Shown here in pieces: positions 1 to 64,000 of a stretch of 64,000 bases of DNA. The DNA comes from Ruminococcus sp. (GTDB taxonomy: Bacteria; Bacillota; Clostridia; Oscillospirales; Acutalibacteraceae): NCBI GenBank assembly GCA_017473555.1, contig JAFUKO010000117.1, forward strand, positions 5,197 to 69,196. Reading direction: 5' to 3'. The notes beneath the pieces are model-generated. The model searched no databases, was not told the origin of the DNA, and saw nothing but the letters and a program-made list of their open reading frames with translations. Each line of letters opens with the position of its first letter. Position 1 is the first letter of the stretch. Both the position numbers and the translations under genes were made by a program.

Positions 1-1
1 T

Positions 2-649
2 TTCGCTGAAGGACGGCTTAACGCAAAAGAAGTGTACTATATTCCTGGTGTTGGTATCGACTTTGCTAAATTTGAAAATATAAAGGTTGATAAGGCGATA
101 AAAAGACAAGAGATTGGCGTGCCTGAAGATGCTTTTCTACTTTTCTCAGTAGGAGAGCTCAACGAAAATAAAAACCATCAGGTTATTATTAAAGCCCTTG
201 CTAAACTCTCGGATCCATCTATTCACTACGCTATTGCAGGTTCAGGTGAAAACAAGGAGTATTTAATCGAGTTATCAAGAGAATTGGGAGTGTCAGAGCA
301 GGTTCATTTACTCGGATACAGGACAGATATAGCACAGCTTAACTTTATTTCTGATGTGTTCTGTTTCCCGTCTATTCGTGAGGGTCTCGGACTAGCGGCT
401 GTTGAAGGTATGGCGTGCGGTCTGCCTGTGATTGCCTCGGATAACAGAGGAACAAGAGAATATATGTCTGCAGGTGAAAACGGCTTTGTGTGCCACAGTT
501 TGGATCCTGATGCTTTTGCAAAAGCTATCGAGACACTAAAAAATGATAAAGAGCTAGTTTCTGTTATAAAGCAGAATAATGAGAAAAGAGCGTTGGATTT
601 CAGCCAGGAAAGAACGAACCTGGTTTTAAAGGAAATTTATGGAGTGTAA
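2..649 (+). CDS. Glycosyltransferase family 4 (GT-B fold), C-terminal part. The 5' end is cut by the window edge.
   Basis: The frame is open from the window start. The C-terminal GT-B signature is present (FPSIREGLGLAAVEGMACGLPVIASDNRGTREY). The internal Met at 32 is probably not the start. Confidence 0.8.
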   Translation, partial: FAEGRLNAKEVYYIPGVGIDFAKFENIKVDKAIKRQEIGVPEDAFLLFSVGELNENKNHQVIIKALAKLSDPSIHYAIAGSGENKEYLIELSRELGVSEQVHLLGYRTDIAQLNFISDVFCFPSIREGLGLAAVEGMACGLPVIASDNRGTREYMSAGENGFVCHSLDPDAFAKAIETLKNDKELVSVIKQNNEKRALDFSQERTNLVLKEIYGV

Positions 650-652
650 TAT

Positions 653-1738
653 ATGAAACCTATCAGGATTCTGCATGTTCTTAACGGTTTATATAACGGT
701 GGAACAGAATCTGTTATTATGAATTGGTACCGCAACATTGATACGTCCAAGGTTCAGTTCGATTTTTTAATCAGAACCAATTGCAATGTTTTTGCGGACG
801 AAATTGAAAAATTGGGCGGTAGAGTTTTTATTACTCCCGAATATCCTAAGCACTACTTTAAAAATAAGAAAGAGACTAAGAAATTTTTTGAGGAGCATAT
901 GGGAGAGTATGCTGCGATTCATGTTCATGGTAACTCTCTTCTGTATGTAAATGTATTTAACATAGCGAAAAAATATGGGATAAGTAACCGTATTTATCAC
1001 AGCCACAGTATATCTACAGGGAATTTTGTGTATCGATGGTTGCACCAGTTCAACAGACTCAGAATAAAAAAACTTGCCACTCACTACCTTGCATGCAGTG
1101 AAATTGCAGGTAGATGGGGTTTTGGCAAGGTTCCTTTTACCGTTATCAATAATGGTGTGGATGTGTCAAAATTTAAATTTGACAAAGCCAAAAGACAGCA
1201 AGTAAGAGAGTCTTTGGGGCTGGAAGACAGTTTTGTTTGTGGTCACGTCGGAAGATTTGTCCCTGTAAAGAATCATACGTTTTTGATTGATGTTTTTAAA
1301 AACCTGCTGCAAAAGAAAGCGGACGCAAAGTTACTGTTGATAGGTAACGGCGATCTCAAAGACGAAATCAAAGACAGAGTTAACAAAATGGGATTAGAAG
1401 ACAAAATCCTGTTTTTAGATGGCACAAATGATATCGGTGCACTGATGCAGGCGATGGATGTTTTCCTTTTACCTTCAAAATTTGAAGGATTGGGTATCGT
1501 AGCGGTAGAAGCACAAGCATCCGGACTTAAGGTATTTGTATCTGATGCGGTGCCAAAAGAAGTTGGTTTAACAGAAAACATCTGCTTTTTACCGATTGAT
1601 GATGAGTCAATCTGGGTTGATGAAATACTTGATGCACATAATCACGAACGTAAGGATGAGAGTGATAGTATAGTAAGAAGCGGATACGAAATTAAAGAGA
1701 TTGCAAAAACGATTGAGAACTTGTATCTGAATCTATAG
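653..1738 (+). CDS. Glycosyltransferase family 4
   Basis: N-terminal GGTE motif (LNGLYNGGTESV) and C-terminal LPSKFEGLGIVAVEAQASGLKVFVSD. GGAGTG precedes the ATG. Confidence 0.85.
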   Translation: MKPIRILHVLNGLYNGGTESVIMNWYRNIDTSKVQFDFLIRTNCNVFADEIEKLGGRVFITPEYPKHYFKNKKETKKFFEEHMGEYAAIHVHGNSLLYVNVFNIAKKYGISNRIYHSHSISTGNFVYRWLHQFNRLRIKKLATHYLACSEIAGRWGFGKVPFTVINNGVDVSKFKFDKAKRQQVRESLGLEDSFVCGHVGRFVPVKNHTFLIDVFKNLLQKKADAKLLLIGNGDLKDEIKDRVNKMGLEDKILFLDGTNDIGALMQAMDVFLLPSKFEGLGIVAVEAQASGLKVFVSDAVPKEVGLTENICFLPIDDESIWVDEILDAHNHERKDESDSIVRSGYEIKEIAKTIENLYLNL

Positions 1739-1752
1739 TTTGGGAGATAGAA

Positions 1753-3021
1753 ATGAATGTTCTTGTAATAGGCGGTGGAGCGTGGGTGGAAACCTCTTCG
1801 CTCGGAAACACATTTTCAAATTTCTTTGAAAATTGGGAAGACACTGAATTTTATAATCTTTATTTTCGTGGAACTCTTCCTCAGAATAACGTATGTGACA
1901 ATTATTTCAGTATAACAGATATGTCGATTCTGAAAAATTTCTTTACACCAAAAAATATCGGTTGCAGAGTACAGAAAAAAAGTCAGAGCAAGAGTGTCGA
2001 TGTTGCATCACGCGAAAAAAAGCTTATTTCGTACATTCATAAATTTAATTTAAAACTTGTTTATAACTTTGAAGACTTTCTTTGGAGAACGGATAAATGG
2101 AAAAATGAAAAGCTCGACGAGTTTTTGAAAGAAGCTGACCCTGATATTGTTTTTACCTTTGCCAGCGGTAACAGCAATATAGTCCGTTCTGTGGAATATA
2201 TTAAGAAAAACTCAGGTGCAAAAATAGTAACTTTTATTGCAGATGATGTCCATAATGAATATTTAAATAAGCACGACAAAATGGGCAGACGTCTGGAAAA
2301 GAACCTTGATGTTCTGTTTAAGATATCAGATAAGATATATGGTATTTCTGAGCAGATGTGTGAGAAATACACCGTACTTACAAATAAAGAAGTGAGTTTG
2401 CTGAAAAAAGGTTGTAAAGAGTTTACTCCTTTAAAGCAGACCTATGAATTGCCACTAAAAATTGTTTATGCGGGAAATCTTTTGTACGGAAGAGATAAGA
2501 CTTTGGCTCAGCTTGCTAAAGAGCTCCACCGTATTAACTCAGATTCTACAAAAGTACAGCTGGAGATATACAGCGGAAGCGAAGTGTCTCAGGAGATGAA
2601 AAATGAGCTTGAGTATGAAGGCACTTCGTTGTTTATGGGAGAATGCCCGTATAGTGAGATAACAGAGATTTTAAGAAATGCTGACGTTGTTCTACACGCA
2701 GAATCATTTGAAGATGATAATATAGAATTGGTGAAATATTCGTTTTCAACCAAAGTGATAGATTGTCTGCAAAGCGGAAACTTGGTTATGGCTATAGGGC
2801 CTGAGTGTGTGTCTTCTATTAAGTATACAAAGTTGATTCCCGGTGCGATAGTGATCGATGACAAGGAAAAAGTATTTGAAACTGTTTCAGGTTTAGTCAA
2901 CGAGTCGCCTGATAATTGGAAATTAAAAGCAGAGAGCATACGAGAGTTTGCGTTATTAAATCACGATGGAAATAACAACAGAAAGAAATTGAGAGCTGAA
3001 TTTTTAGAGCTTATGGGGTGA
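1753..3021 (+). CDS. GT-B-fold glycosyltransferase-like protein, family not recognised
   Basis: The C-terminal half resembles a GT-B nucleotide-sugar domain (VYAGNLLYGRDK ... ADVVLHAESFEDDNIELVKYSFSTKVIDCLQSG). It sits inside a polysaccharide operon with tight spacing. Confidence 0.5.
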   Translation: MNVLVIGGGAWVETSSLGNTFSNFFENWEDTEFYNLYFRGTLPQNNVCDNYFSITDMSILKNFFTPKNIGCRVQKKSQSKSVDVASREKKLISYIHKFNLKLVYNFEDFLWRTDKWKNEKLDEFLKEADPDIVFTFASGNSNIVRSVEYIKKNSGAKIVTFIADDVHNEYLNKHDKMGRRLEKNLDVLFKISDKIYGISEQMCEKYTVLTNKEVSLLKKGCKEFTPLKQTYELPLKIVYAGNLLYGRDKTLAQLAKELHRINSDSTKVQLEIYSGSEVSQEMKNELEYEGTSLFMGECPYSEITEILRNADVVLHAESFEDDNIELVKYSFSTKVIDCLQSGNLVMAIGPECVSSIKYTKLIPGAIVIDDKEKVFETVSGLVNESPDNWKLKAESIREFALLNHDGNNNRKKLRAEFLELMG

Positions 3022-3031
3022 AAAAATATCA

Positions 3032-4102
3032 ATGTGGCCTTTTTATGTATTGGTGTTTGTTCCGCTTACTATACAGATTGTTGCCATAAAAGGTATTGAT
3101 TACAAAAAGAAAAATAAATTTGCGATGATATTTTTCTTTTTGTGGTTGATGGTCTTAATAGTTTTAAGGCACAAAACAATCGGCAACGATACAATTAACT
3201 ACATGAATATCTTTGGCAAGATATGTTATATGAATTTTTCTGAGCTGTACTCGTTTTCCAGTGAGATAGGCTATGTTATGTTAAACAAGATTGTCTCATT
3301 TTTTACGCACAATCCTCAGATTATGATAGCGGTGATAGGAGTTCTGACGATAGTGCTGTTTGTGCCTACGTATCTTAGATTACTTGAAGATACAGGCCTG
3401 ACAGTTGCGTTGTTCTGTATTATGTCAACATTTACAATGTTCTTCTCAGGTCTTAGACAGATGCTTGCTATAGGTATAGGTCTGATAGCATATCATTTTG
3501 TACGAAAAAAGAATATCTGGTTATTTTTGTTGTTTGTATTGATTGCATTTACTTTTCACAACAGCGCGATTATGCTATTGCTTATGTATCCGATATACCA
3601 CACAAAAATCACAAAAAACTGGTTGTATTTTGTTGTGCCTGCAATGGTGTTGATATTCATTTTTAACAAACAGATATTCTCTTCACTGACATTTTTGATG
3701 AGCGAATCTACTCGTTTTGTCGGTGATATAGAATCGACAGGTGCTTATACCATGATTATCCTGTTTGTATTATTCGGAGTTTTCTCGTATATCGTTCCGG
3801 ACGAAAGCAAAATTGATGACGAAACAAGAGGACTAAGAAATTTTCTGTTGCTTTCTATTGCGTTGCAGATGTTTGCTCCTGTAAACTTTTTGGCTATGAG
3901 AATGAATTATTATTACATTATTTTTATTCCGCTTCTGATACCTAAAATTATTAAATATCAGAAAGATGAATTTGGTAATGTGGGTTTTATCGCCAGAAAT
4001 TGTATGGTTGTCTTTTTTATAGCATACTTCCTGTATTCCGCACATATGGGAGTCGGACTTAACACATTCCCATATAAGTTCTTCTGGGAGAATTCGCTAT
4101 GA
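3032..4102 (+). CDS. EpsG-family / Wzy-like polysaccharide polymerase (polytopic membrane protein)
   Basis: About 10 hydrophobic segments and an IGNDTINY motif near the N-terminus, typical of the EpsG family. It lies between glycosyltransferases. Confidence 0.7.
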   Translation: MWPFYVLVFVPLTIQIVAIKGIDYKKKNKFAMIFFFLWLMVLIVLRHKTIGNDTINYMNIFGKICYMNFSELYSFSSEIGYVMLNKIVSFFTHNPQIMIAVIGVLTIVLFVPTYLRLLEDTGLTVALFCIMSTFTMFFSGLRQMLAIGIGLIAYHFVRKKNIWLFLLFVLIAFTFHNSAIMLLLMYPIYHTKITKNWLYFVVPAMVLIFIFNKQIFSSLTFLMSESTRFVGDIESTGAYTMIILFVLFGVFSYIVPDESKIDDETRGLRNFLLLSIALQMFAPVNFLAMRMNYYYIIFIPLLIPKIIKYQKDEFGNVGFIARNCMVVFFIAYFLYSAHMGVGLNTFPYKFFWENSL

Positions 4103-5289
4103 GAGTTGTACAGATAAATGCTACCTGTGGAAAAGGAAGTACAGGTAAGATAGCTGTTGATATAAGCCGGATGTTGACGGATAAGGGTATAGAAAATTAT
4201 ATTCTATACAGCAGTCCGACTTCGGATTATCCCTTGGGATTACAGTGTTCTGATGATAAATATATAAAGCTTCAGGCATTAAAATCCCGTGTTATGGGAA
4301 ACTATGGTTTCAATTCAAGTAAAGCAACCCAAAAGATAATTGCTCAGTTGGAGCGGATCAGACCGGATATAGTGCATTTACATAATATCCATGGTCACGA
4401 TTGCAACTTAAGATTGCTATTCAAATATTTCAAAAAGAACAGAACAAAGCTGTTCTGGACATTTCACGATTGTTGGGCATTTACAGGATACTGTACTTAT
4501 TTTGATATGGCAAAGTGTGACCGCTACAAAACCGGTTGCGGTAATTGCCCTCAAAAAAACACTTACAGCTGGATTTTTGACAAAAGCAGTAGCCTGTATC
4601 AGAAGAAGAAAGAACTGTTTTCGGGGCTTGACTTAACTATCATTACTCCGTCGCAGTGGCTTTGTGACCTTGTTGCACAGTCTTTTTTAAAAGACTATCC
4701 TGTTAAAGTTATCCACAATGGGATAGATTTAAATGTATTCAAACCAACTTATGGTGGCTTCAGGGAGAGATACTCTATCGAGTCTTCTCAGAAGGTTTTG
4801 CTGGGAGTAGCTTCCGAGTGGGAGAAGAGAAAAGGTCTGGATGTATTTATTGAGCTGGCAAAACGTTTGGGCGGCAGATATAAGATTGTTCTTGTTGGCA
4901 CTGATGACGCTATTGATTCTAGTCTGCCTGAGTCTATAATTTCGATTCATCGCACAAATAATCAGACTGAACTTGCACAAATCTATACTGCTGCTGATGT
5001 GTTCCTGATTCCAACGAGAGAGGATAATTTTCCGACGGTTAATCTCGAATCTCTGGCTTGTGGTACACCTGTTATTACTTTTAATACGGGAGGAAGTGCA
5101 GAGAGCTTAGACTCATCGTGTGGATGTGTGGTTAAGTGTGATGATGTTGATTCTATGGAGATGGAAATCAAAAGAATTTGTGAGAGCAACACGTTTTCAT
5201 CACAGGCGTGTGTTGAGCGGGCAAATCTCTTTGATAAAGAAAAAAAGTTTGTACAGTATATAAAGTTGTACGAGGAGGTATTCGATTGA
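4099..5289 (+). CDS. Glycosyltransferase family 4
   Basis: ATGA overlap with the upstream gene. C-terminal REDNFPTVNLESLACGTPVITFNTGGSAE motif. Confidence 0.8.
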   Translation: MRVVQINATCGKGSTGKIAVDISRMLTDKGIENYILYSSPTSDYPLGLQCSDDKYIKLQALKSRVMGNYGFNSSKATQKIIAQLERIRPDIVHLHNIHGHDCNLRLLFKYFKKNRTKLFWTFHDCWAFTGYCTYFDMAKCDRYKTGCGNCPQKNTYSWIFDKSSSLYQKKKELFSGLDLTIITPSQWLCDLVAQSFLKDYPVKVIHNGIDLNVFKPTYGGFRERYSIESSQKVLLGVASEWEKRKGLDVFIELAKRLGGRYKIVLVGTDDAIDSSLPESIISIHRTNNQTELAQIYTAADVFLIPTREDNFPTVNLESLACGTPVITFNTGGSAESLDSSCGCVVKCDDVDSMEMEIKRICESNTFSSQACVERANLFDKEKKFVQYIKLYEEVFD

Positions 5290-6137
5290 ACAGTCTTCAA
5301 AGCACCGAGCTTGAGATATTAAAAGCTTTTATTGGTGTTTGTGAGCAGCTGAAAATCAAATATTTTCTGGTATGCGGAACCGCATTGGGTGCCGTGAAAT
5401 ACAATGGTTTTATCCCATGGGATGATGATGTGGATGTCGGTCTCTATAGAGAGGATTACGAAGAGTTTTGTAACAAAGCACAGGCGTTGTTACCTGACTA
5501 CTATTTTTTGCAGACATACAAAACAGATAATAAGTTCCCTTGTATATACTGTAAAATAAGAGATTCCAGAACCACATACATAGAAAAGAGTATGTCGTCA
5601 CTTAACATAAATCATGGTGTTTATATAGATGTTTTTCCACTTGACGGATATCCTAAAAATAAAGAAGAATCCGCTATTTTGGAGAAACAGAAACGAATTC
5701 ATGAGTTAAAGCTAGCGAGTGCTTTTAAGACTACAAAACAGCATTCTCTGAAATCAAAGATATTTTTAAAGATTGAGCGAATGCTGGGATATCACAGAAG
5801 AACTGCTAAGACAGTCCTCAAGCTTGAAAAAATTCTATCTCAGTGGAGAATTGAAGAATCAGAGCTTGTTTGTAATCATGGCAACTGGCAGGGAAAACTT
5901 GAGTATGCGCCAAAATCTCAGTATGGTGAAGGTGTACTTGTTGACTTTGAGGGAATCAAGGTAAGGGTTCCTGAAAACTATGATGAGTATCTCACTCAAA
6001 AATATGGTGACTGGAGAGCTGAGTTGCCTAAGGAACAGCAGATAGGTCATCATTATTACGAGATAATGGATTTAAATACTCCGTATAAAAAATACGTCCG
6101 AAAAAGCTTTGGCGGGAGTATTAAAATTATACGTTAA
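5286..6137 (+). CDS. licD: LicD-family phosphotransferase (phosphocholine or other phospho-alcohol/sugar transfer to a glycan)
   Basis: Classic LicD N-terminal motif CGTALGAVKYNGFIPWDDDVDVGLYREDY and a downstream DVFPLD. TTG start 9 nt after GAGGAGG, overlapping the upstream stop. Confidence 0.85.
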   Translation: MNSLQSTELEILKAFIGVCEQLKIKYFLVCGTALGAVKYNGFIPWDDDVDVGLYREDYEEFCNKAQALLPDYYFLQTYKTDNKFPCIYCKIRDSRTTYIEKSMSSLNINHGVYIDVFPLDGYPKNKEESAILEKQKRIHELKLASAFKTTKQHSLKSKIFLKIERMLGYHRRTAKTVLKLEKILSQWRIEESELVCNHGNWQGKLEYAPKSQYGEGVLVDFEGIKVRVPENYDEYLTQKYGDWRAELPKEQQIGHHYYEIMDLNTPYKKYVRKSFGGSIKIIR

Positions 6138-6202
6138 GATGCTAAAACAATCGCACACAATGTGCGTCGATATAAAAATATATTTATAAGGAGGAAGAAA
6201 CA

Positions 6203-9200
6203 ATGAAAAAGTTTCTTGCAATCACACTGGCAGTATTGATGCTCGTTTCAGTATTGCCTATGTCCGCATTTGCAGCAAGCTTTGATACTTCTGTTTCTAA
6301 TGATTACTTCTCAGTAATTTCTAAGAAAGAGTATAACCTGGCTCCAGGTGCAACAGAAACAGAATTAGTACTCAACAGTGCTGCAGGTGACGACCGTAAG
6401 GTTGCTCATATTTTTGAGGTCGATACTAAAAATGATCAGATTCAGGTGTTACCTGGTTATTATGGTATCGAAAATCTCGATCCAGACAACCTCGCACTTG
6501 ATGGCGTTGCTGACAAGAGCGTATATTGGAAATCTGAGCAGCTTACAAAGACTGTAGCTTATTACGAAGGTTTAGGCTACAACGTAGTAGGTGCTATGAA
6601 TACAGCTCTTGCATACGATTCAAACGCACCATACGGCTACATGGTATACAACGGTGTTGTACTTGGTACACCTGAGGTTCACAAGGGTGCACAGACATAC
6701 CTTGCTATTGATGCAGAGGGTAACTGTGAGCTTCGTTTAATGAGCACTCCACTTGATGGTAGTGAAGTAACTGCTATTTCAGCAAACTTTGGCTGGCTTG
6801 TTAAGGATGGCGTACTCGTAAGCAAGAGTGTTGAGCGTACAACATCAGACGCTTCCCGTTCAATGATCGGTATCAAAGCGGACGGCACACTCGTATTCTG
6901 TCAGGTAGACGGACGTAATGCTCCTTTCTCTACAGGTCTTTCTAACTATGAGATGGGCGAAATGATGTTATCAATCGGTTGCGTTAACGCTGTTAACTGT
7001 GACGGTGGTGGCTCATCTACTTTCGTTTCTAAGCGTGAGGGTGAAGAGGCTAACGTGATGCGTTCAGTTCCTTCAGATGGTTCTGAGCGTCCAACTATCA
7101 ACAGCGTAATCCTCGTATCTAAGGCTGTTTCTACAGGTGAGTTTGATCACGCTGTTCTTACAACTGATTATGAGTACTATGCACCTGGCACAAAGGCTAC
7201 AATGACTATCAAGGGCGTAGACGCTGCAGGTTCACCTGCTGAAGTTCCTGCTGAAGGTATTTCATGGCAGCTTTCAGATTCAAGCTTTGGTACAGTAGTA
7301 GATGGCGTGTTCACATCTAATGGCACTAAGGGTGATGTAACAGTACAGATGTTATACAACGGCAACGTAGTTGGTGAAAAGACTATCTCTATCGTTGACC
7401 CTGATGTATTTGCACTTGCAGTTGACGAAACTGTTCTTCCATACGGCAAGAGCATGGCTCTCGAATTTGCATGTACATACGGTGCTGATGACTGGGACGT
7501 TTGTGTTGATGGTGCTTATACAGTAGCACTTTCGGATGATACAGCTGCTACAATGGATGGTAACACACTTACAGCTACAACTGATGAAAGCGTAAAGGGC
7601 GTTACAGTAACAGTTACATATAAACCAAACACTGCTGTAAAAGATACTTTATTAGTAACTTACGGTAAGGGTTCAGAGGTTATCTACGACTTTGAAGATG
7701 GCACAACAGCAGGCTTCGTAGGTTTTGATGAAGCTAAGCAGTGGTGTATCGACAACGGCGTTAACAACACCTTAGTTGGTTCGGATCCACTTGGCGGTCA
7801 GTTTAATGAGCAGGTTGACGGTTACACTGCTGTATCTGACGCAAGCAAAGGCGAGCCAGTAAGAAATGGTAACCATGCTCTTGCATGGAAAATTGACAAC
7901 ACAAATGCTACATTTGGTAACTGGACATATAACGTTATCTTTAACGTTGGTGAAACTATTGTTTTAAGAGACGTTGCAAATGGTAAGAATGCTACAACTC
8001 TTGGTATGTGGTTATACATTCCTGAGGGTGCAGCTGGTCTTGCATTCCAGTCACAGCTTTATACTAAGAGTGGCGACTCATATACACATTGTCAGAGCCA
8101 CTTTACATTTAAGACAAAGAGCGGTACTGTAAAGAACCTCAACTCTTGTACTGAGGCTGATATCCCTGAATCAAGATGGGTATATGCTTCTATCAGTCTT
8201 ACAGCTTATGACTATGTATGTACACCTATAGCTTCTTTTGAGGGCAACGCACGTACACCTTCTTTCATTCGTACATACATTAAGCCTACTGTTCCTGCAG
8301 TTCATACATTCTACATCGATGACATTACTCTCGATTACAGCTCGGCTGTTGATGACAGAATCGCTCCTGATATCTCTAACGTAAGCTATACTACAGCTGA
8401 CGAGTCAGTAGCTTTAGCAGATGGTGCTACTATCAACGGAAACACAATAGCTTTCTCTGCTACTGTTTCTGACAATACAAAGCTTGACTATTCAACAGGT
8501 AAAATCTATGTTGATGGCAACGAGCTTACAAATGTTACATGCTCAGGCAAAACTCTTGCAAGTGAGGGTGTAACACTCACATCAGGTGCTCACGAAGTTG
8601 CTTTTGAGGTCAAAGATGCTCTTGGCAACCCAACTAAGGTTGTAAGAAATATCACAGTAGCTGGTGATAGCGTTGTTACACTTTCAGGTCACAACGATTC
8701 AGGCAAGCTCCCTGAAATTGATTCAGTTTACTTTGTAGATATTAACACAAACGTAGCTGATGTAAATAAACTTACAACAGTATTAAAGCTTCAGACAGCA
8801 AACAATTGGGAAACACAGGGTGCTGTTGTTGCTGACGGCTTTGATGCTAAGTTTGAATATAGCGAAATGACAAATCTCTTAACAGTAACTGTTGAGAGAA
8901 ATGGCGAGGCTGTTGATGAGACAGCTACAACTCTTGTTTCAATTCCTGTTCGTCTTTGGTCTTGGAATACATATAACCATGTAACTGGTGAAGTTGTTAC
9001 TCCTGATGCTCAGTTTGCAACAGGTTACTGTCCGATTGTAACAGTAGACTGTGACGTAGTTCAGGGTAGTGTTGAATACGTTAAGAATGTTAACGCAGGT
9101 TACCTTGGCGCATTCGGCGGAAGCATTTCTGTTACTACAAATATTAACGACAATGTAAATCCTTGGCATAAGCATACTGCAACAGCAGTTGAAGACAAGG

Positions 9201-11089
9201 CTGCAACATGTACAGAAGACGGTTACACAGGCAGAACATACTGCGAAGTATGTAGCTCAATCGTTGATTATGGCACAGTAGTTGAGGCTAAGGGCCATAA
9301 TCATAAGGTGGATATCCAAAATGCTCAGATTGCTTGTGAGTGTGGCGATACTATTAAGTCTACAGGTATTATCGAGGTTGAGGGTAAGTCTTACTATGCA
9401 ATCAACGGTAAGCTTGTTAACGGCTGGCAGTTCATCGAAACTGACTGGTACTACTTTGACAGCAAGACTTACGCATCAGTTTCTACATACAACAACGGTG
9501 TTGTAACTTATGAGTTTGAAGAAGATGGTAAGTTAAAGTCAGGCGTATGGCATAAGACTTCACGTGGTAACAGATACTACTACGGTCCTTCATATTACAA
9601 GGCAACTCAGGCTGACCTTAAGGTTGAAATTGATGGTAATACATATTACTTCGGTAAAGATGGTTACTGCTTCACAGGTAATAAGTTCGTACTTTTATCC
9701 AACCAGGCTCATTTCCAGTGGTACCAGTTTGACGAAAACGGCGTACTCCTTGGCGAGTGGGATTACACAGGTCTTGCAAAGCAGAATGGCTACACTTACT
9801 GTGTAGTTGACGGTGTATCAGGACTTGGTATGTTCTATATGGATGGTGCATATTACTACACTGCAGCTGCTAACTACTTTGCTGCTGTTACAAATATTGA
9901 GCGTAATTGTTATGTAACAAACTGTCTGCTCCCAGTTGATGACTATCGTTTCGGTGCAGACGGTAGAATGCTTGATAACACAGTATGCTGTGTTGACAAT
10001 GTACTCTACTACTATGTACTCGGTAAGGTTTCACAGGGTACAGGTACTGTTACTATCAACGGCGAAGAGTGGTCAATCGATGAAAACGGTAAGGTTGACT
10101 TTACAGGTACAATGACTGATGCAAGCGGTCAGACTCTTGACTACGTTAACGGTGAACACAAATATATCCCTAAGAACGGCGTTGTTGGTGATTACTTCTA
10201 TGTAAACGATGTTGTTCAGAAGGCTTACCAGTTAGTTGAGTTTGAGGGTAACTACTACTTCATCAATGACTATAATAAGATTGCTAGAAACGGCAAGCTC
10301 TACTTAAATGATAAGTTTGTAGCAGGTCACACATATCCAAACGGTGACCCAATGAAGCCGGGTCTTTACGAGTTTGACAAAGACGGTAAGATGGTTATTC
10401 TTAACGGCGTTGTTGGTGAGTACTACTATGTAAACGGTATCGTTCAGAAGGCATGGCAGTTAGTAGAGTTCGAGGGTGACTACTACTTCATCAACGACTA
10501 CAACAAGCTTGCTAGAAACGGTAAACTCTACTTAAGCGAGAAATATGTAAGTGGTTTCACATATCCAAACGGCGACCCAATGCAGCCTGGTCTTTACGAG
10601 TTTGATAAAGACGGTAAGATGGTTATTCTTAATGGCGTTGTTGGTGAGTACTACTATGTAAACGGCGTTGTTCAGAAGGCATGGCAGTTAATAGAGTTCG
10701 AGGGTGACTACTACTTCATCAATGACTACAACAAGCTTGCTAGAAACGGTAAACTCTACTTAAGCGAGAAGTTTGTAGCAGGTCACACATATCCAAACGG
10801 TGATCCAATGCAGCCTGGTCTTTACGAGTTTGATAAAGACGGTAAGATGATTATTCTTAATGGTGTTGTAGGTGACTACTACTATGTAAATGGCGTTGTC
10901 CAGAAGGCATGGAAGTTAATTGAGTTTGAAGGTAACTTCTACTTTATCAACGACTACAACAAGCTTGCTAAGAACGGTAAGCTCTACTTAGGCGAGAACT
11001 TTGTAAAGGGCTTTACTGATGCAAACGGTAATCCATTAAAGCCAGGTCTTTATGAATTTGCTGCAGACGGCAAGATGATTCTTAACTAA
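6203..11089 (+). CDS. Large secreted phosphodiester glycosidase (NAGPA/DUF2233-like) with Ig-like domains and C-terminal cell-wall-binding repeats
   Basis: Signal peptide MKKFLAITLAVLMLVSVLPMSAFA. NAGPA-type core (RSMIGIKADGTLVFCQVDGRN ... AVNCDGGGSSTF). Choline-binding-type GW/YYF repeats from about aa 1040, then four 76-aa tandem repeats. Strong RBS AAGGAGG. Confidence 0.8.
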   Translation: MKKFLAITLAVLMLVSVLPMSAFAASFDTSVSNDYFSVISKKEYNLAPGATETELVLNSAAGDDRKVAHIFEVDTKNDQIQVLPGYYGIENLDPDNLALDGVADKSVYWKSEQLTKTVAYYEGLGYNVVGAMNTALAYDSNAPYGYMVYNGVVLGTPEVHKGAQTYLAIDAEGNCELRLMSTPLDGSEVTAISANFGWLVKDGVLVSKSVERTTSDASRSMIGIKADGTLVFCQVDGRNAPFSTGLSNYEMGEMMLSIGCVNAVNCDGGGSSTFVSKREGEEANVMRSVPSDGSERPTINSVILVSKAVSTGEFDHAVLTTDYEYYAPGTKATMTIKGVDAAGSPAEVPAEGISWQLSDSSFGTVVDGVFTSNGTKGDVTVQMLYNGNVVGEKTISIVDPDVFALAVDETVLPYGKSMALEFACTYGADDWDVCVDGAYTVALSDDTAATMDGNTLTATTDESVKGVTVTVTYKPNTAVKDTLLVTYGKGSEVIYDFEDGTTAGFVGFDEAKQWCIDNGVNNTLVGSDPLGGQFNEQVDGYTAVSDASKGEPVRNGNHALAWKIDNTNATFGNWTYNVIFNVGETIVLRDVANGKNATTLGMWLYIPEGAAGLAFQSQLYTKSGDSYTHCQSHFTFKTKSGTVKNLNSCTEADIPESRWVYASISLTAYDYVCTPIASFEGNARTPSFIRTYIKPTVPAVHTFYIDDITLDYSSAVDDRIAPDISNVSYTTADESVALADGATINGNTIAFSATVSDNTKLDYSTGKIYVDGNELTNVTCSGKTLASEGVTLTSGAHEVAFEVKDALGNPTKVVRNITVAGDSVVTLSGHNDSGKLPEIDSVYFVDINTNVADVNKLTTVLKLQTANNWETQGAVVADGFDAKFEYSEMTNLLTVTVERNGEAVDETATTLVSIPVRLWSWNTYNHVTGEVVTPDAQFATGYCPIVTVDCDVVQGSVEYVKNVNAGYLGAFGGSISVTTNINDNVNPWHKHTATAVEDKAATCTEDGYTGRTYCEVCSSIVDYGTVVEAKGHNHKVDIQNAQIACECGDTIKSTGIIEVEGKSYYAINGKLVNGWQFIETDWYYFDSKTYASVSTYNNGVVTYEFEEDGKLKSGVWHKTSRGNRYYYGPSYYKATQADLKVEIDGNTYYFGKDGYCFTGNKFVLLSNQAHFQWYQFDENGVLLGEWDYTGLAKQNGYTYCVVDGVSGLGMFYMDGAYYYTAAANYFAAVTNIERNCYVTNCLLPVDDYRFGADGRMLDNTVCCVDNVLYYYVLGKVSQGTGTVTINGEEWSIDENGKVDFTGTMTDASGQTLDYVNGEHKYIPKNGVVGDYFYVNDVVQKAYQLVEFEGNYYFINDYNKIARNGKLYLNDKFVAGHTYPNGDPMKPGLYEFDKDGKMVILNGVVGEYYYVNGIVQKAWQLVEFEGDYYFINDYNKLARNGKLYLSEKYVSGFTYPNGDPMQPGLYEFDKDGKMVILNGVVGEYYYVNGVVQKAWQLIEFEGDYYFINDYNKLARNGKLYLSEKFVAGHTYPNGDPMQPGLYEFDKDGKMIILNGVVGDYYYVNGVVQKAWKLIEFEGNFYFINDYNKLAKNGKLYLGENFVKGFTDANGNPLKPGLYEFAADGKMILN
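10175..11086 (+). repeat. Four in-frame tandem repeats of 228 bp (76 aa) at the 3' end of the 1628-aa gene
   Basis: Repeat units start at 10175, 10403, 10631 and 10859, each beginning AA(C/T)GG(C/T)GTTGT(T/A)GGTGA. The peptide unit is NGVVGEYYYVNGVVQKAWQLVEFEGDYYFINDYNKLARNGKLYLSEKFV.G.TYPNGDPM.PGLYEFDKDGKM.IL. Confidence 0.95.
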
Positions 11090-11098
11090 AATAAAAAG

Positions 11099-11114
11099 CC
11101 CCGCTATAGCGGGG
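11099..11114. terminator. GC hairpin after the large gene; weak or partial terminator
   Basis: CCCCGC-TATA-GCGGGG stem-loop. It is preceded by an A-run and followed by only TT on the + strand, so termination is probably partial. Confidence 0.35.
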
Positions 11115-11210
11115 TTGCGGCACAGGTTTAGAGCCTCCTCGTGGCGTGCCGTGGTAACATGTGATAGCATGGCAAAGACTAAACGAAAACTTACTTCCTG
11201 CGGAGGTACT

Positions 11211-11735
11211 ATGAATAGATATAAAAGAGCGATGTTAAAACTGTACTATAAATTTCTTGGTAGATTCAGACCTGAGAAGTATAAGGAGAAATATCCTCTG
11301 TTTTTAAGACAAATCGGTATCAATATTTCAGAAAACTACTACAGTACAAAACATGGTTTTATAGCTCCGTCGGTTGTATTCGATGCGAATGACTACTCGC
11401 TGATTTCTATTGGAGATGTGACAACTATATCATCCGAGGTTGTTTTTCTGACACACGATTATTCAATATCAAAAGGGCTTAAAATGATTGACCCGAATTT
11501 AAGTGGCAGATTTTTAAGACCAATCAGCGTTGGAGCTAATTCGTTTATTGGTATGAGAACCATTCTTTTGCCTGGTACTTCAATCGGTGACAATGTTATT
11601 GTGGGTGCCGGCTCTGTTGTGAAAGGTACTTTCCCTGATAATGTTGTTATTGCCGGTAATCCTGCAAAAATATTGTGCTCAACTCAGGAATGGGCACAAC
11701 GTCATATCGAGCTTTCAGATTACGATAAAATATGA
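11211..11735 (+). CDS. Hexapeptide-repeat O-acetyltransferase (WbbJ/maltose acetyltransferase-like)
   Basis: Left-handed beta-helix repeats (VGANSFIGMRTILLPGTSIGDNVIVGAGSVVKGTFPDNVVIAGNPAKI). Start moved to the ATG at 11211, 4 nt after GGAGG (11202-11206). The track ORF start at 11115 overlaps the upstream hairpin. Confidence 0.8.
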   Translation: MNRYKRAMLKLYYKFLGRFRPEKYKEKYPLFLRQIGINISENYYSTKHGFIAPSVVFDANDYSLISIGDVTTISSEVVFLTHDYSISKGLKMIDPNLSGRFLRPISVGANSFIGMRTILLPGTSIGDNVIVGAGSVVKGTFPDNVVIAGNPAKILCSTQEWAQRHIELSDYDKI

Positions 11736-11759
11736 CGCTGTTCTGCGAGGTGAATTTAT

Positions 11760-12734
11760 ATGACAGAACCTTTGGTTAGCGTTATAGTGCCGATATATAA
11801 TGCAAAGCAGTATTTGCCTCAGTGCATAGAATCGGTGCTTAATCAGAGTTACAATAATATAGAGCTTATCCTTGTAGATGACGGCTCTACAGACAACTCG
11901 TTTGAGGTATGTAACGAGTATTGTAAAAGTGATAATAGGGTCATAGCAGTCCGTCAGGAAAACACAGGCGTATCAGGTGCGAGAAACAAGGGGATTGATT
12001 TAGCCAAGGGGGAGTACATAGCCTTTGTCGACAGCGATGATGAGCTGATGGCAGATGGAATAAAGCTTTTGGTTGAGGATGCCATAAAGTATGATGCTGA
12101 TATGGTATCGGCGGTAAAACGAATTATCAACCCTGACGGTTCTGTATATAGTCCGTATGATGACGGCAAATGTATGATATATGAAGGTGTTGAGTCGGTA
12201 GAGCTTTCGCTCGATGGAGAAAGACAGACAAACTCTGCATGTGCAAAGCTTTTTAAAAAGAGTTTTTTAGGTGACATCAGATTTGCTGAGGGTCGCAGTA
12301 TTAATGAAGACGGATTCTTCCTTTTTGAGTGCTATGTAAAACTTCCTAAGCTTGTACAGCACAACATTTGTATTTACAATTATTACGTCAGGAGTAATTC
12401 ATCTACCAGAAGCGGTTTTTCAGAAAAATATTTCGATATGCTCTACTTTTGCGATAGAAAAAGAGAGATAATCAACGAGCTGTTTCCTCAGCTCAACCAA
12501 AAAATGACTAACCAAGAGGTTACTACAAATATCTTCTTTCTAGAGGCTTTGTGTAAGACTAAGGATAAAGCGTACACAAAGTATCAGAAGGATAGTATAA
12601 AACTGATAAGAAAAAATTATAAATCTTACACTACCATGAATGAACACGAAAGGAAGATGGCACGTATTATCAGATACGGATTTTATCCTCTGTATAAAGT
12701 TGCTGTCAGATTGGTTTATTACAGGGGTTTGTAA
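11760..12734 (+). CDS. Glycosyltransferase family 2 (GT-A)
   Basis: VSVIVPIYNAKQYL ... LILVDDGSTDNS ... AFVDSDDE (DxD) motifs. Confidence 0.85.
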   Translation: MTEPLVSVIVPIYNAKQYLPQCIESVLNQSYNNIELILVDDGSTDNSFEVCNEYCKSDNRVIAVRQENTGVSGARNKGIDLAKGEYIAFVDSDDELMADGIKLLVEDAIKYDADMVSAVKRIINPDGSVYSPYDDGKCMIYEGVESVELSLDGERQTNSACAKLFKKSFLGDIRFAEGRSINEDGFFLFECYVKLPKLVQHNICIYNYYVRSNSSTRSGFSEKYFDMLYFCDRKREIINELFPQLNQKMTNQEVTTNIFFLEALCKTKDKAYTKYQKDSIKLIRKNYKSYTTMNEHERKMARIIRYGFYPLYKVAVRLVYYRGL

Positions 12735-12818
12735 GAAACGTACCAAAAACGGGTATATAGATGATATGTTAAACTGTTGGTTTATGTATCATACACTTTT
12801 TAGGCGAAGGAAAGAACA

Positions 12819-14108
12819 ATGGCGAACAGAGTGTTAAAAAATGCATCGTGGATAGTCGGTTGTAAGATTGTGCAATCGATAATTACATTCCTTATAGGAA
12901 TGTTAACAGCCAGATATCTCGGACCATCCAATTATGGTTTGATCAGCTATGCATCGTCTGTTGTTGCATTTGCTCTTCCTATAATGCAGCTTGGTTTTAA
13001 TTCCACTTTGGTTCAGGAGTTTATTGAAAAACCTGAAAAAGAGGGAAAAATCTTAGGCACATGTCTGACGCTGAATATTCTTTCTGCTATCGCCTCAATT
13101 GTCGGCGTTACATCTTTTGCCTATATTGCTAATCCCGATGAAACAGAAACCGTAATTGTTTGTTTCTTATATAGCCTTACGCTTTTGTTCCAGGCTGTAG
13201 AAATGACACAGTACTGGTTTCAGGCTAAGCTTTTATCTAAGTATCCGTCAATAGTTGCTTTAATAGCTTATGTTGTTGTAGCTGTATATAAAATATATAT
13301 TCTGGTATCCGGAAAGAGCATACGCTGGTTTGCTGTTTCTCACGTTATCGAAGTATTTGTTATTGCGATACTGCTGATTGTTTTATTTAAGAAGCTGAGC
13401 AAGCAGAAACTGTCTTTTTCGTGGGAACTCGGAAAGCAGATGTTTAATAGAAGTAAATACTATATTACTTCCAGTATTATGGTTGTTATATTTCAGCAAA
13501 CTGACAGGATAATGCTCAAGCTGATGCTTGATGAAGCACAGACAGGATACTATTCTGCGGCAATCACATGTATAGGTATCACCAGTTTTGTGTTCAGTGC
13601 GATTATTGATTCAGCAAGACCGTCAATTCTTGAAAGCAAGGTGAGCTCGAAGGATAGGTTTGAGAAGAAAACAGTGGTTTTGTTTTCTGTTATTACAGCA
13701 CTTTCTTTGGCTCAGAGTATAGGAATGACACTGCTTTCAAAGCCGATAATTCTTATAGTTTATGGAGAAGCTTTTCTACCGGCGGTACCTGTGCTGAGTT
13801 GTGCGGTGTGGTTTGTAACATTCGGTTATTACGGAATGGTCAGAAATATCTGGATTCTGGCGGAAGGCCAGCAAAAGTACCTTTGGATTATCAATCTGTG
13901 CGGTGCTGTTATGAATGTTATAGTTAATCTGATACTTATTCCATTGTATGGAGCCGTAGGAGCGGCGGTAGCATCAGTTATTACGCAGTTCTTTACAAAT
14001 TTTGTTTTGTGCTTTGTAATCAAGCCGATAAGAAAATGCGGTTATCTTATCCTTAAGTCCTTCAACCCAAAAAATTTAGTGGCGTTTGTTAAGAAAAGGG
14101 GCTTTTGA
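12819..14108 (+). CDS. wzx: Wzx-type oligosaccharide flippase (MOP superfamily)
   Basis: About 12-14 TM segments, an N-terminal pattern like KNASWIVGCKIVQSIITFL..ML.ARYLGPSNYG, and its position in the polysaccharide locus. Confidence 0.8.
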   Translation: MANRVLKNASWIVGCKIVQSIITFLIGMLTARYLGPSNYGLISYASSVVAFALPIMQLGFNSTLVQEFIEKPEKEGKILGTCLTLNILSAIASIVGVTSFAYIANPDETETVIVCFLYSLTLLFQAVEMTQYWFQAKLLSKYPSIVALIAYVVVAVYKIYILVSGKSIRWFAVSHVIEVFVIAILLIVLFKKLSKQKLSFSWELGKQMFNRSKYYITSSIMVVIFQQTDRIMLKLMLDEAQTGYYSAAITCIGITSFVFSAIIDSARPSILESKVSSKDRFEKKTVVLFSVITALSLAQSIGMTLLSKPIILIVYGEAFLPAVPVLSCAVWFVTFGYYGMVRNIWILAEGQQKYLWIINLCGAVMNVIVNLILIPLYGAVGAAVASVITQFFTNFVLCFVIKPIRKCGYLILKSFNPKNLVAFVKKRGF

Positions 14109-14145
14109 TAGTATATTGGTAAAATTTTTCAAGTAGGTGATTAAA

Positions 14146-14568
14146 ATGAAAATAAAAAATATATTAATTATGGTCATAACAATTATGATGGTGTTTATTT
14201 TAGCAGGCTGTAACAACGACTCTGACACAGCTACTCCTTCTCAGGCAACACCTGATAGTGTAGTATCACCGTGGGAAAACGGTGGCAAACAGCCTAAGGA
14301 TTATACTTATGAAGAGTTTGAAGCTTTGAGTGCTGAACAACAGTTGGAGTTTCAGGAGTCTTTTAAATCCACAGATGAATTCAACGAGTGGCTTAACAAA
14401 GCTCAGTGGGTTGCTGTAGAAGTTCCGTGGGAAAACGGTGGCAAACAACCTGAGGATTACACATGGGAAGAGTTCGAAGCATTGAGTGATGAACAGCAGA
14501 TGGCTTTTCAGAATAGTTTTGAAGACAATAAAGATTTTGAAAATTGGTATTATAAGGTAAGTCCGTAA
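14146..14568 (+). CDS. Small lipoprotein with an internal duplication
   Basis: Lipobox LAGC. There are two about 50-aa copies of WENGGKQP.DYT.EEFEALS.EQQ..FQ.SF....F..W. The ATG at 14146 lies 6 nt after AGGTGA, and the track GTG at 14137 lies inside that SD. Confidence 0.7.
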   Translation: MKIKNILIMVITIMMVFILAGCNNDSDTATPSQATPDSVVSPWENGGKQPKDYTYEEFEALSAEQQLEFQESFKSTDEFNEWLNKAQWVAVEVPWENGGKQPEDYTWEEFEALSDEQQMAFQNSFEDNKDFENWYYKVSP

Positions 14569-14639
14569 GACTGACAAATTTTACGAGTAATGTATATTGT
14601 CTTTAGCATTTTTACTAATATTTTTTATAATTATTTTTG

Positions 14640-14667
14640 TTGACTATAAAGATATTTGTGATACAAT
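14640..14667 (+). promoter_or_regulatory. Sigma-A type promoter for the wzz/kinase-LCP sub-operon
   Basis: TTGACT (14640-14645), a 16-nt spacer, then TGaTACAAT (extended -10, 14659-14667). Confidence 0.5.
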
Positions 14668-14744
14668 TATAGTGTATAGTGTTATACGTTGCGATCTCCG
14701 ACGTACCGAAGGTTTATTGGTTCAGAGATTATTAAGGGGGAACT

Positions 14745-16298
14745 ATGGAGGAGAAAATCACTAAAAATAATAAATCTGTGATAGAAATAGATATCAAAAG
14801 AATATGGCAAGCAGTGTGGAGCAGATTCTGGGTTGTATGTCTTTGTGCAATTTTGAGTGCAATAATCGCTCTTGCTGGTACAGTTTTCTTTATAACTCCA
14901 AAGTATCAGTCTTCCACTATGTTCTATGTTAATAATAATTCCGTGTCGGTGGGCGATGCATCTTTCAGCTTGACTTCATCTGACATTACGGCGGCGAAGA
15001 GTCTCGTAGATACTTATATAGTTATCCTCAAGTCCAGAGCGTGCTTAAATGATGTAATCGACTATGCCGGAGTGGATATGACCTACAACGAGCTCAAGGA
15101 TATGATTTCGGCGGCATCAGTAAACTCAACGGAAATCTTTGAGATAGTAGTCACAAGCACAGATCCTGCCGAGGCAGAGACTCTTGCTAAAGCGATTGCG
15201 TACATCCTTCCAAAGAGAATTTCCAGAATTGTTGAGGGAACGGCTGCTAATGTCGTTGACGATGCGGTGAGAGCATCGCATCCAAGCTCTCCGAGTAATG
15301 TTAAGAACACTGTTATAGGTTTTCTTATCGGATTACTTATCAGCGTGGGTATAATAGCGGTTCGTGAGATTTTTGATACAACAATTAAGACTGAAGAAGA
15401 TTTACAGCAGTGCTGTGAACATCCGATACTCGCTTCTGTTCCTGATATGATGGAAAACAGTAAATCCAGCGGTTATTATGCGTATTCAAATAGTAAACGA
15501 AGTCGTTCTACAAAGCGTGTTTCTTCTGATAGTAAAAAGGCGATTATCGGAAGAGAAATCAGCTTTGTTGCATCAGAGGCATATAAGCTGCTCAGAACAA
15601 AGTTACAGTTCTCGTTTGTCGATGAGATTACTTGCCCTGTAATCGGTGTTTCGAGTGCGATGGCAGGCGAAGGTAAGAGCTTAACATCTATTAATCTTGC
15701 GTACTCACTTTCACAGCTTGATAAGAGAGTGCTTTTGGTTGATTGTGATATGAGACGTCCTTCGTTGTCAACAAAGCTTATTATCAATAAATCACCTGGT
15801 CTTTCAAACTACCTGACAGGGCACAGTGACATTAGCTCCATTATTCAGGTTTGCTCCTTGGATGATGAGAAAAGCTTTAATGTAGTGGCATCAGGAGACA
15901 ACCCTCCTAACCCGATTGAGCTTTTGAGTAGCTCAAAAATGGCTAAGATGCTCCAGAACTTGAAAGATGTTTACGACTATATTATTTTAGACCTTCCTCC
16001 TGTAGGCGAGGTTAGTGATGCGATGGTAGCAGCTAAGCACACTGATGGTATCCTGCTTGTAGTAAGACAGGATTACTGTAGCTCAGTTGTTCTTTCAAAT
16101 GCTATTTCACAGTTTGAGTTTATCGAAAGCCGTATCCTCGGCGTAGTTCTCAACTGTGTTGGTGAGAGTACAGGTAAGTATTCACGGTATGGTAAGGGAT
16201 ACTATTCAAAGTATTCTAAATACAGCAAGTCGTACGCATCTGCTTATGCAAGAGCGAACAAAAGAGTAAACGAAGACAGTAGACGTCGTAAAGGTTAA
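14745..16298 (+). CDS. Fused Wzz/CpsC chain-length regulator and CpsD-like BY tyrosine autokinase
   Basis: The N-terminal Wzz module has two TM segments. The C-terminal P-loop kinase shows SSAMAGEGKS (Walker A), LLVDCDMRRP (Walker A') and ILDLPP (Walker B). There is a Tyr-rich tail YSRYGKGYYSKYSKYSKSYASAYA. Confidence 0.85.
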   Translation: MEEKITKNNKSVIEIDIKRIWQAVWSRFWVVCLCAILSAIIALAGTVFFITPKYQSSTMFYVNNNSVSVGDASFSLTSSDITAAKSLVDTYIVILKSRACLNDVIDYAGVDMTYNELKDMISAASVNSTEIFEIVVTSTDPAEAETLAKAIAYILPKRISRIVEGTAANVVDDAVRASHPSSPSNVKNTVIGFLIGLLISVGIIAVREIFDTTIKTEEDLQQCCEHPILASVPDMMENSKSSGYYAYSNSKRSRSTKRVSSDSKKAIIGREISFVASEAYKLLRTKLQFSFVDEITCPVIGVSSAMAGEGKSLTSINLAYSLSQLDKRVLLVDCDMRRPSLSTKLIINKSPGLSNYLTGHSDISSIIQVCSLDDEKSFNVVASGDNPPNPIELLSSSKMAKMLQNLKDVYDYIILDLPPVGEVSDAMVAAKHTDGILLVVRQDYCSSVVLSNAISQFEFIESRILGVVLNCVGESTGKYSRYGKGYYSKYSKYSKSYASAYARANKRVNEDSRRRKG

Positions 16299-16361
16299 AA
16301 ATCCTCTGGACGTGTGATATAAGCATTTATTTTATCTATAATAATATTGGAGATGATTAAT

Positions 16362-17126
16362 ATGAAAAAAGTATTATCTTTAGTAATGGCATTTGTTTTG
16401 GCACTCACAATAACTATCAGTGCTACAGCAGCAACATTTGTTCCAAGTATCGAGAACAAAGGCGCTCCTGAACTTATTATCCTTGACGAAACTGATGAAG
16501 GTTTTGTTGTAGGCTATATTACTGACAAAAATGGTGATAAGCTCACAACAGAGTATCTTGAATGTTTCATTATCACATCTATCACTGAGGCGCTTGATAA
16601 GAATTCTGACGTTCCTGATAGCATCAGAAATCAGCTTGTTGACCAGTACAACAAGATTTGTGAGGATTCAACAAAACTTTCAGAGCTTTGTCCTGAACTT
16701 GATGAGATTGTAAAAAACAAATGGGGCAAGGATAAGTCTGTAGATGACCTTGTTATCAAGGATTTCTTTGATATCTCAGGTGAATGCGACGAACTTGAGA
16801 AGCATCTTTCTGAGGATGGCTCAACTCTTGAGCTTACATTCAAAGTAGGCGTTGCGGGCGATACATTTATTACTGCTATGGTTTACGTTGATGGTAAGTG
16901 GCAGCCTGTTGTAGATACTATCAACAACGGTGACGGTACAGTTACAGTTAAGTTCTCAAAGATTTGTCCGGTTGCTTTCTTAGTACCTGGTACAGGTGAG
17001 AATTCAAGTGTTGTTTCTCCAATTACTGCTGATACATCAAGTGTATTTGTATGGAGCGGTATTATGGTGCTTTCACTTGTTGCTATTGTAGCTTTAGTTA
17101 TCTATCGTCGTAAAGTTAATGGCTAA
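16362..17126 (+). CDS. Secreted, C-terminally membrane-anchored protein of unknown function
   Basis: Signal peptide MKKVLSLVMAFVLALTITISATA. The C-terminal hydrophobic segment plus RRK tail resembles a sorting-signal layout but lacks LPxTG. The ATG at 16362 lies 9 nt after GGAG. Confidence 0.6.
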   Translation: MKKVLSLVMAFVLALTITISATAATFVPSIENKGAPELIILDETDEGFVVGYITDKNGDKLTTEYLECFIITSITEALDKNSDVPDSIRNQLVDQYNKICEDSTKLSELCPELDEIVKNKWGKDKSVDDLVIKDFFDISGECDELEKHLSEDGSTLELTFKVGVAGDTFITAMVYVDGKWQPVVDTINNGDGTVTVKFSKICPVAFLVPGTGENSSVVSPITADTSSVFVWSGIMVLSLVAIVALVIYRRKVNG

Positions 17127-18114
17127 GCTTATGGCTAAAAATAATAAAAAAGCACCGCTGTTTACAACTGTGCTCATAATAGTTCTTGTCGCTGTAGTAG
17201 CTTTTTCAGGCTTTAAGATTTATGAAAGTCTGAATAGTGACCCTCAGGTTCAGGGTGATACTGAGCCTAGTACAAAGACCGTAACGGTTGATGGGGTCGA
17301 TTATTTTCCACGACAGGATATAACAGTACTTATGCTTATGGGTATCGATGAGCGTGGTGAGGTTAAAAAGTCCGAATCATATAACAACACGGGTGAAAAC
17401 GATATGGTTGCCCTTGCTGTATTTGACGAACAGGATAAGTCCTACAGTGTGCTTGCGTTGAACCGCGACACGATGATGGATATTTATGCGTTGAGTGTCA
17501 CAGGCCAGCCAGCTGGTACGATTTATGGTCAGCTTGCACTTGCTCACACTTTTGGTACAGGACTTGAGGATAGCTGTGAAAATACCGTCAGAACAGTTTC
17601 TGACTTTTTGTCGGGTGTCACAGTAGATTACTACCTGTCAATGAATATGGACGCTATCGCTATCCTTAACGATGCTGTTGGTGGCGTAACTGTAACTGTT
17701 GATGACGATTTTTCAAAGGTTGACGACACTATTTCAAAAGGCGAAGTTACTTTAAACGGTGAGCAAGCATTATCCTTTGTCCAGACCCGTAAGGACGTAT
17801 CTGATGAGCTGAATATCAGCAGAATGGAGCGTCATAAGGAGTATATGGAAAACTTCGTTTCCGCTTTCAATGCGAAAGTTAAGGAAAGCGATACCTTCGT
17901 GCTTGAAACTTACGAAAAGGTTGCACCGTACATTGTGTCGGATTGCTCTATCAACTCTATGAGTGCTATGCTGAATCGTTATGCTGACTACACCTTGCGT
18001 GAGGTAGTAACTCCTGTCGGCGAGAATGTACTCACAAGCGATTATGTTGAGTTTTATGTTGATGAAGAACAGCTCCAGAAACTCATCACCAAAATGTTTT
18101 ACAAAGAAAAGTAA
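17119..18114 (+). CDS. LCP (LytR-CpsA-Psr) family glycopolymer-to-peptidoglycan ligase
   Basis: N-terminal TM segment, LMGIDERG ... NDMVALAVFD ... LNRDT motifs, and a later QALSFVQTRKD. Confidence 0.85.
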   Translation: MAKLMAKNNKKAPLFTTVLIIVLVAVVAFSGFKIYESLNSDPQVQGDTEPSTKTVTVDGVDYFPRQDITVLMLMGIDERGEVKKSESYNNTGENDMVALAVFDEQDKSYSVLALNRDTMMDIYALSVTGQPAGTIYGQLALAHTFGTGLEDSCENTVRTVSDFLSGVTVDYYLSMNMDAIAILNDAVGGVTVTVDDDFSKVDDTISKGEVTLNGEQALSFVQTRKDVSDELNISRMERHKEYMENFVSAFNAKVKESDTFVLETYEKVAPYIVSDCSINSMSAMLNRYADYTLREVVTPVGENVLTSDYVEFYVDEEQLQKLITKMFYKEK

Positions 18115-18124
18115 TATATAATTA

Positions 18125-18158
18125 AAGCCTGCTTATCTTCTGATAGGCAGGCTTTTTT
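18125..18158. terminator. Bidirectional intrinsic terminator between the LCP gene and ribF
   Basis: AAGCCTGCTTATC / GATAGGCAGGCTT stem followed by TTTTTT and preceded by an A-run. Confidence 0.75.
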
Positions 18159-18183
18159 GTGCTTTTGATAAATCGGGATAAAA

Positions 18184-19095
18184 TCATTTATTGTGTGAGG
18201 ATAAAATATCATTTATATCTTTTTGAATCTGTTGTTTGAGTTGAACGAGGCTATCAAACTTTTTTTCAGGACGGATAAAGCGTAACAACTCAGTTTTTAC
18301 ATTTCTTGAGTACAGGTTACCTGATTCGAAATTAAGCAAATGTGTTTCGCAAAGTGGTTCACTGTCACCGACCGTCGGATGAGTGCCGATATTTGTCGCA
18401 CCAAGATAAACCCTGTCATCGATAACAACCCTACTTGCGTATACTCCGAATTTTGGGGTGACAATACCCGTATTCAGCGGTTGATTTATGGTAGGAGTTT
18501 TTATTGTTGTACCAATATGGTTACCGCTTGTGATCTTTGAGGTTACTGAAAAGTTGTAAGAAAGCATTGCATTTGCGTCCTCAATTTGACCATTAGTGAT
18601 ACACTGTCTTATTCTAGTTGATGAGATTGGCTCGTTTTGATATTCAACGGGTTTACGTTTGCACGAGTCAATTTTTAGTTTATGACACATTGCTATAAGG
18701 TCATCAGCATTAGCGTTACCGCCTTTGCCGAAATGATAGTTAAAACCGGCGATTACAAATTTTGCATTTAGCGTATCATAGAGCACTTCTTTTACAAAGT
18801 CATTCGCTGTCATTGAGCAAACCTCGTTGAAATCGATGCAAAAAACATACTCAACACCAAGTTTTTCAAACAAGTTGAACTTTTCCTCATTAGTGGTGAG
18901 CAGTTGCTTTTTGTTGCCGCTCAAGATGTAGGCTGGACTGTCTTTAAAAGTCAGCACAGTTGCTTTGCAAACATCAGAAGATGCGTTGACAGCTGTTGTT
19001 ATTACATCCCGGTGACCTTTGTGAACACCATCAAAAAAACCAAGTGCCACTGATGTGTAGTATTTAGTTGGCTTCAAGGTGTCAAAAATCTGCAT
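18184..19095 (-). CDS. ribF: Bifunctional riboflavin kinase / FMN adenylyltransferase
   Basis: GFFDGVHKGH nucleotidyltransferase motif near the N-terminus. The C-terminal riboflavin-kinase part shows GTHPT ... E.H.L.F.G.LY. RBS GAAAGGAG. Confidence 0.9.
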   Translation of the reverse strand: MQIFDTLKPTKYYTSVALGFFDGVHKGHRDVITTAVNASSDVCKATVLTFKDSPAYILSGNKKQLLTTNEEKFNLFEKLGVEYVFCIDFNEVCSMTANDFVKEVLYDTLNAKFVIAGFNYHFGKGGNANADDLIAMCHKLKIDSCKRKPVEYQNEPISSTRIRQCITNGQIEDANAMLSYNFSVTSKITSGNHIGTTIKTPTINQPLNTGIVTPKFGVYASRVVIDDRVYLGATNIGTHPTVGDSEPLCETHLLNFESGNLYSRNVKTELLRFIRPEKKFDSLVQLKQQIQKDINDILSSHNK

Positions 19096-19164
19096 AGTAG
19101 GCTCCTTTCACAACATACAATGATTATAAATCAAAAGTAATGTATTTGCAAGGAGTTGAATTAA

Positions 19165-20055
19165 TTGTATAGTGGTGAATGTGATGTTAAAAAATCCGAA
19201 GTGCTTGAAAAACATTTGCTTAATAATTATAAATTTTTAAGGAGATTTGTGATAGGCAGAACATATCTTAATCGCAGAATAGTATCATTTACAATAGGTC
19301 GAGGTGGACTGCTTCTGACAGGAGCTTTTCATGGTGCTGAGCGTATAACAGCAATGATGCTATATAAGTTTCTTGACGATGTGTGCATAAAAATGGAAAA
19401 CGAAATCGATTTCTACAATGATGTAGCAAAAACAGGACTTACAGTTGTGCCGATGGTCAATCCTGATGGAGTTGAGATTAGCTGTAATGGTGTAAAAACT
19501 GCAGGTAATAATTCGGAGTTTGTCAGCGAGTGCTTGATTAAATCAGCTTTGCCTCATAAAAAGTGGCAGGCAAATGCAAGAGGTGTTGACATTAACCATA
19601 ATTTTGATGCTGGTTATAATGAAGTGAAAGAAAAGGAACGGGAACTTGGAATCAACGCACCAATGCCGACACGTTTTGGGGGAGAATATGCAGAAAGCGA
19701 AAGGGAAACAAATGCTTTGTGTGAACTATGCAGAGAAAACAACTTCAAAGCTGCAGTGGCTTTACATTCGCAGGGGCGGGAGATTTACTATGATTATGGA
19801 AATAATACCCCCAATGTAAGCCGAGATTTGGCTGTGAAAATGGCAGAGATATCAGGATATACGATGTCACATCCACAGGGGATAGCTGTTGGTGGAGGCT
19901 TTAAGGATTGGTTTATCGAGAAGTTCAAACGTCCGGCTTTTACCATAGAGGTAGGCGAGGGCGAAAACCCACTGTCACCTGAAACATTTGACAGAGAATA
20001 TCCGCGTGTTTCAAAGATGCTGAATTATCTGCTTGATTATTTAGTTGATAATTGA
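19165..20055 (+). CDS. M14-family zinc carboxypeptidase/endopeptidase (gamma-D-Glu-DAP peptidase-like)
   Basis: HGAE zinc motif (GAFHGAERIT), NPDG, and a later VALHSQG. TTG start 8 nt after AAGGAG. Confidence 0.75.
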   Translation: MYSGECDVKKSEVLEKHLLNNYKFLRRFVIGRTYLNRRIVSFTIGRGGLLLTGAFHGAERITAMMLYKFLDDVCIKMENEIDFYNDVAKTGLTVVPMVNPDGVEISCNGVKTAGNNSEFVSECLIKSALPHKKWQANARGVDINHNFDAGYNEVKEKERELGINAPMPTRFGGEYAESERETNALCELCRENNFKAAVALHSQGREIYYDYGNNTPNVSRDLAVKMAEISGYTMSHPQGIAVGGGFKDWFIEKFKRPAFTIEVGEGENPLSPETFDREYPRVSKMLNYLLDYLVDN

Positions 20056-20060
20056 ACACA

Positions 20061-20095
20061 AAAAAACAACGCACTGATTAAGTGCGTTGTTTTAT
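20061..20095. terminator. Bidirectional terminator between convergent M14 and asnB genes
   Basis: ACAACGCACT-GATTA-AGTGCGTTGT stem flanked by an A-run and a T-run. Confidence 0.75.
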
Positions 20096-20096
20096 A

Positions 20097-22343
20097 TTAA
20101 TCTTCTATATTGTCTTCCTGTAAGCTTTTTTTCAGGTTTTCGAAGAAGTTGTTGTGGTCTTCAAGTACCGGCTTGAAAGATGGTTTAACCTTATGTTCAC
20201 TCGCTGCTATAGGCTCAGCACTACTGCTGTCAGCGTTTAAGTTAACGTGCTTTGCTGTTTTTGTAGCGGAGTAGATTTCCTCAGCTTCAACGTCATTATT
20301 CTCGCTTTCAAGAATCTTTTTAGCTTTTGATTCGTCAACAGGGCGAAATACCTTTGTTGAACCTGTTGGAGCGTCGTCAGTTGAAACGGATTGAGCTTCC
20401 TGCTTAGTTTCCATTTCTACGTCTTCGCCGTCATCAAATGGAGAGTCAGCAGGGTTCTGTTCTACAGGCTGGTGTTCAAAAACTTCCTCTTCTACCTCCG
20501 GTTCTTCGATCTCAACAGCACCGAAGTAAATCTGATACCATACAAGGAATACATATACAGTCCAGATTTTTCGTGAGTTATCTTCTTTTTCGTGGAAATG
20601 TTCATCGAGATATTCAACAAGAATGTTTGTGTTAAAGAACTTCTCGGCAGTCGGAGAAGTGAACATATCCTTGACAAGACCATAGTAGTGCTCGTCTTTG
20701 AGCCATACTCTTGTTGGAACAGGGAAGCCGAGCTTTTCTTTTTCAGCAGTAGCCTGTGGCAGATGGCGTAAAGCCGCCTGACGCATAGCATACTTTGTGT
20801 TATACTTGTTTACTCTCAGGTCTGTCGGAATAGTTGACGCTACCTTGAATACTTCTTTATCAAGGAACGGAACTCTAAGTTCAAGAGAGTTTGCCATACT
20901 CATACGGTCAGCTTTTAAAAGAATATCACCGACCATCCACATGTTGATGTCGAGATACTGCATCTTTGTTACATCATCATAGCGTCTTGCACGAGTGTAG
21001 TGACGTCTTACAAGGCGTGTTGGGTCAGTAGCCAGAGCAGAGTTCTTAAGCAAAGCCTTCTTCTGTTTCTGGTCATACATATATGCGTTACCGATGAAGC
21101 GTTTCTCCAGCGGATGAGTAGCACGGATGAGGTAATCTCTGCCCTTGATGTCAGGAAGCTTCTTGCAAACCCAGCAAATAGCTTTTCTGATACAGTATGG
21201 AACAATCTTCTGATAAAGGCTGAAAACTCGTGGGTCATTGTAGCAAGTGTAACCGCCGAACAATTCGTCAGCACCCTCACCTGAAAGTACAACCTTTACG
21301 TATTCGCTCGCAAGCTTTGCAACAAAGTAAAGAGCGATACAGCTAGGGTCAGCGAGTGGCTGGTCCATATGATACTGAACCTTTGGCACTGCGGCCCAGA
21401 ATTCCTCAGATGAAATGAGCTTTGTGTGGTGCTCAACACCTAGCTCTTTGGAAAGATTCTCAGCCCAGCTGATTTCGTTATATCTCTCACCAAAGTCAAA
21501 GCCTACAGTGAAAGTTTTCTGGTCTTTAAAGTATGTTGAAACGTAGCTGCTATCAACACCTGATGAGAGGAAACAACCAACCTCAACGTCAGCAATCTTG
21601 TGAGCGTTGACTGAGTTTTCGAAAACTGCCTCAATCTTATCAACAGCCTCGTCCTCTGTCATCTCGTGGTCAGGCTTGAATTTAGCTTCAAAGTAACGCT
21701 GTGTTTCAACAACGCCGTCTCTAAACCACATAAAGTGACCAGGCAGTAAACAGTAAACATTCTTAAAGAATGTCATTGGCTGTGGGCAGTACTGGAATGA
21801 AAGGTAGTGGTCTAAAGCCTCTTCGTTAAACTCTTTTTTAAACTCAGGGTGCTCTAAAATACTCTTGATTTCAGAGCCGTAGCACAGGTTGTCGCCAATA
21901 ACTGTGTAATGGAGCGGCTTAATACCAAAGAAGTCTCTGGCCAAGAACAGTGCCTTTGTTTCTCTGTTGTAAATAGCAAAGCCGAACATTCCGCGTAAGT
22001 GGTCGAACATTTCCTCGCCCCACTCTTCAAATGAGTGGATTAACACTTCACTGTCGGTATCGGTGTAGAAAGAGTGTCCGAGCTCGATAAGCTCTTTTCT
22101 CAAATCTTTGTAATTATATATCTCGCCGTTAAATGTGAGGACTAAAGACTTGTCCTCGTTGTAGATAGGCTGATGACCCTCGTCGAGGTCGATAATGCTC
22201 AGTCTTCTGAAGCCCATATTGATATAGTCATCAGAGAAAAAACCATCAGAGTCAGGACCTCTGTGAGTGATAACCTCAGTCATCTTTTTTATGGTGTTTT
22301 CACGCTGTTCTATTTGTCCTGTGAAGCCACAGATTCCGCACAT
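20097..22343 (-). CDS. asnB: Asparagine synthase (glutamine-hydrolysing) with an about 135-aa acidic C-terminal extension
   Basis: MCGICGF N-terminal nucleophile Cys, SGGVDSS PP-loop (here LSSGVDSS). Start set to the ATG at 22343 so that Cys is residue 2. AAGGAG lies 10 nt upstream, and the track start at 22370 lies upstream of that RBS. Confidence 0.9.
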   Translation of the reverse strand: MCGICGFTGQIEQRENTIKKMTEVITHRGPDSDGFFSDDYINMGFRRLSIIDLDEGHQPIYNEDKSLVLTFNGEIYNYKDLRKELIELGHSFYTDTDSEVLIHSFEEWGEEMFDHLRGMFGFAIYNRETKALFLARDFFGIKPLHYTVIGDNLCYGSEIKSILEHPEFKKEFNEEALDHYLSFQYCPQPMTFFKNVYCLLPGHFMWFRDGVVETQRYFEAKFKPDHEMTEDEAVDKIEAVFENSVNAHKIADVEVGCFLSSGVDSSYVSTYFKDQKTFTVGFDFGERYNEISWAENLSKELGVEHHTKLISSEEFWAAVPKVQYHMDQPLADPSCIALYFVAKLASEYVKVVLSGEGADELFGGYTCYNDPRVFSLYQKIVPYCIRKAICWVCKKLPDIKGRDYLIRATHPLEKRFIGNAYMYDQKQKKALLKNSALATDPTRLVRRHYTRARRYDDVTKMQYLDINMWMVGDILLKADRMSMANSLELRVPFLDKEVFKVASTIPTDLRVNKYNTKYAMRQAALRHLPQATAEKEKLGFPVPTRVWLKDEHYYGLVKDMFTSPTAEKFFNTNILVEYLDEHFHEKEDNSRKIWTVYVFLVWYQIYFGAVEIEEPEVEEEVFEHQPVEQNPADSPFDDGEDVEMETKQEAQSVSTDDAPTGSTKVFRPVDESKAKKILESENNDVEAEEIYSATKTAKHVNLNADSSSAEPIAASEHKVKPSFKPVLEDHNNFFENLKKSLQEDNIED

Positions 22344-22406
22344 ACAGCAAAACTCCTTTCGTTTAAGCATTGGCTAAAACTGTTATTTCTAAAAATAATC
22401 ATAATA

Positions 22407-22683
22407 AGAGTGAGTCAAGTATATCAAAAACCAGATTTTTAAGGGATTATTTTTACTCACTCTTTGTTAAAATACTCGTGAATCCGCCAGGATTCACTGC
22501 ATTTTTGCCTAAATTGAGTCAAAATCCTCACCTAAAAAATTCTTCGACCTGAATCTTAAGTAGTTTATGGTGATTTTGGGTGGCTGAGAATACCATAAGG
22601 CTGACGCCTTGTGGTGTTCGATACGCTCAAAAGCGACGAAAATACTAAGATCAAGGCTGGTTCGGATATACTTGACTCACTCT
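22407..22683. repeat. 19-bp perfect inverted repeat pair bracketing 239 bp of non-coding DNA (candidate invertible element, MITE or structured RNA)
   Basis: AGAGTGAGTCAAGTATATC at 22407-22425 and its exact reverse complement GATATACTTGACTCACTCT at 22665-22683. Inside are an 8-bp hairpin (GTGAATCC-GCCA-GGATTCAC, 22477-22496), a 10-bp hairpin (22592-22615) and an extended -10-like TGTTAAAAT (22465-22473). Confidence 0.6.
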
Positions 22684-22761
22684 AAACATTATAATTACTT
22701 ACATAATAACATATAGTCGCAAAAACTGCAACAAATAATACATAAAAATATTACAGCTTTA

Positions 22762-22790
22762 TTGCAGCAAAAAGATAATTGATGTATAAT
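22762..22790 (+). promoter_or_regulatory. Sigma-A type promoter for DUF554-mntP
   Basis: TTGCAG (22762-22767), a 17-nt spacer, TATAAT (22785-22790). Confidence 0.55.
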
Positions 22791-22856
22791 GCGTAATGCG
22801 GGTGCATCAGGAGAAAAATCAGCAAGTTGATGCACTATTAAAAGGCAGGTTATAAT

Positions 22857-23624
22857 ATGTTGGGAATGACAGGAACAATCGTAAATACTATAGCGGTGCT
22901 TATAGGTGGAGCTATCGGCTTGTTGTTTAAAAAAGCTATACCGCAGAGATTATCAGATACAGTTTTCAAAGGCTTGGGTCTTTGCACTGCTTTTATCGGT
23001 ATCACAGGTGTTTTTCAGGATGGGGTGAATACGCTCGTTGTGATTATATCGGTAGTTTTGGGAGCTGTGATAGGTGAGGGTGTTGATCTTGATAAACGAG
23101 TAAATAATCTTGGCAAATGGCTTGAAAACAAGGTTAACAAAGCTGAGAACGAAAACGGCAAGGTTAGTATTGCACAGGGTTTTGTATCAGCAAGTCTGCT
23201 GTTTTGTGTCGGAGCTATGACAATTGTCGGCTCACTCCAGAGCGGTTTGGTAGGTGACCATACCACACTGTTTACTAAAAGTATCTTAGACTTTGTAGCA
23301 GCCATAATTTTTGCGAGCTCACTTGGAGCAGGAGTGCTGTTTTCAGCAGCATTTGTGTTTGTATATCAGGGTATTATGTCATTTGGTTCCTACCTTATCG
23401 GTAGCTTTTTTGCCGGTGGAGCAGATATGCTCACTAAGACTGCAGAGCTTACACCGTTTATGGTGACAGTTAACACAATGAACTGTGTCGGCTACATAAT
23501 TATCATCGGTTTGTCGCTTAATATGCTAGGTATAACAAAGCTCAAGGTTATGAACTATGTGCCGGCAATATTTATGCCGATTATGCTTTGTCCGCTTGCA
23601 GATTTTATTATGACATTAGTATAG
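22857..23624 (+). CDS. DUF554-family membrane protein (YdfK-like)
   Basis: N-terminal GTIVNTIAVLIGGAIGLLFKK.IP.R pattern and about 6 TM segments. Confidence 0.8.
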   Translation: MLGMTGTIVNTIAVLIGGAIGLLFKKAIPQRLSDTVFKGLGLCTAFIGITGVFQDGVNTLVVIISVVLGAVIGEGVDLDKRVNNLGKWLENKVNKAENENGKVSIAQGFVSASLLFCVGAMTIVGSLQSGLVGDHTTLFTKSILDFVAAIIFASSLGAGVLFSAAFVFVYQGIMSFGSYLIGSFFAGGADMLTKTAELTPFMVTVNTMNCVGYIIIIGLSLNMLGITKLKVMNYVPAIFMPIMLCPLADFIMTLV

Positions 23625-23631
23625 GTGGCTT

Positions 23632-24222
23632 ATGACATACAGTTTTATGTTTTTCTTTAATAACGTGTTGCTTGGTGTGGGACTAGCGATGGACGCTTTT
23701 TCAGTATCTTTGGCAAATGGTCTTAATGAACCTAAAATGCGAAAGAGCAAGATGCTCTCAGTTGCTGTTACGTTTGCGGTTTTTCAGGCGATAATGCCAC
23801 TCATAGGCTGGATTTGTGTACATACCGTTGTCGAGCATTTTAAGGTGTTTGAAAAGTTTATACCTTGGATTGCGCTAATATTGCTTTGTTACATCGGTGG
23901 CTCTATGCTTGTTGACGGCATAAAAAACAAGGATGAAAGTGACACCAAAAACGTGAAGTCGCTCGGTATTTTAGCGCTTATGGTACAGGGCGTGGCAACA
24001 TCAATCGATGCACTGTCGGTAGGATTTACAATAGCCGGCTATGATTTTATGATGGCCTTGGTGTCGGCACTGATAATTGCATTAGTCACATTTGTGATTT
24101 GTGTAGCGGGCGTATATATCGGCAAACGCTTTGGCACAAAACTCAGTACAAAAGCTACGATATTCGGTGGAGTTATTCTGATTTTGATCGGTATCGAGAT
24201 ATTTGTTACAGGTGTTATTTAG
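23632..24222 (+). CDS. mntP: Manganese efflux pump MntP
   Basis: GLAMDAFSVSLANG and a second SIDALSVGF half-repeat, with six TM segments. Confidence 0.85.
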   Translation: MTYSFMFFFNNVLLGVGLAMDAFSVSLANGLNEPKMRKSKMLSVAVTFAVFQAIMPLIGWICVHTVVEHFKVFEKFIPWIALILLCYIGGSMLVDGIKNKDESDTKNVKSLGILALMVQGVATSIDALSVGFTIAGYDFMMALVSALIIALVTFVICVAGVYIGKRFGTKLSTKATIFGGVILILIGIEIFVTGVI

Positions 24223-24318
24223 CTTTCGTATTGCTCAAAGTATGACAGAATTTTCACTAAATGTATTCAGAAAGTTCAAAGGTAGTTCACAGCTAATTCA
24301 CATCTTTTGAAAAAAAGT

Positions 24319-24327
24319 TGATATAAT
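24319..24327 (+). promoter_or_regulatory. Extended -10 promoter element (TGaTATAAT)
   Basis: TG at 24319-24320 and TATAAT at 24322-24327. No good -35 is needed for extended -10 promoters. Confidence 0.4.
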
Positions 24328-24333
24328 ATAGTT

Positions 24334-24491
24334 GTACAAAGTTAAGGACCGCAACTTAATTTTGTATTGTTCTACCCTCCTCAATGTAGGCATAAGGCCT
24401 ATCATTGTACCCCTCATTTTTATATGGGCTATATGCCCGAAACAAAAAACAAAAGCGTTGAGTTACCGCAAGACTCAACGCTTTTTGTTTT
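24334..24491 (+). ncRNA. Candidate about 160-nt small RNA with two C-rich modules
   Basis: It is bounded by the extended -10 promoter and a strong terminator, with no RBS-preceded ORF. There are two about 35-nt pseudo-repeats, each UACCC(U/C)-rich followed by a short GGC/GCC hairpin (TACCCTCCTCAATGTAGGCATAAGGCCTA and TACCCCTCATTTTTATATGGGCTATATGCCC). Confidence 0.35.
24454..24491. terminator. Intrinsic terminator (bidirectional shape)
   Basis: AGCGTTGAGT-TACCGCAAG-ACTCAACGCT 10-bp stem followed by TTTTTGTTTT and preceded by an A-rich run. Confidence 0.8.
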
Positions 24492-24583
24492 GTATACTTG
24501 TTATCGAATAATGAAATAGTTTGCTTTTTATTATCCTTAATGGTATAATTATACAGTAAATAACAAAACTGAGGAGTGTAGTT

Positions 24584-26104
24584 ATGAAATTTAACGAATG
24601 TGTTGATAAGGTATCTACTTTTACTGATCTAAAACGTTTTGCTAATGAATATGTAATTGACTATAAAAGACTTTCTTTTGAAGAGTTGAAATCGGCGGTA
24701 GTTAAAACAGCACCTCAGTATTCAAATGAGGAAAACATTCGCTCTGTTGTTCGTAGTATTGAACTTAATATTGATAGAAATATCAGAGTTCTTTTCAACA
24801 TTTATATCAGAAACATACTGTTGAACTGCGATGATTTTACAGAAAGCGTGCGTGTTCTTGAAGATAAAATAATCGCTTATGAGCAAGATGTAGTTGATAC
24901 TGCTAATGAGTTTTCACTTAATGATGAAGTAGACAATATAGATTTTTATAAATATGTTGTTGAAGCAGCGTGGGAAGAAAATAACGATGTATCAGTCGAT
25001 GAACAAAACTTGATTAATAAGATTAAGGAAAAGTTAGGTATATCTGAAAAACATCATCAAATACTTGAAGCACAAATAGGTAAATTTCCAACAATAGGTA
25101 ACATGTTACATACAAAAGACGATATATCAGCTGTTAGAAGATATTTTCAAAATAGAGGCTTGATTATTTCGGTAAGAGATACGAACAACGTGGATTATGA
25201 TGTTATTCCTGAGGAAGTGGCATCGGTACTTAGACGAGTTTTTAATGTCGATATAAAAGAGTCTTCTTATTGGGCTTTATTAGAAAGCAAATATGTAAAG
25301 AGCAAAACTTACTTAATCGATATGTTGAGTAAAGCTAGAGTTGTTTTACCAAAGTATCCTAAATCATCTCAACTTAAAGAACTTGCAGTCAAAAATCTTA
25401 CGGCACATCAATTACTGGGTGGTTTTTCAGCTAATGATGGATTAGATAAAAAGACTCTTTCTGAATGGTGTAGTACTTTAGGTCTGGTGGCATATGGAGC
25501 TAAGCCAGAACTTATTAATAGAATTATTACATATTACGACAATATTAGACAGATACAATGTAATGAAGAGGATGACCGAGAGTTATTATTCCATTTTTAT
25601 GAGGAACTTGCAGGAAGAAAACTGGGAGATTTACGTCAGCAAGGAGTAATTAATAAAGATTTAGAATGTGAGCACAAGTTTGAAATAGCTACTAACTATA
25701 TATTTGAAAAAATATTTAAAATTAAGCCACTTATTATGAGTGGTACTGAACACCCTGATGGGATATTGTCATTTAACGACAAACTGATTATGTGGGATAA
25801 TAAGTCCAAAGAAACAGATGTATCATTAGTGGAACATATAAAACAATTTGACAGGTATATAAAGAGTTCATCAAAACCTGTAGCTGTGTTTATAGTAATA
25901 GGACCATCTTTTACAACAGATTCTCAAAAGGAATGTGCTAAATACGCTATGTCAAACGATACTATCATTTTGCTTATTACAGCATCGGAGCTAAAAGCTC
26001 TTGCTGAAAAATGGGCAAAAGCTCACGCTTCTGATTCTGAACCATTACCATTAGGTGTGTTTAAGCAAAATGGTAGATACAATCCAGAACTAGCTGTATT
26101 ATGA
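24584..26104 (+). CDS. Orphan SAP-domain protein with a C-terminal FokI-like PD-(D/E)xK nuclease domain
   Basis: SAP-like helix-extended-helix (LSEWCSTLGLVAYGAKPELINRIITYY). The C-terminal EHKFE ... HPDGILSFNDKLIMWDNKSK ... VAVFIVIGPSF ... TIILLITASELKAL parallels the FokI cleavage domain order (EMKVMEFF ... PDGAI ... VDTKAY ... FLFVSGHF ... AVLSVEELL). RBS GAGGAG. Spot counts show the gene is more AT-rich than its flanks. Confidence 0.55.
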   Translation: MKFNECVDKVSTFTDLKRFANEYVIDYKRLSFEELKSAVVKTAPQYSNEENIRSVVRSIELNIDRNIRVLFNIYIRNILLNCDDFTESVRVLEDKIIAYEQDVVDTANEFSLNDEVDNIDFYKYVVEAAWEENNDVSVDEQNLINKIKEKLGISEKHHQILEAQIGKFPTIGNMLHTKDDISAVRRYFQNRGLIISVRDTNNVDYDVIPEEVASVLRRVFNVDIKESSYWALLESKYVKSKTYLIDMLSKARVVLPKYPKSSQLKELAVKNLTAHQLLGGFSANDGLDKKTLSEWCSTLGLVAYGAKPELINRIITYYDNIRQIQCNEEDDRELLFHFYEELAGRKLGDLRQQGVINKDLECEHKFEIATNYIFEKIFKIKPLIMSGTEHPDGILSFNDKLIMWDNKSKETDVSLVEHIKQFDRYIKSSSKPVAVFIVIGPSFTTDSQKECAKYAMSNDTIILLITASELKALAEKWAKAHASDSEPLPLGVFKQNGRYNPELAVL

Positions 26105-26134
26105 ATTTAAACAGCAAAAAACAGGAGGCTTAAT

Positions 26135-26368
26135 ATGAAACCAAAAAAGTTTAACAATGCTCAAGATCAGAATATCAATGACGTTCTTTGTACCGTTTGG
26201 GATGCTCTGGAGTTTAAGGGCTATAACCCACGAAACCAAATCAGAGATTATCTGTACACTAACGACCCTTGCTACATCACAAATTATAACAATGCACGCA
26301 AGCTTTTAACCGAGCTTGACCGTGACGATATTATGGACCATTTAATGGATTATTACTTCAACGATTGA
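26135..26368 (+). CDS. ireB: IreB-family regulatory phosphoprotein (UPF0297/DUF965)
   Basis: NDVLCTVWDALEFKGYNPRNQIRDYLYTNDPCYITNYNNARKLL matches the family core seen in B. subtilis YrzL (V..[27 protein letters not shown]). Confidence 0.8.
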   Translation: MKPKKFNNAQDQNINDVLCTVWDALEFKGYNPRNQIRDYLYTNDPCYITNYNNARKLLTELDRDDIMDHLMDYYFND

Positions 26369-26392
26369 TTAATTAAAGTTTAACTGCACAAT

Positions 26393-26430
26393 AAAGCACC
26401 TCAAAATGAACTCACATTTGGGGTGCTTTT
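26393..26430 (+). terminator. Intrinsic terminator after ireB
   Basis: AAAGCACCTCAAA ... TTTGGGGTGCTTT stem followed by TTTT. Confidence 0.7.
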
Positions 26431-26492
26431 CACATTGTAAAAAAATGTCGATTCATATATAATTACTGTGAAATCATTTTCGAGGGGAAACT

Positions 26493-27752
26493 ATGGCAAA
26501 AGTTAAATGCGAATACTGCGGTAACTATATACTGAATACCGAGAGTACCTGTCCTAAGTGCGGTGCGGTAAATGAAAACCACCAGCGTATCGCTGATGGT
26601 ACACCGAAAACTATTACGCAACTTCAGGTCTGGTATAAAACCAGAGGTCTTCCACCGGAAGAAACAACCCGATTCTTTATCGGCAAGGACGTAAAAGAGC
26701 CTAGAGCTTTCGGTATTTATGAAGAAAACGGCACTTTCACTGTTTATAAAAACAAGTCTGACGGCTCCCGAGCTATCCGTTATAAGGGTACAGACGAAGC
26801 CTATGCCGTCAACGAGCTGTATTTAAGACTCAAAGAGGAGATTTTAAATCAGAAGAGCATAAATATCGCTAAAAGAGGAGTCGGCAACAGACCTGGCCCT
26901 AGTGTATACAACACATACAGCAAACCTAAACGCTCCGGAATATTCAGCAGGATATTTATAATTTTTATGCTGGTGGTTGTGTTCCTGCCAACAGTTGTTA
27001 CTTCTATACTTTCAATAGTTGGTTTAACAACCTATCTTGAAAGAGAGCACGGATACTACGTTACAAATACAAGCGACGTTTATTACTCAAGTGCTAAAGA
27101 GTATGACAATGGTTATGAGTGGTGGTTTTACGACCCGCAGGACGACATGTGGGAGCTTTATGCAACATTCGATAAAGCAAAGCATAGACCTGCTGCTCTT
27201 AGCGATGAAGAAAACTATGTTCTGTATACATCGTATTTAGACGTAAAAGAACATCTGAAACTCGAGTCAGATAAATTCCCGATTGAGGATACCAAAGAGT
27301 ACATAGATGCAGGTCATCACAGAAACCCTAGCACTTCGTATTACTACTATAACGATGATTTGTACTACTTCATTGATGATGAACACAGCTCATATGGTAG
27401 CAGTGACAACACAGGCTGGTATATCTACAACAAGAGCTTGAGCGATTGGGAATACTATTGCTCTGTCGATAATAAGGATGCACTTGGCGATGACTTGTGG
27501 TACAGCGATGGCGACTACTGGGCAGGAAGTGCCATTGATGATATCTACGGAGCAGATGAGTATCTTACAAACTGGACACCGTCAGGTTTTGAAGATACTT
27601 CGTGGTATCGCTCTTATGAGTCAAACGAATCTGCATATCAACAGCATCTTGAGGAAGAAAACAACAACAGGTACGATTCAGACTCAGACTACGATTGGGA
27701 TTCAGGCGACAGCTGGGATAGTGGCGGTACCGACTGGGACTCTGACTGGTAA
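26493..27752 (+). CDS. Zinc-ribbon, single-pass membrane protein with a Tyr/Trp/Asp-rich C-terminal region
   Basis: CEYCGN...CPKCG zinc ribbon at the N-terminus, a TM segment (IFIIFMLVVVFLPTVVTSILSIVGL), and an acidic DSDSDYDWDSGDSWDSGGTDWDSDW tail. Confidence 0.6.
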   Translation: MAKVKCEYCGNYILNTESTCPKCGAVNENHQRIADGTPKTITQLQVWYKTRGLPPEETTRFFIGKDVKEPRAFGIYEENGTFTVYKNKSDGSRAIRYKGTDEAYAVNELYLRLKEEILNQKSINIAKRGVGNRPGPSVYNTYSKPKRSGIFSRIFIIFMLVVVFLPTVVTSILSIVGLTTYLEREHGYYVTNTSDVYYSSAKEYDNGYEWWFYDPQDDMWELYATFDKAKHRPAALSDEENYVLYTSYLDVKEHLKLESDKFPIEDTKEYIDAGHHRNPSTSYYYYNDDLYYFIDDEHSSYGSSDNTGWYIYNKSLSDWEYYCSVDNKDALGDDLWYSDGDYWAGSAIDDIYGADEYLTNWTPSGFEDTSWYRSYESNESAYQQHLEEENNNRYDSDSDYDWDSGDSWDSGGTDWDSDW

Positions 27753-27774
27753 TTTTAAGTAAACTAAATTATTC

Positions 27775-27803
27775 TTGACACACAAATTATTTATCTGTAT
27801 AAT
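27775..27803 (+). promoter_or_regulatory. Sigma-A promoter of the T-box leader
   Basis: TTGACA (27775-27780), a 17-nt spacer, TATAAT (27798-27803). Confidence 0.65.
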
Positions 27804-27809
27804 ATGTCA

Positions 27810-28100
27810 CATAGATTTTAAACCGTTGACGCGGAGATAAAGACAGCAAATGCCTTTACAGAGAGCCCGTGGTGCTGAAAGTCGGGTAAGAAACAGGTTG
27901 TCAAATGGACCGCTGAGGGTGCAGTCAAATGCGAGGTCTAAGCTTCGCAAAGTATTCTGCAACGTAGGGCATACGTCAGTTGCCTCGGATATGTCAGTAT
28001 TCGGTAAAGTGCACGATTATCGTGAATCAAGGTGGCACCGCGGATAATAAAGTTATTCGTCCTTGACAGTTCTAAAACTGTTAGGGACGTTTTTGTTTTT
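27810..28100 (+). promoter_or_regulatory. T-box riboswitch leader, tryptophan specifier (UGG)
   Basis: Stem I elements AGAGAG and GGTGCTGAAAG. Specifier-loop AAATGGA with UGG at 27906-27908 followed by a purine. Conserved T-box AATCAAGGTGGCACCGCG at 28025-28042. Terminator CGTCCTTGACAGTT/AACTGTTAGGGACG plus a T-run (28058-28100). Confidence 0.85.
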
Positions 28101-28240
28101 CAAAGGTGATTTTATGATGCTTTTAACCAAACGATGGCGTAACGCCTGATTTATATCACAGCTTTTATGAAAATATAATTGTGGAGGCGAGCATTGCTCG
28201 TCCGAAAATACGACGTTAACACATATTTTGGAGGTACATT

Positions 28241-29461
28241 ATGGTATTTAGTAATATTGATTTCGACACATATTTTAGAAACTACCCTGACAAAGAGGGT
28301 TACTTTGGCAAATACGGCGGTGTTTATATCGACGATAAATTAAAGGCTGCTATGGCTGAGATTACTCAGGCTTACTTTACTATTTGTCAGTCACGCAAAT
28401 TTATCGCAGAACTCAGAAGAATCAGAAAAGAGTTCCAGGGCAGACCGACTCCAGTATCCCACCTTGAGCGTCTTTCAGATGCTATGGGCGGACGTGTCCA
28501 GCTTTACGCTAAGCGTGAGGACTTGAACCACTCCGGTGCTCACAAGCTCAATCACTGTATGGGCGAGGCTCTGCTTGCTAAATATATGGGCAAGAAAAAG
28601 GTTATCGCTGAGACAGGTGCAGGTCAGCACGGTGTTGCTCTTGCTACTGCGGCTGCTTATTTCGGTCTTGAGTGCGACATTTATATGGGTGCTGTTGATA
28701 TTAAGAAACAGGCTCCTAACGTTGCAAGAATGAAGATTCTGGGTGCAAACGTTGTTGAGGTTACTCACGGCTTGCAGACTTTAAAAGAAGCTGTTGATGC
28801 GGCTTTTGATGCATACAGTAAGGAATATGAAGACGCAATCTACTGCATCGGCTCAGTTTTAGGTCCTCATCCTTTCCCAATGATGGTCAGAGATTTCCAG
28901 AGCGTTATTGGTATCGAAGCAAGAGAGCAGTTCATTGATATGACAGGTCATCTTCCGGATGCTGTTGTTGCTTGTGTTGGTGGCGGTTCAAATGCTATGG
29001 GTCTTTTCTCCGGATTCTTAAATGACCCTGTTGACATTTATGGTATTGAGCCTCTCGGTAGAGGTGAAAAGCTCGGTGACCACGCGGCATCACTTAAATA
29101 TGGTTCAGAGGGCGTTATGCACGGCTTTAACTCAATTATGCTCAAAGACGAAAACGGCGAACCTGCTCCTGTATATTCTGTTGCAAGTGGTCTTGACTAT
29201 CCGTCAAGTGGCCCTGAGCACGCATTCTTACAGGAAATCGGCAGAGTTAAGTACGATGTAATCGATGACGAGGAAACAATCGATGCTTTCTATAAGCTCT
29301 CTCGTTTAGAGGGTATCATCCCTGCTATTGAAAGCTCACACGCTATTGCTTATGGTATGAAGCTTGCTCAGCGTATGGATCATGGCTCAGTGCTTATCAA
29401 CCTTTCAGGTCGTGGCGACAAGGATATGGACTACATCATTGAAAAATATGGTATCAGATAA
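28241..29461 (+). CDS. trpB: Tryptophan synthase beta chain (stand-alone; no trpA in the window)
   Basis: [19 protein letters not shown] (PLP lysine), [19 protein letters not shown] and GLDYPS motifs in canonical order. Confidence 0.85.
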
Positions 29462-29494
29462 GAATTTGAGTGATTAACGATTAAACATTCTATA

Positions 29495-29529
29495 AAAAAG
29501 CTCCCATCAATTCTGATGGGAGCTTTTTG
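29495..29529. terminator. Bidirectional terminator between trpB and the NUDIX gene
   Basis: AGCTCCCATCA-ATTC-TGATGGGAGCT stem flanked by AAAAA and TTTTT. Confidence 0.8.
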
Positions 29530-29544
29530 TGTAAAATTAGTTTA

Positions 29545-29976
29545 TTATATTACTTTGCGTCTTTGAAGTTCTTCTATAAGCAGTGGTTGAATCAACGGAT
29601 AAGTCCATCTGTCAGGGAAAGTTTTAAACAATTCAATCTTTTCTATTTCACTGTGTAGCTCGTTTTCAAAGCTTTTTATCTCAGCAAAGTACAGCATACC
29701 GAAAGTTTCGGTTTCTTTGGTGTCATCCAAAACAGTAACCGAGTAAACGCAAATCGGTTTGATTGTATAGTCAATCGCTCCTGTTTCCTCATATAGCTCA
29801 CGCTTTGCGGTGTCGTCGATATTTTCTCCGACTTCTCTGTGACCACCCGGACATTCGTAGGTATCGCGCTCTTTGTGCTTACAAAAAACCCATTTGCCGT
29901 CGGCCTTTGACGCGATGACTGCGAATTTCAGCAAATCGTCGTTTACTGTATCGTAAAATTTAACTATAATACCCAT
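29545..29976 (-). CDS. NUDIX hydrolase
   Basis: Nudix box GGHREVGENIDDTAKRELYEETG. Confidence 0.85.
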   Translation of the reverse strand: MGIIVKFYDTVNDDLLKFAVIASKADGKWVFCKHKERDTYECPGGHREVGENIDDTAKRELYEETGAIDYTIKPICVYSVTVLDDTKETETFGMLYFAEIKSFENELHSEIEKIELFKTFPDRWTYPLIQPLLIEELQRRKVI

Positions 29977-29991
29977 AGGTCTCCTGAAAAA

Positions 29992-30600
29992 TTACTCAAA
30001 ATTTCTGATAAGTGTTACGACCTTACCGAGTAACACTGCTTTGTCAACGATAATCGGCTCGTAGTTATCATTTTCAGGCTGGAGTCTGATGTGACCCTTT
30101 TCTTTGTAAAAACGTTTAACGGTAGCTGATGCTTCGCCTGAACACTCGTCCTCAACCATAGCGACAACGATGTCACCGTTCAAAGCGGTTGGTGTGCGGT
30201 GCACAACAATAATATCGCCGTCCAAAATGCCGGCGTTAATCATACTGTCGCCCACAACAGTGAGGGCGAACATCTCTCTGCCTCTTGTGATAGATTGGGC
30301 AACAGGGATGTAGCTTTCGATTTCTTCAACCGCAAGGATAGGCACACCTGCGGTAACTCTACCAAGCAGAGGAACTTTAGAGGTTGGCTCGTCGTTTTTG
30401 ATGCGGATGCATCGGTTGAGACCGCTTTCACGCTCAATCAGACCTCGGTCCTCAAGGGTTTTCAGATGCAGATGCACAGTGGAAGTAGATTTAAAGCCTG
30501 TAGCCTCACATAGCTCTCGCACCGATGGGATGCGTCCCTCTTCGCTACAGGATAGTATATAATCATAAACCTTTTGCTGGCTTTTGCTTAGTGGTTTCAT
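29992..30600 (-). CDS. lexA: LexA repressor
   Basis: Winged-helix N-terminus (SVRELCEATGFKSTSTVHLHLKTLEDRGLI), an Ala-Gly-type cleavage region (VTAGVP), and GDSM ... K catalytic motifs. Start set to the ATG at 30600 behind GAGGTGA. The track start at 30708 would read through the SOS boxes. Confidence 0.9.
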   Translation of the reverse strand: MKPLSKSQQKVYDYILSCSEEGRIPSVRELCEATGFKSTSTVHLHLKTLEDRGLIERESGLNRCIRIKNDEPTSKVPLLGRVTAGVPILAVEEIESYIPVAQSITRGREMFALTVVGDSMINAGILDGDIIVVHRTPTALNGDIVVAMVEDECSGEASATVKRFYKEKGHIRLQPENDNYEPIIVDKAVLLGKVVTLIRNFE

Positions 30601-30645
30601 AATATCACCTCTGTGACAAAGTATAACATACTTCGACATAAAAAG

Positions 30646-30672
30646 CAAACATTTGTTTGAAAAATATGTTCG
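30646..30672 (-). promoter_or_regulatory. Two adjacent SOS (Cheo-type) boxes overlapping the lexA promoter
   Basis: On the minus strand, CGAACATATTTTTC (30659-30672) and the palindrome CAAACAAATGTTTG (30646-30659), compared with the Gram-positive consensus CGAAC-N4-GTTCG. The promoter TTGCTT-17-TATACT lies at 30620-30648. Confidence 0.6.
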
Positions 30673-30689
30673 AATTTTATATTTATGTG

Positions 30690-30728
30690 AAAAAAAGAAC
30701 TGCTTCACCGTGTTGAGTGAAACAGTTA
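30690..30728 (-). terminator. Intrinsic terminator after the MutS-family gene
   Basis: GAACTGCTTCAC / GTGAAACAGTTAC stem (one mismatch). On the minus strand it is followed by CTTTTTTT. Confidence 0.6.
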
Positions 30729-30733
30729 CATTT

Positions 30734-32446
30734 TTATTCCCTGGAATCTATACTTTTTTTGATGCTATCAAAAGTTACGCCGTATTTTATCGCGATATCT
30801 TTAGCGTAGCTTACGCCCTGTGGCGGTGCTATAAAAATCTTGAAAGAACGCTGGCCGTTTTCAACACCAGTTACCATACTTTCGACAACGCTGTCACCTG
30901 TAACACTGCTGTTGATTTCATCTATGCTTCGTGCAAGCTCGTGCATATGAGTGTTGAAAATCGAACGCACACCTAAGTATCTCATAGATTTTACTACATC
31001 TTTAGCGATGTATAATCCCTCAGCAACGTTTGTGGTAGCAAGGCTTTCGTTTAAAAGTATCATACTGCGTTTTGTAGCACAGCAAAAGATTTCCGATAAA
31101 CGCTTACTCTCTTCTCCCAGTCTGCCTAAATCAACTGTATCATTTTCATCAGCAGGGAAGTGGGTGAAAATATTGTCGCACGGACTTAGCTCCATACTAC
31201 TGCATGGTACATATATTCCATGTTGAGCGAGTAAAAACGCAAGTCCGACTGCCTGAGTAATGGTAGTTTTACCACCACGGTTAGGACCTGTGAGAATATA
31301 GATGCGTTTAGAATCATCAAAATCAAAGTCATTTGTGACAATATCAATGTCCTCGCCATTTGTGGCTTTTATGCCGAGCTTGATGTTGTAAATGTCTTTG
31401 ATATTGCAGGTGCGGTTGTCAGTAGGAGTGATAGTTGCTTTGCACAGCGGGAGTCCTTTTTCTTTGATTTTGTCACAAAGCTGTGCAAAACGGATGTAAA
31501 AAATAATCTCAGGCATCAGCTCTGTGAACGAGTAACCGCTGATGTTAGTGTATTTGTTAAGCATTGATTTTATGTTGTTTACCGTACGTTTTAAAATATC
31601 TGTTACAACACGTTTTAAAGCATCGGACATCGGGTCGGCACCTGTCAGTCCCGAGTTTTCTATCTGGTTGACATCGTTTTGTGCTCCTGTCACGACCTTA
31701 CCGAATCCAAGACTTCCCGTCAGTGGGTTAGCTGTGTGGAAAGAAGTAAAACCTGAAACATTTGTGCCGTGGTGTAGCTCGTCCTTTTTGTCTACGAAAT
31801 TCATAAAACGCTTTAATAGTCCGCTGTCGGTGAAATGCTTGTCATTCAATGAGATAACACCCACAGCCTGGGGTTTGAGCATATTATCGAGGTTTACACC
31901 GAGAGTAATACTTTTAAGAGTGCGGGCTTTTTCGAGAGTTTCGTTTATGTCTTCTTTCAAAACAGGGAAACCGCTGTCTGCGTAAATTGCCTGTACATTT
32001 GAACGTAGCATTTTGAGCCCTTCTGAATTTATCGGCAGAGCTTCTAAAGTATCTTTTATCTGTGTTATGCAGTCAACGTAGCCGTCGAGTTCACGCAGAC
32101 GATTTACAAGTTGCCAGATTGATGAGGATTCTGTGTCCTTTTGAAAACGTTCAATCTCTCTGAGGTCTTTGAGTTTTAGTAACAGAGCAGTGAGGTCATC
32201 TCTGAGCCTTGGAAAGTTTAAAAAATCTTCAAATACATCACAGCGATATCTGATTACGTCCTCGTTATCAGTGACTTTGATAAGCAGTTGTTTGATGCTG
32301 TTGAATTCATATGCATCAGTAGTGACTGCTTCGCACAGATAGTCTATGGATAAATCGTTTATAGCTTCCTTATTGAGGGTTGAGTATTTAGCATTACAAT
32401 CGTGCGGATGTAATAAGCTGAAATTTTGCAGGTTCATGTTTGTCAC
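30734..32446 (-). CDS. MutS-family ATPase lacking the mismatch-recognition and Smr domains
   Basis: MutS domain V Walker A LTGPNRGGKTTITQAVGL, LLNESLATTN (Walker B-like), and FNTHMHEL. The N-terminus has no MutS-I motifs. Confidence 0.8.
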   Translation of the reverse strand: MTNMNLQNFSLLHPHDCNAKYSTLNKEAINDLSIDYLCEAVTTDAYEFNSIKQLLIKVTDNEDVIRYRCDVFEDFLNFPRLRDDLTALLLKLKDLREIERFQKDTESSSIWQLVNRLRELDGYVDCITQIKDTLEALPINSEGLKMLRSNVQAIYADSGFPVLKEDINETLEKARTLKSITLGVNLDNMLKPQAVGVISLNDKHFTDSGLLKRFMNFVDKKDELHHGTNVSGFTSFHTANPLTGSLGFGKVVTGAQNDVNQIENSGLTGADPMSDALKRVVTDILKRTVNNIKSMLNKYTNISGYSFTELMPEIIFYIRFAQLCDKIKEKGLPLCKATITPTDNRTCNIKDIYNIKLGIKATNGEDIDIVTNDFDFDDSKRIYILTGPNRGGKTTITQAVGLAFLLAQHGIYVPCSSMELSPCDNIFTHFPADENDTVDLGRLGEESKRLSEIFCCATKRSMILLNESLATTNVAEGLYIAKDVVKSMRYLGVRSIFNTHMHELARSIDEINSSVTGDSVVESMVTGVENGQRSFKIFIAPPQGVSYAKDIAIKYGVTFDSIKKSIDSRE

Positions 32447-32632
32447 GCTTCCTTTTAAGTTACTACAATGATAACATACCGAAACAAGTTATTCAATAAA
32501 TTCGATGTTTACAGATGAAGTGAAAATAAACTCGGAGTTTATACAGGTGAAAAAATGCAACTGTTGACTATGGTGAACCGCATATGTTAAAATCGTATTT
32601 GTTAGAGTTTTGTGTAAAGGAGTGGTGTAAGT

Positions 32633-33103
32633 ATGGATAAAAAACAGGATAACACGATGCTTGTGGCTTTACCAAAAGAAAAACTTGTGCCACTTGTCAG
32701 GGAAACTCTCGATAGCGGGTCTTCTTTTATTCTGGATGTAACAGGCTACAGTATGCGACCTACCCTTAATACTAAGGGAGATCGGGTTGAGCTGGTTAAT
32801 GTGTTTATGCGACCTGTTAGAAAGGGCGAAATTATCTTTTTTGAACGCGATACGGGTGATTGCCTTTTGCACCGTGTTATAAGGTTGAACAAGGATAATA
32901 CTTTTACCGTTAACGGTGATGCGCAGGCGTGGATGGAAATAGTAGAAACCTCACAAGTTATCGGTGTTGTAAATAGTTTCAACAGAAATGGTAAGTGGAT
33001 AAGTTGCGATTCGTTTTTTTATCGCATTTATAGCAGTATTTGGATGCTGTTTAAGCCTGTTCGCAGGGTGATTATAAAAATCAAGACGATTGTTTCAAAA
33101 TAA
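32633..33103 (+). CDS. S24/S26-family serine peptidase (signal-peptidase-like)
   Basis: GYSMRPTL catalytic Ser motif and LHRVI (Lys/His region). It is small (156 aa) with a C-terminal hydrophobic segment. Confidence 0.65.
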   Translation: MDKKQDNTMLVALPKEKLVPLVRETLDSGSSFILDVTGYSMRPTLNTKGDRVELVNVFMRPVRKGEIIFFERDTGDCLLHRVIRLNKDNTFTVNGDAQAWMEIVETSQVIGVVNSFNRNGKWISCDSFFYRIYSSIWMLFKPVRRVIIKIKTIVSK

Positions 33104-33182
33104 TAGAACTCCTGTGTAAAGAGAAAACAGATGTATAGATATAAATTTATATACTGTGTTTGAGTATATTGAGGAAAAATTC

Positions 33183-33218
33183 CCCCAAGGATGACTTTTG
33201 TTCACCTTGGGGTTTTTA
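33183..33218 (+). terminator. Intrinsic terminator
   Basis: CCCCAAGG ... CCTTGGGG stem followed by TTTTT. Confidence 0.75.
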
Positions 33219-33401
33219 TTTGTAAACAAAGTATAAACACTGATTTTAATTGCATAAATCTATGCAATTTTTTCCGTTTTTTCAGGTTGAGCGAAGGAGG
33301 TTTTTATTATTATTACAATCAAATCAAACAAGATTGACGTTCCTTTAAGCGATTTTTATATCGGCTGTGCCGGTGATAATCTTCGATTAACAAGACAGTT
33401 C

Positions 33402-35027
33402 GTGCTTGAAAATACAATTCATACGGACTGTACACACAGGTTGTACCTCACCTTTGATGATGGTACTACTAACCACTTCGTACTCGACAGCGAAGTATCA
33501 GACGGCTCGACAATCCTGAAATGGACTATCCTTCAGGAACACATTTTTAAAAGCGGTTTAATAACTGTACAGATAAAAACTTTTTGCGATGACAAGAGCA
33601 TTAGCCACACACCGCATTTTTATTTGTACGCATATGACTCAGCCGAGTATGCTGAGGGTTTTATCAAGCAAAACTCGGAATTCCTTGAGTATGAAACAAA
33701 GCTTAACTCACTTATAAGCGAGCTGGAAAAAGCGGATTTAAGCTCGTATGTTAAGAGTGACAGAAAGGTTGCGGGGCATAGTTTATCAAATGATATTCAG
33801 GCTGATGAGTTGCTGGATTCCCTTAAAACATATCCTTTAAAGCTGTTTGCTTCTACACCTACAAAAGAAACTGTAGGCAAAGTTAATCAGCTGGGTGTGT
33901 ACATTGTCTATAATACTGTTGCCAGTACCTATACAGCAGATTTATATGTATGTCGTAGTGTTAACAGCAGTGATGGTAGCTACAACTGGGTAGCTATTAA
34001 CAGCGGAGATATCTCAGACGATAAGATTGCTTCGCAAATAGCTCAGTATATAAAGGAAAATCCGCTGGAAGGTACAGGAGCTGATGGTAAATCAGCTTAT
34101 CAGGTAGCACTTGACAATGGGTTTGAAGGCACAGAGGAAGAGTGGCTTCAAAGCTTAAAAGGTGTTGATGGTCAAAATGGAAAAGACGGAGCAGATGGTG
34201 AGGATGGTATATCGCCAAGAGTCACAGCAACCCCTACAAATAATGGCTGGCAAATTACTTGCTCCGATGCTGAAGGCGTCTCGTTTGCAACTATATATAA
34301 TGGCAAAGATGGTGAAAAAGGTGACACAGGTGCTCAAGGCGAAAAAGGTGCAGATGGCAAAGACGGACAGGATGGTAAGACTCCTGTTTTGGGTGTAGAT
34401 TACTTCACTGAAGAAGACAAAACCCAGATTGCGCAGTCAGTCATTGATAGCTTGGGTGCCACACCTGTATTCGGTTATGTAGACGAGAATAACAATGTTA
34501 TTGTCAGGGGTCTTCTTTCAGATGGCACATACAACATTAAGTATGAGCTTGAAGACGGTACAACTGTCGAAATCGGTGAGCTGACACTTTCATCTGATGA
34601 GCCTGATACGTCTGTATACACTAATCAGATTCCTTTATCTACTGCGGCAGACGGAACACTCTACAACAATGGTCAGGGCTTTAAAACAGGCTATCGAATC
34701 AGTGGTTCGTCAGGTAATGAGAGCGCACAGGATGGTACAGAGGTAACAGGTTTTATTCCTGTGAAGTATGGTGATACTGTGTACCTCAAAGGTATTGTTG
34801 ACGACGGAACTCATATTATAGCTTTGTACAATTCAAATCACGAAAAGATTGTTTCATTAACTACATCTCAGATACCTGTAACTCTTGACGGAAGTGTTTC
34901 AAGCTTTACAATACCAACCGCAGCGATAACTAACGCTTCTTCAAATACAGACTACGCATTTATCAGACTCAGTGCAACACAGATAACAGCCGACTCTATC
35001 ATTACCGTAAACGAGCCGATAAAGTGA
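33402..35027 (+). CDS. Phage tail-fibre-like protein with collagen-like Gly-X-Y repeats. The true start is probably upstream at a non-canonical codon.
   Basis: GADGKSAYQVALDNGFEGTEEEWLQSLKGVDGQNGKDGADGEDG and GKDGEKGDTGAQGEKGADGKDGQDGKTPVLGVDYFTEEDK are typical of prophage tail fibres. The frame is open back to 33291 and AGGAGG sits at 33294-33299. The first ATG/GTG/TTG is the GTG at 33402. Confidence 0.7.
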   Translation: MLENTIHTDCTHRLYLTFDDGTTNHFVLDSEVSDGSTILKWTILQEHIFKSGLITVQIKTFCDDKSISHTPHFYLYAYDSAEYAEGFIKQNSEFLEYETKLNSLISELEKADLSSYVKSDRKVAGHSLSNDIQADELLDSLKTYPLKLFASTPTKETVGKVNQLGVYIVYNTVASTYTADLYVCRSVNSSDGSYNWVAINSGDISDDKIASQIAQYIKENPLEGTGADGKSAYQVALDNGFEGTEEEWLQSLKGVDGQNGKDGADGEDGISPRVTATPTNNGWQITCSDAEGVSFATIYNGKDGEKGDTGAQGEKGADGKDGQDGKTPVLGVDYFTEEDKTQIAQSVIDSLGATPVFGYVDENNNVIVRGLLSDGTYNIKYELEDGTTVEIGELTLSSDEPDTSVYTNQIPLSTAADGTLYNNGQGFKTGYRISGSSGNESAQDGTEVTGFIPVKYGDTVYLKGIVDDGTHIIALYNSNHEKIVSLTTSQIPVTLDGSVSSFTIPTAAITNASSNTDYAFIRLSATQITADSIITVNEPIK

Positions 35028-35037
35028 GGTGCTTTGT

Positions 35038-36135
35038 ATGGGTTATAAATATGACGGTTTTATTCCCGAAAACACAGCACTGAAAAATGCCAAAAAAATC
35101 GGTGTGTATGATGCGAGCGATAATAGAGTGCTGGGCATATCGCTTAGCACACTCACTCCAAAAAAAGATACACCTTTATACTCATTCGGCTTATTGTCTG
35201 ATTTACATATCGTTCAACGTGATTTAGCAGACACAATTTCTACACGCTCTACGTTGAAACTGGACAACGCTTTGTCATTCTTTGAAGAGCAAGGCTGTGA
35301 GTTTTGTTGTCACTGTGGTGATATGACAAACATCGGCTTTTATATGGAGGGCGACAGCGTAAATCTGTATCCGTATCAGTTTGAAGAATACAAACGCATT
35401 TGTGATTTACATCCTGACTTACCTGTGTATGGAGTATGCGGAAACCACGATAGCTATGTTAATCCTGTCACAGATACATTAACTGAGCTAGAGGAGTACA
35501 CAGGGCACGGACTGTATTATTCTATCAGCCACAAAAACGATGTGTTCCTCTTTATCGGTCAGCCTAAAGCAACACAGCCGATGAATGTTGAAGAATTGCA
35601 GTGGCTTTATGAACAGCTTGAAGCTAACAGAAACAAGCGTTGCTTTGTGTTTGTTCATCCGTTTGTCAGTAACGACAGCGGTAACGCTATGTCGGTTTAC
35701 GGCAATAAGATATTCGACTGGTGGGAGCACACTCCTGTATTTAAAACGCTGATGTCACACTACAAGAATACTATTTTGTTCCACGGACATTCGCATCTCA
35801 CATTTTCACATCAGGAGGATGAACAGTCAGCTAACTACACAGATAAGAATGGATTTAAGTCTGTTCACGTTCCGTCTTGTGCTAATCCAATGGAGATTGT
35901 GGATAGTCAAAGAGTAAACTCAGCGTTTCAGAGTCTTGGTTATCTCGTAGATGTATATGAGGATTGTGTTGTGCTAAGAGCCAGAGATTTTGGCGTAGTT
36001 TCAGGTAACGCTATGATAAACCCTGGGTGGGTGCCAATTGCTACATATAAAATTGACACAACAATACAGAGTGTTGAAGAGAATACTTACACTGACAGTA
36101 CAGGTACTATTGTTACCGATAAAACAGATACATAA
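35038..36135 (+). CDS. Calcineurin-like metallophosphoesterase
   Basis: Motifs in canonical order: LSDLH, GDMTN, GNHD, VHP, GHSH. The ATG at 35038 lies 5 nt after GAGGTG, and the track GTG at 35029 lies within that SD. Confidence 0.8.
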   Translation: MGYKYDGFIPENTALKNAKKIGVYDASDNRVLGISLSTLTPKKDTPLYSFGLLSDLHIVQRDLADTISTRSTLKLDNALSFFEEQGCEFCCHCGDMTNIGFYMEGDSVNLYPYQFEEYKRICDLHPDLPVYGVCGNHDSYVNPVTDTLTELEEYTGHGLYYSISHKNDVFLFIGQPKATQPMNVEELQWLYEQLEANRNKRCFVFVHPFVSNDSGNAMSVYGNKIFDWWEHTPVFKTLMSHYKNTILFHGHSHLTFSHQEDEQSANYTDKNGFKSVHVPSCANPMEIVDSQRVNSAFQSLGYLVDVYEDCVVLRARDFGVVSGNAMINPGWVPIATYKIDTTIQSVEENTYTDSTGTIVTDKTDT

Positions 36136-36144
36136 GGAGGAAAA

Positions 36145-36261
36145 ATGTTTATCCTGAATATTTTAGTGGCTGTTTTATTATTTATAGCAGGTTACCTTAC
36201 TTGTGCTATAAGAGTAGCGCTGATATCTGCAAAAGAATGGTACAAACACGATGACGACTAA
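36145..36261 (+). CDS. 38-aa single-TM peptide (not in the ORF track)
   Basis: ATG 5 nt after AAGGAGG (36134-36140). The peptide is MFILNILVAVLLFIAGYLTCAIRVALISAKEWYKHDDD: one hydrophobic helix plus a charged tail. A terminator follows. Confidence 0.5.
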   Translation: MFILNILVAVLLFIAGYLTCAIRVALISAKEWYKHDDD

Positions 36262-36281
36262 GTATTTATACATATAGTTAC

Positions 36282-36335
36282 AACCTCCCTGACAGTTTCT
36301 CATGACATAGTTGCTGTTGGGGAGGTTCTGTTTTA
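36282..36335 (+). terminator. Intrinsic terminator (long-loop hairpin)
   Basis: AACCTCCC (36282-36289) pairs with GGGAGGTT (36320-36327), followed by CTGTTTT. Confidence 0.55.
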
Positions 36336-36416
36336 TGCTATGAAATTTAACATTATTTGTTAATACCTGTTGGTTGTAGATTGAGATATCCAGTGGTATA
36401 ATACGGTACGAAAGGA

Positions 36417-36839
36417 ATGAAAAATATGAAAAATATGATTAGTGAGAATTTGAGATACTTAAGAAATATAGAGAATATGTCACAGGAGCAGTTTGCTGAA
36501 AAGCTAGGTGTTTCACGCCAGACTATAGCAAAGTGGGAAAACGGCGAGTCACTTCCTGATGTTGAGCGATGTGCAGCAATCGCATATGCGTGCGGATCAA
36601 CTATTGATGAGCTGGTTATGTGTTCGATGAACGAAAGCAGACAAAGTAAATTAGAGTCAGATAATGGTAAATACGTTTTCGGTATGGCTAAAGTCGGTGA
36701 GCGAGGTCAGGTGGTAATACCTAAACACGCTCGTGATGTGTACTCCATAAAGCCGGGCGATAAGATTCTGGTTCTGGGAGATGACCGAGGAATGGCATTC
36801 ATCAAATTGAATGGTTTTCATAAGTTTTTTGGTAAATAA
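36417..36839 (+). CDS. XRE-family HTH fused to an AbrB/SpoVT-type swapped-hairpin domain
   Basis: HTH_3 (MSQEQFAEKLGVSRQTIAKWENGESLPD) followed by GMAKVGERGQVVIPKHARDVYSIKPGDKILV. Confidence 0.75.
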   Translation: MKNMKNMISENLRYLRNIENMSQEQFAEKLGVSRQTIAKWENGESLPDVERCAAIAYACGSTIDELVMCSMNESRQSKLESDNGKYVFGMAKVGERGQVVIPKHARDVYSIKPGDKILVLGDDRGMAFIKLNGFHKFFGK

Positions 36840-36850
36840 GGGTGGTAAAA

Positions 36851-37576
36851 ATGCTTGCTATTAAAACAGAAAAACTGACAAAAAAGTATAAAGATAAAAC
36901 AGTCGTAAAAGACCTTGATTTAAGCGTTAACAAAGGCGAGATGTATGCACTCTTAGGTGTAAATGGTGCAGGTAAATCGACAACAATCAAAATGCTTTCG
37001 TGTTTAATCAAGCCTACCTGTGGCGATGCCACACTGCTTTCAAATAGCATCATCAGTGACAGCACAAAGGTTAAGCAGATTATAAGCGTTTCTCCTCAGG
37101 AAACCTCCGTTGCCCCTAATCTTACTGTAAAAGAAAATCTGGAGTTTATCGCAGGAATTTTTGGTTTTAGCCGTGCTCAGGCTAAAGCTAAAACCCAGCA
37201 GATAATCGATCAGTTTGATATGAAAGAAATCGAAAACAGCAGAGCAAAAACGCTTTCAGGCGGATGGCAACGCAGACTAAGTATTGCTATGGCACTGATT
37301 AGTGAGCCGTCTATTATTTTCCTTGATGAACCGACTCTGGGCCTTGATGTGCTTGCTCGCAGAGATTTGTGGAAACAGATTGAAAAGCTCAAGGGTAAGA
37401 TTACTATTATTCTGACCACTCACTACCTTGAAGAAGCAGAGTCACTTTCTGACCGTATCGGTATTATGGCAAATGGTATTTTAAAGGCTGAGGGTACAGC
37501 AGACGAGCTTAAAAAACTGGCTAAGACTGATGATTTTGAAGAAGCGTTTGTAAGAATTGCAGGAGATGAAATTTAA
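36851..37576 (+). CDS. ABC transporter ATP-binding protein
   Basis: Walker A GVNGAGKST, signature LSGGWQRR, Walker B IIFLDEPT. The ATG at 36851 lies 5 nt after AAGGTGG. Confidence 0.9.
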   Translation: MLAIKTEKLTKKYKDKTVVKDLDLSVNKGEMYALLGVNGAGKSTTIKMLSCLIKPTCGDATLLSNSIISDSTKVKQIISVSPQETSVAPNLTVKENLEFIAGIFGFSRAQAKAKTQQIIDQFDMKEIENSRAKTLSGGWQRRLSIAMALISEPSIIFLDEPTLGLDVLARRDLWKQIEKLKGKITIILTTHYLEEAESLSDRIGIMANGILKAEGTADELKKLAKTDDFEEAFVRIAGDEI

Positions 37577-37577
37577 A

Positions 37578-38324
37578 ATGAGAACACTTGTATTTGCATC
37601 ACGTAACACAAAGGAAATCACCCGTGATATATTCACGCTGATTTTCGGTATATTATTTCCACTTGTGCTTTTAGTATTGCTCTCGGCAATTAACTCGAGT
37701 ATTCCTGAAGGCGCTGGTATGAAGCTGTTTGAGATAACCAACCTTGTACCGGGTATATCTGTATTCGGTTTAAGTTTTATCTCGCTTTTTACAGCAACAC
37801 TTGTTTCTAAAGACAGATGTACAAGCTTTATTTTAAGATTGTTCACCTCTCCGCTGAAATCAAGCCAGTACATAGCTGGTTACACTCTGCCACTAATTCC
37901 GATGTCACTTTTGCAAATTATTGTTTGCTACATCGCTTCTTTTGCTTTCGGTCTTAAGTGGTCTGCAAATATTCTGTTGGCTATCGTTGTTAACCTGCCG
38001 ACCACAATTCTGTTTATCGCTATTGGTCTTTTGTGTGGTACAGTGTTTAACGATAAAGCTGTCGGTGGCGTGTGTGGTGCTTTACTGACTAACCTTTCAG
38101 CGTGGCTTTCGGGCACTTGGTTTGACTTGGAGCTTGTCGGCGGTGCTTTTGAAAAGATTGCTGATATGCTTCCGTTTGTACATGCTGTTAATGCAGGCAG
38201 ATATGCTCTTTATGGTGAGTATTCTAAGATTACGGGAGAGCTTTTGTGGGTCATAGGCTACGCTCTTGTTATTACAGTCATCGCAGTAATGGTATTTAGT
38301 TATAAAATGAAACAGGATAAATAA
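37578..38324 (+). CDS. ABC-2 type permease
   Basis: Six hydrophobic segments immediately downstream of the ATPase. The start is ambiguous (TTG 37557, ATG 37566, ATG 37578). Confidence 0.75.
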   Translation: MRTLVFASRNTKEITRDIFTLIFGILFPLVLLVLLSAINSSIPEGAGMKLFEITNLVPGISVFGLSFISLFTATLVSKDRCTSFILRLFTSPLKSSQYIAGYTLPLIPMSLLQIIVCYIASFAFGLKWSANILLAIVVNLPTTILFIAIGLLCGTVFNDKAVGGVCGALLTNLSAWLSGTWFDLELVGGAFEKIADMLPFVHAVNAGRYALYGEYSKITGELLWVIGYALVITVIAVMVFSYKMKQDK

Positions 38325-38325
38325 A

Positions 38326-38372
38326 AATAAAGCAACACAGCTGATTGATACAAATGCTGTGTTGCTTTTTTA
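38326..38372. terminator. Bidirectional terminator
   Basis: AAGCAACACAGC ... GCTGTGTTGCTT stem flanked by an A-run and TTTTTT. Confidence 0.8.
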
Positions 38373-38377
38373 TGTAA

Positions 38378-39055
38378 TCATAAATGCATAATATGGATGA
38401 GAATAAGCCAAGAAAGACCGTAGTAAGTAACTACTGCTACCATATCGTTAACGGTTGTAATAAGTGGACCTGATGCCACAGCAGGGTCAATTCCGATTTT
38501 CTGAAAAAGGACAGGGATGATTGTTCCAGCACATGATGAAATCGCCATAGCTACGATCATCGCAATTCCTAAGCACATCGAAATCGAGAAAGCGTATGAA
38601 GCGGAGTGTCCTGCGATACATAGATAAGCTCCGATTGCAACAAAAGACAGAATGCCTAAAATAGCACCGTTTATAAGTCCGACGTTACATTCTTTTAAGA
38701 TTAGATAAAGCTTTTTCTTTGCTGAAACATCGCTGTTCATAAGTACTCTTATAGCTACAGCAAGCGACTGTGTGCCGACATTACCCGCCATATCGAGGAT
38801 GAGCGACTGAAAGCACATTATAATTGGCAATTGTGCGACAATCGATTCAAATAGGCTCACTGTTGCAGAAACACCTGTTCCTAAAAACAGCAGAATAATG
38901 AGCCACGGTAGTCGTTTTACTATACTTTTTTGTATCGGTTCGCAAAGGTCTTGTGGGGTTGTGATAGTATGTTCGACCTTCTGTACCGATACTTTTGATA
39001 AATATTTTGCTCTTACTGTGGCGAATAAGCCACCTCTTGTTAAAACCTTGTTCAT
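38378..39055 (-). CDS. MgtE-type divalent cation transporter, transmembrane domain only
   Basis: KRLPWLIILLFLG ... LILDMAGNVGTQS ... GIDPAVASGPLITTVNDM are MgtE TM-domain motifs. At 225 aa it lacks the N-domain and CBS pair of full-length MgtE. Confidence 0.75.
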   Translation of the reverse strand: MNKVLTRGGLFATVRAKYLSKVSVQKVEHTITTPQDLCEPIQKSIVKRLPWLIILLFLGTGVSATVSLFESIVAQLPIIMCFQSLILDMAGNVGTQSLAVAIRVLMNSDVSAKKKLYLILKECNVGLINGAILGILSFVAIGAYLCIAGHSASYAFSISMCLGIAMIVAMAISSCAGTIIPVLFQKIGIDPAVASGPLITTVNDMVAVVTYYGLSWLILIHIMHL

Positions 39056-39335
39056 TGTAAGTGCCTCCTTTACACATTTTCGTAAAGGCGGTGCTACTGC
39101 TTTCCGCTAAAAAAGGGCATAAAAATACCACTGCCGAAAATTTGCACCACCTTGGTTAGTGTAGTAACTTGTTGCACAGACAATGGCCTGATATATCGTT
39201 AAGTATTGCAAAAAATACGCGATTAAACCGCAGACTGACCGTAGTCGCCTGCTGTATTACAATATACTAAAGCCATATGTGTACTTCGACTACTACTGCC
39301 GTCCATGGTTTCACCTCGCTTTTTAATAATCTTTG
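39056..39335 (-). promoter_or_regulatory. About 280-nt structured 5' leader of the mgtE-like gene (possible riboswitch; an M-box is expected from context but was not confirmed)
   Basis: There is a long gap between the predicted promoter and the ATG. The SD AAAGGAGG is partly sequestered by the hairpin CCUUUAC-N8-GUAAAGG (plus-strand coordinates 39067-39088). A repeated AGUAG/CUAC segment allows alternative pairings. A GAGGUGA near the 5' end recalls the M-box AGGUGAGG. Confidence 0.3.
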
Positions 39336-39338
39336 AGC

Positions 39339-39367
39339 ATATTAGCACATCAACTTGATAAAATCAA
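39339..39367 (-). promoter_or_regulatory. Sigma-A promoter for the mgtE-like gene
   Basis: On the minus strand, TTGATT, a 17-nt spacer, TAATAT. Confidence 0.5.
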
Positions 39368-39483
39368 CCCTTTATCGAGTTATTTAACAGTTTGTTAAAC
39401 GTTTTTATACATAACTAAAACAGGGTTGTCTTGAAAATACTCTTAATCGGATGTATACTGTGGTCAAGGAGATTGTTATTACG

Positions 39484-40071
39484 ATGAAGTGGTATAAATA
39501 CGACATAAAAGACTTAACAGAAAATGAGTATAATAAGTGGTACTCGCTTATGAGTGAAGAAAAGCAACTCAGGGTAGATAAATTTCGCTTTGAAGATGAC
39601 AAAAAGCGGACAGTAGCGGGTGAGATGCTTGCAAGAAAAGCGATTTCTGACTGGTGTTCAGTTTTGCCACAAAGTATTGTATTTGAAAACGATGAGCACT
39701 CAAAACCATATGCAAAAGGGTTATCGGTGCATTTTAATATCAGCCATTCAAAAGATATGGTTGTCTGTGCTGTAGATAACAAGCCTGTCGGTATAGATAT
39801 TGAAAAAATCAGACATATTGATTTAGCTGTTGCAAGACGTATCTGTACAAAAGAAGAGCTTTGCTATATATTTGGTCATACTAAGGACAATCAGGATTTT
39901 ACTTTGTCATCAGATAATGGAGTGCTTAAACGCTTTTTTGAGCTATGGACAGCAAAAGAAGCGAGTGTTAAATGTAGCGGAGTGGGTGTATCAGGTATAA
40001 AAACCGCCGTTGATAAATCGCATATACAGAGCTTTTACTTTGATGATTACATAGTTTCGATATATGAATAA
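39484..40071 (+). CDS. Sfp-type 4'-phosphopantetheinyl transferase
   Basis: FNISHSKDMVVCAV, PVGIDIE and WTAKEASVKCSG motifs. The start is ambiguous (39451 or 39484); the latter follows AAGGAG. Confidence 0.8.
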   Translation: MKWYKYDIKDLTENEYNKWYSLMSEEKQLRVDKFRFEDDKKRTVAGEMLARKAISDWCSVLPQSIVFENDEHSKPYAKGLSVHFNISHSKDMVVCAVDNKPVGIDIEKIRHIDLAVARRICTKEELCYIFGHTKDNQDFTLSSDNGVLKRFFELWTAKEASVKCSGVGVSGIKTAVDKSHIQSFYFDDYIVSIYE

Positions 40072-40105
40072 AAAAGGCTTCGGATTTTTTCCGAAGCCTT
40101 TTGTG
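40072..40105. terminator. Bidirectional terminator
   Basis: AAGGCTTCGGA-TTTTT-TCCGAAGCCTT stem flanked by AAAAA and TTTT. Confidence 0.8.
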
Positions 40106-40106
40106 T

Positions 40107-41582
40107 TTACTCTTGAGTATTTACAGTGAGAATATAGAACTCGTAAGGATTGTATGCTTTGTTTTCGAAGTCAGCCTTTGTGACGTCTGTTACATCTGTA
40201 TCGAAGGATGTGCCGTCGTAGTGCATAACACACTTTGCGCTTTCAAATGGTAAGTCAACACTTGCGTCTTTGATTTCCTCAAAATACAGGTTTGAAATGT
40301 AGACGACTGTATTGTTACCGCTTGTTCTTGAGAAAGCAAAAATATGTGTGTTGCTTATTTCAAGTATCTCAAGGTCGGTGTTTGTAGAATACAGCGCCTT
40401 GTTTTCTGTTCTGATTTTTGAAAGATCAGTAATAAACTGCTCATATTTCAGTTCTTTGTCCCACACAACTGCATCTTTTTCAAAGAATGCGATTTCGTGA
40501 TCATATCCCTGTTCGTTAGATGTGTAGATAAGAGGGAAACCAGGAGCAGTAAAAGAGAGTGCTAGAAGCGGTTCGTATGTATCGCCGAAACGGTCAACAA
40601 TACTGCCGTCGTATGAGTTTTTATCGTGGTTGTCGAGGTAGTTCATAGGGAAGCTGCCTTCAACATAGTTTGAATTTATAGCAATACCTTGCTGGATTGT
40701 AGAAGTAGCGACGCCACCCTTGATTGAGAGTGCCTGACCGTAAAGCTGGTCGTTGTAGCAGGTGTCGAAAGCGTATTTTGTAAGACTCTGTGCAGCAGAA
40801 ACCTCAGCGAGCATCATGATCTCGCTGTTGATACTCTTGAGCTTGTACACAGCAGCGTTCCAGAATGATACAGGAACACCGATAGCATGGTCGCATCTGA
40901 AACCGTCAACGCCTACTTCTTCAACCCAGTACTGCATGCTTTTAATCATCTCTGCACGCATCTCGTAGTTTTCAAAATCAAGCTCTGCTGTATCGGTCCA
41001 GTCATACGGAGAGGTGATTTCACCGCTGTCGCCGTGCATGAACCAGTCGTCGTGCTCTGTGACCCATGCGTTATCCCAGCCTGTGTGGTTAGCAACCCAG
41101 TCTAAGATGACCTTGAAGCCCATTTTGTGAGCCTTGTCAACAAGGTGCTGGAAGTCTTCAATGGTACCAAATTCAGGGTTTACAGCTGTATAGTCGCTTA
41201 CAGCATAGTATGAGCCCAGTGTACCCTTGCGCTCAGTTTCGCTGATAGGGTGAATCGGCATAAACCACAATGTGTTGATGCCCATATCCTTAAGACGCTC
41301 GAGGTGTTTTTCAAAAGCCTTGAATGTACCCTCTTCAGTGAACTGACGTACATTTACTTCGTAGAGAATACAGGTATCAAGCCATGAAGCGGTTGTTTTC
41401 TCAAGAATAGGGTCACTGATTGATATATCGGTCATTACACCGTCGATGACACTGCCCTCTTTAGGGTCAGCAGACATAGTGTACTCGTTCTTTTTAATTT
41501 CAACATTAGCCGTGCCTGTAGAGCAAGCGACAAGTGAAAAAATCATTGTTAAAGCGAGTAAAAATGCAAGAATTTTTTTCAT
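40107..41582 (-). CDS. GH13 alpha-amylase-family lipoprotein
   Basis: Lipobox LVAC. GH13 regions I-IV: ILDWVANHTG, GFRCDHA, MLAEV, YLDNHD. Confidence 0.9.
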   Translation of the reverse strand: MKKILAFLLALTMIFSLVACSTGTANVEIKKNEYTMSADPKEGSVIDGVMTDISISDPILEKTTASWLDTCILYEVNVRQFTEEGTFKAFEKHLERLKDMGINTLWFMPIHPISETERKGTLGSYYAVSDYTAVNPEFGTIEDFQHLVDKAHKMGFKVILDWVANHTGWDNAWVTEHDDWFMHGDSGEITSPYDWTDTAELDFENYEMRAEMIKSMQYWVEEVGVDGFRCDHAIGVPVSFWNAAVYKLKSINSEIMMLAEVSAAQSLTKYAFDTCYNDQLYGQALSIKGGVATSTIQQGIAINSNYVEGSFPMNYLDNHDKNSYDGSIVDRFGDTYEPLLALSFTAPGFPLIYTSNEQGYDHEIAFFEKDAVVWDKELKYEQFITDLSKIRTENKALYSTNTDLEILEISNTHIFAFSRTSGNNTVVYISNLYFEEIKDASVDLPFESAKCVMHYDGTSFDTDVTDVTKADFENKAYNPYEFYILTVNTQE

Positions 41583-41717
41583 AACAATACTCCTTATCGG
41601 TTTGATAAATTCATTATAAAATGAGGCGGAATATTTGTCAATGAGAATGATATACGGTGTAAAATATAGAAGGCTGACCTGCTTTTGCGGGACAGCCTTT
41701 CTTATTTGACAGAGTGT

Positions 41718-42695
41718 TTATATGTACTTGCCGGTAGTGTATGTAATGCCAAAACCTCTGCCTGCGTTGTACTCTTCGTTTATTACAAGGATTATTACGT
41801 TTTCGCTGACTGCTACTGAGCCTGTACCTGCGTTGCCGAAAGAGTCAGTGTATTCAAAGTAGCCTTCTCCTCGTACTACAGCGCCATCATAGTACAGGTC
41901 TTGTAAAGTTACGGTTACATCAGTGTAAGCAATCTTTGTTGAATTCTCGTTTGATATCGATATTGTTAAATCTAGTGTATTGCCGTTCTGGCTGTTGACA
42001 ATAATTGCACTGCCTGACGGGTCGTTTGTGCGGACGAATGTGCGTGTAATATCAGGCATAATAAGTTCATCACTCGGGGTTTGCTCAGTATCATCCGAGC
42101 TGGACTCTGATTTGTCAGTGACAGGGTTAGTCGGTGTTTTAGTAGTAGCCTGTGTCTGAGGTTCGGTATGCGGTGTAGCTACAGGTTTTTCATCTGAAAT
42201 CAAGGTGAATTCCATTTCGTGTATAACAGTGTGAGAGTCGTGGGTCGTAAGAATTACGCTTGTTGTGTATATGCCCTCTTTGAGAACAGTGTTTATGCCC
42301 GGTTCAAACTTAAAGCTCAGACATTTCTCGCATTTTATCTCTTTACCTTCAAGGTCAAAGTATTCACAGATGTAGTCGTGTTTTTCTACTTTGCCTGTTT
42401 CTTTGTTTTTTACTGTCATACTCATACCTGTGCCGTCAAAATCGATATTCTGCACGAAGTTTTCTTTACCGTTTTCGTCAGGACCGAGATAGGTTGTGTA
42501 TACATCGCTTAATGAGTAGACTGTTTTTTGTGGGGGTATAAATTCGACAACCTCATAAACTTCACTCGAAGTAAGCTGATAGCTGTTGTCTTTAATTACT
42601 GCATTCTTTGTGTTTTTTGATACAGCCGCAGTTACGCCGATTACACTACCCACTGCAAAAATAACGGTAAGAATAATAATCAATGTCTTTTTCAT
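41718..42695 (-). CDS. Secreted protein with one copy of an unrecognised ~115-aa domain (paralog of 42914-43864)
   Basis: It has a signal peptide and a Thr/Pro/Gln linker. The C-terminal domain ends VVRGEGYFEYTDSFGNAGTGSVAVSENVIILVINEEYNAGRGFGITYTTGKYI. Confidence 0.7.
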   Translation of the reverse strand: MKKTLIIILTVIFAVGSVIGVTAAVSKNTKNAVIKDNSYQLTSSEVYEVVEFIPPQKTVYSLSDVYTTYLGPDENGKENFVQNIDFDGTGMSMTVKNKETGKVEKHDYICEYFDLEGKEIKCEKCLSFKFEPGINTVLKEGIYTTSVILTTHDSHTVIHEMEFTLISDEKPVATPHTEPQTQATTKTPTNPVTDKSESSSDDTEQTPSDELIMPDITRTFVRTNDPSGSAIIVNSQNGNTLDLTISISNENSTKIAYTDVTVTLQDLYYDGAVVRGEGYFEYTDSFGNAGTGSVAVSENVIILVINEEYNAGRGFGITYTTGKYI

Positions 42696-42865
42696 GATAA
42701 TGTTCCTCTCGAATTTGTTTTATGTAAAAAACCTTAATGGTCGGTTTTAGCTTACAAATGAGATTATATCGTATAAATTCCCGAAAAATTAAAAATCGAC
42801 ATAAACAAGGAACAAATGTACATAAAACGGAAAAGGTATTTTAGTAATAAATAAAGGCGAAATCG

Positions 42866-42899
42866 CCAAAAAAAGTGCTGTTGCAGTTGCAACAGCACT
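42866..42899 (-). terminator. Intrinsic terminator
   Basis: AGTGCTGTTGC-AGTT-GCAACAGCACT stem. On the minus strand it is followed by TTTTTTT. Confidence 0.7.
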
Positions 42900-42913
42900 T
42901 TGGTTTAAAGTTA

Positions 42914-43864
42914 TTAGTAGATGTACTTACCTGTTGTGTGAGCGATACTCCATGTACCATCGTTTTCTGACTCCTGCTCAATAACTAAGATGATAACGTT
43001 CTCTGAAACTGCAATAGAACCTGTGCCTTCGTGGCCGAAAGAATCAACATAAGTGAAATCAGCGTCGCCACGAACTAATGTACCGTCGTATCTTGTATCA
43101 AGTGTTACAGTGATATCGCTTGTAGCAATCTGAGAAGCGTTTTCTTTCATAGCAGTTACAGTGAAGTAAATTGTGTTGCCATCCTGGCTGTTGATTACGA
43201 TTGAGCTATCAATTGGACTGCTTACGTTGTGCCATACTGTTCTGAGTTCAGGCATATCAGGGCCAGGACCTGGTGTTACTGTACCGTCGCCGTAGAAGAT
43301 ATAATCGCCTGTAGCACGTGAGATACCCCAGCCTCTGCCTGCGTTGTATTCTTCGTTAATAATAAGTAAGATTACGTTTTCTGAAGCTGATACTATACCT
43401 GTACCCTCGTTGCCGAAAGAGTCTGTGTATTCAAAAGAGCCTTCGCCACGGATGACAACACCGTCGTCGTAAACATTGTCGAGTGTAACTTTTACATGAG
43501 AAGAAGCAATCTTTGTTAATCTGTCGTTTGCTACGGTAATTGTCATATCAAGTGTGTTTTCGCACTGCATATTCACATCAATTGAACAGTTGTTTGGGAA
43601 TTTTTCATGTTTCCATGTACCTGTGATAGTAGGCATAACAAGTTCGTCATCTGATGTGAGCTGTACCTGAGTAGTTTCCTGAGCTGTTTCCTGAGCTGTT
43701 TCCTGAGTAGCTTCCTGAGTGATAACATCTGATGCTACTTCGGTTTCAAGAGCTACGCTGTCAGGTGTGCTTGTTACTGTCTTGCTTGTTACTGCAGCAG
43801 ATACGCCGAGTACGCTGCTTACTAATAATACTGCGATAAGTAAAAATGATAATGTTTTTTTCAT
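42914..43864 (-). CDS. Secreted protein with two copies of the same unrecognised ~115-aa domain
   Basis: It has a signal peptide and a QETAQETAQETTQ low-complexity linker. The two domain copies end IRGEGSFEYTDSFGNEGTGIVSASENVILLIINEEYNAGRGWGISRATGDYIF and VRGDADFTYVDSFGHEGTGSIAVSENVIILVIEQESENDGTWSIAHTTGKYIY. Confidence 0.7.
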   Translation of the reverse strand: MKKTLSFLLIAVLLVSSVLGVSAAVTSKTVTSTPDSVALETEVASDVITQEATQETAQETAQETTQVQLTSDDELVMPTITGTWKHEKFPNNCSIDVNMQCENTLDMTITVANDRLTKIASSHVKVTLDNVYDDGVVIRGEGSFEYTDSFGNEGTGIVSASENVILLIINEEYNAGRGWGISRATGDYIFYGDGTVTPGPGPDMPELRTVWHNVSSPIDSSIVINSQDGNTIYFTVTAMKENASQIATSDITVTLDTRYDGTLVRGDADFTYVDSFGHEGTGSIAVSENVIILVIEQESENDGTWSIAHTTGKYIY

Positions 43865-44071
43865 GATGAATTTCTCCTTATTTGAATTAGTGTTTTGTTT
43901 TTTGTTTTGAATATGAGTACTCTGTTTTGTAAGCGGTGTCGTGTTTGTCGCTTACAGGTGAGAGTATATCCAAAAAAGTGAAGTAAAACCGTCAAGTGGC
44001 ATCAATAAGGAAAAAATGTGCACAAATCGGAAAATATATCGGTTTTGATGCAAATACACATATTGATAAAG

Positions 44072-44105
44072 AAAAAACAGGCTGTCACATTAACTGTAAC
44101 AGCCC
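44072..44105 (-). terminator. Intrinsic terminator of the RR-HK operon
   Basis: CAGGCTGTCACA ... TGTAACAGCCCG stem preceded on the plus strand by AAAAAA. Confidence 0.6.
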
Positions 44106-44112
44106 GAATAAC

Positions 44113-45387
44113 TCAGAATACAAATAAAACATCAAAGGTATTATCTGTATGTACTATTTTCATTAAGATATCATTTCGCTCACAAATTTCCTGCATTGAG
44201 CTGATGCCGATGCCGTGGTCACCCTTGCTCTTGCGTGTGAGGAATTTATTTTTGTCTTTTTTCAAAACTCCATCAAATGAGTTGCGTATGAGAAGTTGCA
44301 TGCCTGCACCTTCGCCGTTTGCGATAACCTGTATAAAAGGATTGTCCGTAACATTCTTGCAGGCGGTAACGGCGTTGTCCAGAGCATTACCCAGAAGTGT
44401 GCACAAATCAACGTCAGAAATATCAGGTGGGTTGATTTTTTTGTATTCAAAGCTGATACCGTTTTGTTTTGCGATAGAAGCGTAGTGATACATAATACCG
44501 TCCACCGCAGGGTTTCCGGTATACGGAATACTTACGTCAGCGTTGTTGTGCGATTGAAGTTCGTTACAGTACGCTTTGAGCCCGTCGTAATCTTCGTTAT
44601 CAAGGTACTGGTGTATTGCTGTTATACGGTGCTTGAAATCGTGACGGATTCTGCGTGCGTCCTCAATACGGTTTGCAAGCTCCATATAGTGGTTTTGTTG
44701 CAGGCTGAGTCCTTTTTCAAGCTCCATCCTTTCTTTTATAGCAAGGCTGTCCCTGCCCATTGTGCGACAAAGGGCTACAATTACTATGTACTGGAAAAGT
44801 CTGGTGATCAGTGTGTATTGGCTGTTTATTAAATCTCCCAGAGGCAAAGCGAAAAAGCACGATAAGAACATAAATACAGATACAAACCATATACCGTTCC
44901 AGTAGTTTTTTGCTTGCAACGACAGGAATGGTTTTACTGTACTGACAATCAGCTTGCGGAAAAACCAGAAAAGAAGTATCTGAGCAGCAAGACAATATGT
45001 ACTCACGATTATCACCAGATTCGAAACATCAACAAAAGTGATGAGTTTTCTTGCGATATATGTAACCGCAGAGATAATCATGAAATCCTGGAGCATGATA
45101 AGGCCGCATGTGAAGAGCTGCTCTTTTGTGTGTTTTCTGAGAACCAGAAGATTGATAACAGAGGCTAAGATGCCGAAAGCGAAAATATCTACCTTCATAA
45201 CATCGGAACCGACGCCGATTGCTCCTGTTATAAAATACATAGAGAGCCAGTTGATTACAAGAACCGCAGAGTGTATAGAGATAAGCACAATGCGTTGTTT
45301 TTTACTGATCGACTCTTTGAACGGAGCTAATCGCAAAATAATTCCCGGTACAAAGCAAAGTGTGAAAATCAATAAGTTAATTAGCAT
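44113..45387 (-). CDS. AgrC/HPK10-like sensor histidine kinase (GHKL ATPase, polytopic N-terminus)
   Basis: 6-7 TM segments, H-box RHDFKHRITAI, N-box LLGNALDNAV, G-box HGIGISSM. Confidence 0.85.
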   Translation of the reverse strand: MLINLLIFTLCFVPGIILRLAPFKESISKKQRIVLISIHSAVLVINWLSMYFITGAIGVGSDVMKVDIFAFGILASVINLLVLRKHTKEQLFTCGLIMLQDFMIISAVTYIARKLITFVDVSNLVIIVSTYCLAAQILLFWFFRKLIVSTVKPFLSLQAKNYWNGIWFVSVFMFLSCFFALPLGDLINSQYTLITRLFQYIVIVALCRTMGRDSLAIKERMELEKGLSLQQNHYMELANRIEDARRIRHDFKHRITAIHQYLDNEDYDGLKAYCNELQSHNNADVSIPYTGNPAVDGIMYHYASIAKQNGISFEYKKINPPDISDVDLCTLLGNALDNAVTACKNVTDNPFIQVIANGEGAGMQLLIRNSFDGVLKKDKNKFLTRKSKGDHGIGISSMQEICERNDILMKIVHTDNTFDVLFVF

Positions 45388-45388
45388 A

Positions 45389-46132
45389 TCAGTTATTTCC
45401 TATATTCTCAATCAGTCTTTTGTATTTTATGTCGGCGAATTCGTTTCTGACGGCAACTCTCTTGTCTTTTGGTATATCGAATTCCGTACCATCGGTCAGC
45501 ACAATAGTTTTGTTAGGAGTGCCGACAATCTGGTTAACAGAAACCAAAGCGTAACGCACAGGTTTCATAAAGCCGTGAGGCTCAAGCTCCTTGTGAAGTT
45601 CCGCAAGTGAGGTGCGTGTTGTGTAGCTTCTGTGTGAGGTGTGGATAATCGACTTGTGTCCCTGTGACTCTATCCATAAAATATCATCAAGGGCAATGGT
45701 TTCATCAATTCGGTCACAAGTTACGGTGATAGTCTTTTTGGCGGCAAAATTTTTGAAAAAGAAGTCGAGCACAGCAAAAAATCTGTCTTCTTCAATCGGC
45801 TTTAACAGATATCTTATTGCTTCAACATCGTAGGACTCAACACCGAAGTCGGAAGATGTTGTGCAGAAAACTATTTTAGTACGTTTGTTTTCGCTGTATA
45901 GCTGTTTTGCAGCTTCCATACCTGTGATACCCGACATATATATATCCATAAATACAAGGTCGTATTTGTCACGGTCAGCTGCAAGAAAAGCTTCGCCTGA
46001 TTCAAACCAGTCTATGTTTTCTACGTAATCTGTTTTTTCGAAGCCTTTTTTTATGAGGTTTATAATCGTGTCACGTTGACTTTCGTCATCGTCACAAATC
46101 GCAATTTTTACGGTAAAGTTTTTATCCAGCAT
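45389..46132 (-). CDS. LytTR-family response regulator
   Basis: REC domain (ICDDDE ... LVFMDIYM ... LLKP) plus a LytTR domain (ILWIESQGHKSIIHT). The ATG at 46132 lies 8 nt after GGGAGTGG. Confidence 0.9.
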   Translation of the reverse strand: MLDKNFTVKIAICDDDESQRDTIINLIKKGFEKTDYVENIDWFESGEAFLAADRDKYDLVFMDIYMSGITGMEAAKQLYSENKRTKIVFCTTSSDFGVESYDVEAIRYLLKPIEEDRFFAVLDFFFKNFAAKKTITVTCDRIDETIALDDILWIESQGHKSIIHTSHRSYTTRTSLAELHKELEPHGFMKPVRYALVSVNQIVGTPNKTIVLTDGTEFDIPKDKRVAVRNEFADIKYKRLIENIGNN

Positions 46133-46300
46133 TATTAACACCACTCCCTTACTGTATACATAGTAATTGTAACATCAGAATACTTTCTTCGCAATATAAT
46201 TTGTAAAATACTTTGTATATTGTTTTTGCTCAAACCACTATAATTGATATGATTGAATAATTCGCCCAAGATGTATCATTACAAAAAGTGTTGTACTTAG

Positions 46301-46348
46301 TTTGACAATCCATCTAATATATTGACTTATGTTTACACTGATATATAA
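46301..46348 (+). promoter_or_regulatory. Promoter of the LRR-dockerin gene with a TTGAC direct repeat 20 bp apart
   Basis: TTGACAATCC (46301-46310) and TTGACTTATG (46321-46330). The second doubles as the -35, 16 nt upstream of TATAAT (46343-46348). Confidence 0.4.
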
Positions 46349-46457
46349 TTATTATAAAGACGTAATTATTTAAGATTTTTTATTTTGAGTGCACCCTGAG
46401 TAGCACTCTCAAGCGTATTATATATGTAATGACTTTTTATATGAAAGGATTGATATT

Positions 46458-48638
46458 ATGAAGAAGATAATATCGTTATTGCTATCTTTTATTATGGTGA
46501 TAAGTATATTTTACGCTATGCCGTTTTCAGCATTTGCAGTTGAACTCGGCGCGTCACAGTCGTCCTACCGAGTCGGAGATTATTTGCTGGTTAAAAATGA
46601 CGATGGGGTTGAAATTTTACAGTACCTTGGTGATGAAACAATAATTTCTATTCCATCTATGTTTGGTGCAAGAACAGCGACTCGCATAGGTGAGAAGGCG
46701 TTTTATCGCTGCGACAAGATTTCACAAATTACTGTTCCGTCATCAATCACAAGCATAGGAAAATGGGCGTTTTATGGTTGCTCAAGTCTTGAGTCGATCG
46801 CAATAGGTGATTCTGTGACCACTATTGATAGAGAAGCGTTTGCTCACTGTAAAATTACATCAGTTGTGATTCCGCAATCAGTGACAAGTATAGGGGATAG
46901 GGCGTTTTATTCATGTAACAGCCTTACATCAGTTACTATCCCTGCTTCTGTGACAGACTTGGGCTCTGCTGTTTTTTCATCATGTAAAAAGCTGACATCA
47001 ATAAATGTTGATGTAGAAAATGAAGTATATGACAGCAGAGATAACTGCAACGCTATTATTGAAACTGATACAAATACTCTTATATACGGATGCAGTGCTA
47101 CGGTTATTCCTGATTCCGTTACAAGCATAGGTGATGAAGCGTTCAGCGATTGTACTAGTCTTACTTCTGTCCAGTTTCCTGAATCTGTGACAAGCATTGG
47201 TTACAGAGCCTTTTCTCAATGCACAGGTCTGACATCTCTCACAATCCCATCATCAGTTAAAAGTACAGGTGAGTCTGCGTTTTCAGGATGCGGTGGTATT
47301 GAAAAAGTAACCATTGAAAATGGTGTGGAAACGATAGGAAGGGCTACTTTTGCGAATTGCTACAAGCTTACTGAAATTACAATTCCTGAATCTGTGACAG
47401 AAATAGGTGATTCAGCTTTTTATTCATCGGCACTAACAAAAGTCGTGATTGAAGATGCAGCTTTAAAAATCGGCGACAGAGCATTCTCTGAGAGTGATAG
47501 CCTTAAGAGTGTGGATTTGGGCGATAAAGTGAAATCTATCGGTCCGGGAGCGTTTTCCGGTTGTACAGCTCTTACAGCAATTACAATTCCTGATTCTGTT
47601 GAAACTATAGGTAACGGTGCGTTTCTTGAGTGTACAAATCTTACAGAGTTCGTAGTTCCTGATGGTGTTGCCTGTATTGAGGGCTATGTTTTCTGTGGTT
47701 GTACAAACCTTAAATCGGTTACAATCCCTGACTCGGTTGAGACTATAGGCGATTTAGCATTTTATGGATGCACAAGTCTTGATAGAGTCGTAATCCCTGA
47801 TTCGGTTTTGTTTATGGGAGATAAAGTGTTTGCTAACTGCTCAAGCCTTGAGTCTGTCACAATAGGCAGTGCGGTACAGACCATCGGTGATAATGCGTTT
47901 GCATCTTGTAAAAGTCTTAAATCAATTGTGATTCCTTCATCTGTAACAAATCTTGGTATGAGTGCGTTTGATGGTTGTGTTGGTCTTGAGTTTGCTGTGG
48001 TAGGTGACGGTGTGACCGATCTGGTTGACACTTTTAACGGGTGTTCAAACCTCTCTCAGGTAACACTGGGTAAATCAATTCAGAATATCGGCAACTACAC
48101 ATTTGAAGGATGTACAAGTCTTGCTAAAGTTGAAATCCCTGATTCGGTGCAGACTATCGGCGATCATGCGTTTTCATCTTGTGCCAGCCTTAGCAAAGTG
48201 ACAATTCCATCTTCTTTGAAGAGTGTGGGTATGTATGCATTTTACGGATGCGAAAATCTCACATCAGTCATAATCCCTGAGTCTGTGTCGAGTATCGGTA
48301 TGATGGCATTCGGTTTTTATTATGATTCCGATACCAATACATTATGCTCAGTTGATGATTTCACGATTTACGGCTATAACAACACTGAAGCCCAGAGCTA
48401 TGCAAATGACAGTGAACTAAGATTTGTGTCATTAGATAAGCCTGCTGATAGTGAAATAGGTGATGTTAATGGTGACGGAGAAATCAATATTATGGACGTA
48501 ACAGCTATTCAGCTACACATTGCACAGATAGAAACAATCGCTGATGAGAGATTTGTCTGTGCTGATACTGACAATAATTTTGAAATCACCATTATGGACG
48601 CAACAATGATTCAGTTGTTAATTGCAGAGATTGTATAA
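46458..48638 (+). CDS. BspA-type leucine-rich-repeat protein with a C-terminal dockerin
   Basis: It has a signal peptide and about 20 repeats of the IP.SVT.IG..AF..C..L..V type. The terminal dockerin is GDVNGDGEINIMDVTAIQLHIA ... DTDNNFEITIMDATMIQLLIA. Confidence 0.85.
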   Translation: MKKIISLLLSFIMVISIFYAMPFSAFAVELGASQSSYRVGDYLLVKNDDGVEILQYLGDETIISIPSMFGARTATRIGEKAFYRCDKISQITVPSSITSIGKWAFYGCSSLESIAIGDSVTTIDREAFAHCKITSVVIPQSVTSIGDRAFYSCNSLTSVTIPASVTDLGSAVFSSCKKLTSINVDVENEVYDSRDNCNAIIETDTNTLIYGCSATVIPDSVTSIGDEAFSDCTSLTSVQFPESVTSIGYRAFSQCTGLTSLTIPSSVKSTGESAFSGCGGIEKVTIENGVETIGRATFANCYKLTEITIPESVTEIGDSAFYSSALTKVVIEDAALKIGDRAFSESDSLKSVDLGDKVKSIGPGAFSGCTALTAITIPDSVETIGNGAFLECTNLTEFVVPDGVACIEGYVFCGCTNLKSVTIPDSVETIGDLAFYGCTSLDRVVIPDSVLFMGDKVFANCSSLESVTIGSAVQTIGDNAFASCKSLKSIVIPSSVTNLGMSAFDGCVGLEFAVVGDGVTDLVDTFNGCSNLSQVTLGKSIQNIGNYTFEGCTSLAKVEIPDSVQTIGDHAFSSCASLSKVTIPSSLKSVGMYAFYGCENLTSVIIPESVSSIGMMAFGFYYDSDTNTLCSVDDFTIYGYNNTEAQSYANDSELRFVSLDKPADSEIGDVNGDGEINIMDVTAIQLHIAQIETIADERFVCADTDNNFEITIMDATMIQLLIAEIV

Positions 48639-48664
48639 CAGCTTTAAGTTTTAGAACATATAAT

Positions 48665-48702
48665 AAAGGCTGTCTTACCAAATCGGTAAGGCAGCCTTTT
48701 TG
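48665..48702. terminator. Bidirectional terminator
   Basis: AAGGCTGTCTTACC ... GGTAAGGCAGCCTT stem followed by TTTTT. Confidence 0.8.
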
Positions 48703-48732
48703 TTGTATATACATATTTAGTATGTGTGTTTA

Positions 48733-50238
48733 TCACTTCTGTGAATAATACTTTATGCATCTGAGCACAGCATCCTGTGCATCATCGTCTGCAATATAAA
48801 TATCAGGTTCAAGTCCATATACATCAAATTCTTTATCAAATCCTACTAAAATGGATCTTGAATATATGAGCTCAAGACCGCTGTTAGGTAAAGACAGTCC
48901 GAACACATTTCCTAAATGTATACAGCCGTTTGTATTTGTACCTACAGACAGAGTGTTTTCAACGCTGTCAAGCATCATGATAAACACCTCGCCCGAGGAA
49001 TAATTACGCTTGCTTTGCAGAACAAATAGGGTGTTATCGTTACTGATCATTTTTTCAGGCTTGTTATCTAAAGTGCCGTCGAGTGTTGTAATACCTGTCA
49101 AAGGCTCTCGGTTAAGAAACTCTGCTTTTATTTTCTCGTCTACAATATCAAGCTCTGAATACAGGTCTATATACTGTTCATCCATAAACGGACTTTTGAT
49201 TTTGTTGTAAAAATCAGTTGCTAAAACTATTTGAGGATATGATATATCTGTAATCTCTCCTGTATATCCATATACCCACATCATATCTACTTCAGCGGTA
49301 CCACCACTGTTGTTACGCAAATCAAGAATAGAAAACTCGTGTTCAGCATGTTTTTTGGAGTTGTTGAGAAAATTGTTTGTCTGTGAGAAATCGAACTCTG
49401 TAACACTCATAGCAGAAAGGGAGGAAATCGCCACCGAATCCTCTTCGCTGTATTCAGAAAGAGTTGCCTGGTCGCCACCGACTTCACTTAATACCCATTC
49501 TATGTCGATTTCTTTAGTTCTTGAGCCAGCGGTAAGCTCGAGTTTTGCAGGGAGTTTTTCTTTGTCTGAACTTGTTACTACAGCAAAAATACCATACACA
49601 AGCTCTCCGCTTTCTGCAATTGTGATTTTAAGATATTTTTCGTACTCTTCAGCAAGATAGTATCTCTTGCCGTCAATTTCTGTAAAATAACCGCTGCCTG
49701 TTTCCAGAAATTGCATTTTTGATGATTCGTAATATGTATTAGCCTCATCAAAACAGGTGTTACCGCCTACTCTAAAATGAGAATCTTTTATAAATCCCAG
49801 GTGCTGTGATATTATCTGTGCAAAATTCTGCTGATTTATCTTGTCCTTTTCATAGGCATCGATGCTTGATTTGATTTCTTCCTTAGCTTTATTGAAGGCT
49901 TCATCTCCGCCAAAATATGTATAGCCCGCATACAATGATTTTAAAGCACGAAACATTGTATCAACGTCTTCTTTTGCCTCTTCTTTTGTTACATTATCAT
50001 AGTCAAACGAGCTCAGACTCTTAATCTCGTCATCGCTGAATTCTATGTTTTCATAATCCTTGAGGTATTCAGCCTCGTCGTATGACGCATCACGTGTTAT
50101 GAATGCCTCATTCTTTTGGTTAACCGATTCGATCAAGCTGTCTAATGTCAGAGGTATAACCTCTTCTGTTTTTACGCCACAACCTGATGCCAGTGTCAGC
50201 ATCAACACTAAAATAACCGCTATAAATTTATTACTCAT
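48733..50238 (-). CDS. Lipoprotein, S41-peptidase-like
   Basis: Lipobox LASGC. ILDLRNNSGG resembles the S41 DLRNN.GG motif, and a later SSGEVF is present. The catalytic assignment is uncertain. Confidence 0.55.
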   Translation of the reverse strand: MSNKFIAVILVLMLTLASGCGVKTEEVIPLTLDSLIESVNQKNEAFITRDASYDEAEYLKDYENIEFSDDEIKSLSSFDYDNVTKEEAKEDVDTMFRALKSLYAGYTYFGGDEAFNKAKEEIKSSIDAYEKDKINQQNFAQIISQHLGFIKDSHFRVGGNTCFDEANTYYESSKMQFLETGSGYFTEIDGKRYYLAEEYEKYLKITIAESGELVYGIFAVVTSSDKEKLPAKLELTAGSRTKEIDIEWVLSEVGGDQATLSEYSEEDSVAISSLSAMSVTEFDFSQTNNFLNNSKKHAEHEFSILDLRNNSGGTAEVDMMWVYGYTGEITDISYPQIVLATDFYNKIKSPFMDEQYIDLYSELDIVDEKIKAEFLNREPLTGITTLDGTLDNKPEKMISNDNTLFVLQSKRNYSSGEVFIMMLDSVENTLSVGTNTNGCIHLGNVFGLSLPNSGLELIYSRSILVGFDKEFDVYGLEPDIYIADDDAQDAVLRCIKYYSQK

Positions 50239-50592
50239 AATTGAATGCCTCCCATAACTTTACCTCTTTTGGCTTATTTGTTTTATTATAGCTTGTGTGG
50301 TACAAATGCGCAACATACACAGTGTGTTTTTTTGTTTTTATAATTGTGTGAACACTCTTTTCATTCCTTTTGTTTCAGCGTTTTATAAAGATTGTTACAA
50401 AAAGCATTTATCGGTTGTGTTTTGAGAATCTCTATGATAATATATAAGCCTGATAGTTTTAATGAATTATGGTGTCGGTGTATGTTGCTATTTTAATAAT
50501 ACATATTCTGAATACTGGTATGGTGACAAACGGAGCTGTATGTATTGATGCACTGACTTTGGATTAAATATTTAGTTTTAGGAGGGAATCAA

Positions 50593-52185
50593 ATGCGACT
50601 TGTTAATGTAAGCAACACTGATTACGGCGCTACATCTGAAGTTAAAAACATAAAGGGTGTAGCTGTATGCAAATATAGGGGTCGTTTTATGAAACGTTTT
50701 TGCTCTCTTTTACTCGTAGTTGTGATACTTATGGGTATAAGCCTGTCAGGATTGTCGGTAAATGCCGCACAGCATGATAATACAGGTGTTGTTTCTGATG
50801 GAAACAATGACGCTGAGACTATGGTAGTGCCACAGATACGTGTTACAACCGTTGACGGTAATGGTGTTTCACTTCAGAAAGCTAACGGTTATGTTGAGGC
50901 AACTATCACTATTACCGATACAGACTCATCTGTGCTGACTGATAATATTCTGTTTAAGGTGCGTGGTAATAGCACAGCGAACCCTGCTATTGCGAAAAAA
51001 GCTTTTACTATTAAGTTCGACTCAAAGAAAGATGTTCTTAATATGGGCAAGGCTAAAAAGTGGTCATTGCTTGCAAATGTCTTTGATCCTACACTTATGC
51101 GTAACTACATTGCCTTTGATTTTGCTCAGAAGATGGAGCTTCCATTTACTTCACAGCAACGCTATGTCGAGCTGTGGGTGGATAATAGCTATAGAGGTTG
51201 TTATGTGCTTACAGAACCGGTTGAAGAAGGTTCTACCAGAGTGGATATTGATATTGACAGCAATGATGGTATGAAGGACTTTCTTATTGAATTAGAAATG
51301 GATCGTGTTGAAGAAGATGTTTCTTACTTTACTACAAATTATATGAGATTTGCAGTTAAAGAGCCTGAAGAGCCTAACGATGAACAGCTCGAATATATAT
51401 CTTCTACAGTGAACAACATTATGGATGTAATTAAAAGCGGTAATAGGGAAGAAATTTCCAAGGTAGTTGATATCCCGTCTTTCACACGATATTATTTGCT
51501 TAACGAGTTATTCAAAACTCTGGATTTTAATTACAGCTCAGTATTCTTCTATTACAAAGATGGTGTTCTCTACAGCGGTCCTGCTTGGGACTATGACCTC
51601 GCTGCTGGTAACACCAGTGCTTCATACTCCGCGGTCAGCAAAGCAGCTGCTGACCCAACCGGACTTTTTGCTTCGGTTCGAAATATCTACTGGTATCTTT
51701 GCTCTTGTGATTGGTTTAAGAGCGAAATCCGTGAAACATATTTGCAATACTATGATTATATGTACAACATCACCTCAACAGGCGGTTTGATAGATACCCT
51801 GAATGAGGATTACGGATATATTTATGACCGCAACTACAGCGATGCAGGTTGGAGTCCGTCGAGATGGTGGGGCAATTTGCAGATGGAGCCTCTTGACACA
51901 TTTTCGGGGAATGTTGAATATTTGCGTGACTGGCTGTACACCCGTAATGTATGGATGAGCAACTATTACGATTTGCACGCAATTGCAGGTTTACGTGGTG
52001 ATGTAAATGGTGACGGAGTAGTTTCGATAATGGATGCAACTCTGACTCAATATCAGATGGCAGAGCTTCAATCATTGGATGGAAATGGCCTGTTGTGTGG
52101 AGATATCGATAAAAATGGTACTATATCAATTATGGACACAACTGATATTCAAAGATTCCTTGCACAGATAATTACTGATTTATAA
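50593..52185 (+). CDS. CotH-family kinase-like protein with a C-terminal dockerin
   Basis: The CotH core is VRGNSTANPAIAKKAFTIKFDSKKDVLNMGKAKKWSLLAN. The dockerin is GDVNGDGVVSIMDATLTQ ... GDIDKNGTISIMDTTDIQRFLA. The ATG at 50593 follows GGAGGG by 7 nt. An alternative start at 50689 sits directly before the signal peptide. Confidence 0.85.
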   Translation: MRLVNVSNTDYGATSEVKNIKGVAVCKYRGRFMKRFCSLLLVVVILMGISLSGLSVNAAQHDNTGVVSDGNNDAETMVVPQIRVTTVDGNGVSLQKANGYVEATITITDTDSSVLTDNILFKVRGNSTANPAIAKKAFTIKFDSKKDVLNMGKAKKWSLLANVFDPTLMRNYIAFDFAQKMELPFTSQQRYVELWVDNSYRGCYVLTEPVEEGSTRVDIDIDSNDGMKDFLIELEMDRVEEDVSYFTTNYMRFAVKEPEEPNDEQLEYISSTVNNIMDVIKSGNREEISKVVDIPSFTRYYLLNELFKTLDFNYSSVFFYYKDGVLYSGPAWDYDLAAGNTSASYSAVSKAAADPTGLFASVRNIYWYLCSCDWFKSEIRETYLQYYDYMYNITSTGGLIDTLNEDYGYIYDRNYSDAGWSPSRWWGNLQMEPLDTFSGNVEYLRDWLYTRNVWMSNYYDLHAIAGLRGDVNGDGVVSIMDATLTQYQMAELQSLDGNGLLCGDIDKNGTISIMDTTDIQRFLAQIITDL

Positions 52186-52196
52186 TAGAATAACAT

Positions 52197-52236
52197 AAAA
52201 AAGAACACTCACCGTTTGAAGTGAGTGTTCTTTTTG
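52197..52236. terminator. Bidirectional terminator
   Basis: AGAACACTCAC ... GTGAGTGTTCT stem flanked by AAAAA and TTTTT. Confidence 0.8.
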
Positions 52237-52249
52237 TGTGTAGTATTTA

Positions 52250-53833
52250 TTACTTAATTACCATCAGATTTTTTGAAGACTCATATAGCCAGATTCCATC
52301 GTCAGGGTACTCTGCAATAAGTGTCATTGTTGCTCCTGCTTCGGCAGCTTTTTGTAAAGCGATGTCCTTGTTGCCACTGTACAGGTAGTACACGCACTCG
52401 CTACTGTCAACATTGTAAATAGAAGAATCACAGAGGTATGTGACAGGTTCGAATACGTCATTATCAGGGTGGTTCCAGAATCCTGCTGTGATGGCACCGT
52501 CTGAAGCAATAGCGACATCTTCACATTGATTCCATCCTGAATATATAGTGGTATATCCTTTTTCTATCAGTAAATCACTGATTTCATAACTGAGATTGGA
52601 GTATCTATCTCTGGCTTCATTAACGGCAGGTAACACTGCGTTGTTAAGAGAGCTGACCATCAGCACTGCAACAAGCAACACGGTTACAATCTTGCCCAGT
52701 CGCCAATGATGATAGGCATATACAACTAAAAGTGATATAAGCACATACAGCATAAAATAGTATATGTTTCGTACTGATAATTTTGTGAACATATCTATTA
52801 CAAAAACTCCTGCAATGCTGAAAGCGAATAAGGAGATAAGTGTTCCCCAGCCTTTAGACGGAGCCGTTTTTCTGTACTTAATCTGAAATGCTGATATAAC
52901 AGTGATGATAACTGCTATAAGAAGCACTATGCCGTAATTCTCGCTTTTTGTGAGCAATTTCACCAGATGGGATATACTGTCGTTAACAGCCTTAGGTATT
53001 TCGTTTTTACTCAACAGTGTAGTGGTGGAGATAATCTCGTTGTGTGGAATATCGAGCAGTTTGATTGCTACAATGCCCATAAAATTAGCGACTAAAAAAG
53101 AGCCTGTGATAATAACGCCCTGCCACTGGATTTTCCTGTTGCGGTAAAAATAAACAGCTTGCTCAAAACACTCCACAGCTACCATAGGTACCAGCATTAC
53201 AGCGGTCTGGCGTAAGCTTTGCATACCGGTCGCAAATGACATCAGTAATGCGATAACAAGAATAATTATTCTGAATACAGTAAGTTTTTCATTACGACGC
53301 AAAAAACATCCGAAACCGAGAAAAGCAGTGATAAGATAGCAGGCATAGTAGGAACAAAGTGTAAAGAACAACTGCCAGCCGTTAAGTTTGTAAATCGCAT
53401 CACCACAGAAAGCTACGAGTGTTACAAGACACACCAAGCCTAAAAGACGTTCATGAGACTTTTTAAACACAGGGCGTGTCATCCACGAATACGAAAGGAA
53501 GATTCCTAAAGTCATAAGAATAGTAGCTATAGCCATAGATAAAGCAGGGTTACCCACGATGCCGTATACCAGCGACGCAAGTGCCGGAGTGGCTATTATG
53601 TAAAACTGGTTGCCGAAAACCCAGCCTTCCGGAAACAGAGATTTAGCTTCCCAGGCTTTGACAGAGTACAGTATATCGGAGTACATATCTGTACAGTAAA
53701 AACCAGTGTTAAGAGAAAGGTTCAAATAGCATATAAAAATGAAATAGACCAAAAGACATCCAAGAAACAGGATAGTCATAAGAGAATTGTGTGATTGAAA
53801 AATCGACAAAGCCTTCGACAATTTAGATTTCAT
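52250..53833 (-). CDS. Polytopic membrane protein with a C-terminal extracytoplasmic domain (GT-C-like glycosyltransferase is possible but unproven)
   Basis: About 12 hydrophobic segments followed by an about 130-aa soluble tail. RBS AAGGTGG. No motif recognised. Confidence 0.5.
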   Translation of the reverse strand: MKSKLSKALSIFQSHNSLMTILFLGCLLVYFIFICYLNLSLNTGFYCTDMYSDILYSVKAWEAKSLFPEGWVFGNQFYIIATPALASLVYGIVGNPALSMAIATILMTLGIFLSYSWMTRPVFKKSHERLLGLVCLVTLVAFCGDAIYKLNGWQLFFTLCSYYACYLITAFLGFGCFLRRNEKLTVFRIIILVIALLMSFATGMQSLRQTAVMLVPMVAVECFEQAVYFYRNRKIQWQGVIITGSFLVANFMGIVAIKLLDIPHNEIISTTTLLSKNEIPKAVNDSISHLVKLLTKSENYGIVLLIAVIITVISAFQIKYRKTAPSKGWGTLISLFAFSIAGVFVIDMFTKLSVRNIYYFMLYVLISLLVVYAYHHWRLGKIVTVLLVAVLMVSSLNNAVLPAVNEARDRYSNLSYEISDLLIEKGYTTIYSGWNQCEDVAIASDGAITAGFWNHPDNDVFEPVTYLCDSSIYNVDSSECVYYLYSGNKDIALQKAAEAGATMTLIAEYPDDGIWLYESSKNLMVIK

Positions 53834-54029
53834 TTTCTGTTACCACCTTACCACCTTTATGATTTATCAATTGTACCATATGATATGTAAAAACGCAAGA
53901 TAACTGGCGGATGTGTGATACGAGGAAACACAGATTCAAAAACATTCTACATGTTAGATGCTATGAGTTTACAAATCAATTTCATAATAGTATACTTAAA
54001 TTAACAAATATATTTGAGGAGGCGGTTTT

Positions 54030-55688
54030 TTGAAAAAAGTAATATCGTTGTTCTTCGCTATTATTATGGTATGTAGTGTGTTTTACGCTGTACCATTCAC
54101 AGCATTTGCAAAGGAAGTTGATATAGCACATTCAGCTTCTTCAAAACCTGTGATTTCGGTTGAGTACGTAAAGCTCAATCCGTATATGGGCAGTTACGGT
54201 GAGTTTGTACTTAAGGTTACAGGAGCTACCAATGTAACTTATCAATGGCAGGCAGGTTATTATGACAGTGCGCTTGCCCCTGTAGATCTTGATGATAACG
54301 AATATTATATCGGAACAAAAACAAACCATTTTAAGATTCTGGCATCAGGACAACTTGATACTCTTGAGTTTCGTTGCAAGATTACCTATGACGGCGGTTC
54401 TACTTATAGTCAGATTTTCCATTTTACATTCCTTGACCCTAAGGTGATCAGCAGAGCATACGTTGTAGGTGTGGATGCTCCTGTTTTCGGATGCGTCCCA
54501 AAATACAGTACTGATGATATTCAGAGTAAACAATACGAATTGGAATCAATGGTGTGGTATGGACCAATAAATGGCTCATCTGCTCCTGAGATGAAGAGTA
54601 CTGATGTTTACGTTGAAGGTAAGTACAAATGCAGATTCTATCTTGATCCTGCAGAGGGATATACTTTCAATGAAAATTCTGATTGTAGTGTGGATGGCAT
54701 TATTTGCGATGTGTATTCTGAAAAGAGAGATGACGGAACAACCGCTTATTATGCAGACCGTGTTTACACAGTAGCTTATAAGGGAAACGTGCCTGAGGGA
54801 ATTCTGGACTTTGAGTGGAAAAATCCGTCTGATACAAGCTCTAATGTTAATTTAGGCAATGCGTACCTTGGCACAGATTCGATGGACATTCCGTTTGAGT
54901 TTAAAATAAAGGCTTTGCCTAAAAATATGGCGATAGCTGATTATACTGTTTATGGAAGCACGTATATTCAGGTCAATAGTAAAAGTGTTTATTATACACA
55001 TACAGGCGATAGAGTTAATCTTAAAGATGTGGCAACCGTTCCGGGAAGATATTATATCTACCATGAGCTTTTCCTTCTTGATCCCGAGGGAAATGAGATA
55101 GCAACAGAGTCTGTGTGCTATTTTGTAAATGTCTATACACCGACATTCATCACAGATTTGTCAGTGGAGGTTGATGAGCCTATAGCGGGCCTTGAAGCGG
55201 AAATAGCTTTTTTGAACAAGACAGAAGGCTGTGTTGTCGATAATATGTATTGGTATGATATAACCGATGGGGAGCGTGTTCTGCTCAAGCAAACAGACAC
55301 CTTTGAGGCGGGGCGCACATATCAGGTTGAGATGTGGCTTAAAGCGAATGACGGTTATTATCTGAGTACGGACAAGGAAGGCTATCTTAACGTAAATGCA
55401 AAAATAAACGGCAAGCCTGCAGAGGTTTTGCTTGATTCTTCTGACAAAGTGGCAGGATTCACACTTGATTTTACTATCCCAAAAGACGATTTTATGCTCG
55501 GCGATGTTAACGGCGATGGCCGCATCACTATTATGGATGCAACTGCTATCCAGCTCCATATTGCTCAGCTTGAGATGCTTCCTGAAGATAAACTGGCTTG
55601 TGCTGATACAGACGGTGACGGTAAAATTGCAATCATGGACGCTACACAGATTCAGCTGTTTATCGCACAGCTTATTCCTGAACTATAG
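54030..55688 (+). CDS. Secreted dockerin-containing protein of unknown function
   Basis: TTG start 8 nt after GGAGG. It has a signal peptide. The C-terminal dockerin is GDVNGDGRITIMDATAIQLHIA ... DTDGDGKIAIMDATQIQLFIA. Confidence 0.8.
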   Translation: MKKVISLFFAIIMVCSVFYAVPFTAFAKEVDIAHSASSKPVISVEYVKLNPYMGSYGEFVLKVTGATNVTYQWQAGYYDSALAPVDLDDNEYYIGTKTNHFKILASGQLDTLEFRCKITYDGGSTYSQIFHFTFLDPKVISRAYVVGVDAPVFGCVPKYSTDDIQSKQYELESMVWYGPINGSSAPEMKSTDVYVEGKYKCRFYLDPAEGYTFNENSDCSVDGIICDVYSEKRDDGTTAYYADRVYTVAYKGNVPEGILDFEWKNPSDTSSNVNLGNAYLGTDSMDIPFEFKIKALPKNMAIADYTVYGSTYIQVNSKSVYYTHTGDRVNLKDVATVPGRYYIYHELFLLDPEGNEIATESVCYFVNVYTPTFITDLSVEVDEPIAGLEAEIAFLNKTEGCVVDNMYWYDITDGERVLLKQTDTFEAGRTYQVEMWLKANDGYYLSTDKEGYLNVNAKINGKPAEVLLDSSDKVAGFTLDFTIPKDDFMLGDVNGDGRITIMDATAIQLHIAQLEMLPEDKLACADTDGDGKIAIMDATQIQLFIAQLIPEL

Positions 55689-55788
55689 TTTTATAGGACG
55701 AGAAGAGTTTTGATGCTATTTTGATACTTTTTCAAATTTTAGCGTTACTTATTGTATACACGCTGATATTTTGATGCTAAGAAAATCT

Positions 55789-55828
55789 AAGACTGATGTG
55801 AACGTTTGGTTCACACCAGTCTTTTTGT
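55789..55828 (+). terminator. Intrinsic terminator
   Basis: AGACTGATGTGAAC ... GTTCACACCAGTCT stem followed by TTTTT. Confidence 0.75.
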
Positions 55829-55883
55829 TTGTCGTATATTAACTTGTAATCATATCTTTGGCAACATAAATACAGCAATTTCA

Positions 55884-55918
55884 GATGCTCAAAATTTGAC
55901 CTGCTTAAACAAAGAATA
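55884..55918. repeat. Copy A of a dispersed about 36-bp repeat (copy B at 60150-60186)
   Basis: GATGCTCAAAATTTGACCTGCTTAAACAAAGAATA compared with GAGCATATCAAATTCTGACCCGCTTAAACAAAGAATA. The 16-nt core GCTTAAACAAAGAATA is identical in both. Confidence 0.7.
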
Positions 55919-55973
55919 TAGACAAAGTATTTTAACTGGATTTGCCTCATAACAAATATATGTTATGAAAACC

Positions 55974-56010
55974 TAAAAACAAAACCTCCGCTGATTTTTA
56001 GCGGAGGTTC
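55974..56010 (-). terminator. Intrinsic terminator of the second RR-HK operon
   Basis: AACCTCCGC-N9-GCGGAGGTT stem preceded on the plus strand by an A-rich run. Confidence 0.75.
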
Positions 56011-56023
56011 TAGGTTAGCTTGA

Positions 56024-57328
56024 TTATTTACTTCTGTTAAGCACAACAGTAAAGGTAAAAATCATCGAATTTTCATCAAATGAATACTCGATATAGCCGT
56101 CGTATTCTTTAGCAATACGTTTTATACTTCTGATGCCGAAGCCGTGGATGTCTTTGTTTGACTTGGTGGTTTTTAGCTCACCGCCGGATTTCTTTGGAGC
56201 AGTAGCGCAAGAGTTTTCGAGATGAATAACAACGAAGTTAGAATGGTTTTCTTTTATTGTCAGATCAATAGTTTTATCTTTTGAGTTTTTTGAAGCCTCT
56301 ACTGCATTTTCGAGCAGATTGTCAAGAATCGAAGTTAGATTAGCATCGTTAATAAACGAAAAATCAATATCTCTGACATCGCAGTATAAGTCTATACCAT
56401 AGTTTTTGCACACCGACACATAACGATTAATAATAGCGTTAACTAGCTTATGTGTGCTGTATTTGCGTAGGTGCTTTATTTGATATTCACCGTATAAGTC
56501 ATCAATATATTTATTGATGCTTGTACAGTCGTTATGATTTGCATACTCCTTTATAGACATCAAATGGCGTTTAATATCATGAATCAAAATATTTGAACTC
56601 TCGTAATGATTCTGTAATAGTGAATAATACTCAGTGTCGATTTCAGCTTTCTGTGTTTGAAGTCTGTATTCTGTGATTTCCTGCTGTGTCTTTAGCATTG
56701 ATTCGTGTATCCAGAATATAATGATGTTCGAGTAAATCAAAAGAATAGTTGAAACCATAAATATGAAGTAAACTGTTTTTGGAACATCAATAATAATTGT
56801 AATAGTAAGAATACCGTGCAACAAAACAATAGATGCTAGTGGCAAAATAAAGAGGAAGGCTTCCTTTGATGAGCGAAATGTTTTTCGTGATTCTTTTCTA
56901 GACAGTTTTGCGATGAGAAGTGCCACGAAGAAATAGAGTAACTTTGTACACGCAGTTTGTATCCATAGCACTGTGTCATTGACAGTAGCCTCTAATATTT
57001 CAGTACCGAAGAGTAATGTAGAACTGTAGTATATGCATAATTCTGTAATTACCATTGTTGCGGTCAATATAGCTGAATTAAAGATTGATTGAAAAATACT
57101 GGTATCGAATAACAAGAAACACAATAGTATATTAAACACCAAAAAAGCTCCAAGGTTTATAAATGGCATCTCCAAAAAGCTAAGAGCAAATTGAAGAAAA
57201 GCTGAGATTGTAAAACTCCAGAATACCATTTTTTTAGAAGCTTTTATATCGAATTTTTCAGAGAAGCACATCAGTGAGATGAGAGCCTCAAATATATATG
57301 TGAGCAAATAACATATTGCAGATATCAT
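56024..57328 (-). CDS. AgrC/HPK10-like sensor histidine kinase
   Basis: 6-7 TM segments, H-box IHDIKRHLMSI, N-box LDNLLENAVEAS, G-box HGFGIRSI. Confidence 0.85.
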   Translation of the reverse strand: MISAICYLLTYIFEALISLMCFSEKFDIKASKKMVFWSFTISAFLQFALSFLEMPFINLGAFLVFNILLCFLLFDTSIFQSIFNSAILTATMVITELCIYYSSTLLFGTEILEATVNDTVLWIQTACTKLLYFFVALLIAKLSRKESRKTFRSSKEAFLFILPLASIVLLHGILTITIIIDVPKTVYFIFMVSTILLIYSNIIIFWIHESMLKTQQEITEYRLQTQKAEIDTEYYSLLQNHYESSNILIHDIKRHLMSIKEYANHNDCTSINKYIDDLYGEYQIKHLRKYSTHKLVNAIINRYVSVCKNYGIDLYCDVRDIDFSFINDANLTSILDNLLENAVEASKNSKDKTIDLTIKENHSNFVVIHLENSCATAPKKSGGELKTTKSNKDIHGFGIRSIKRIAKEYDGYIEYSFDENSMIFTFTVVLNRSK

Positions 57329-58047
57329 CAGTTGTTACCCCCAACAAAAGCCATAAATTCATTCTTTAGTTGTGTATAATGTCGTCTGGATACACACGCG
57401 ACAGTCACAAGTTCGTTTTCTGCCTGAAATGTTATCACAGTTTTATCAACATTGATTACATTCTGCAAATTCACAAGAAAGCTCTTGTGAGAGAAAACAA
57501 AACAGGTTGGCTGATTTATAAGCTTTTCCCATTCGAATGGCTTTTTGTTTGTCTTGTAGGTAGCTGTTTTTGTTACAACTGTAGAACCATACTTAAGGTT
57601 TTCGATATACAATATGTCTTTTGTTTTCACTCTGCTGATACCATCATCGGTTTCGATAGCAATATTTTTGCTTATATTTTTGTAGTGTTCCACAGCTTCA
57701 GTAAAGTTTCTGCAAAATCGTTTCTCGTCAATTGGTTTTGATAGATACCTAAAGACTGAAATTTTCATCGCATTGTCAAGATAATCAAAGTAGGATGTAA
57801 GAATAATTACGATGGTTTCAGGGTTGTTTTTCTTCAAATTCTCTGCGACCTGAAGCCCGCTTATGTCGCCCATCTCAATATCAAGTATAGCTATATCATA
57901 CACAGCATTTATATCAAGTGAAAAATCGCCACTATTCTGGGTCTCAATATTGAATTCAAGATTTTCGTAAGATTTTATATTTTCGAGTAAGTTTGTGACT
58001 TGTTCTACGATGTTTTTATCATCGTCACAGATAAGAATACTAAGCAT
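57328..58047 (-). CDS. LytTR-family response regulator
   Basis: REC (ICDDDK ... IAILDIEM ... LSKP) plus LytTR (ILYIENLKYGSTVVT ... SHKSFLVNL). The ATG at 58047 lies 8 nt after GAGGTG. The stop overlaps the kinase start. Confidence 0.9.
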   Translation of the reverse strand: MLSILICDDDKNIVEQVTNLLENIKSYENLEFNIETQNSGDFSLDINAVYDIAILDIEMGDISGLQVAENLKKNNPETIVIILTSYFDYLDNAMKISVFRYLSKPIDEKRFCRNFTEAVEHYKNISKNIAIETDDGISRVKTKDILYIENLKYGSTVVTKTATYKTNKKPFEWEKLINQPTCFVFSHKSFLVNLQNVINVDKTVITFQAENELVTVACVSRRHYTQLKNEFMAFVGGNN

Positions 58048-58116
58048 AAACATTACACCTCATATTAATTATACAGAAGGAATACACTTTTGTCATCAGA
58101 TTTTAAAACTCAAAAA

Positions 58117-58186
58117 TGACCGATTTTGCTAAAAATGATACCGTTTTTTCTGTAAGTGAGATTTTTAGCTTAGCAAGTGTTATAAT
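58117..58186 (+). promoter_or_regulatory. Bipartite direct repeat plus extended -10 promoter (candidate LytTR operator), cassette 1
   Basis: TGACCGATTTTGC (58117-58129) and TGATACCGTTTTTTC (58136-58150), then TGtTATAAT (58178-58186). The whole block is conserved at 59267-59336. Confidence 0.5.
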
Positions 58187-58235
58187 CCAGTTGGGTATAG
58201 TATTGCTATATAAATGCTTTTTAGGAGATGATTTT

Positions 58236-59174
58236 ATGAAAAAACTAATGAGATTATTTACTTCAATTTTAGTGATTGCGATTCTTACTACGTGTTGTAT
58301 TATTTCTTCAAACGCCGCAATTCCACCCCAGAAGTACGGCGATCTCGATTACGATGATGTGGTTACAGTGATCGATGCTACAATTATTCAATGTCATCTT
58401 GCTCAGATTAAATTAATATTAGGTGATACGCAGGAAGCTGCGGACGTTGATAAGGACAACGAAGTAACTATTTTAGATGCAACTCTGATTCAGCAGTATG
58501 TCGCAAGATATGACGTTGAGTTTCCTGATGATGAGTATTTCTTAGTTGATGCGTATTTGTATGGAGTTATTCTTGATTATGATTCAGGAAAAGCTATGGC
58601 TTCAATACCTGTCAATTTCTATGTTGACGGATTTAATGAACCGGGTCCAAGTACAGTTAAGCTTTATGTAGATCATGAGTTAGTTGTTCAAACAAGTGAG
58701 CTCGGATTACCACCTCACGAAGATGAATATGTTCTTACTCACACATTTGAAAAAGCAGGTACATATGACCTTGTGATTTGTGTATGTGACAAATGGGGTG
58801 AGTCACTAGACTGGAGAATCGATGATTACGTAGTTGTTGACCCTGTTACAGATACATCCAAACCAATTATCACCTCCATAAGACGTGATTCTTTAATATC
58901 ATTAACTCCTGAATTTATAGCTCAAGCGCAGTACGGCACAGCACCATACGAGTATAAATTCGAACTATATTCAACATGGTACTTTGATGATGAAGGTATA
59001 GATGATTATTTAATAGCTTCTCAGGATTTCTCGGAAGATGATACTTTTGAAGTGGATCTTAGACACTACGGCACTGGTGGTTTATATAAAATTATAGTAA
59101 CAGTTAGAGATTCAAACGGGGCTAAAACAACAGAGTCTCAGATATTCGAAATACATACAGTTGATCCAGCGTAA
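58236..59174 (+). CDS. Secreted protein with an N-terminal dockerin directly after the signal peptide
   Basis: ATG 6 nt after AGGAG. Signal peptide MKKLMRLFTSILVIAILTTCCIISSNA. The dockerin is YGDLDYDDVVTVIDATIIQCHLA ... DVDKDNEVTILDATLIQQYVA. Confidence 0.8.
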   Translation: MKKLMRLFTSILVIAILTTCCIISSNAAIPPQKYGDLDYDDVVTVIDATIIQCHLAQIKLILGDTQEAADVDKDNEVTILDATLIQQYVARYDVEFPDDEYFLVDAYLYGVILDYDSGKAMASIPVNFYVDGFNEPGPSTVKLYVDHELVVQTSELGLPPHEDEYVLTHTFEKAGTYDLVICVCDKWGESLDWRIDDYVVVDPVTDTSKPIITSIRRDSLISLTPEFIAQAQYGTAPYEYKFELYSTWYFDDEGIDDYLIASQDFSEDDTFEVDLRHYGTGGLYKIIVTVRDSNGAKTTESQIFEIHTVDPA

Positions 59175-59215
59175 AGCTAAATATTAACCATTCTCATATA
59201 TAACCCTACACAAAG

Positions 59216-59250
59216 ATAGCACCGAGGTTTAAATTTCGGTGCCTTTCTAT
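59216..59250 (+). terminator. Terminator module, cassette 1
   Basis: GCACCGA-N10-TCGGTGC stem followed by CTTTC. It is homologous to the module at 60031-60060. Confidence 0.5.
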
Positions 59251-59266
59251 ATACAACATATAAAAT

Positions 59267-59336
59267 TGACCGATTTTGCCTAAATTGATACCATTTTTGC
59301 CAAATGCGAGATTTTTTTCTTGTTAAATGCTATACT
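59267..59336 (+). promoter_or_regulatory. Bipartite direct repeat plus extended -10 promoter, cassette 2
   Basis: TGACCGATTTTGC (59267-59279) and TGATACCATTTTTGC (59286-59300), then TGcTATACT (59328-59336). Confidence 0.5.
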
Positions 59337-59385
59337 TAAATCGGAGGTAGTGTGGCTACTCAAATATATTTCGGGAGTTGATTTT

Positions 59386-60000
59386 ATGAAAAAATTAGCA
59401 ACTTTTGTTTTAGTATTGGCGATGATTCTTTCTACAGTGGCTGTTGGAGTTAATGCTACAACTTTAGAAGAAGAGTTGTCCACTCAGATGTTCGATTACT
59501 TTGGAGGTAATGAGGCGGATTTATCTTATCTCCCATCTGATGCACCTCTGGTAGTCTTGGGCGATTGTGTAGAAGTTGATGATATGGTTATCTTCAGTGC
59601 TTATGCAGTTTGGATGGGTGCTGATTGTGCAGAAGTAGCAGAAAGATACGGAGATTGTTGTGTTTGGGCTGGTGGGATTACCTATCCATCTCACACAGGT
59701 ATGTTCGTCAGAAAAGATGGCGAAATCTACACTTTAAAAGAGGCTTGGGAAAACGGAATAATTATTGATTTATCACCTGCTGTCGGTTTTTCGGAATACG
59801 CACAAGTGTATCCTATCGGAGATGCAGATTTAGATTACGAGGTATCTGTTTTAGATGCAACTCTTATTCAAATGGAAGTCGCAAAAATGAGACCGTTGGG
59901 TCAACATTGGATCTTTGAAGTGAGTGATGTTGATGATGATGGCGATGTTTCTGTATTAGATGCCACAGCCATCCAGCTGAAAATAGCAAGAATAGAGTAA
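59386..60000 (+). CDS. Secreted protein with a C-terminal dockerin
   Basis: Signal peptide MKKLATFVLVLAMILSTVAVGVNA. The dockerin is GDADLDYEVSVLDATLIQMEVA ... DVDDDGDVSVLDATAIQLKIA. Confidence 0.8.
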   Translation: MKKLATFVLVLAMILSTVAVGVNATTLEEELSTQMFDYFGGNEADLSYLPSDAPLVVLGDCVEVDDMVIFSAYAVWMGADCAEVAERYGDCCVWAGGITYPSHTGMFVRKDGEIYTLKEAWENGIIIDLSPAVGFSEYAQVYPIGDADLDYEVSVLDATLIQMEVAKMRPLGQHWIFEVSDVDDDGDVSVLDATAIQLKIARIE

Positions 60001-60030
60001 TACCTAAAAATATAATCCCCTGAACAAAGA

Positions 60031-60060
60031 AAGCACCGAGGTTTAACCTCGGTGTTTTTC
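60031..60060 (+). terminator. Terminator module, cassette 2
   Basis: CACCGAGG-N5-CCTCGGTG stem followed by TTTTT. Confidence 0.7.
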
Positions 60061-60149
60061 TGTTCTCGATGAATTACAGTTGATATTCCTCAACAGTTAT
60101 GCCGAAAAGCGAGCAGATGGCGAGTGTAACATCTACTTCTGCTACGGAT

Positions 60150-60186
60150 GAGCATATCAAATTCTGACCCGCTTAAACAAAGAATA
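60150..60186. repeat. Copy B of the dispersed about 36-bp repeat
   Basis: See copy A at 55884-55918. Confidence 0.7.
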
Positions 60187-60366
60187 ATGAAATTAACCAA
60201 ATCAAATGTTCTAGCGAATTTGAACACTATTTAACAACACATAAAGAATAGCGTAACCCAATCTGCTGAATTCTGGTAGATAAAATATGATAATTCCCAA
60301 TATTTTATAAAAATTCTATTTGGTGTATATTTTGCCTACTGCTATGGTCAATTTTCACATATTATA

Positions 60367-60395
60367 TTGACAAAAAAGCTTGTCGTTGGTAGAAT
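60367..60395 (+). promoter_or_regulatory. Sigma-A promoter of the adhesin/pilus-type operon
   Basis: TTGACA (60367-60372), a 17-nt spacer, TAGAAT (60390-60395). Confidence 0.6.
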
Positions 60396-60458
60396 TTAAT
60401 ATATATATCTTACAGAAAGTGAAATATATTGTCACTCTTTTACAAGGAGCACGAATAT

Positions 60459-60818
60459 ATGACTGAAAAAGAACTTAGGCGACTGCGACGCAGTGATTTG
60501 ATGGAAATATTGTTGGAACTTAGCAAAGAGAACGAACAACTGCGAGAACAACTTAAAGAAGCCGAAAAAAAGATACAGGACCGTCAGATACTAATTGAAG
60601 AGTCGGGCTCTTTGGCAGAGGCAGTTTTGAAACTTAATCGTATTTTCGAGGATGCTCAGGCGGCTTGTGAACAGTATGAACACAATGTTCGATTGCGCTG
60701 TGAGCAGCTTGAGAGCGAAACCGGACGCAAATGTGAAGAGATAATAAGTCAACTTGAGAAAAGTGCATTAACGAAGAAACACAAAAGAGCAAAAGCAAAC
60801 GGAAGGGATACACTTTGA
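60459..60818 (+). CDS. Small coiled-coil protein
   Basis: ATG 8 nt after AAGGAG. Heptad-rich sequence ELRRLRRSDLMEILLELSKENEQLREQLKEAEKKIQD. Confidence 0.6.
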   Translation: MTEKELRRLRRSDLMEILLELSKENEQLREQLKEAEKKIQDRQILIEESGSLAEAVLKLNRIFEDAQAACEQYEHNVRLRCEQLESETGRKCEEIISQLEKSALTKKHKRAKANGRDTL

Positions 60819-61402
60819 TAAAACAAAAGAACATACTTGAACGTCCCTCTGTTGAACTGCTGGAAGCGGAAATCCGGAGAACAAATTATAAGCGGCGTTT
60901 CCATACAGTACTTAAAAGCACTATATATGCACTGATTACCGTTGCGGCGGTGGCTGTTTTGGTGGCAACCTTATGGTTGCCTGTTATGCAGACCTACGGA
61001 AATTCTATGACACCGACACTGAGCGATGGAGAGATTATTTTCTCTGTAAAGACAAAGAAATTAGAACAAGGCGACGTTATCGCTTTTTACTATAATAATA
61101 AGGTATTAGTCAAACGTGTGATTGCAGGTTCAGGGGATGTCGTGGATATTGACTCAGACGGAACGGTCTATATCAATGAGCAATTATTAAATGAGCCTTA
61201 TCTGTCAGAAAAATCTATGGGAGAGGTGGATATCGAACTACCATATCAAGTACCTGACGGCAGGTACTTCGTTATGGGCGACAACCGAGTCACTTCGGCT
61301 GACTCCAGACATACGTCGGTGGGATGTGTGTCTGATGAACAGGTAATCGGAAAGATTATTTTCCGAGTCTGGCCGTTAAAACAGATCGGACCTATCAACT
61401 AA
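60815..61402 (+). CDS. Signal peptidase I (S26)
   Basis: N-terminal TM segment, GNSMTPTL (catalytic Ser), VKRVIAGSGD (catalytic Lys), GDNRVTSADSR. ATGA-type overlap with the upstream gene. Confidence 0.85.
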   Translation: MIKQKNILERPSVELLEAEIRRTNYKRRFHTVLKSTIYALITVAAVAVLVATLWLPVMQTYGNSMTPTLSDGEIIFSVKTKKLEQGDVIAFYYNNKVLVKRVIAGSGDVVDIDSDGTVYINEQLLNEPYLSEKSMGEVDIELPYQVPDGRYFVMGDNRVTSADSRHTSVGCVSDEQVIGKIIFRVWPLKQIGPIN

Positions 61403-61444
61403 CCTTAACATTACGTAATTTTTTACAGGAAGGAGGTAACCCGA

Positions 61445-64000
61445 ATGCGGCTCAAAGAAAACGGTATGTTGCGAAAATATCAAAAAGCAAATAAAAATCG
61501 GAGCATCCTGAATATGTTTATTCGGGTTATGGCGTGTCTGGTTGTATTCTGCACAACTTACGCACTCATCCTCCCTGTTATTACGCTTGAGCAGGAATAC
61601 ACCTGCGGTATGGAAGAACATATACATACTGACAGTTGCTATGCACAGGACGGTATGTTGCAAGAAAACTCACCTAAGCTCATTTGCGGACAGATAGAAC
61701 ATCAGCACAATGAAGACTGTCATCCGTACAAAAGCAAACCCCAAAAATCATCTCCGGCTTCTGTGGGAGCAGGCAGTACGGCAACTTTGACTCTCGATTT
61801 TACCAGTTGGGGTCCTTGGAATCCGATTGAGTTTCCTCAGGGCAACACTTATTCCTGTGAGGTCGGCTCAGAAGTCACCATCACTTTGGACGACTACTTA
61901 AACCGAGGAGTTTCTTACAACGAACCCGATATCACTGTGTCGGGATGCACAGTAGTTTCGGTTAGTTGTACCTGTGACCAAGGGCACACCTCTCACAGTG
62001 GTTGGAGCAATTGCGGTATGCGACACGAAATCGTATTACGCATCACGCAAAATACTGCGCGCATTGAATGTCGTGTGGGTGGTTACGATTGGCCAAAGGA
62101 AGGCAACAGCGTAGTTATCTCAGGCTCTGATACTCCTGAACCTACTACACCTTCTGAAACCATTGCACCTACTAAACCGACTAATCCGCCGGAAACTCAG
62201 CCGCCAACAGAACCAGAGGTGGTTCGTCCCGGTTATCCAACTGCTGTAAAGACAGGCAAATCGACGGTTGATACCCTGTGCTTCTACAACTTTTCTGCCA
62301 GCGACAGTGGCATCTTACCTCTGGCAGGTTGCGAATTTCTGATTACAGGCACCACAGACGACAATCAGCCGTACTCAGCAACTATCTACAGCGATGATAA
62401 TCTGGAGATTCAGTTACCTGATGACATACCGACAGGTAACTATACTATCACAGAAGTGTCTACACCTGAGGGTTATATGCGTGACAGCAATCACACAAGG
62501 AGTTTCGGTGTTACCTATAACAATGAAGTGGGTGAGAAAACATTTTCAGATAGTAGGACTATTGGCAGTTTTTTAAATCATACATTAGAAGATCTTGATG
62601 CAGGCAAATATGCAGAGGTCGAGGATTACAACAATCGTACATATGAAATAGTGCTTAATGCCGAATCAAGTATTCGTCTATACCAAATGAACCCTATCGA
62701 TGTGTTGTTCGTCGTAGACCAATCAAACTCCATGTTGTTCCCTTCGGGACTGAGAGAAACGGGAACATCCATAACTCTCTATCAAGACCCAACAGAGAAC
62801 TGGTGGTCGGGAAATCAGAATCTCAACCAAATGGACCAACTTGATAAAAGCAAGCTTTACTATATTATCGCTGACCCAAGCGGTACGTCCACAGTCTTTG
62901 CCGTATGGCATAACGGAGAACGCTGGATGTATCAGGATGCTTCCTACTACGCAAAAGCTTGGCACGACAATGCTGATGGTTATCGTCAGGAAGGCGAGAT
63001 TGCGATTTTCCCTCAGTCAAATGTCAGTTTCAGCGACCAACCTACTACAAACAGTCAAGGGCAGAAAGTTCGTGCCAATGGTGGTGACCTTGGAATGACT
63101 ATCGCAGGTACCCTTGGAAACGATATCGGCTCAGGTGGCAGAAAAACCTATCAGGTTTATACCGCTGTCGATCAGTACAACCGTTTGCATTATCTGGAGG
63201 AATCTATTTCAAGAGCAATCTATCAGCTTTCTGATGCTAACGTAGAAAACACAGCAACTCTGATTAGATTTACCAAGACTGTGGACGAGGCGCACTGTAT
63301 GGGACCTATGGAGCTTACTCCTGACAACGCAGATGTTCTTGTGGATGCAGTCAATTCCATCAACACAAGCGGTGGTACACGTCAGGATTTAGCTTTAGAG
63401 CACGCTTACGCTCATCTGACAGGTAACATAACCTACAAAGATGGTTCTTCAAACGATAAATTTACAAAAGACCCGAAATACACCTTTACAATCCTCATCA
63501 CTGACGGTGCACCGGTACGAAGCGATAACAGTGCACCACCTCTTGATACCATCTACTCACAGATTCGTAGCTTCGGTGCTCAGGTCAGACGAGAATCTAC
63601 TCTTGTTACAATCGGACTTGGTATGAATAACGTTGAAGGTGGTAAACAGGTATTGCAGGATATCGCATCACTTCCTCAGTATGCAAATATGCTGGAAGAC
63701 GCATCGGATTTGACTGAGGTTCTCCACGATTTACTGTTCTCAAGTCTGACGCCAAAAGAGACTCAGGATATCAGTGGCGATGTGGAGGACGTAATCAGCG
63801 ATTCGTTCTATCCTATCGCTTGGGTTAATAAAGGAACTTACACAGGTCGTAGCGTGCTGTATTCCGATGGTGCTCGGGATTGGGTTATTCTAGAGCCCGG
63901 TGACTGGATCACCTTAAACGGTGAATTTGTCGGTACACGACAAGGAAGTCGAGGGCATGGTCAGTTGATACAGGATGCAAATGGCGATATGTGTATCAGA
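61445..64000 (+). CDS. Large surface adhesin with a Cna-B/SpaA-like domain and a vWA domain. The 3' end lies beyond the window.
   Basis: ATG after GGAAGGAGG. It is not in the ORF track because no stop occurs before the window end (852 codons read open by eye). It has an N-terminal TM/signal segment and a Pro/Thr linker. LAGCEFLITG ... YTITEVSTPEGY is a Cna-B-like fold signature. The vWA MIDAS is DVLFVVDQSNSM, with a later TSGGT and ILITDGAP. Confidence 0.8.
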   Translation, partial: MRLKENGMLRKYQKANKNRSILNMFIRVMACLVVFCTTYALILPVITLEQEYTCGMEEHIHTDSCYAQDGMLQENSPKLICGQIEHQHNEDCHPYKSKPQKSSPASVGAGSTATLTLDFTSWGPWNPIEFPQGNTYSCEVGSEVTITLDDYLNRGVSYNEPDITVSGCTVVSVSCTCDQGHTSHSGWSNCGMRHEIVLRITQNTARIECRVGGYDWPKEGNSVVISGSDTPEPTTPSETIAPTKPTNPPETQPPTEPEVVRPGYPTAVKTGKSTVDTLCFYNFSASDSGILPLAGCEFLITGTTDDNQPYSATIYSDDNLEIQLPDDIPTGNYTITEVSTPEGYMRDSNHTRSFGVTYNNEVGEKTFSDSRTIGSFLNHTLEDLDAGKYAEVEDYNNRTYEIVLNAESSIRLYQMNPIDVLFVVDQSNSMLFPSGLRETGTSITLYQDPTENWWSGNQNLNQMDQLDKSKLYYIIADPSGTSTVFAVWHNGERWMYQDASYYAKAWHDNADGYRQEGEIAIFPQSNVSFSDQPTTNSQGQKVRANGGDLGMTIAGTLGNDIGSGGRKTYQVYTAVDQYNRLHYLEESISRAIYQLSDANVENTATLIRFTKTVDEAHCMGPMELTPDNADVLVDAVNSINTSGGTRQDLALEHAYAHLTGNITYKDGSSNDKFTKDPKYTFTILITDGAPVRSDNSAPPLDTIYSQIRSFGAQVRRESTLVTIGLGMNNVEGGKQVLQDIASLPQYANMLEDASDLTEVLHDLLFSSLTPKETQDISGDVEDVISDSFYPIAWVNKGTYTGRSVLYSDGARDWVILEPGDWITLNGEFVGTRQGSRGHGQLIQDANGDMCIR

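Follow-up and report, generated by a model that had tools for sequence, protein, structure and literature searches.

The protein described here, encoded by a single intact gene of a Ruminococcus sp. MAG, is most likely a mobile restriction-type nuclease, putatively independent of any methyltransferase and possibly dependent on DNA modification or DNA structure. Its C-terminal portion is predicted to be a PD-(D/E)XK cleavage domain of the FokI type. To our knowledge, nearly all described examples of such domains come from type IIS restriction–modification systems, and they are the workhorse of engineered nucleases. In this protein the predicted cleavage domain is joined to a new and strongly conserved front end, putatively DNA-binding, that includes a SAP domain. 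A literature search on FokI-like, PF09254 and SAP-restriction proteins returned no description of the family.

The gene lies in the window, by which we mean the whole 64-kb stretch of DNA that was analyzed, as an intact ATG-start ORF of 506 amino acids at 24584..26104 (+). Its product is 100% identical to an NCBI entry from a Ruminococcus sp. MAG annotated only as "hypothetical protein." Both the structural models and the conservation profile resolve the recognition and cleavage regions as separate domains within one chain, and the features of the gene are as follows:

24541..24549, + strand: putative promoter, an extended -10 element, TGGTATAAT (from sequence inspection)
24571..24576, + strand: Shine-Dalgarno sequence GAGGAG, 7 nt upstream of the ATG (sequence; purine-rich box in homologs)
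24584..26104, + strand: coding sequence of the predicted stand-alone FokI-type nuclease, stop codon included (ORF call, NCBI identity, AF2 model)
24584..24994, + strand: N-terminal all-helical module, residues ~1–137 (secondary structure of the models, invariant columns)
24995..25243, + strand: tentative winged-helix-like element, residues ~138–220 (DSSP on the models)
25244..25438, + strand: helical connector, residues ~221–285 (least conserved part of the protein)
25439..25549, + strand: SAP domain, helix-extended loop-helix, residues ~286–322 (Pfam, family profile)
25550..25654, + strand: helical linker from SAP to nuclease, residues ~323–357 (AF2 model, conservation profile)
25655..26101, + strand: predicted FokI-type PD-(D/E)XK cleavage domain, residues ~358–506 (Foldseek, hhalign, Pfam)
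25682..25684, + strand: codon of E367, the acidic residue of the first core helix (invariant in the 32-homolog alignment)
25757..25759, + strand: codon of D392, the aspartate of the "PD" (invariant in the same alignment)
25796..25804, + strand: codons of D405-N406-K407, the (D/E)xK motif (invariant in the same alignment)

The first-pass annotation had read a FokI-like catalytic core from a series of short motifs, and all of these are present in the translation, in the order given: EHKFE (residues 363–367), HPDGIL (390–395), MWDNKSK (403–409), VAVFIVIGPSF (433–443), and TIILLITASELKAL (460–473), with the claimed spacing of 13 residues from D392 to D405. It had also proposed a structural comparison with FokI. 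When the AF2 model of the full 506-residue protein (pLDDT 91.7, pTM 0.81) was compared with the PDB in Foldseek, the top three matches were indeed FokI (2fok_B, E 4.5e-7, probability 1.0; 1fok_A, E 1.4e-5), and the Nt.BspD6I nickase and the R.BspD6I small subunit (2p14; TM 0.53, 181 columns) were matched as well. Further, a profile of 57 family sequences aligned with the FokI cleavage domain over 112 columns (hhalign E 2.9e-5, probability 74%), in a register that sets PDG on PDG, WDNKS on VDTKA, VAVFIVIGPSF on FKFLFVSGHF, and ILLITASELKA on AVLSVEELLI. E367 is thereby paired with a glutamate of the FokI stretch LEMKVMEFF, D392 with the PDG aspartate, which we take to be D450 in FokI numbering, and D405-N406-K407 with the FokI D-T-K. 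This link was obtained only with the broad 57-sequence profile and with the structure search: sequence-only searches of the PDB, whether with the single protein or with a profile of close homologs, did not arrive at FokI, and hhalign of the narrow profile against FokI was insignificant (E 0.24). Pfam likewise places FokI_cleav_dom (PF09254) on residues 362–428 of the single sequence (E 0.0019) at 18.1 bits, below the gathering threshold of 25 bits, and finds it in 25/32 homologs at E <= 0.01 (best 3.1e-5). Because the single sequence scores below the gathering threshold but the family-level PF09254 and hhalign matches are retained, sequence comparison identifies the protein as a divergent relative of the FokI cleavage-domain family and not as a curated Pfam member.

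Conservation within the family is strongest over this same region (mean pairwise identity 0.69, with 42/125 columns invariant). E367, D392, D405, and K407 are all invariant among 32 homologs, and each is kept in 90% or more of a set of 57 relatives spanning 18–74% identity. In distant relatives, the second acidic site may be either D or E (WDCKS, YECKT, YDCKA). On the sequence and the model together, a FokI-type PD-(D/E)XK cleavage domain makes up the C-terminal ~150 residues, and the protein is a predicted nuclease with an intact E-PD-DxK site.

The SAP motif is more familiar from proteins of eukaryotic chromatin and DNA repair. Its presence here had been proposed from the motif LSEWCSTLGLVAYGAKPELINRIITYY (residues 292–318), and profile searches bear this out. 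The single sequence matches Pfam SAP_new25 (PF18953) over residues 289–320 with E 0.0021, under the gathering cut-off; SAP PF02037 is matched in 24/32 homologs (best E 5.6e-11); and the family profile matches the solved SAP domains of Ku70 (1jjr, E 2e-5), SIZ1, DEK, and THO1. The AF2 model forms two helices in this region, at residues 289–298 and 307–319. In three distant relatives (P0255, P0254, P0133) Pfam detects two SAP domains, the extra repeat being associated with the connector (residues ~221–285) that precedes the canonical SAP position.

The preceding residues 1–285 are best described, from the models, as a helical module followed by a winged-helix-like element, the winged-helix assignment being tentative. 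Residues ~1–137 carry the invariant positions K17, R18, Y23, D26, T42, Q45, R68, A129, and W130. The winged-helix-like element comprises helices at 138–151, 155–164, and 178–190, a beta-hairpin at 195–207, and a further helix at 210–219 (DSSP), and has a weak, non-significant Foldseek likeness to MarR, PadR, and ArsR (E 0.6–3). The helical connector that follows has the lowest mean pairwise identity of the protein (0.44), and the recognition half as a whole is conserved throughout, at 44–56% mean pairwise identity, and no segment of it is hypervariable. When residues 1–330 were modeled separately, Foldseek gave no significant match in the PDB (best E 0.56); the full model likewise had none in a viral structure library. 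Pfam and Foldseek gave no significant match to any known modification reader (SRA, PUA/EVE, YTH, the DpnI winged helix, or a sulfur-binding domain). Three other matches were set aside: an NCBIfam match as spurious (13 bits), and Pfam ENT (E 0.15) and the PDB entry KRIPP9 (E 0.029, over the SAP/helical stretch) as non-significant.

The layout of the protein is shared with FokI and with Nt.BspD6I/R.BspD6I, in which one polypeptide also begins with a recognition region containing HTH/winged-helix elements and continues through a helical linker into a PD-(D/E)XK domain at the C-terminus. The likeness to FokI extends to the catalytic register of E, PD, and DxK with the subsequent helix and strands, and to length (558–568-residue chains in FokI, 506 aa here). 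However, the recognition half of this family has no significant likeness to FokI D1–D3, it includes a SAP domain that FokI is missing, the PD-to-DxK spacing is 13 residues here and 17 in FokI, the single-sequence score falls under the Pfam gathering score, and no methyltransferase is linked to the family, either here or in ~80 other loci.

At the locus itself, the gene order is DUF554, MntP, nuclease gene, IreB, and the annotation of the neighbors agrees with the first reading of a gene placed between mntP and ireB. LexA and a MutS2-like gene also lie within 6 kb of it in the window. The gene had been described as low in G+C from two spot counts, and this holds in windowed values (0.30–0.33 within the gene vs. 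0.40–0.46 in the flanks) and in GC3 (0.22 vs. 0.32–0.47 in neighboring genes, about 0.42 locally). Across the family, gene G+C is below flank G+C in 78/81 loci, by 9.6 points on average and by up to 25 points. The horizontal acquisition proposed on this basis is supported by foreign composition family-wide, but it was not recent in this lineage: the AsnB-DUF554-MntP locus holds the gene in two other species also, and among the three species with this common locus dS is saturated, so that a recent arrival was rejected. Among these species dN/dS is about 0.02, the dN of the nuclease gene is lower than that of the adjacent mntP, and the family is under strong purifying selection. Stable inheritance at one housekeeping locus in at least three species, outlasting many defense genes, is an observation that counts against a defense role.

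Upstream of the gene, a strong terminator at 24451–24485 and a promoter-like site are both real, as the first-pass annotation had it in describing a terminator-bounded RNA that precedes the gene. The assignment of this RNA to the gene did not hold. The promoter/terminator element is kept only in two species sharing the locus and is absent upstream of homologs in other contexts; because it is conserved only where the locus is shared, sequence comparison makes it a feature of the host locus that lies outside the gene's cassette. A family-wide role as RNA antitoxin or regulator was considered and rejected, since homologs elsewhere are without it. The TGGTATAAT element is positioned downstream of this terminator, and homologs from unrelated contexts have a TATAAT-like box at the equivalent upstream position (alignment columns ~470–480); the putative promoter is without a clear -35, and the site is missing from the output of the consensus scan. 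A purine-rich GGAG/GGGG box is kept in 7/7 aligned homolog upstream regions. Downstream, ireB starts 30 bp 3' of the gene with no terminator between them. In other contexts, a -10 box, an RBS, and a terminator belonging to the gene itself accompany the homologs.

The gene had been called an orphan, which is accurate insofar as no partner gene accompanies it; relatives, however, are plentiful. The family comprises 431 clusters at 90% identity and 418 representatives at 50% identity, of uniform length (~505 aa), and is found in 215/185,579 species genomes (about 0.1%), mostly gut Clostridia. Carriers at 44–52% identity include Clostridia, Christensenellaceae, Erysipelotrichaceae, Acholeplasmataceae, Izimoplasma, Victivallales, Kiritimatiellae, Puniceicoccaceae, and a Woesearchaeote, such that the distribution beyond Clostridia reaches Verrucomicrobiota, Mollicutes-like lineages, and one archaeon. 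The neighborhood differs in almost every lineage (6/6 Pfam-annotated contexts are distinct), and some genomes hold two copies of ~80% identity at different loci. Within a prophage-like element, one copy is flanked by the CI-type repressor on one side and the integrase on the other, and tyrosine recombinases occur near the gene in 4 loci. Matches were absent from 50,697 phage records and nearly so from other mobile collections, with one match in the plasmid collection (24% identity) and 1/2.9 million contigs in IMG/VR. A search for empty sites in metagenome contigs, using the MntP of the window, recovered 80 loci, all too distant (53–70% identity) and without shared synteny, such that none could demonstrate an empty site. 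The gene moves horizontally alone, as a monocistronic cassette that has its own terminator in most genomes and, presumably, its own promoter.

The claim that no methyltransferase, specificity subunit, or second nuclease accompanies the gene was upheld both here and in ~80 homologous loci. No methyltransferase is encoded in the ±8 kb around the gene, and a crude motif test ([DNS]PP[YFWH] or PCQxFS) detected no DNA methyltransferase when applied to every ORF of 150 aa or longer in the 64-kb window. Clustering of the neighbors at 83 loci, taking as many as 4 genes in either direction, yielded no recurrent partner. The 147 immediate neighbors represent 217 Pfam families, of which the commonest occur no more than 5 times; no family of DNA methyltransferases reaches three occurrences among them. 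Genes of defense or mobile character do occur at this position: pAgo, PARIS AriA, a DRT reverse transcriptase, a methyl-directed REase, SLFN/AlbA_2, DUF559, and 23S_rRNA_IVP, with a HigBA-like pair and GmrSD in one locus (L003). However, the immediate neighbors matched 98 PADLOC families vs. 255 for 147 genes at least 6.5 kb away in the same loci; with a control at least as rich in defense families as the immediate neighbors, the comparison does not discriminate. The protein itself matched 0 families of PADLOC-DB v2.0.0 (5027 models) at E <= 10.

The first-pass annotation had suggested a defense or addiction nuclease, or a solitary type IIS-like enzyme, which is plausible. Because the gene is transferred horizontally alone, and never with a methyltransferase, we infer that it encodes a defense nuclease independent of host methylation. 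More specifically, we give slightly better than even chances to a self-contained endonuclease of FokI layout that acts in anti-phage or anti-plasmid defense and whose self-protection does not require methylation of the host. By analogy with FokI, the front half (helical module, winged-helix-like element, and SAP) would bind DNA, and the cleavage domain, with its single active site, would need to pair with that of a second copy to produce a double-strand break near the bound site. Foreign DNA would be told apart by some feature missing from the host chromosome, for which the candidates are a DNA modification (as in Type IV or IIM-like enzymes) or an unusual DNA structure or infection-dependent trigger.

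A precedent for such reasoning exists in the winged-helix–nuclease fusions, where a modular nuclease that stands alone, with no methyltransferase linked to it, has been argued to be modification-dependent (PMC11037411). Like DpnI and these fusions, the present family is a solitary, NTP-independent combination of reader and nuclease with no adjoining methyltransferase; it shares a winged-helix-like element, and its stand-alone state may likewise imply specificity for a modification, which is putative here. It differs in its FokI-type nuclease, placed at the C-terminus, and in a much bigger reader (~320 aa) that is largely novel and equipped with SAP; Pfam and Foldseek detected no likeness to SRA/PUA/EVE readers or the winged helix of DpnI. 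That the family constitutes a new class of single-chain, methyltransferase-independent FokI-type enzymes, in which a helical, winged-helix, and SAP reader recognizes a base or backbone modification or an unusual structure in invader DNA and places a FokI-like dimer for cutting close by, is a tentative proposal that we consider rather doubtful as yet. If it is true, a new Type IV-like defense family has spread horizontally through gut anaerobes and beyond. A defense enzyme of this kind would add a single-gene system that current defense catalogues miss and would raise the question of which DNA feature makes the nuclease spare its host; were it modification-dependent, it could serve as a reagent for mapping that modification.

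Other explanations must be weighed against a methylation-independent defense nuclease. The architecture and the best structural matches, FokI and Nt.BspD6I, would suit a classical Type IIS enzyme that cuts unmodified sequence and whose cognate methyltransferase is encoded elsewhere in the genome, particularly as the inspection of each genome covered ±10 kb, or the 64-kb window. Yet neither a recurrent methyltransferase among 147 immediate neighbors nor a partner cluster among 83 loci was found, and the gene, carrying its promoter and terminator with it, crosses phyla alone. A sequence-specific REase that arrived in this way without protection could not become established, and this explanation is very unlikely. 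In type II enzymes, additionally, recognition domains diverge fast, whereas the recognition half here is conserved throughout, at 44–56% mean pairwise identity. The same stand-alone state, lacking an immunity gene, might instead reflect an abortive-infection or toxin nuclease that is held inactive (for example, as a monomer with its cleavage domain sequestered) until a phage trigger releases indiscriminate DNA degradation. The compact AF2 model (pTM 0.81) suggests packed domains like those of autoinhibited FokI, neighbors are at times of Abi or TA type (HigBA-like pairs, PARIS AriA), and the very low GC3 could curb expression of a dangerous protein. But no known Abi sensor domain (STAND, TIR, CBASS-like) was found, the front half resembles a DNA-binding module more than a protein sensor, and no small antitoxin-like gene recurs; we regard this possibility as unlikely.

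The combination of SAP with a PD-(D/E)XK nuclease raises a different possibility, a structure-specific nuclease of DNA repair, recombination, or the nucleoid. FAN1 is a structure-specific nuclease composed of SAP, TPR, and VRR-NUC, and bacterial homologs of it exist; it resembles the present family in holding SAP and PD-(D/E)XK within one chain of ~500–600 aa. An analogous repair role would accord with a weak FANC_SAP match in one distant relative, with strong purifying selection and a stable housekeeping locus in three species, with the proximity of LexA and the MutS2-like gene in the window, and with uniform length and sequence across the family. However, the nuclease domain matches FokI and not VRR-NUC, Pfam finds neither VRR_NUC nor TPR, and FAN1 is not among the top 50 Foldseek matches. 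The distribution and contexts of the family are, unlike those of FAN1, those of a mobile accessory gene: it is present in about 0.1% of species genomes, scattered over phyla, with a locus that changes in nearly every lineage, atypical composition in 78/81 loci, two diverged copies in some genomes, and one copy within a prophage lysogeny module. A repair function, which would provide a bacterial parallel to the SAP-containing eukaryotic nucleases, is a fairly improbable reading. These signs of mobility could also suit a selfish element, that is, a free-standing homing-type or addiction nuclease serving its own spread or retention, given a single-gene cassette of foreign composition in many unrelated intergenic sites, tyrosine recombinases nearby in 4 loci, and the occurrence of two copies per genome. 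But no associated intron, intein, transposase, or terminal repeats were found, and while homing endonucleases thrive in phages and plasmids, this gene is nearly absent from the phage and plasmid collections (0/50,697 phage records, one plasmid match, 1/2.9 million in IMG/VR). Its retention until synonymous saturation, at dN/dS of about 0.02, further suggests a benefit to the host, and a selfish role is, in our judgment, quite improbable.

A methylation-independent defense nuclease remains the preferred reading, and relatives with the same layout may exist in phages. The window's 506-aa protein does not match phrog_34709, a 614-position profile without known function. Two distant relatives (P0232, P0208), however, match it weakly (E 9e-5 and 0.0018), and these matches span both the N-terminal and the nuclease regions, which suggests phage-borne cousins of the same layout.

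The nuclease gene is intact and lies in the gene order DUF554, MntP, nuclease, IreB, a 419-aa protein and a T-box-led trpB-like gene; its product matches a Ruminococcus sp. MAG 'hypothetical protein' at 100% identity. The first-pass annotation had read the gene as an orphan with a SAP motif and a FokI-like cleavage domain. The neighbors it described (DUF554, MntP, nuclease, IreB) were recovered, and translation returned all the peptides it quoted, in the order it gave them. Features of the gene (window positions) and of its protein (residues) are as follows.

24451-24485, strong terminator upstream of the nuclease gene
24541-24549, extended -10 box TGGTATAAT, downstream of that terminator
24571-24576, ribosome-binding site GAGGAG of the nuclease gene
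24584-26104, + strand, nuclease ORF, ATG start, 506 codons
residues 292-318, SAP-like stretch
residues 363-367, EHKFE
residues 390-395, HPDGIL
residues 403-409, MWDNKSK
residues 433-443, VAVFIVIGPSF
residues 460-473, TIILLITASELKAL

Windowed G+C is 0.30-0.33 within the gene versus 0.40-0.46 outside, a drop first suspected from spot counts, and GC3 is 0.22 versus 0.32-0.47 in eleven flanking genes. An IreB-family gene (26135-26368, +; 77 aa) starts 30 bp past the nuclease stop codon with no terminator between. The 419-aa protein (26493-27752, +), which has no Pfam family, has a CxxC...CxxC motif resembling a zinc ribbon at its N-terminal end, a hydrophobic stretch and a long C-terminal region rich in D, Y, W and S. 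Neither IreB nor the 419-aa gene occupies this position in two syntenic species, and the mntP-trpB interval is therefore a variable spot. The T-box leader (RF00230; 27817-28067, +; E 6.7e-19; 88.8 bits, slightly under the gathering threshold of 93) closes in a terminator (28058-28089) upstream of the trpB-like PALP gene (28241-29461). The AsnB-type asparagine synthase gene (20097-22370, -) encodes 757 aa with a long, acidic, low-complexity C-terminal extension.

As a single sequence, the nuclease protein gives sub-threshold Pfam matches to FokI_cleav_dom (E 0.0019, residues 362-428) and SAP_new25 (E 0.0021, residues 289-320), no match in PADLOC or, by sequence search, the PDB, and no meaningful match in NCBIfam. 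Among 32 close homologs (49-91% identity), Pfam recognizes FokI_cleav_dom in 25 (best 3.1e-5) and SAP in 24 (best 5.6e-11). The AlphaFold2 model built from the alignment of these homologs (pLDDT 91.7, pTM 0.81) has FokI chains as its top three PDB matches (2fok_B, 2fok_A, 1fok_A; E 4.5e-7 to 1.4e-5, probability 1.0), followed by the FokI-related nickase Nt.BspD6I, the R.BspD6I catalytic small subunit (2p14; TM 0.53 over 181 columns) and HindIII. A profile of 57 relatives, reaching down to 18% identity, aligns to a FokI cleavage-domain sequence in exactly the register originally proposed (E 2.9e-5, probability 74%, 112 columns), a match to be taken as a lead since that sequence is not a database record. 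The profile also matches the solved SAP domains of Ku70 (E 2e-5), SIZ1, DEK and THO1; both original domain calls, FokI-like and SAP, were correct. E367, D392, D405 and K407 are invariant in close homologs and kept in at least 90% of the 57-relative set. Distant members read WDCKS, YECKT or YDCKA, and such alternation of D and E is textbook behavior of the (D/E)xK motif.

In the models, residues 1-285 are helical, with one winged-helix-like element bearing a beta-hairpin at ~138-220. Modeled separately (pLDDT 81.8), this N-terminal region has no significant PDB match (best E 0.56) and a faint resemblance to MarR, PadR and ArsR winged helices; viral structures gave no significant match, and no known modified-base reader fold was recognized in the front half. 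The order of parts is therefore a novel helical module, the winged-helix-like element, a helical connector, SAP, a linker and the FokI-type nuclease, a modular logic common to FokI, although the front end differs. The recognition half is conserved over its full length (mean pairwise identity 44-56%), with no hypervariable segment. The layout persists beyond the close homologs; six distant relatives (P0232, P0254, P0208, P0270, P0133, P0255) keep the N-terminal module and carry at least two SAP repeats or a basic/low-complexity N-terminal extension of ~100 aa; P0255 apparently lacks the nuclease domain altogether, and P0232 and P0208 weakly match the phage family phrog_34709.

The protein is not an orphan in the sense of lacking a family: 431 clusters at 90% identity were recovered, nearly all ~505 aa long. 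Searched exhaustively, 1.84 billion representatives at 50% identity yielded 418 members (106 at E <= 1e-30), and 215 of 185,579 species-representative genomes are carriers. Most are gut MAGs of Oscillospirales and other Clostridia; the others include Christensenellaceae, Erysipelotrichaceae, Acholeplasmataceae, Izimoplasma, Victivallales, Kiritimatiellae, Puniceicoccaceae and a Woesearchaeote, with 44-52% identity to the window protein throughout. So thin a cross-phylum spread is not that of a housekeeping gene. Gene G+C is below flank G+C in 78 of 81 loci (mean gap 9.6 points), staying at ~30-35% even where host G+C is 60%. The gene's own -10 box and ribosome-binding site upstream, and hairpin terminator downstream, are kept in homologs from unrelated contexts, so that what moves is the single gene. 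In some genomes two copies occur at separate loci: L003/L012 (one 767-kb contig) and L072/L082 (one MAG) are intact pairs with ~80% copy-to-copy identity, and in Izimoplasma sp. ZiA1 (L064/L085) the second copy, L085, is disrupted and split into two ORFs. The family occurs in none of 50,697 sequenced phage records and has one plasmid match, at 24% identity. One of 2.9 million IMG/VR contigs carries it (L173, UViG_3300029588_000321; 60% identity); there, at 9337-13042, a CI-type repressor (HTH_3 + Peptidase_S24) and a phage integrase flank the homolog in a prophage-like element. The repressor-integrase interval is a classic site of prophage-borne accessory or defense genes. This element also encodes a small terminase, PcfJ and a Rep protein.

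A foreign composition had suggested horizontal acquisition; in this lineage it was not recent. Two other species carry the nuclease at the same AsnB-DUF554-MntP locus (L013, 91% protein identity; L014, 87%). The content of the nuclease-trpB interval differs among the three: the window has IreB and the 419-aa protein there, and those two have other genes, one of them encoding DUF559. Across the three species dS is saturated (>2.6 or undefined), dN is 0.05-0.08 and dN/dS is ~0.02; the gene is therefore old in the clade and under strong purifying selection. Adjacent MntP has dN of 0.19-0.28, so that the nuclease protein evolves more slowly. The MntP relatives at hand were too distant for an empty-site comparison. 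The GC3 has nonetheless stayed low and not drifted to the host value, which may be due to selection that keeps expression of a dangerous protein down.

Gene contexts differ in nearly all lineages. When four genes per side were clustered at 83 non-redundant loci, no partner gene recurred; XRE-type regulators of a generic kind (8 loci, varied offsets) and ABC ATPases (6 loci) formed the biggest groups. The 147 immediate neighbors match 217 Pfam families, most commonly 23S_rRNA_IVP (5), HTH_3 (5), DUF559 (3) and SLFN/AlbA_2 (3), with no DNA methyltransferase family occurring three or more times; a crude motif scan found no methyltransferase within the window. Defense genes adjoin the nuclease in some loci (pAgo, PARIS AriA, a DRT reverse transcriptase, a methyl-directed REase, a HigBA-like pair with GmrSD, a DUF4062 protein), but within these loci, genes lying 6.5 kb or more from the nuclease match at least as many PADLOC models as the neighbors do.

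The nuclease is a conserved, selected and horizontally mobile single-gene cassette, whose product couples a FokI-type active site to a multi-part DNA-binding front half and lacks a methyltransferase partner. The original view of a solitary, foreign-looking FokI-type nuclease holds; its role in defense is one that we infer. We likewise infer that it acts on foreign DNA as a restriction-type enzyme with self-protection independent of host methylation, because a sequence-specific REase that cuts unmodified DNA could not have persisted when transferred alone, time and again, into naive hosts. Of the alternatives, the most improbable is a conventional type IIS enzyme whose methyltransferase is unlinked. 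The full-length conservation of the recognition half suggests one common target feature, not many sequence specificities, and a modification- or structure-dependent (Type IV / IIM-like) enzyme is the most economical reading. For winged-helix-nuclease fusions, the characterizing authors argued that a stand-alone gene implies modification specificity (PMC11037411), and the same genomic argument is applied here.

If it works as FokI does, the cleavage domain, having a single active site, would have to pair with a second copy for a double-strand break, and the compact, high-pTM model would fit a putative sequestered resting state. The enzyme might instead be an Abi-type nuclease triggered by infection, which we consider unlikely. 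A FAN1-like role in repair, against which distribution, composition and paralogy all argue, is a little more doubtful, and a selfish homing or addiction nuclease is less probable again, given that the family is nearly missing from phages and plasmids and that the gene has long been retained. Modular restriction-type endonucleases that carry a FokI cleavage domain are a known kind; this protein departs from them in its novel SAP-containing recognition module and its lack of a methyltransferase. No description of the family was found in the literature searched. As a candidate for an uncatalogued family of single-gene defense or Type IV-like enzymes it is clean and testable, though not a conceptual surprise.

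Two further observations concern the host locus. The TrpB-like proteins of L014 (12968-14185) and the window (28241-29461) are 99% identical beside adjacent genes at 66-87%, which points to a recombination mosaic, or to chimeric assembly or binning of one of the MAGs. Upstream of the nuclease gene, a promoter-like TTGATATAATAT is followed by ~170 nt of strongly structured candidate RNA (24319-24496, +; MFE -54.9 kcal/mol, z = -6.7 versus shuffles) with four hairpins, of which the 24451-24485 terminator comes last. The element has no Rfam match at E <= 1 and was not found upstream of nuclease homologs in other contexts. It is near-identical in the two other species with the same locus, although their MntP is only 66-73% identical, and is a candidate small RNA belonging to the host locus.

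Follow-up and report, generated by a model that had tools for sequence, protein, structure and literature searches.

Within the window (i.e., the whole 64 kb stretch of DNA that was analyzed, from a gut Ruminococcus-like bacterium), the segment from 55980 to 60061 is likely a self-contained regulatory island that consists of a regulator-kinase operon and two dockerin cassettes (Table 1), and its sequence suggests that the sensor-regulator pair probably activates both cassettes via direct repeats. The two dockerin genes, dock1 and dock2, are unrelated and encode secreted proteins; they share an upstream module of ~135 nt and similar terminators, and both adjoin the divergently oriented genes of a LytTR-type response regulator and an AgrC-like histidine kinase.

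Table 1. Features of the proposed regulatory island (positions in the window)
Feature	Position	Strand	Basis
Intrinsic terminator 3' of the kinase gene	55980–56012	-	13-pair stem (6 G-C), then T run
AgrC/VirS-like sensor histidine kinase, 434 aa	56024–57328	-	Pfam HATPase_c_5, hydropathy, H-box
Response regulator, receiver and LytTR domains, 239 aa	57328–58047	-	Pfam Response_reg, LytTR
Sigma-70 promoter of the regulator-kinase operon, ATGACA-17-TATAAT	58068–58096	-	11/12 matches
Operator 1 (putative)	58119–58151	+	Paired matrix; gapless alignment to 12 other module copies
Cassette-1 promoter (predicted)	58158–58186	+	Direct sequence reading; position constant relative to repeats
dock1, 312 aa	58236–59174	+	Dockerin_1, 38.8 bits
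Terminator, cassette 1	59219–59250	+	10-pair hairpin, T-rich tail
Operator 2 (putative)	59269–59301	+	Paired matrix, 41.3 bits
Cassette-2 promoter (predicted)	59308–59336	+	Weak -35 GAGATT, extended -10
dock2, 204 aa	59386–60000	+	Homologues with PF00404; calcium-loop columns
Terminator, cassette 2; right edge of the exchanged unit	60034–60061	+	9-pair hairpin
Cassette 2, horizontal exchange unit, operator through terminator	59262–60061	+	92.7% DNA identity to L048

The kinase matched Pfam HATPase_c_5 with 76 bits. Hydropathy peaks indicate about seven membrane helices in residues 1–207, after which come an H-box (HDIKRH) and a GHKL ATPase domain; the sole matches of the kinase in the PDB were to the kinase module of Staphylococcus aureus AgrC (E = 0.004–0.009). 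Among the kinase orthologues, the sensor half is 60% identical and the kinase half 73–80%. The regulator matched Response_reg (61 bits) and LytTR (37.5 bits), and of its PDB matches only ComE (4cbv) is a LytTR regulator of full length. It scored 26 bits against the NCBIfam AgrA equivalog, whose cut-off is 400, and an identical 239-aa product is already on record. The stop codon of the regulator gene overlaps the start of the kinase gene. The promoter predicted for this operon is near consensus and tied for the best in the scanned region, and its ATGACA and TATAAT hexamers are also readable at the related loci L004 and L041.

The regions upstream of dock1 and dock2 had been described in the initial annotation as near-identical, which overstates the likeness of the whole block, given that 56 of 77 positions are identical (73%; 58110–58186 vs. 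59260–59336), and 98 of 136 (72%) between 58112–58247 and 59262–59397. The description holds for the functional sub-blocks (i.e., TGACCGATTTTGC, TGATACC, TTTTT, GAGATTTTT and the TGnTATA(A/C)T element), which are identical or nearly so in both. The module contains two 12-nt direct repeats (ACCGWTTTTGCC; half-site consensus nCCGwTTTTGCC) with 21 bp spacing, which stop 5 nt upstream of a weak -35, and an extended -10 lies further downstream. The half-sites are ACCGATTTTGCT (58119–58130) and ACCGTTTTTTCT (58140–58151) in putative operator 1, again with a 21-bp period, and ACCGATTTTGCC (59269–59280) and ACCATTTTTGCC (59290–59301) in putative operator 2; the spacings reported initially, 19 bp between repeat starts and 21 bp between CCG/CCA cores, were reproduced. 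So were the extended -10 elements, which are TGTTATAAT (58178–58186) in cassette 1, where it follows the -35 GAGATT (58158–58163) after a 17-nt spacer, and TGCTATACT (59328–59336) in cassette 2. Both cassette promoters were missed by a promoter scan that requires a -35, and the same scan detected the regulator promoter at 11/12. The hairpins of the terminator modules, which had been called conserved, are real (59219–59242 and 60034–60054) and have surroundings that are 84% alike (59196–59232 vs. 60010–60046). The RBS and first codons (ATGAAAAAA) are similar as claimed, but the similarity is partly generic to this organism's secreted-protein genes and is shared by the gene at 54030.

The paired repeats stand out from the remainder of the window. 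With up to three mismatches, TGACCGATTTTGC-N6-TGATACCNTTTT matched only at 58117 and 59267, with 0 matches expected from shuffles. In a scan of the 64 kb window with a paired half-site matrix, operator 2 was the best site and operator 1 scored 33.7 bits, compared to 11.2 bits for the next site and a shuffle maximum of 11.4. The first half-site overlaps TTGACC, which a simple scan may take for a -35, and this counts against the operator reading.

As initially described, the coding bodies are unrelated, with the dockerin at the N-terminus in one and at the C-terminus in the other. The dock1 product consists of a signal peptide, the dockerin (Pfam cut-off 22.9 bits; E = 3e-6 to the dockerin of R. 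bromii Amy16) and a region with weak, sub-threshold Pfam matches to PKD (Ig-like) domains; its homologues carry PF00801/PF18911. The dock2 product consists of a signal peptide, a ~110-aa beta-rich domain and a C-terminal dockerin-like domain that falls below the Pfam Dockerin_1 cut-off (14 bits, E = 0.06). The dockerin status of the latter is supported by the PF00404 matches of its homologues, one of which is named a dockerin protein in one source, and by the invariant D/D/D..DAT..Q columns of its two calcium-binding loops. An AlphaFold2 model of dock2 (pLDDT 76) had no match in the PDB at E ≤ 0.001, and its beta-rich domain is without known fold. The cargo would dock onto cohesin scaffolds at the cell surface.

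The evidence for a regulatory role of the repeats is comparative and comes from nine genomic contexts. The gapless repeat-to-(-10) geometry recurs beside orthologous regulators (57–98% identity) at at least seven other loci of other Ruminococcus/Clostridia assemblies, and 13 distinct module copies can be aligned from repeat 1 through the -10 with no gap, with near-invariant CG, T-run and GCC columns. Downstream of the repeats in these relatives are many different secreted cargoes, mostly dockerin proteins; apart from their signal peptides, their dockerins and a pre-dockerin domain that recurs among them, they are unrelated. In distant relatives (L006, L007 and L045; 54–57% identical regulators), the divergent slot is occupied by a 48–57-aa AgrD-like ORF and AgrB, which at L045 are preceded by ATCGTTTTTGCC-N9-GTCGTTTTTGCC. 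The agrD-agrB pair is what an AgrA-type regulator classically controls by autoinduction, and the regulators of the cargo-type loci group into a clade that is nested among those of the agrBD type. Given that the same geometry is found beside orthologous regulators, in front of both diverse cargoes and agrD-agrB, the repeats are supported as the operator of this regulator, and the earlier proposal that the divergent LytTR regulator has both cassettes as its regulon thereby gains, in the comparison suggested at the outset, support that is stronger than expected. The module copies are not fully independent, however, given that cassette 2 shares 93% identity with one of another genome, and recombination that spread the module, instead of purifying selection acting independently on each copy, could partly account for their conservation.

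In the window and three species-representative genomes, every true repeat copy adjoins a regulator-kinase pair, and none dispersed from the regulator was found. The regulon thus looks local. Since the other dockerin genes in the window lack the motif, the system is not a general control of the cellulosome or amylosome. Some cargo homologues are found elsewhere under other promoters, which counts against the proposed regulation: those at L049 have no adjoining sensor-regulator pair, and a pair of dock1 homologues at L052 lies behind an ECF-type sigma factor gene.

In the proposed mechanism, the regulator and then the kinase would be transcribed from their constitutive promoter. The seven-helix AgrC/VirS-type membrane kinase presumably senses an extracellular signal of the cyclic-peptide type and phosphorylates the regulator, a dimer of which would bind the two repeats, exactly two helical turns apart. 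If transcription starts ~7 nt past the -10 (i.e., at predicted positions ~58193 and ~59343), the repeats would lie at about -74 to -41, their conserved G residues would fall near -71 and -50, and the bound regulator, 5 nt upstream of the poor -35, would recruit RNA polymerase to the extended -10 promoter and switch the gene on, acting by activation and not repression. Each of the two operator-promoter-leader-RBS units would serve one secreted dockerin protein; given its own operator unit and its own terminator, each dockerin gene may be an independent signal-dependent cassette. The initial remark that no AgrB, AgrD or exporter gene is visible was confirmed: tblastn searches of the window with two AgrB and two AgrD from relatives gave nothing better than E 0.1, and Pfam scans of its 49 long ORFs detected neither AgrB nor a C39-peptidase exporter. 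Eight related loci likewise have no signal-peptide gene, AgrB or exporter within 6–8 kb, which counts against the proposed reading. The lack of agrB, agrD and an exporter nearby is shared with clostridial VirSR and RgaSR, and by analogy with VirSR of Clostridium perfringens, the signal is most likely an AIP-like peptide from elsewhere in the genome or from neighboring bacteria.

A new point is that whole operator-to-terminator cassettes have been swapped between genomes or strains. The identity of cassette 2 to that of L048 extends over 803 nt, while the regulator and kinase genes of L048 that adjoin this 92.7%-identical cassette are 70.6% identical to those at 56024–58047. At L002, an unrelated FIVAR-dockerin gene fills the same slot between conserved ends. 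The breakpoints of homology between the window and L048 or L002 fall at the module and terminator ends. The conserved promoter and terminator modules also delimit the units in which cassettes are exchanged horizontally.

These breakpoints would also fit a module that serves mainly for the capture of dockerin genes by recombination or integration, much like attC of integrons, and whose promoter-like features are secondary, as would the tyrosine integrases or serine recombinase and relaxase found within a few kb at L002, L003/L004 and L042. We regard this explanation as very unlikely, given that Pfam scans revealed no integrase in the window, nor is there one at L041, L047 or L048, that the module has a complete operator/-10/RBS/start arrangement in constant register, that the agrBD-type relatives have the same repeats in the classical autoinduction position, and that ordinary homologous recombination between conserved ends would be sufficient for the swaps. 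Cassettes that move as units could also owe their sequence identity to descent, and an extended -10 can function without a -35; the upstream blocks could then be a trace of recent local duplication or cassette hitch-hiking, with constitutive expression and non-regulatory repeats. That is very unlikely, because the repeats are kept in agrBD-type loci whose promoters are otherwise unalignable, all true copies found adjoin an orthologous regulator-kinase pair, and the repeats have retained their sequence, their 21-bp period and their spacing from the -10 in lineages with ~70% DNA identity of the regulator and kinase genes, the last of which rules out local duplication alone, the alternative raised initially.

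The repeats could instead be bound by another protein, with the adjacent regulator having other targets. The window does contain a second LytTR sensor-regulator pair (regulator at 45389–46144), and an HTH_3/HTH_31 gene, a candidate XRE-type repressor, is intergenic at L007 and L045. However, only the adjacent pair is found together with the repeats at every locus, none of the cargo-type loci has the HTH gene, and the second regulator is merely 29% identical to that at 57328–58047 and has no such repeats in its own divergent intergenic region, which makes this explanation very unlikely. Only 22 bp separate operator 1 from the -35 of the promoter that drives the regulator gene, and from this operator the regulator might mainly autoregulate that promoter, or it might bind the repeats as a repressor. 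Operator 2 has no divergent promoter alongside, the position of the sites and the poor -35 are of the activator-dependent LytTR promoter type, and the near-consensus promoter of the regulator would need no activator; repression or autoregulation is therefore most improbable, and activation of both cassettes by the adjacent pair remains the preferred reading.

Among known systems, Sigma-I/RsgI of Clostridium thermocellum, in which an alternative sigma factor and a polysaccharide-sensing anti-sigma factor control cellulosomal genes, also ties dedicated extracellular sensing to transcription of dockerin-bearing components, in contrast to the two-component LytTR system with direct-repeat operators proposed here. 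In the pneumococcal blp and lactobacillal pln systems, a LytTR regulator and a peptide-sensing kinase lie beside several operons that all have one type of direct-repeat promoter, and conserved ends enclose a cargo region that varies between strains. The cargo there comprises small bacteriocins and immunity proteins, with a C39 ABC transporter for export, whereas here it is Sec-secreted dockerin proteins of 200–600 aa and no pheromone gene is present. In staphylococcal agr (AgrBDCA, P2/P3), the LytTR regulator AgrA binds paired direct repeats that lie between divergent promoters with suboptimal core elements, and the promoters downstream of these repeats are suboptimally spaced (PMC4227749). 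This system resembles L006, L007 and L045 in its divergent AgrD and AgrB genes, unlike the window locus, which lacks both and has the order regulator, then kinase.

By analogy, the closest paradigm would not be a complete agr locus but clostridial VirSR/RgaSR, where kinase and regulator are not linked to agrBD. In the virRS operon the regulator gene comes first, as at the window locus, and the VirR box is roughly CCAGTTnTnCAC, from which the half-site found here (nCCGwTTTTGCC) differs. VirS/VirR of C. perfringens likewise combines a polytopic AgrC-like kinase with a LytTR regulator, has unlinked agrBD with the AIP made elsewhere, and has few direct targets, each behind two imperfect direct repeats (PMC2838878; PMC4877802); these repeats are 7–8 nt apart and directly precede the -35, and neither is dispensable (PMC2838878). 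Its targets are toxins and small RNAs, whereas those proposed here are dockerin-bearing surface proteins that adjoin the regulator as exchangeable operator-to-terminator cassettes. RgaS/RgaR of Clostridioides difficile also pairs an AgrC-like kinase with a LytTR regulator that resembles VirR; agrB1D1 is one RgaR target, and the critical G residues of RgaR sites, at -51 and -72, are 21 bp apart (PMC10602386), as are those predicted here. The genes for RgaS and RgaR, however, adjoin neither one another nor their targets, and RgaS is unresponsive to AgrD1, whereas at the window locus kinase and regulator would be co-transcribed and the proposed targets are the adjacent dockerin genes.

The initial annotation described the blocks upstream of the two dockerin genes (i.e., dock1 and dock2) as near-identical, which holds for their discrete elements but not for the blocks as a whole. 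Gapless alignment of 58110-58186 with 59260-59336 gave 56 identical positions out of 77, and that of 58112-58247 with 59262-59397 gave 98 out of 136, with the identity concentrated in the half-sites, GAGATTTTT, TGnTATA(A/C)T, and the RBS with the ATGAAAAAA start. The bipartite pattern of the operators, with up to three mismatches allowed, was found at only two sites in the 64 kb, one before dock1 and one before dock2, while shuffled sequences gave an expectation of 0. A paired search at a 21-bp period, with a matrix derived from 20 half-sites, gave 41.3 and 33.7 bits at the two operators, compared to 11.2 at the next best site and 11.4 at the best site of 20 shuffles. Thirteen distinct copies of the module align without gaps, with the half-sites in columns 6-17 and 27-38 and the -10 in columns 67-72. 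Under a 17-nt spacer, the -35 position starts 5 nt past half-site 2 and reads GAGATT, which agrees with TTGACA at 2 of 6 positions. The 12-nt direct half-sites, their 21-bp period and their end 5 nt before this inferred weak -35, found in fixed register in all 13 copies, are the features of a LytTR target promoter. If transcription is assumed to start about 7 nt past the -10, near 58193 and 59343, the operators lie at about -74 to -41, with conserved G residues at about -71 and -50.

The cassette promoters were missed by the -35-dependent promoter scan that does report the promoter of the regulator-kinase operon. The latter is near-consensus, and the layout is thus that of a constitutive regulator-kinase operon beside two activator-type promoters. 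The terminator modules said to be shared by the two cassettes are true hairpins followed by T tails, with 84% similarity between the surrounding segments. Two other candidate elements were rejected. A leader hairpin (GTAG..CTAC) looked plausible by eye, but RNAalifold yielded no consensus pairs for ten leaders and Rfam had no match over 55000-61000. A TTGACA-like hexamer located 5 nt before the -10 was considered as the -35 of a second promoter, for which no usable -10 was present 16-18 nt downstream.

Features of the window and of loci from other genomes (L-handles), with the identity of the regulator where compared
Feature or locus	Position (strand)	Regulator identity	Content
Kinase	window 56024-57328 (-)		AgrC/VirS-like histidine kinase
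Regulator	window 57328-58047 (-)		LytTR response regulator
Promoter of regulator-kinase operon	window 58096-58068 (-)		ATGACA-17-TATAAT, 11/12, near-consensus
Half-sites of operator 1	upstream of dock1		ACCGATTTTGCT and ACCGTTTTTTCT
dock1	window 58236-59174 (+)		secreted dockerin protein
Half-sites of operator 2	upstream of dock2		ACCGATTTTGCC and ACCATTTTTGCC
dock2	window 59386-60000 (+)		secreted protein, putative C-terminal dockerin
Bracketing direct repeat	window 55889-55918 and 60157-60186		30 nt, 27/30 identical
Clustered copies	window 55707-55778 (+)		three copies of (A/G)TTTTGAT(G/A)CT
Second sensor-regulator pair	window 44113-46144 (-)		LytTR regulator and HATPase_c_5 kinase
Gene divergent from second pair	window 46458-48638 (+)		726-aa LRR_5 and dockerin protein
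Paralogous ORFs	window 41718-43864 (-)		316 and 325 aa
CotH-dockerin fusion	window 50593-52185 (+)		CotH kinase domain (118 bits), C-terminal dockerin
Tandem repeats	window 10175-11158 (+)		four 228-nt copies, 62-88% identical
L002		98%	divergent: dock1, then a different second cassette (FIVAR and dockerin) behind the same module
L003/L004/L009		67%	three modules, three different secreted proteins downstream
L047		68%	two modules
L048		68%	single module, directly divergent from regulator, drives dock2 homologue (89% identical)
L048, decayed operator	8680-8720		TTCACCGTTTTCACC-AAAATTA-ATACCATTTTGAT
L041		65%	single module with variant half-sites; two tandem kinases (7720-10364)
L042		61%	ATCGTTTTTGCC-N9-TGCGTTTCTGCC before non-dockerin secreted proteins; mobilisable element
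L045		57%	57-aa AgrD-like ORF and AgrB behind ATCGTTTTTGCC-N9-GTCGTTTTTGCC, same register; gene set at 1-6376
L006/L007		54%	48-aa AgrD-like ORF and AgrB; repeat pair more degenerate; gene set of L006 at 1-5383
L013			one more module copy, at contig end
L052	8532-11895		two tandem dock1-family paralogues

The regulator has the domains of a LytTR-family response regulator in Pfam, i.e., a receiver (PF00072, 61.2 bits; cut-off 30.2) and a LytTR domain (PF04397, 37.5 bits; cut-off 22.6), and scored 26.4 bits against the NCBIfam AgrA equivalog NF046049, whose cut-off of 400 was not reached. The kinase is of the AgrC/VirS type (HPK10), as it consists of a polytopic sensor with no large extracellular domain (about seven hydrophobic helices by hydropathy peaks, residues 4-207), followed by an H-box (HDIKRH) and a GHKL HATPase_c_5 domain (PF14501, 76 bits). 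Its only matches in the PDB were to the kinase module of S. aureus AgrC and were weak (E 0.004). The window is matched by a 76-kb ENA metagenome scaffold (ERZ28654267, scaffold_474). The closest named relatives of the window proteins belong to Ruminococcus sp. genomes assembled from metagenomes. Homologues of the regulator number roughly 390; a metagenome search with the regulator returned only relatives of at most 37% identity, which were of no use for footprinting.

We compared the genomic context of nine regulator homologues. The operator is kept before unrelated genes, always beside an orthologous regulator, and in an ancestral-looking form it precedes an autoinduction operon, which provides the strongest argument so far for the repeats as the binding site of the regulator. 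The proposal that the dockerin cassettes are the regulon of the divergent LytTR regulator is supported by this conservation. In a small neighbour-joining tree, the regulators of cargo-type loci (i.e., those with the module before genes for secreted proteins) form a clade nested among the regulators of agrBD-type loci, in which the module precedes agrD-agrB. Among the kinase orthologues, the sensor half is about 60% identical, compared to 73-80% for the kinase half; against an agrBD-linked kinase, the values are 52 and 62%, respectively. A sensor half that is kept yet more diverged than the kinase half fits a peptide receptor that is still functional and whose specificity is shifting. The two tandem AgrC-like kinases behind the regulator of L041, with sensor halves 56 and 60% identical to that of the window kinase, suggest two inputs. 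It was also observed that AgrD/AgrB are coupled to a radical SAM enzyme, a solute-binding protein and a C39 ABC exporter in L045, and to a U32 peptidase, an AMP-binding enzyme, a carrier protein and a reductase in L006, and that both gene sets are on apparently conjugative or mobilisable elements.

Nearly all cargo proteins combine a signal peptide with a dockerin, and several have a common domain of about 100 aa ahead of the dockerin. An N-terminal Dockerin_1 domain (PF00404, 38.8 bits; cut-off 22.9) is present in dock1, followed by PKD matches below the Pfam threshold, and the homologues of dock1 bear PKD domains; the Dockerin_1 domain and a match to the dockerin of R. bromii Amy16 (E 3e-6) identify dock1 as a type I dockerin protein. 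No Pfam match to dock2 was found at E 0.01; its C-terminus scored 14 bits on Dockerin_1 (PF00404; E 0.06), below the cut-off, and its matches to PDB dockerins were at E 0.015-0.038. Some dock2 homologues do match PF00404, one is named a dockerin protein by one source, and the two calcium-loop motifs of the family are invariant in an alignment of 18 sequences. The AlphaFold2 model of dock2 (pLDDT 76) contains a beta-rich domain, and a Foldseek search of the model against the PDB for the function of the N-terminal domain gave no match at E <= 0.001. Docking of the cargo onto cohesins is predicted from the dockerin domains only.

The regulon appears to be local. The remaining dockerin genes of the window (46458, 50593 and 54030) have no operator according to the paired matrix. 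The initial annotation raised the question of further motif copies upstream of dockerin or cohesin genes elsewhere in the genome; the scan found true copies only on cassette-array contigs and none dispersed. When the strict pattern was searched against 185,579 species-representative genomes, in which the assemblies concerned are incomplete metagenome-assembled genomes, eight stretches were returned. Three (L009, L011 and L013) were true, all from Ruminococcus/Clostridia and on cassette-array contigs, and the others were chance matches within coding sequence of unrelated phyla. The contig of L011 (GenBank JAZQHY010000056.1) belongs to the same species as the window. Nothing in these scans points to a dispersed regulon. 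Moreover, a cargo homologue in L049 lies beside a tRNA gene, with a different promoter and without this sensor-regulator pair, and the dock1-family paralogues of L052, which share about 40% identity with dock1, are preceded by a gene for an ECF-type sigma factor and by a 304-aa ORF. The latter arrangement appears to be a different way of regulating this protein family. As homologues of dock1 and dock2 occur without the sensor-regulator pair, these proteins are not intrinsically tied to this regulator.

The second sensor-regulator pair of the window shows 29% (regulator) and 27% (kinase) identity to its counterparts in the first pair and diverges from a dockerin gene. Its intergenic region contains a canonical promoter (TTGACT-16-TATAAT), and no direct repeats were found in it (46140-46460). 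The two paralogous ORFs downstream of the second kinase belong to no Pfam family, and one of the remaining dockerin genes encodes a CotH-dockerin fusion. Far from these genes, the four tandem repeats lie in a gene that encodes 1628 aa, including a NAGPA phosphodiester glycosidase domain, and that is part of a polysaccharide biosynthesis cluster. A scan of viral contigs with a degenerate operator pattern was set aside, as it returned unrelated 21-bp-period GTTTTTGCC repeats, mostly on high-GC phage contigs. These iteron-like (C/G)GTTTTTGCC repeats occur in L053, L058, L063 and L064 (viral contigs) and also in L061 and L070, the copies are perfect and in tandem on two contigs of low GC content, and no link between the phage-contig repeats and the window was found.

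The window and L002 come from the same species, and between 55937 and 59397 they are colinear with 96% identity, a stretch that takes in promoter module 2 and ends 12 nt into the ORF. Beyond this point, the ORFs of their second cassettes are wholly different, and homology is back at 59980-60186. From operator 2 to terminator 2 (59262-60061), the window is 92.7% identical to the cassette of L048, whereas identity is as low as 70.6% for the neighbouring genes of the regulator and kinase, which indicates that operator-to-terminator units move between diverged loci. Homologous recombination between the conserved ends would be the simplest explanation for such movement. Genes for integrases, relaxases or recombinases are nearby in some loci, and none were found in the window, L041, L047 or L048. 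Integron-type gene cassettes were rejected, because Pfam scans of the ORFs revealed no integrase in the window and every cassette has its own promoter and terminator. Exchange of units with different dockerin proteins between species would be a simple route to diversity of the surface repertoire under one signal.

The 30-nt direct repeat flanks the entire kinase-regulator-cassette block. Homology to L002 stops precisely at 60186, and the two strains have different flanks from there on; the bracketing repeats may represent the borders of an island or a site resembling att. The three clustered copies lie directly past the kinase terminator, in a segment with 72-75% conservation in two other loci, where it is located downstream of the kinase (L004) or beyond the cargo and relaxase genes (L042). 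The decayed operator of L048, which has no promoter or gene and is located past the terminator of the single cassette, may be the relic of a lost cassette. By eye, the stretch beyond it resembles a tRNA gene; no tRNA genes were found in the window.

To our knowledge, little has been established about how gut and rumen Ruminococcus species choose the dockerin proteins for their cellulosome- or amylosome-type scaffolds, and the well-studied model of dockerin-protein control is the sigma-I/anti-sigma system of Clostridium thermocellum. A full-text literature search found no title or abstract describing a link of LytTR or Agr to dockerin genes in Ruminococcus. The locus offers a concrete circuit with a defined operator, two promoters and a kinase-regulator pair, which would tie peptide-type cell-cell signalling to surface dockerin proteins, and the operator consensus can be used directly for annotating the regulon in Ruminococcus genomes.

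As noted initially, the window contains no AgrB, AgrD or C39 exporter (tblastn for AgrB and AgrD; Pfam, 49 ORFs). For two AgrB queries taken from relatives, tblastn found no match in the window better than E 0.1, and PF04647 was found in 0 of the 49 ORFs. Two AgrD-like peptides gave no match better than E 0.87, in a search that highly divergent small peptides could escape. Neither AgrB nor AgrD was found within 6-8 kb at eight cargo-type loci. Thiolactone peptides are predicted from the AgrD-like genes of relatives, for example with ..SCYYIH.. and ..SCFYVH.. as cores. A complete agrBDCA quorum-sensing locus was rejected, as neither an AgrB nor an AgrD-type gene was found and the NF046049 score was below its cut-off. 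It is conceivable, though we consider it rather unlikely, that the clade lost agrBD, senses peptides from elsewhere in the genome or from agrBD-carrying Ruminococcus neighbours, and deploys strain-variable, horizontally exchanged dockerin proteins onto cohesin scaffolds. If so, this would be a signal-gated accessory dockerin set, organised like a bacteriocin variable region, that remodels the surface or competes for cohesin sites and involves no killing.

The signal layout of the window, with a sensor pair and no linked agrBD, mirrors those of C. perfringens VirSR and C. difficile RgaSR. An Agr-like peptide is the presumed signal of VirSR (PMC4877802), and VirR boxes are paired imperfect repeats that are 7-8 nt apart and abut the -35 (PMC2838878). 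The genes of RgaSR, an AgrC/VirR-like pair, are separate from its targets, one of which is agrB1D1, and the RgaR repeats have critical G residues at -51 and -72 (PMC10602386). On its gene layout and boxes, the locus is tentatively assigned to the VirSR/RgaSR type, which it resembles in its AgrC-like kinase and LytTR regulator without linked agrBD, its few predicted direct targets and its paired boxes beside the -35. Within the Agr/VirSR kind, the comparison of loci supports setting it apart by its adjacent targets that encode dockerin proteins, its lack of linked agrBD and its exchangeable operator-to-terminator cassettes.
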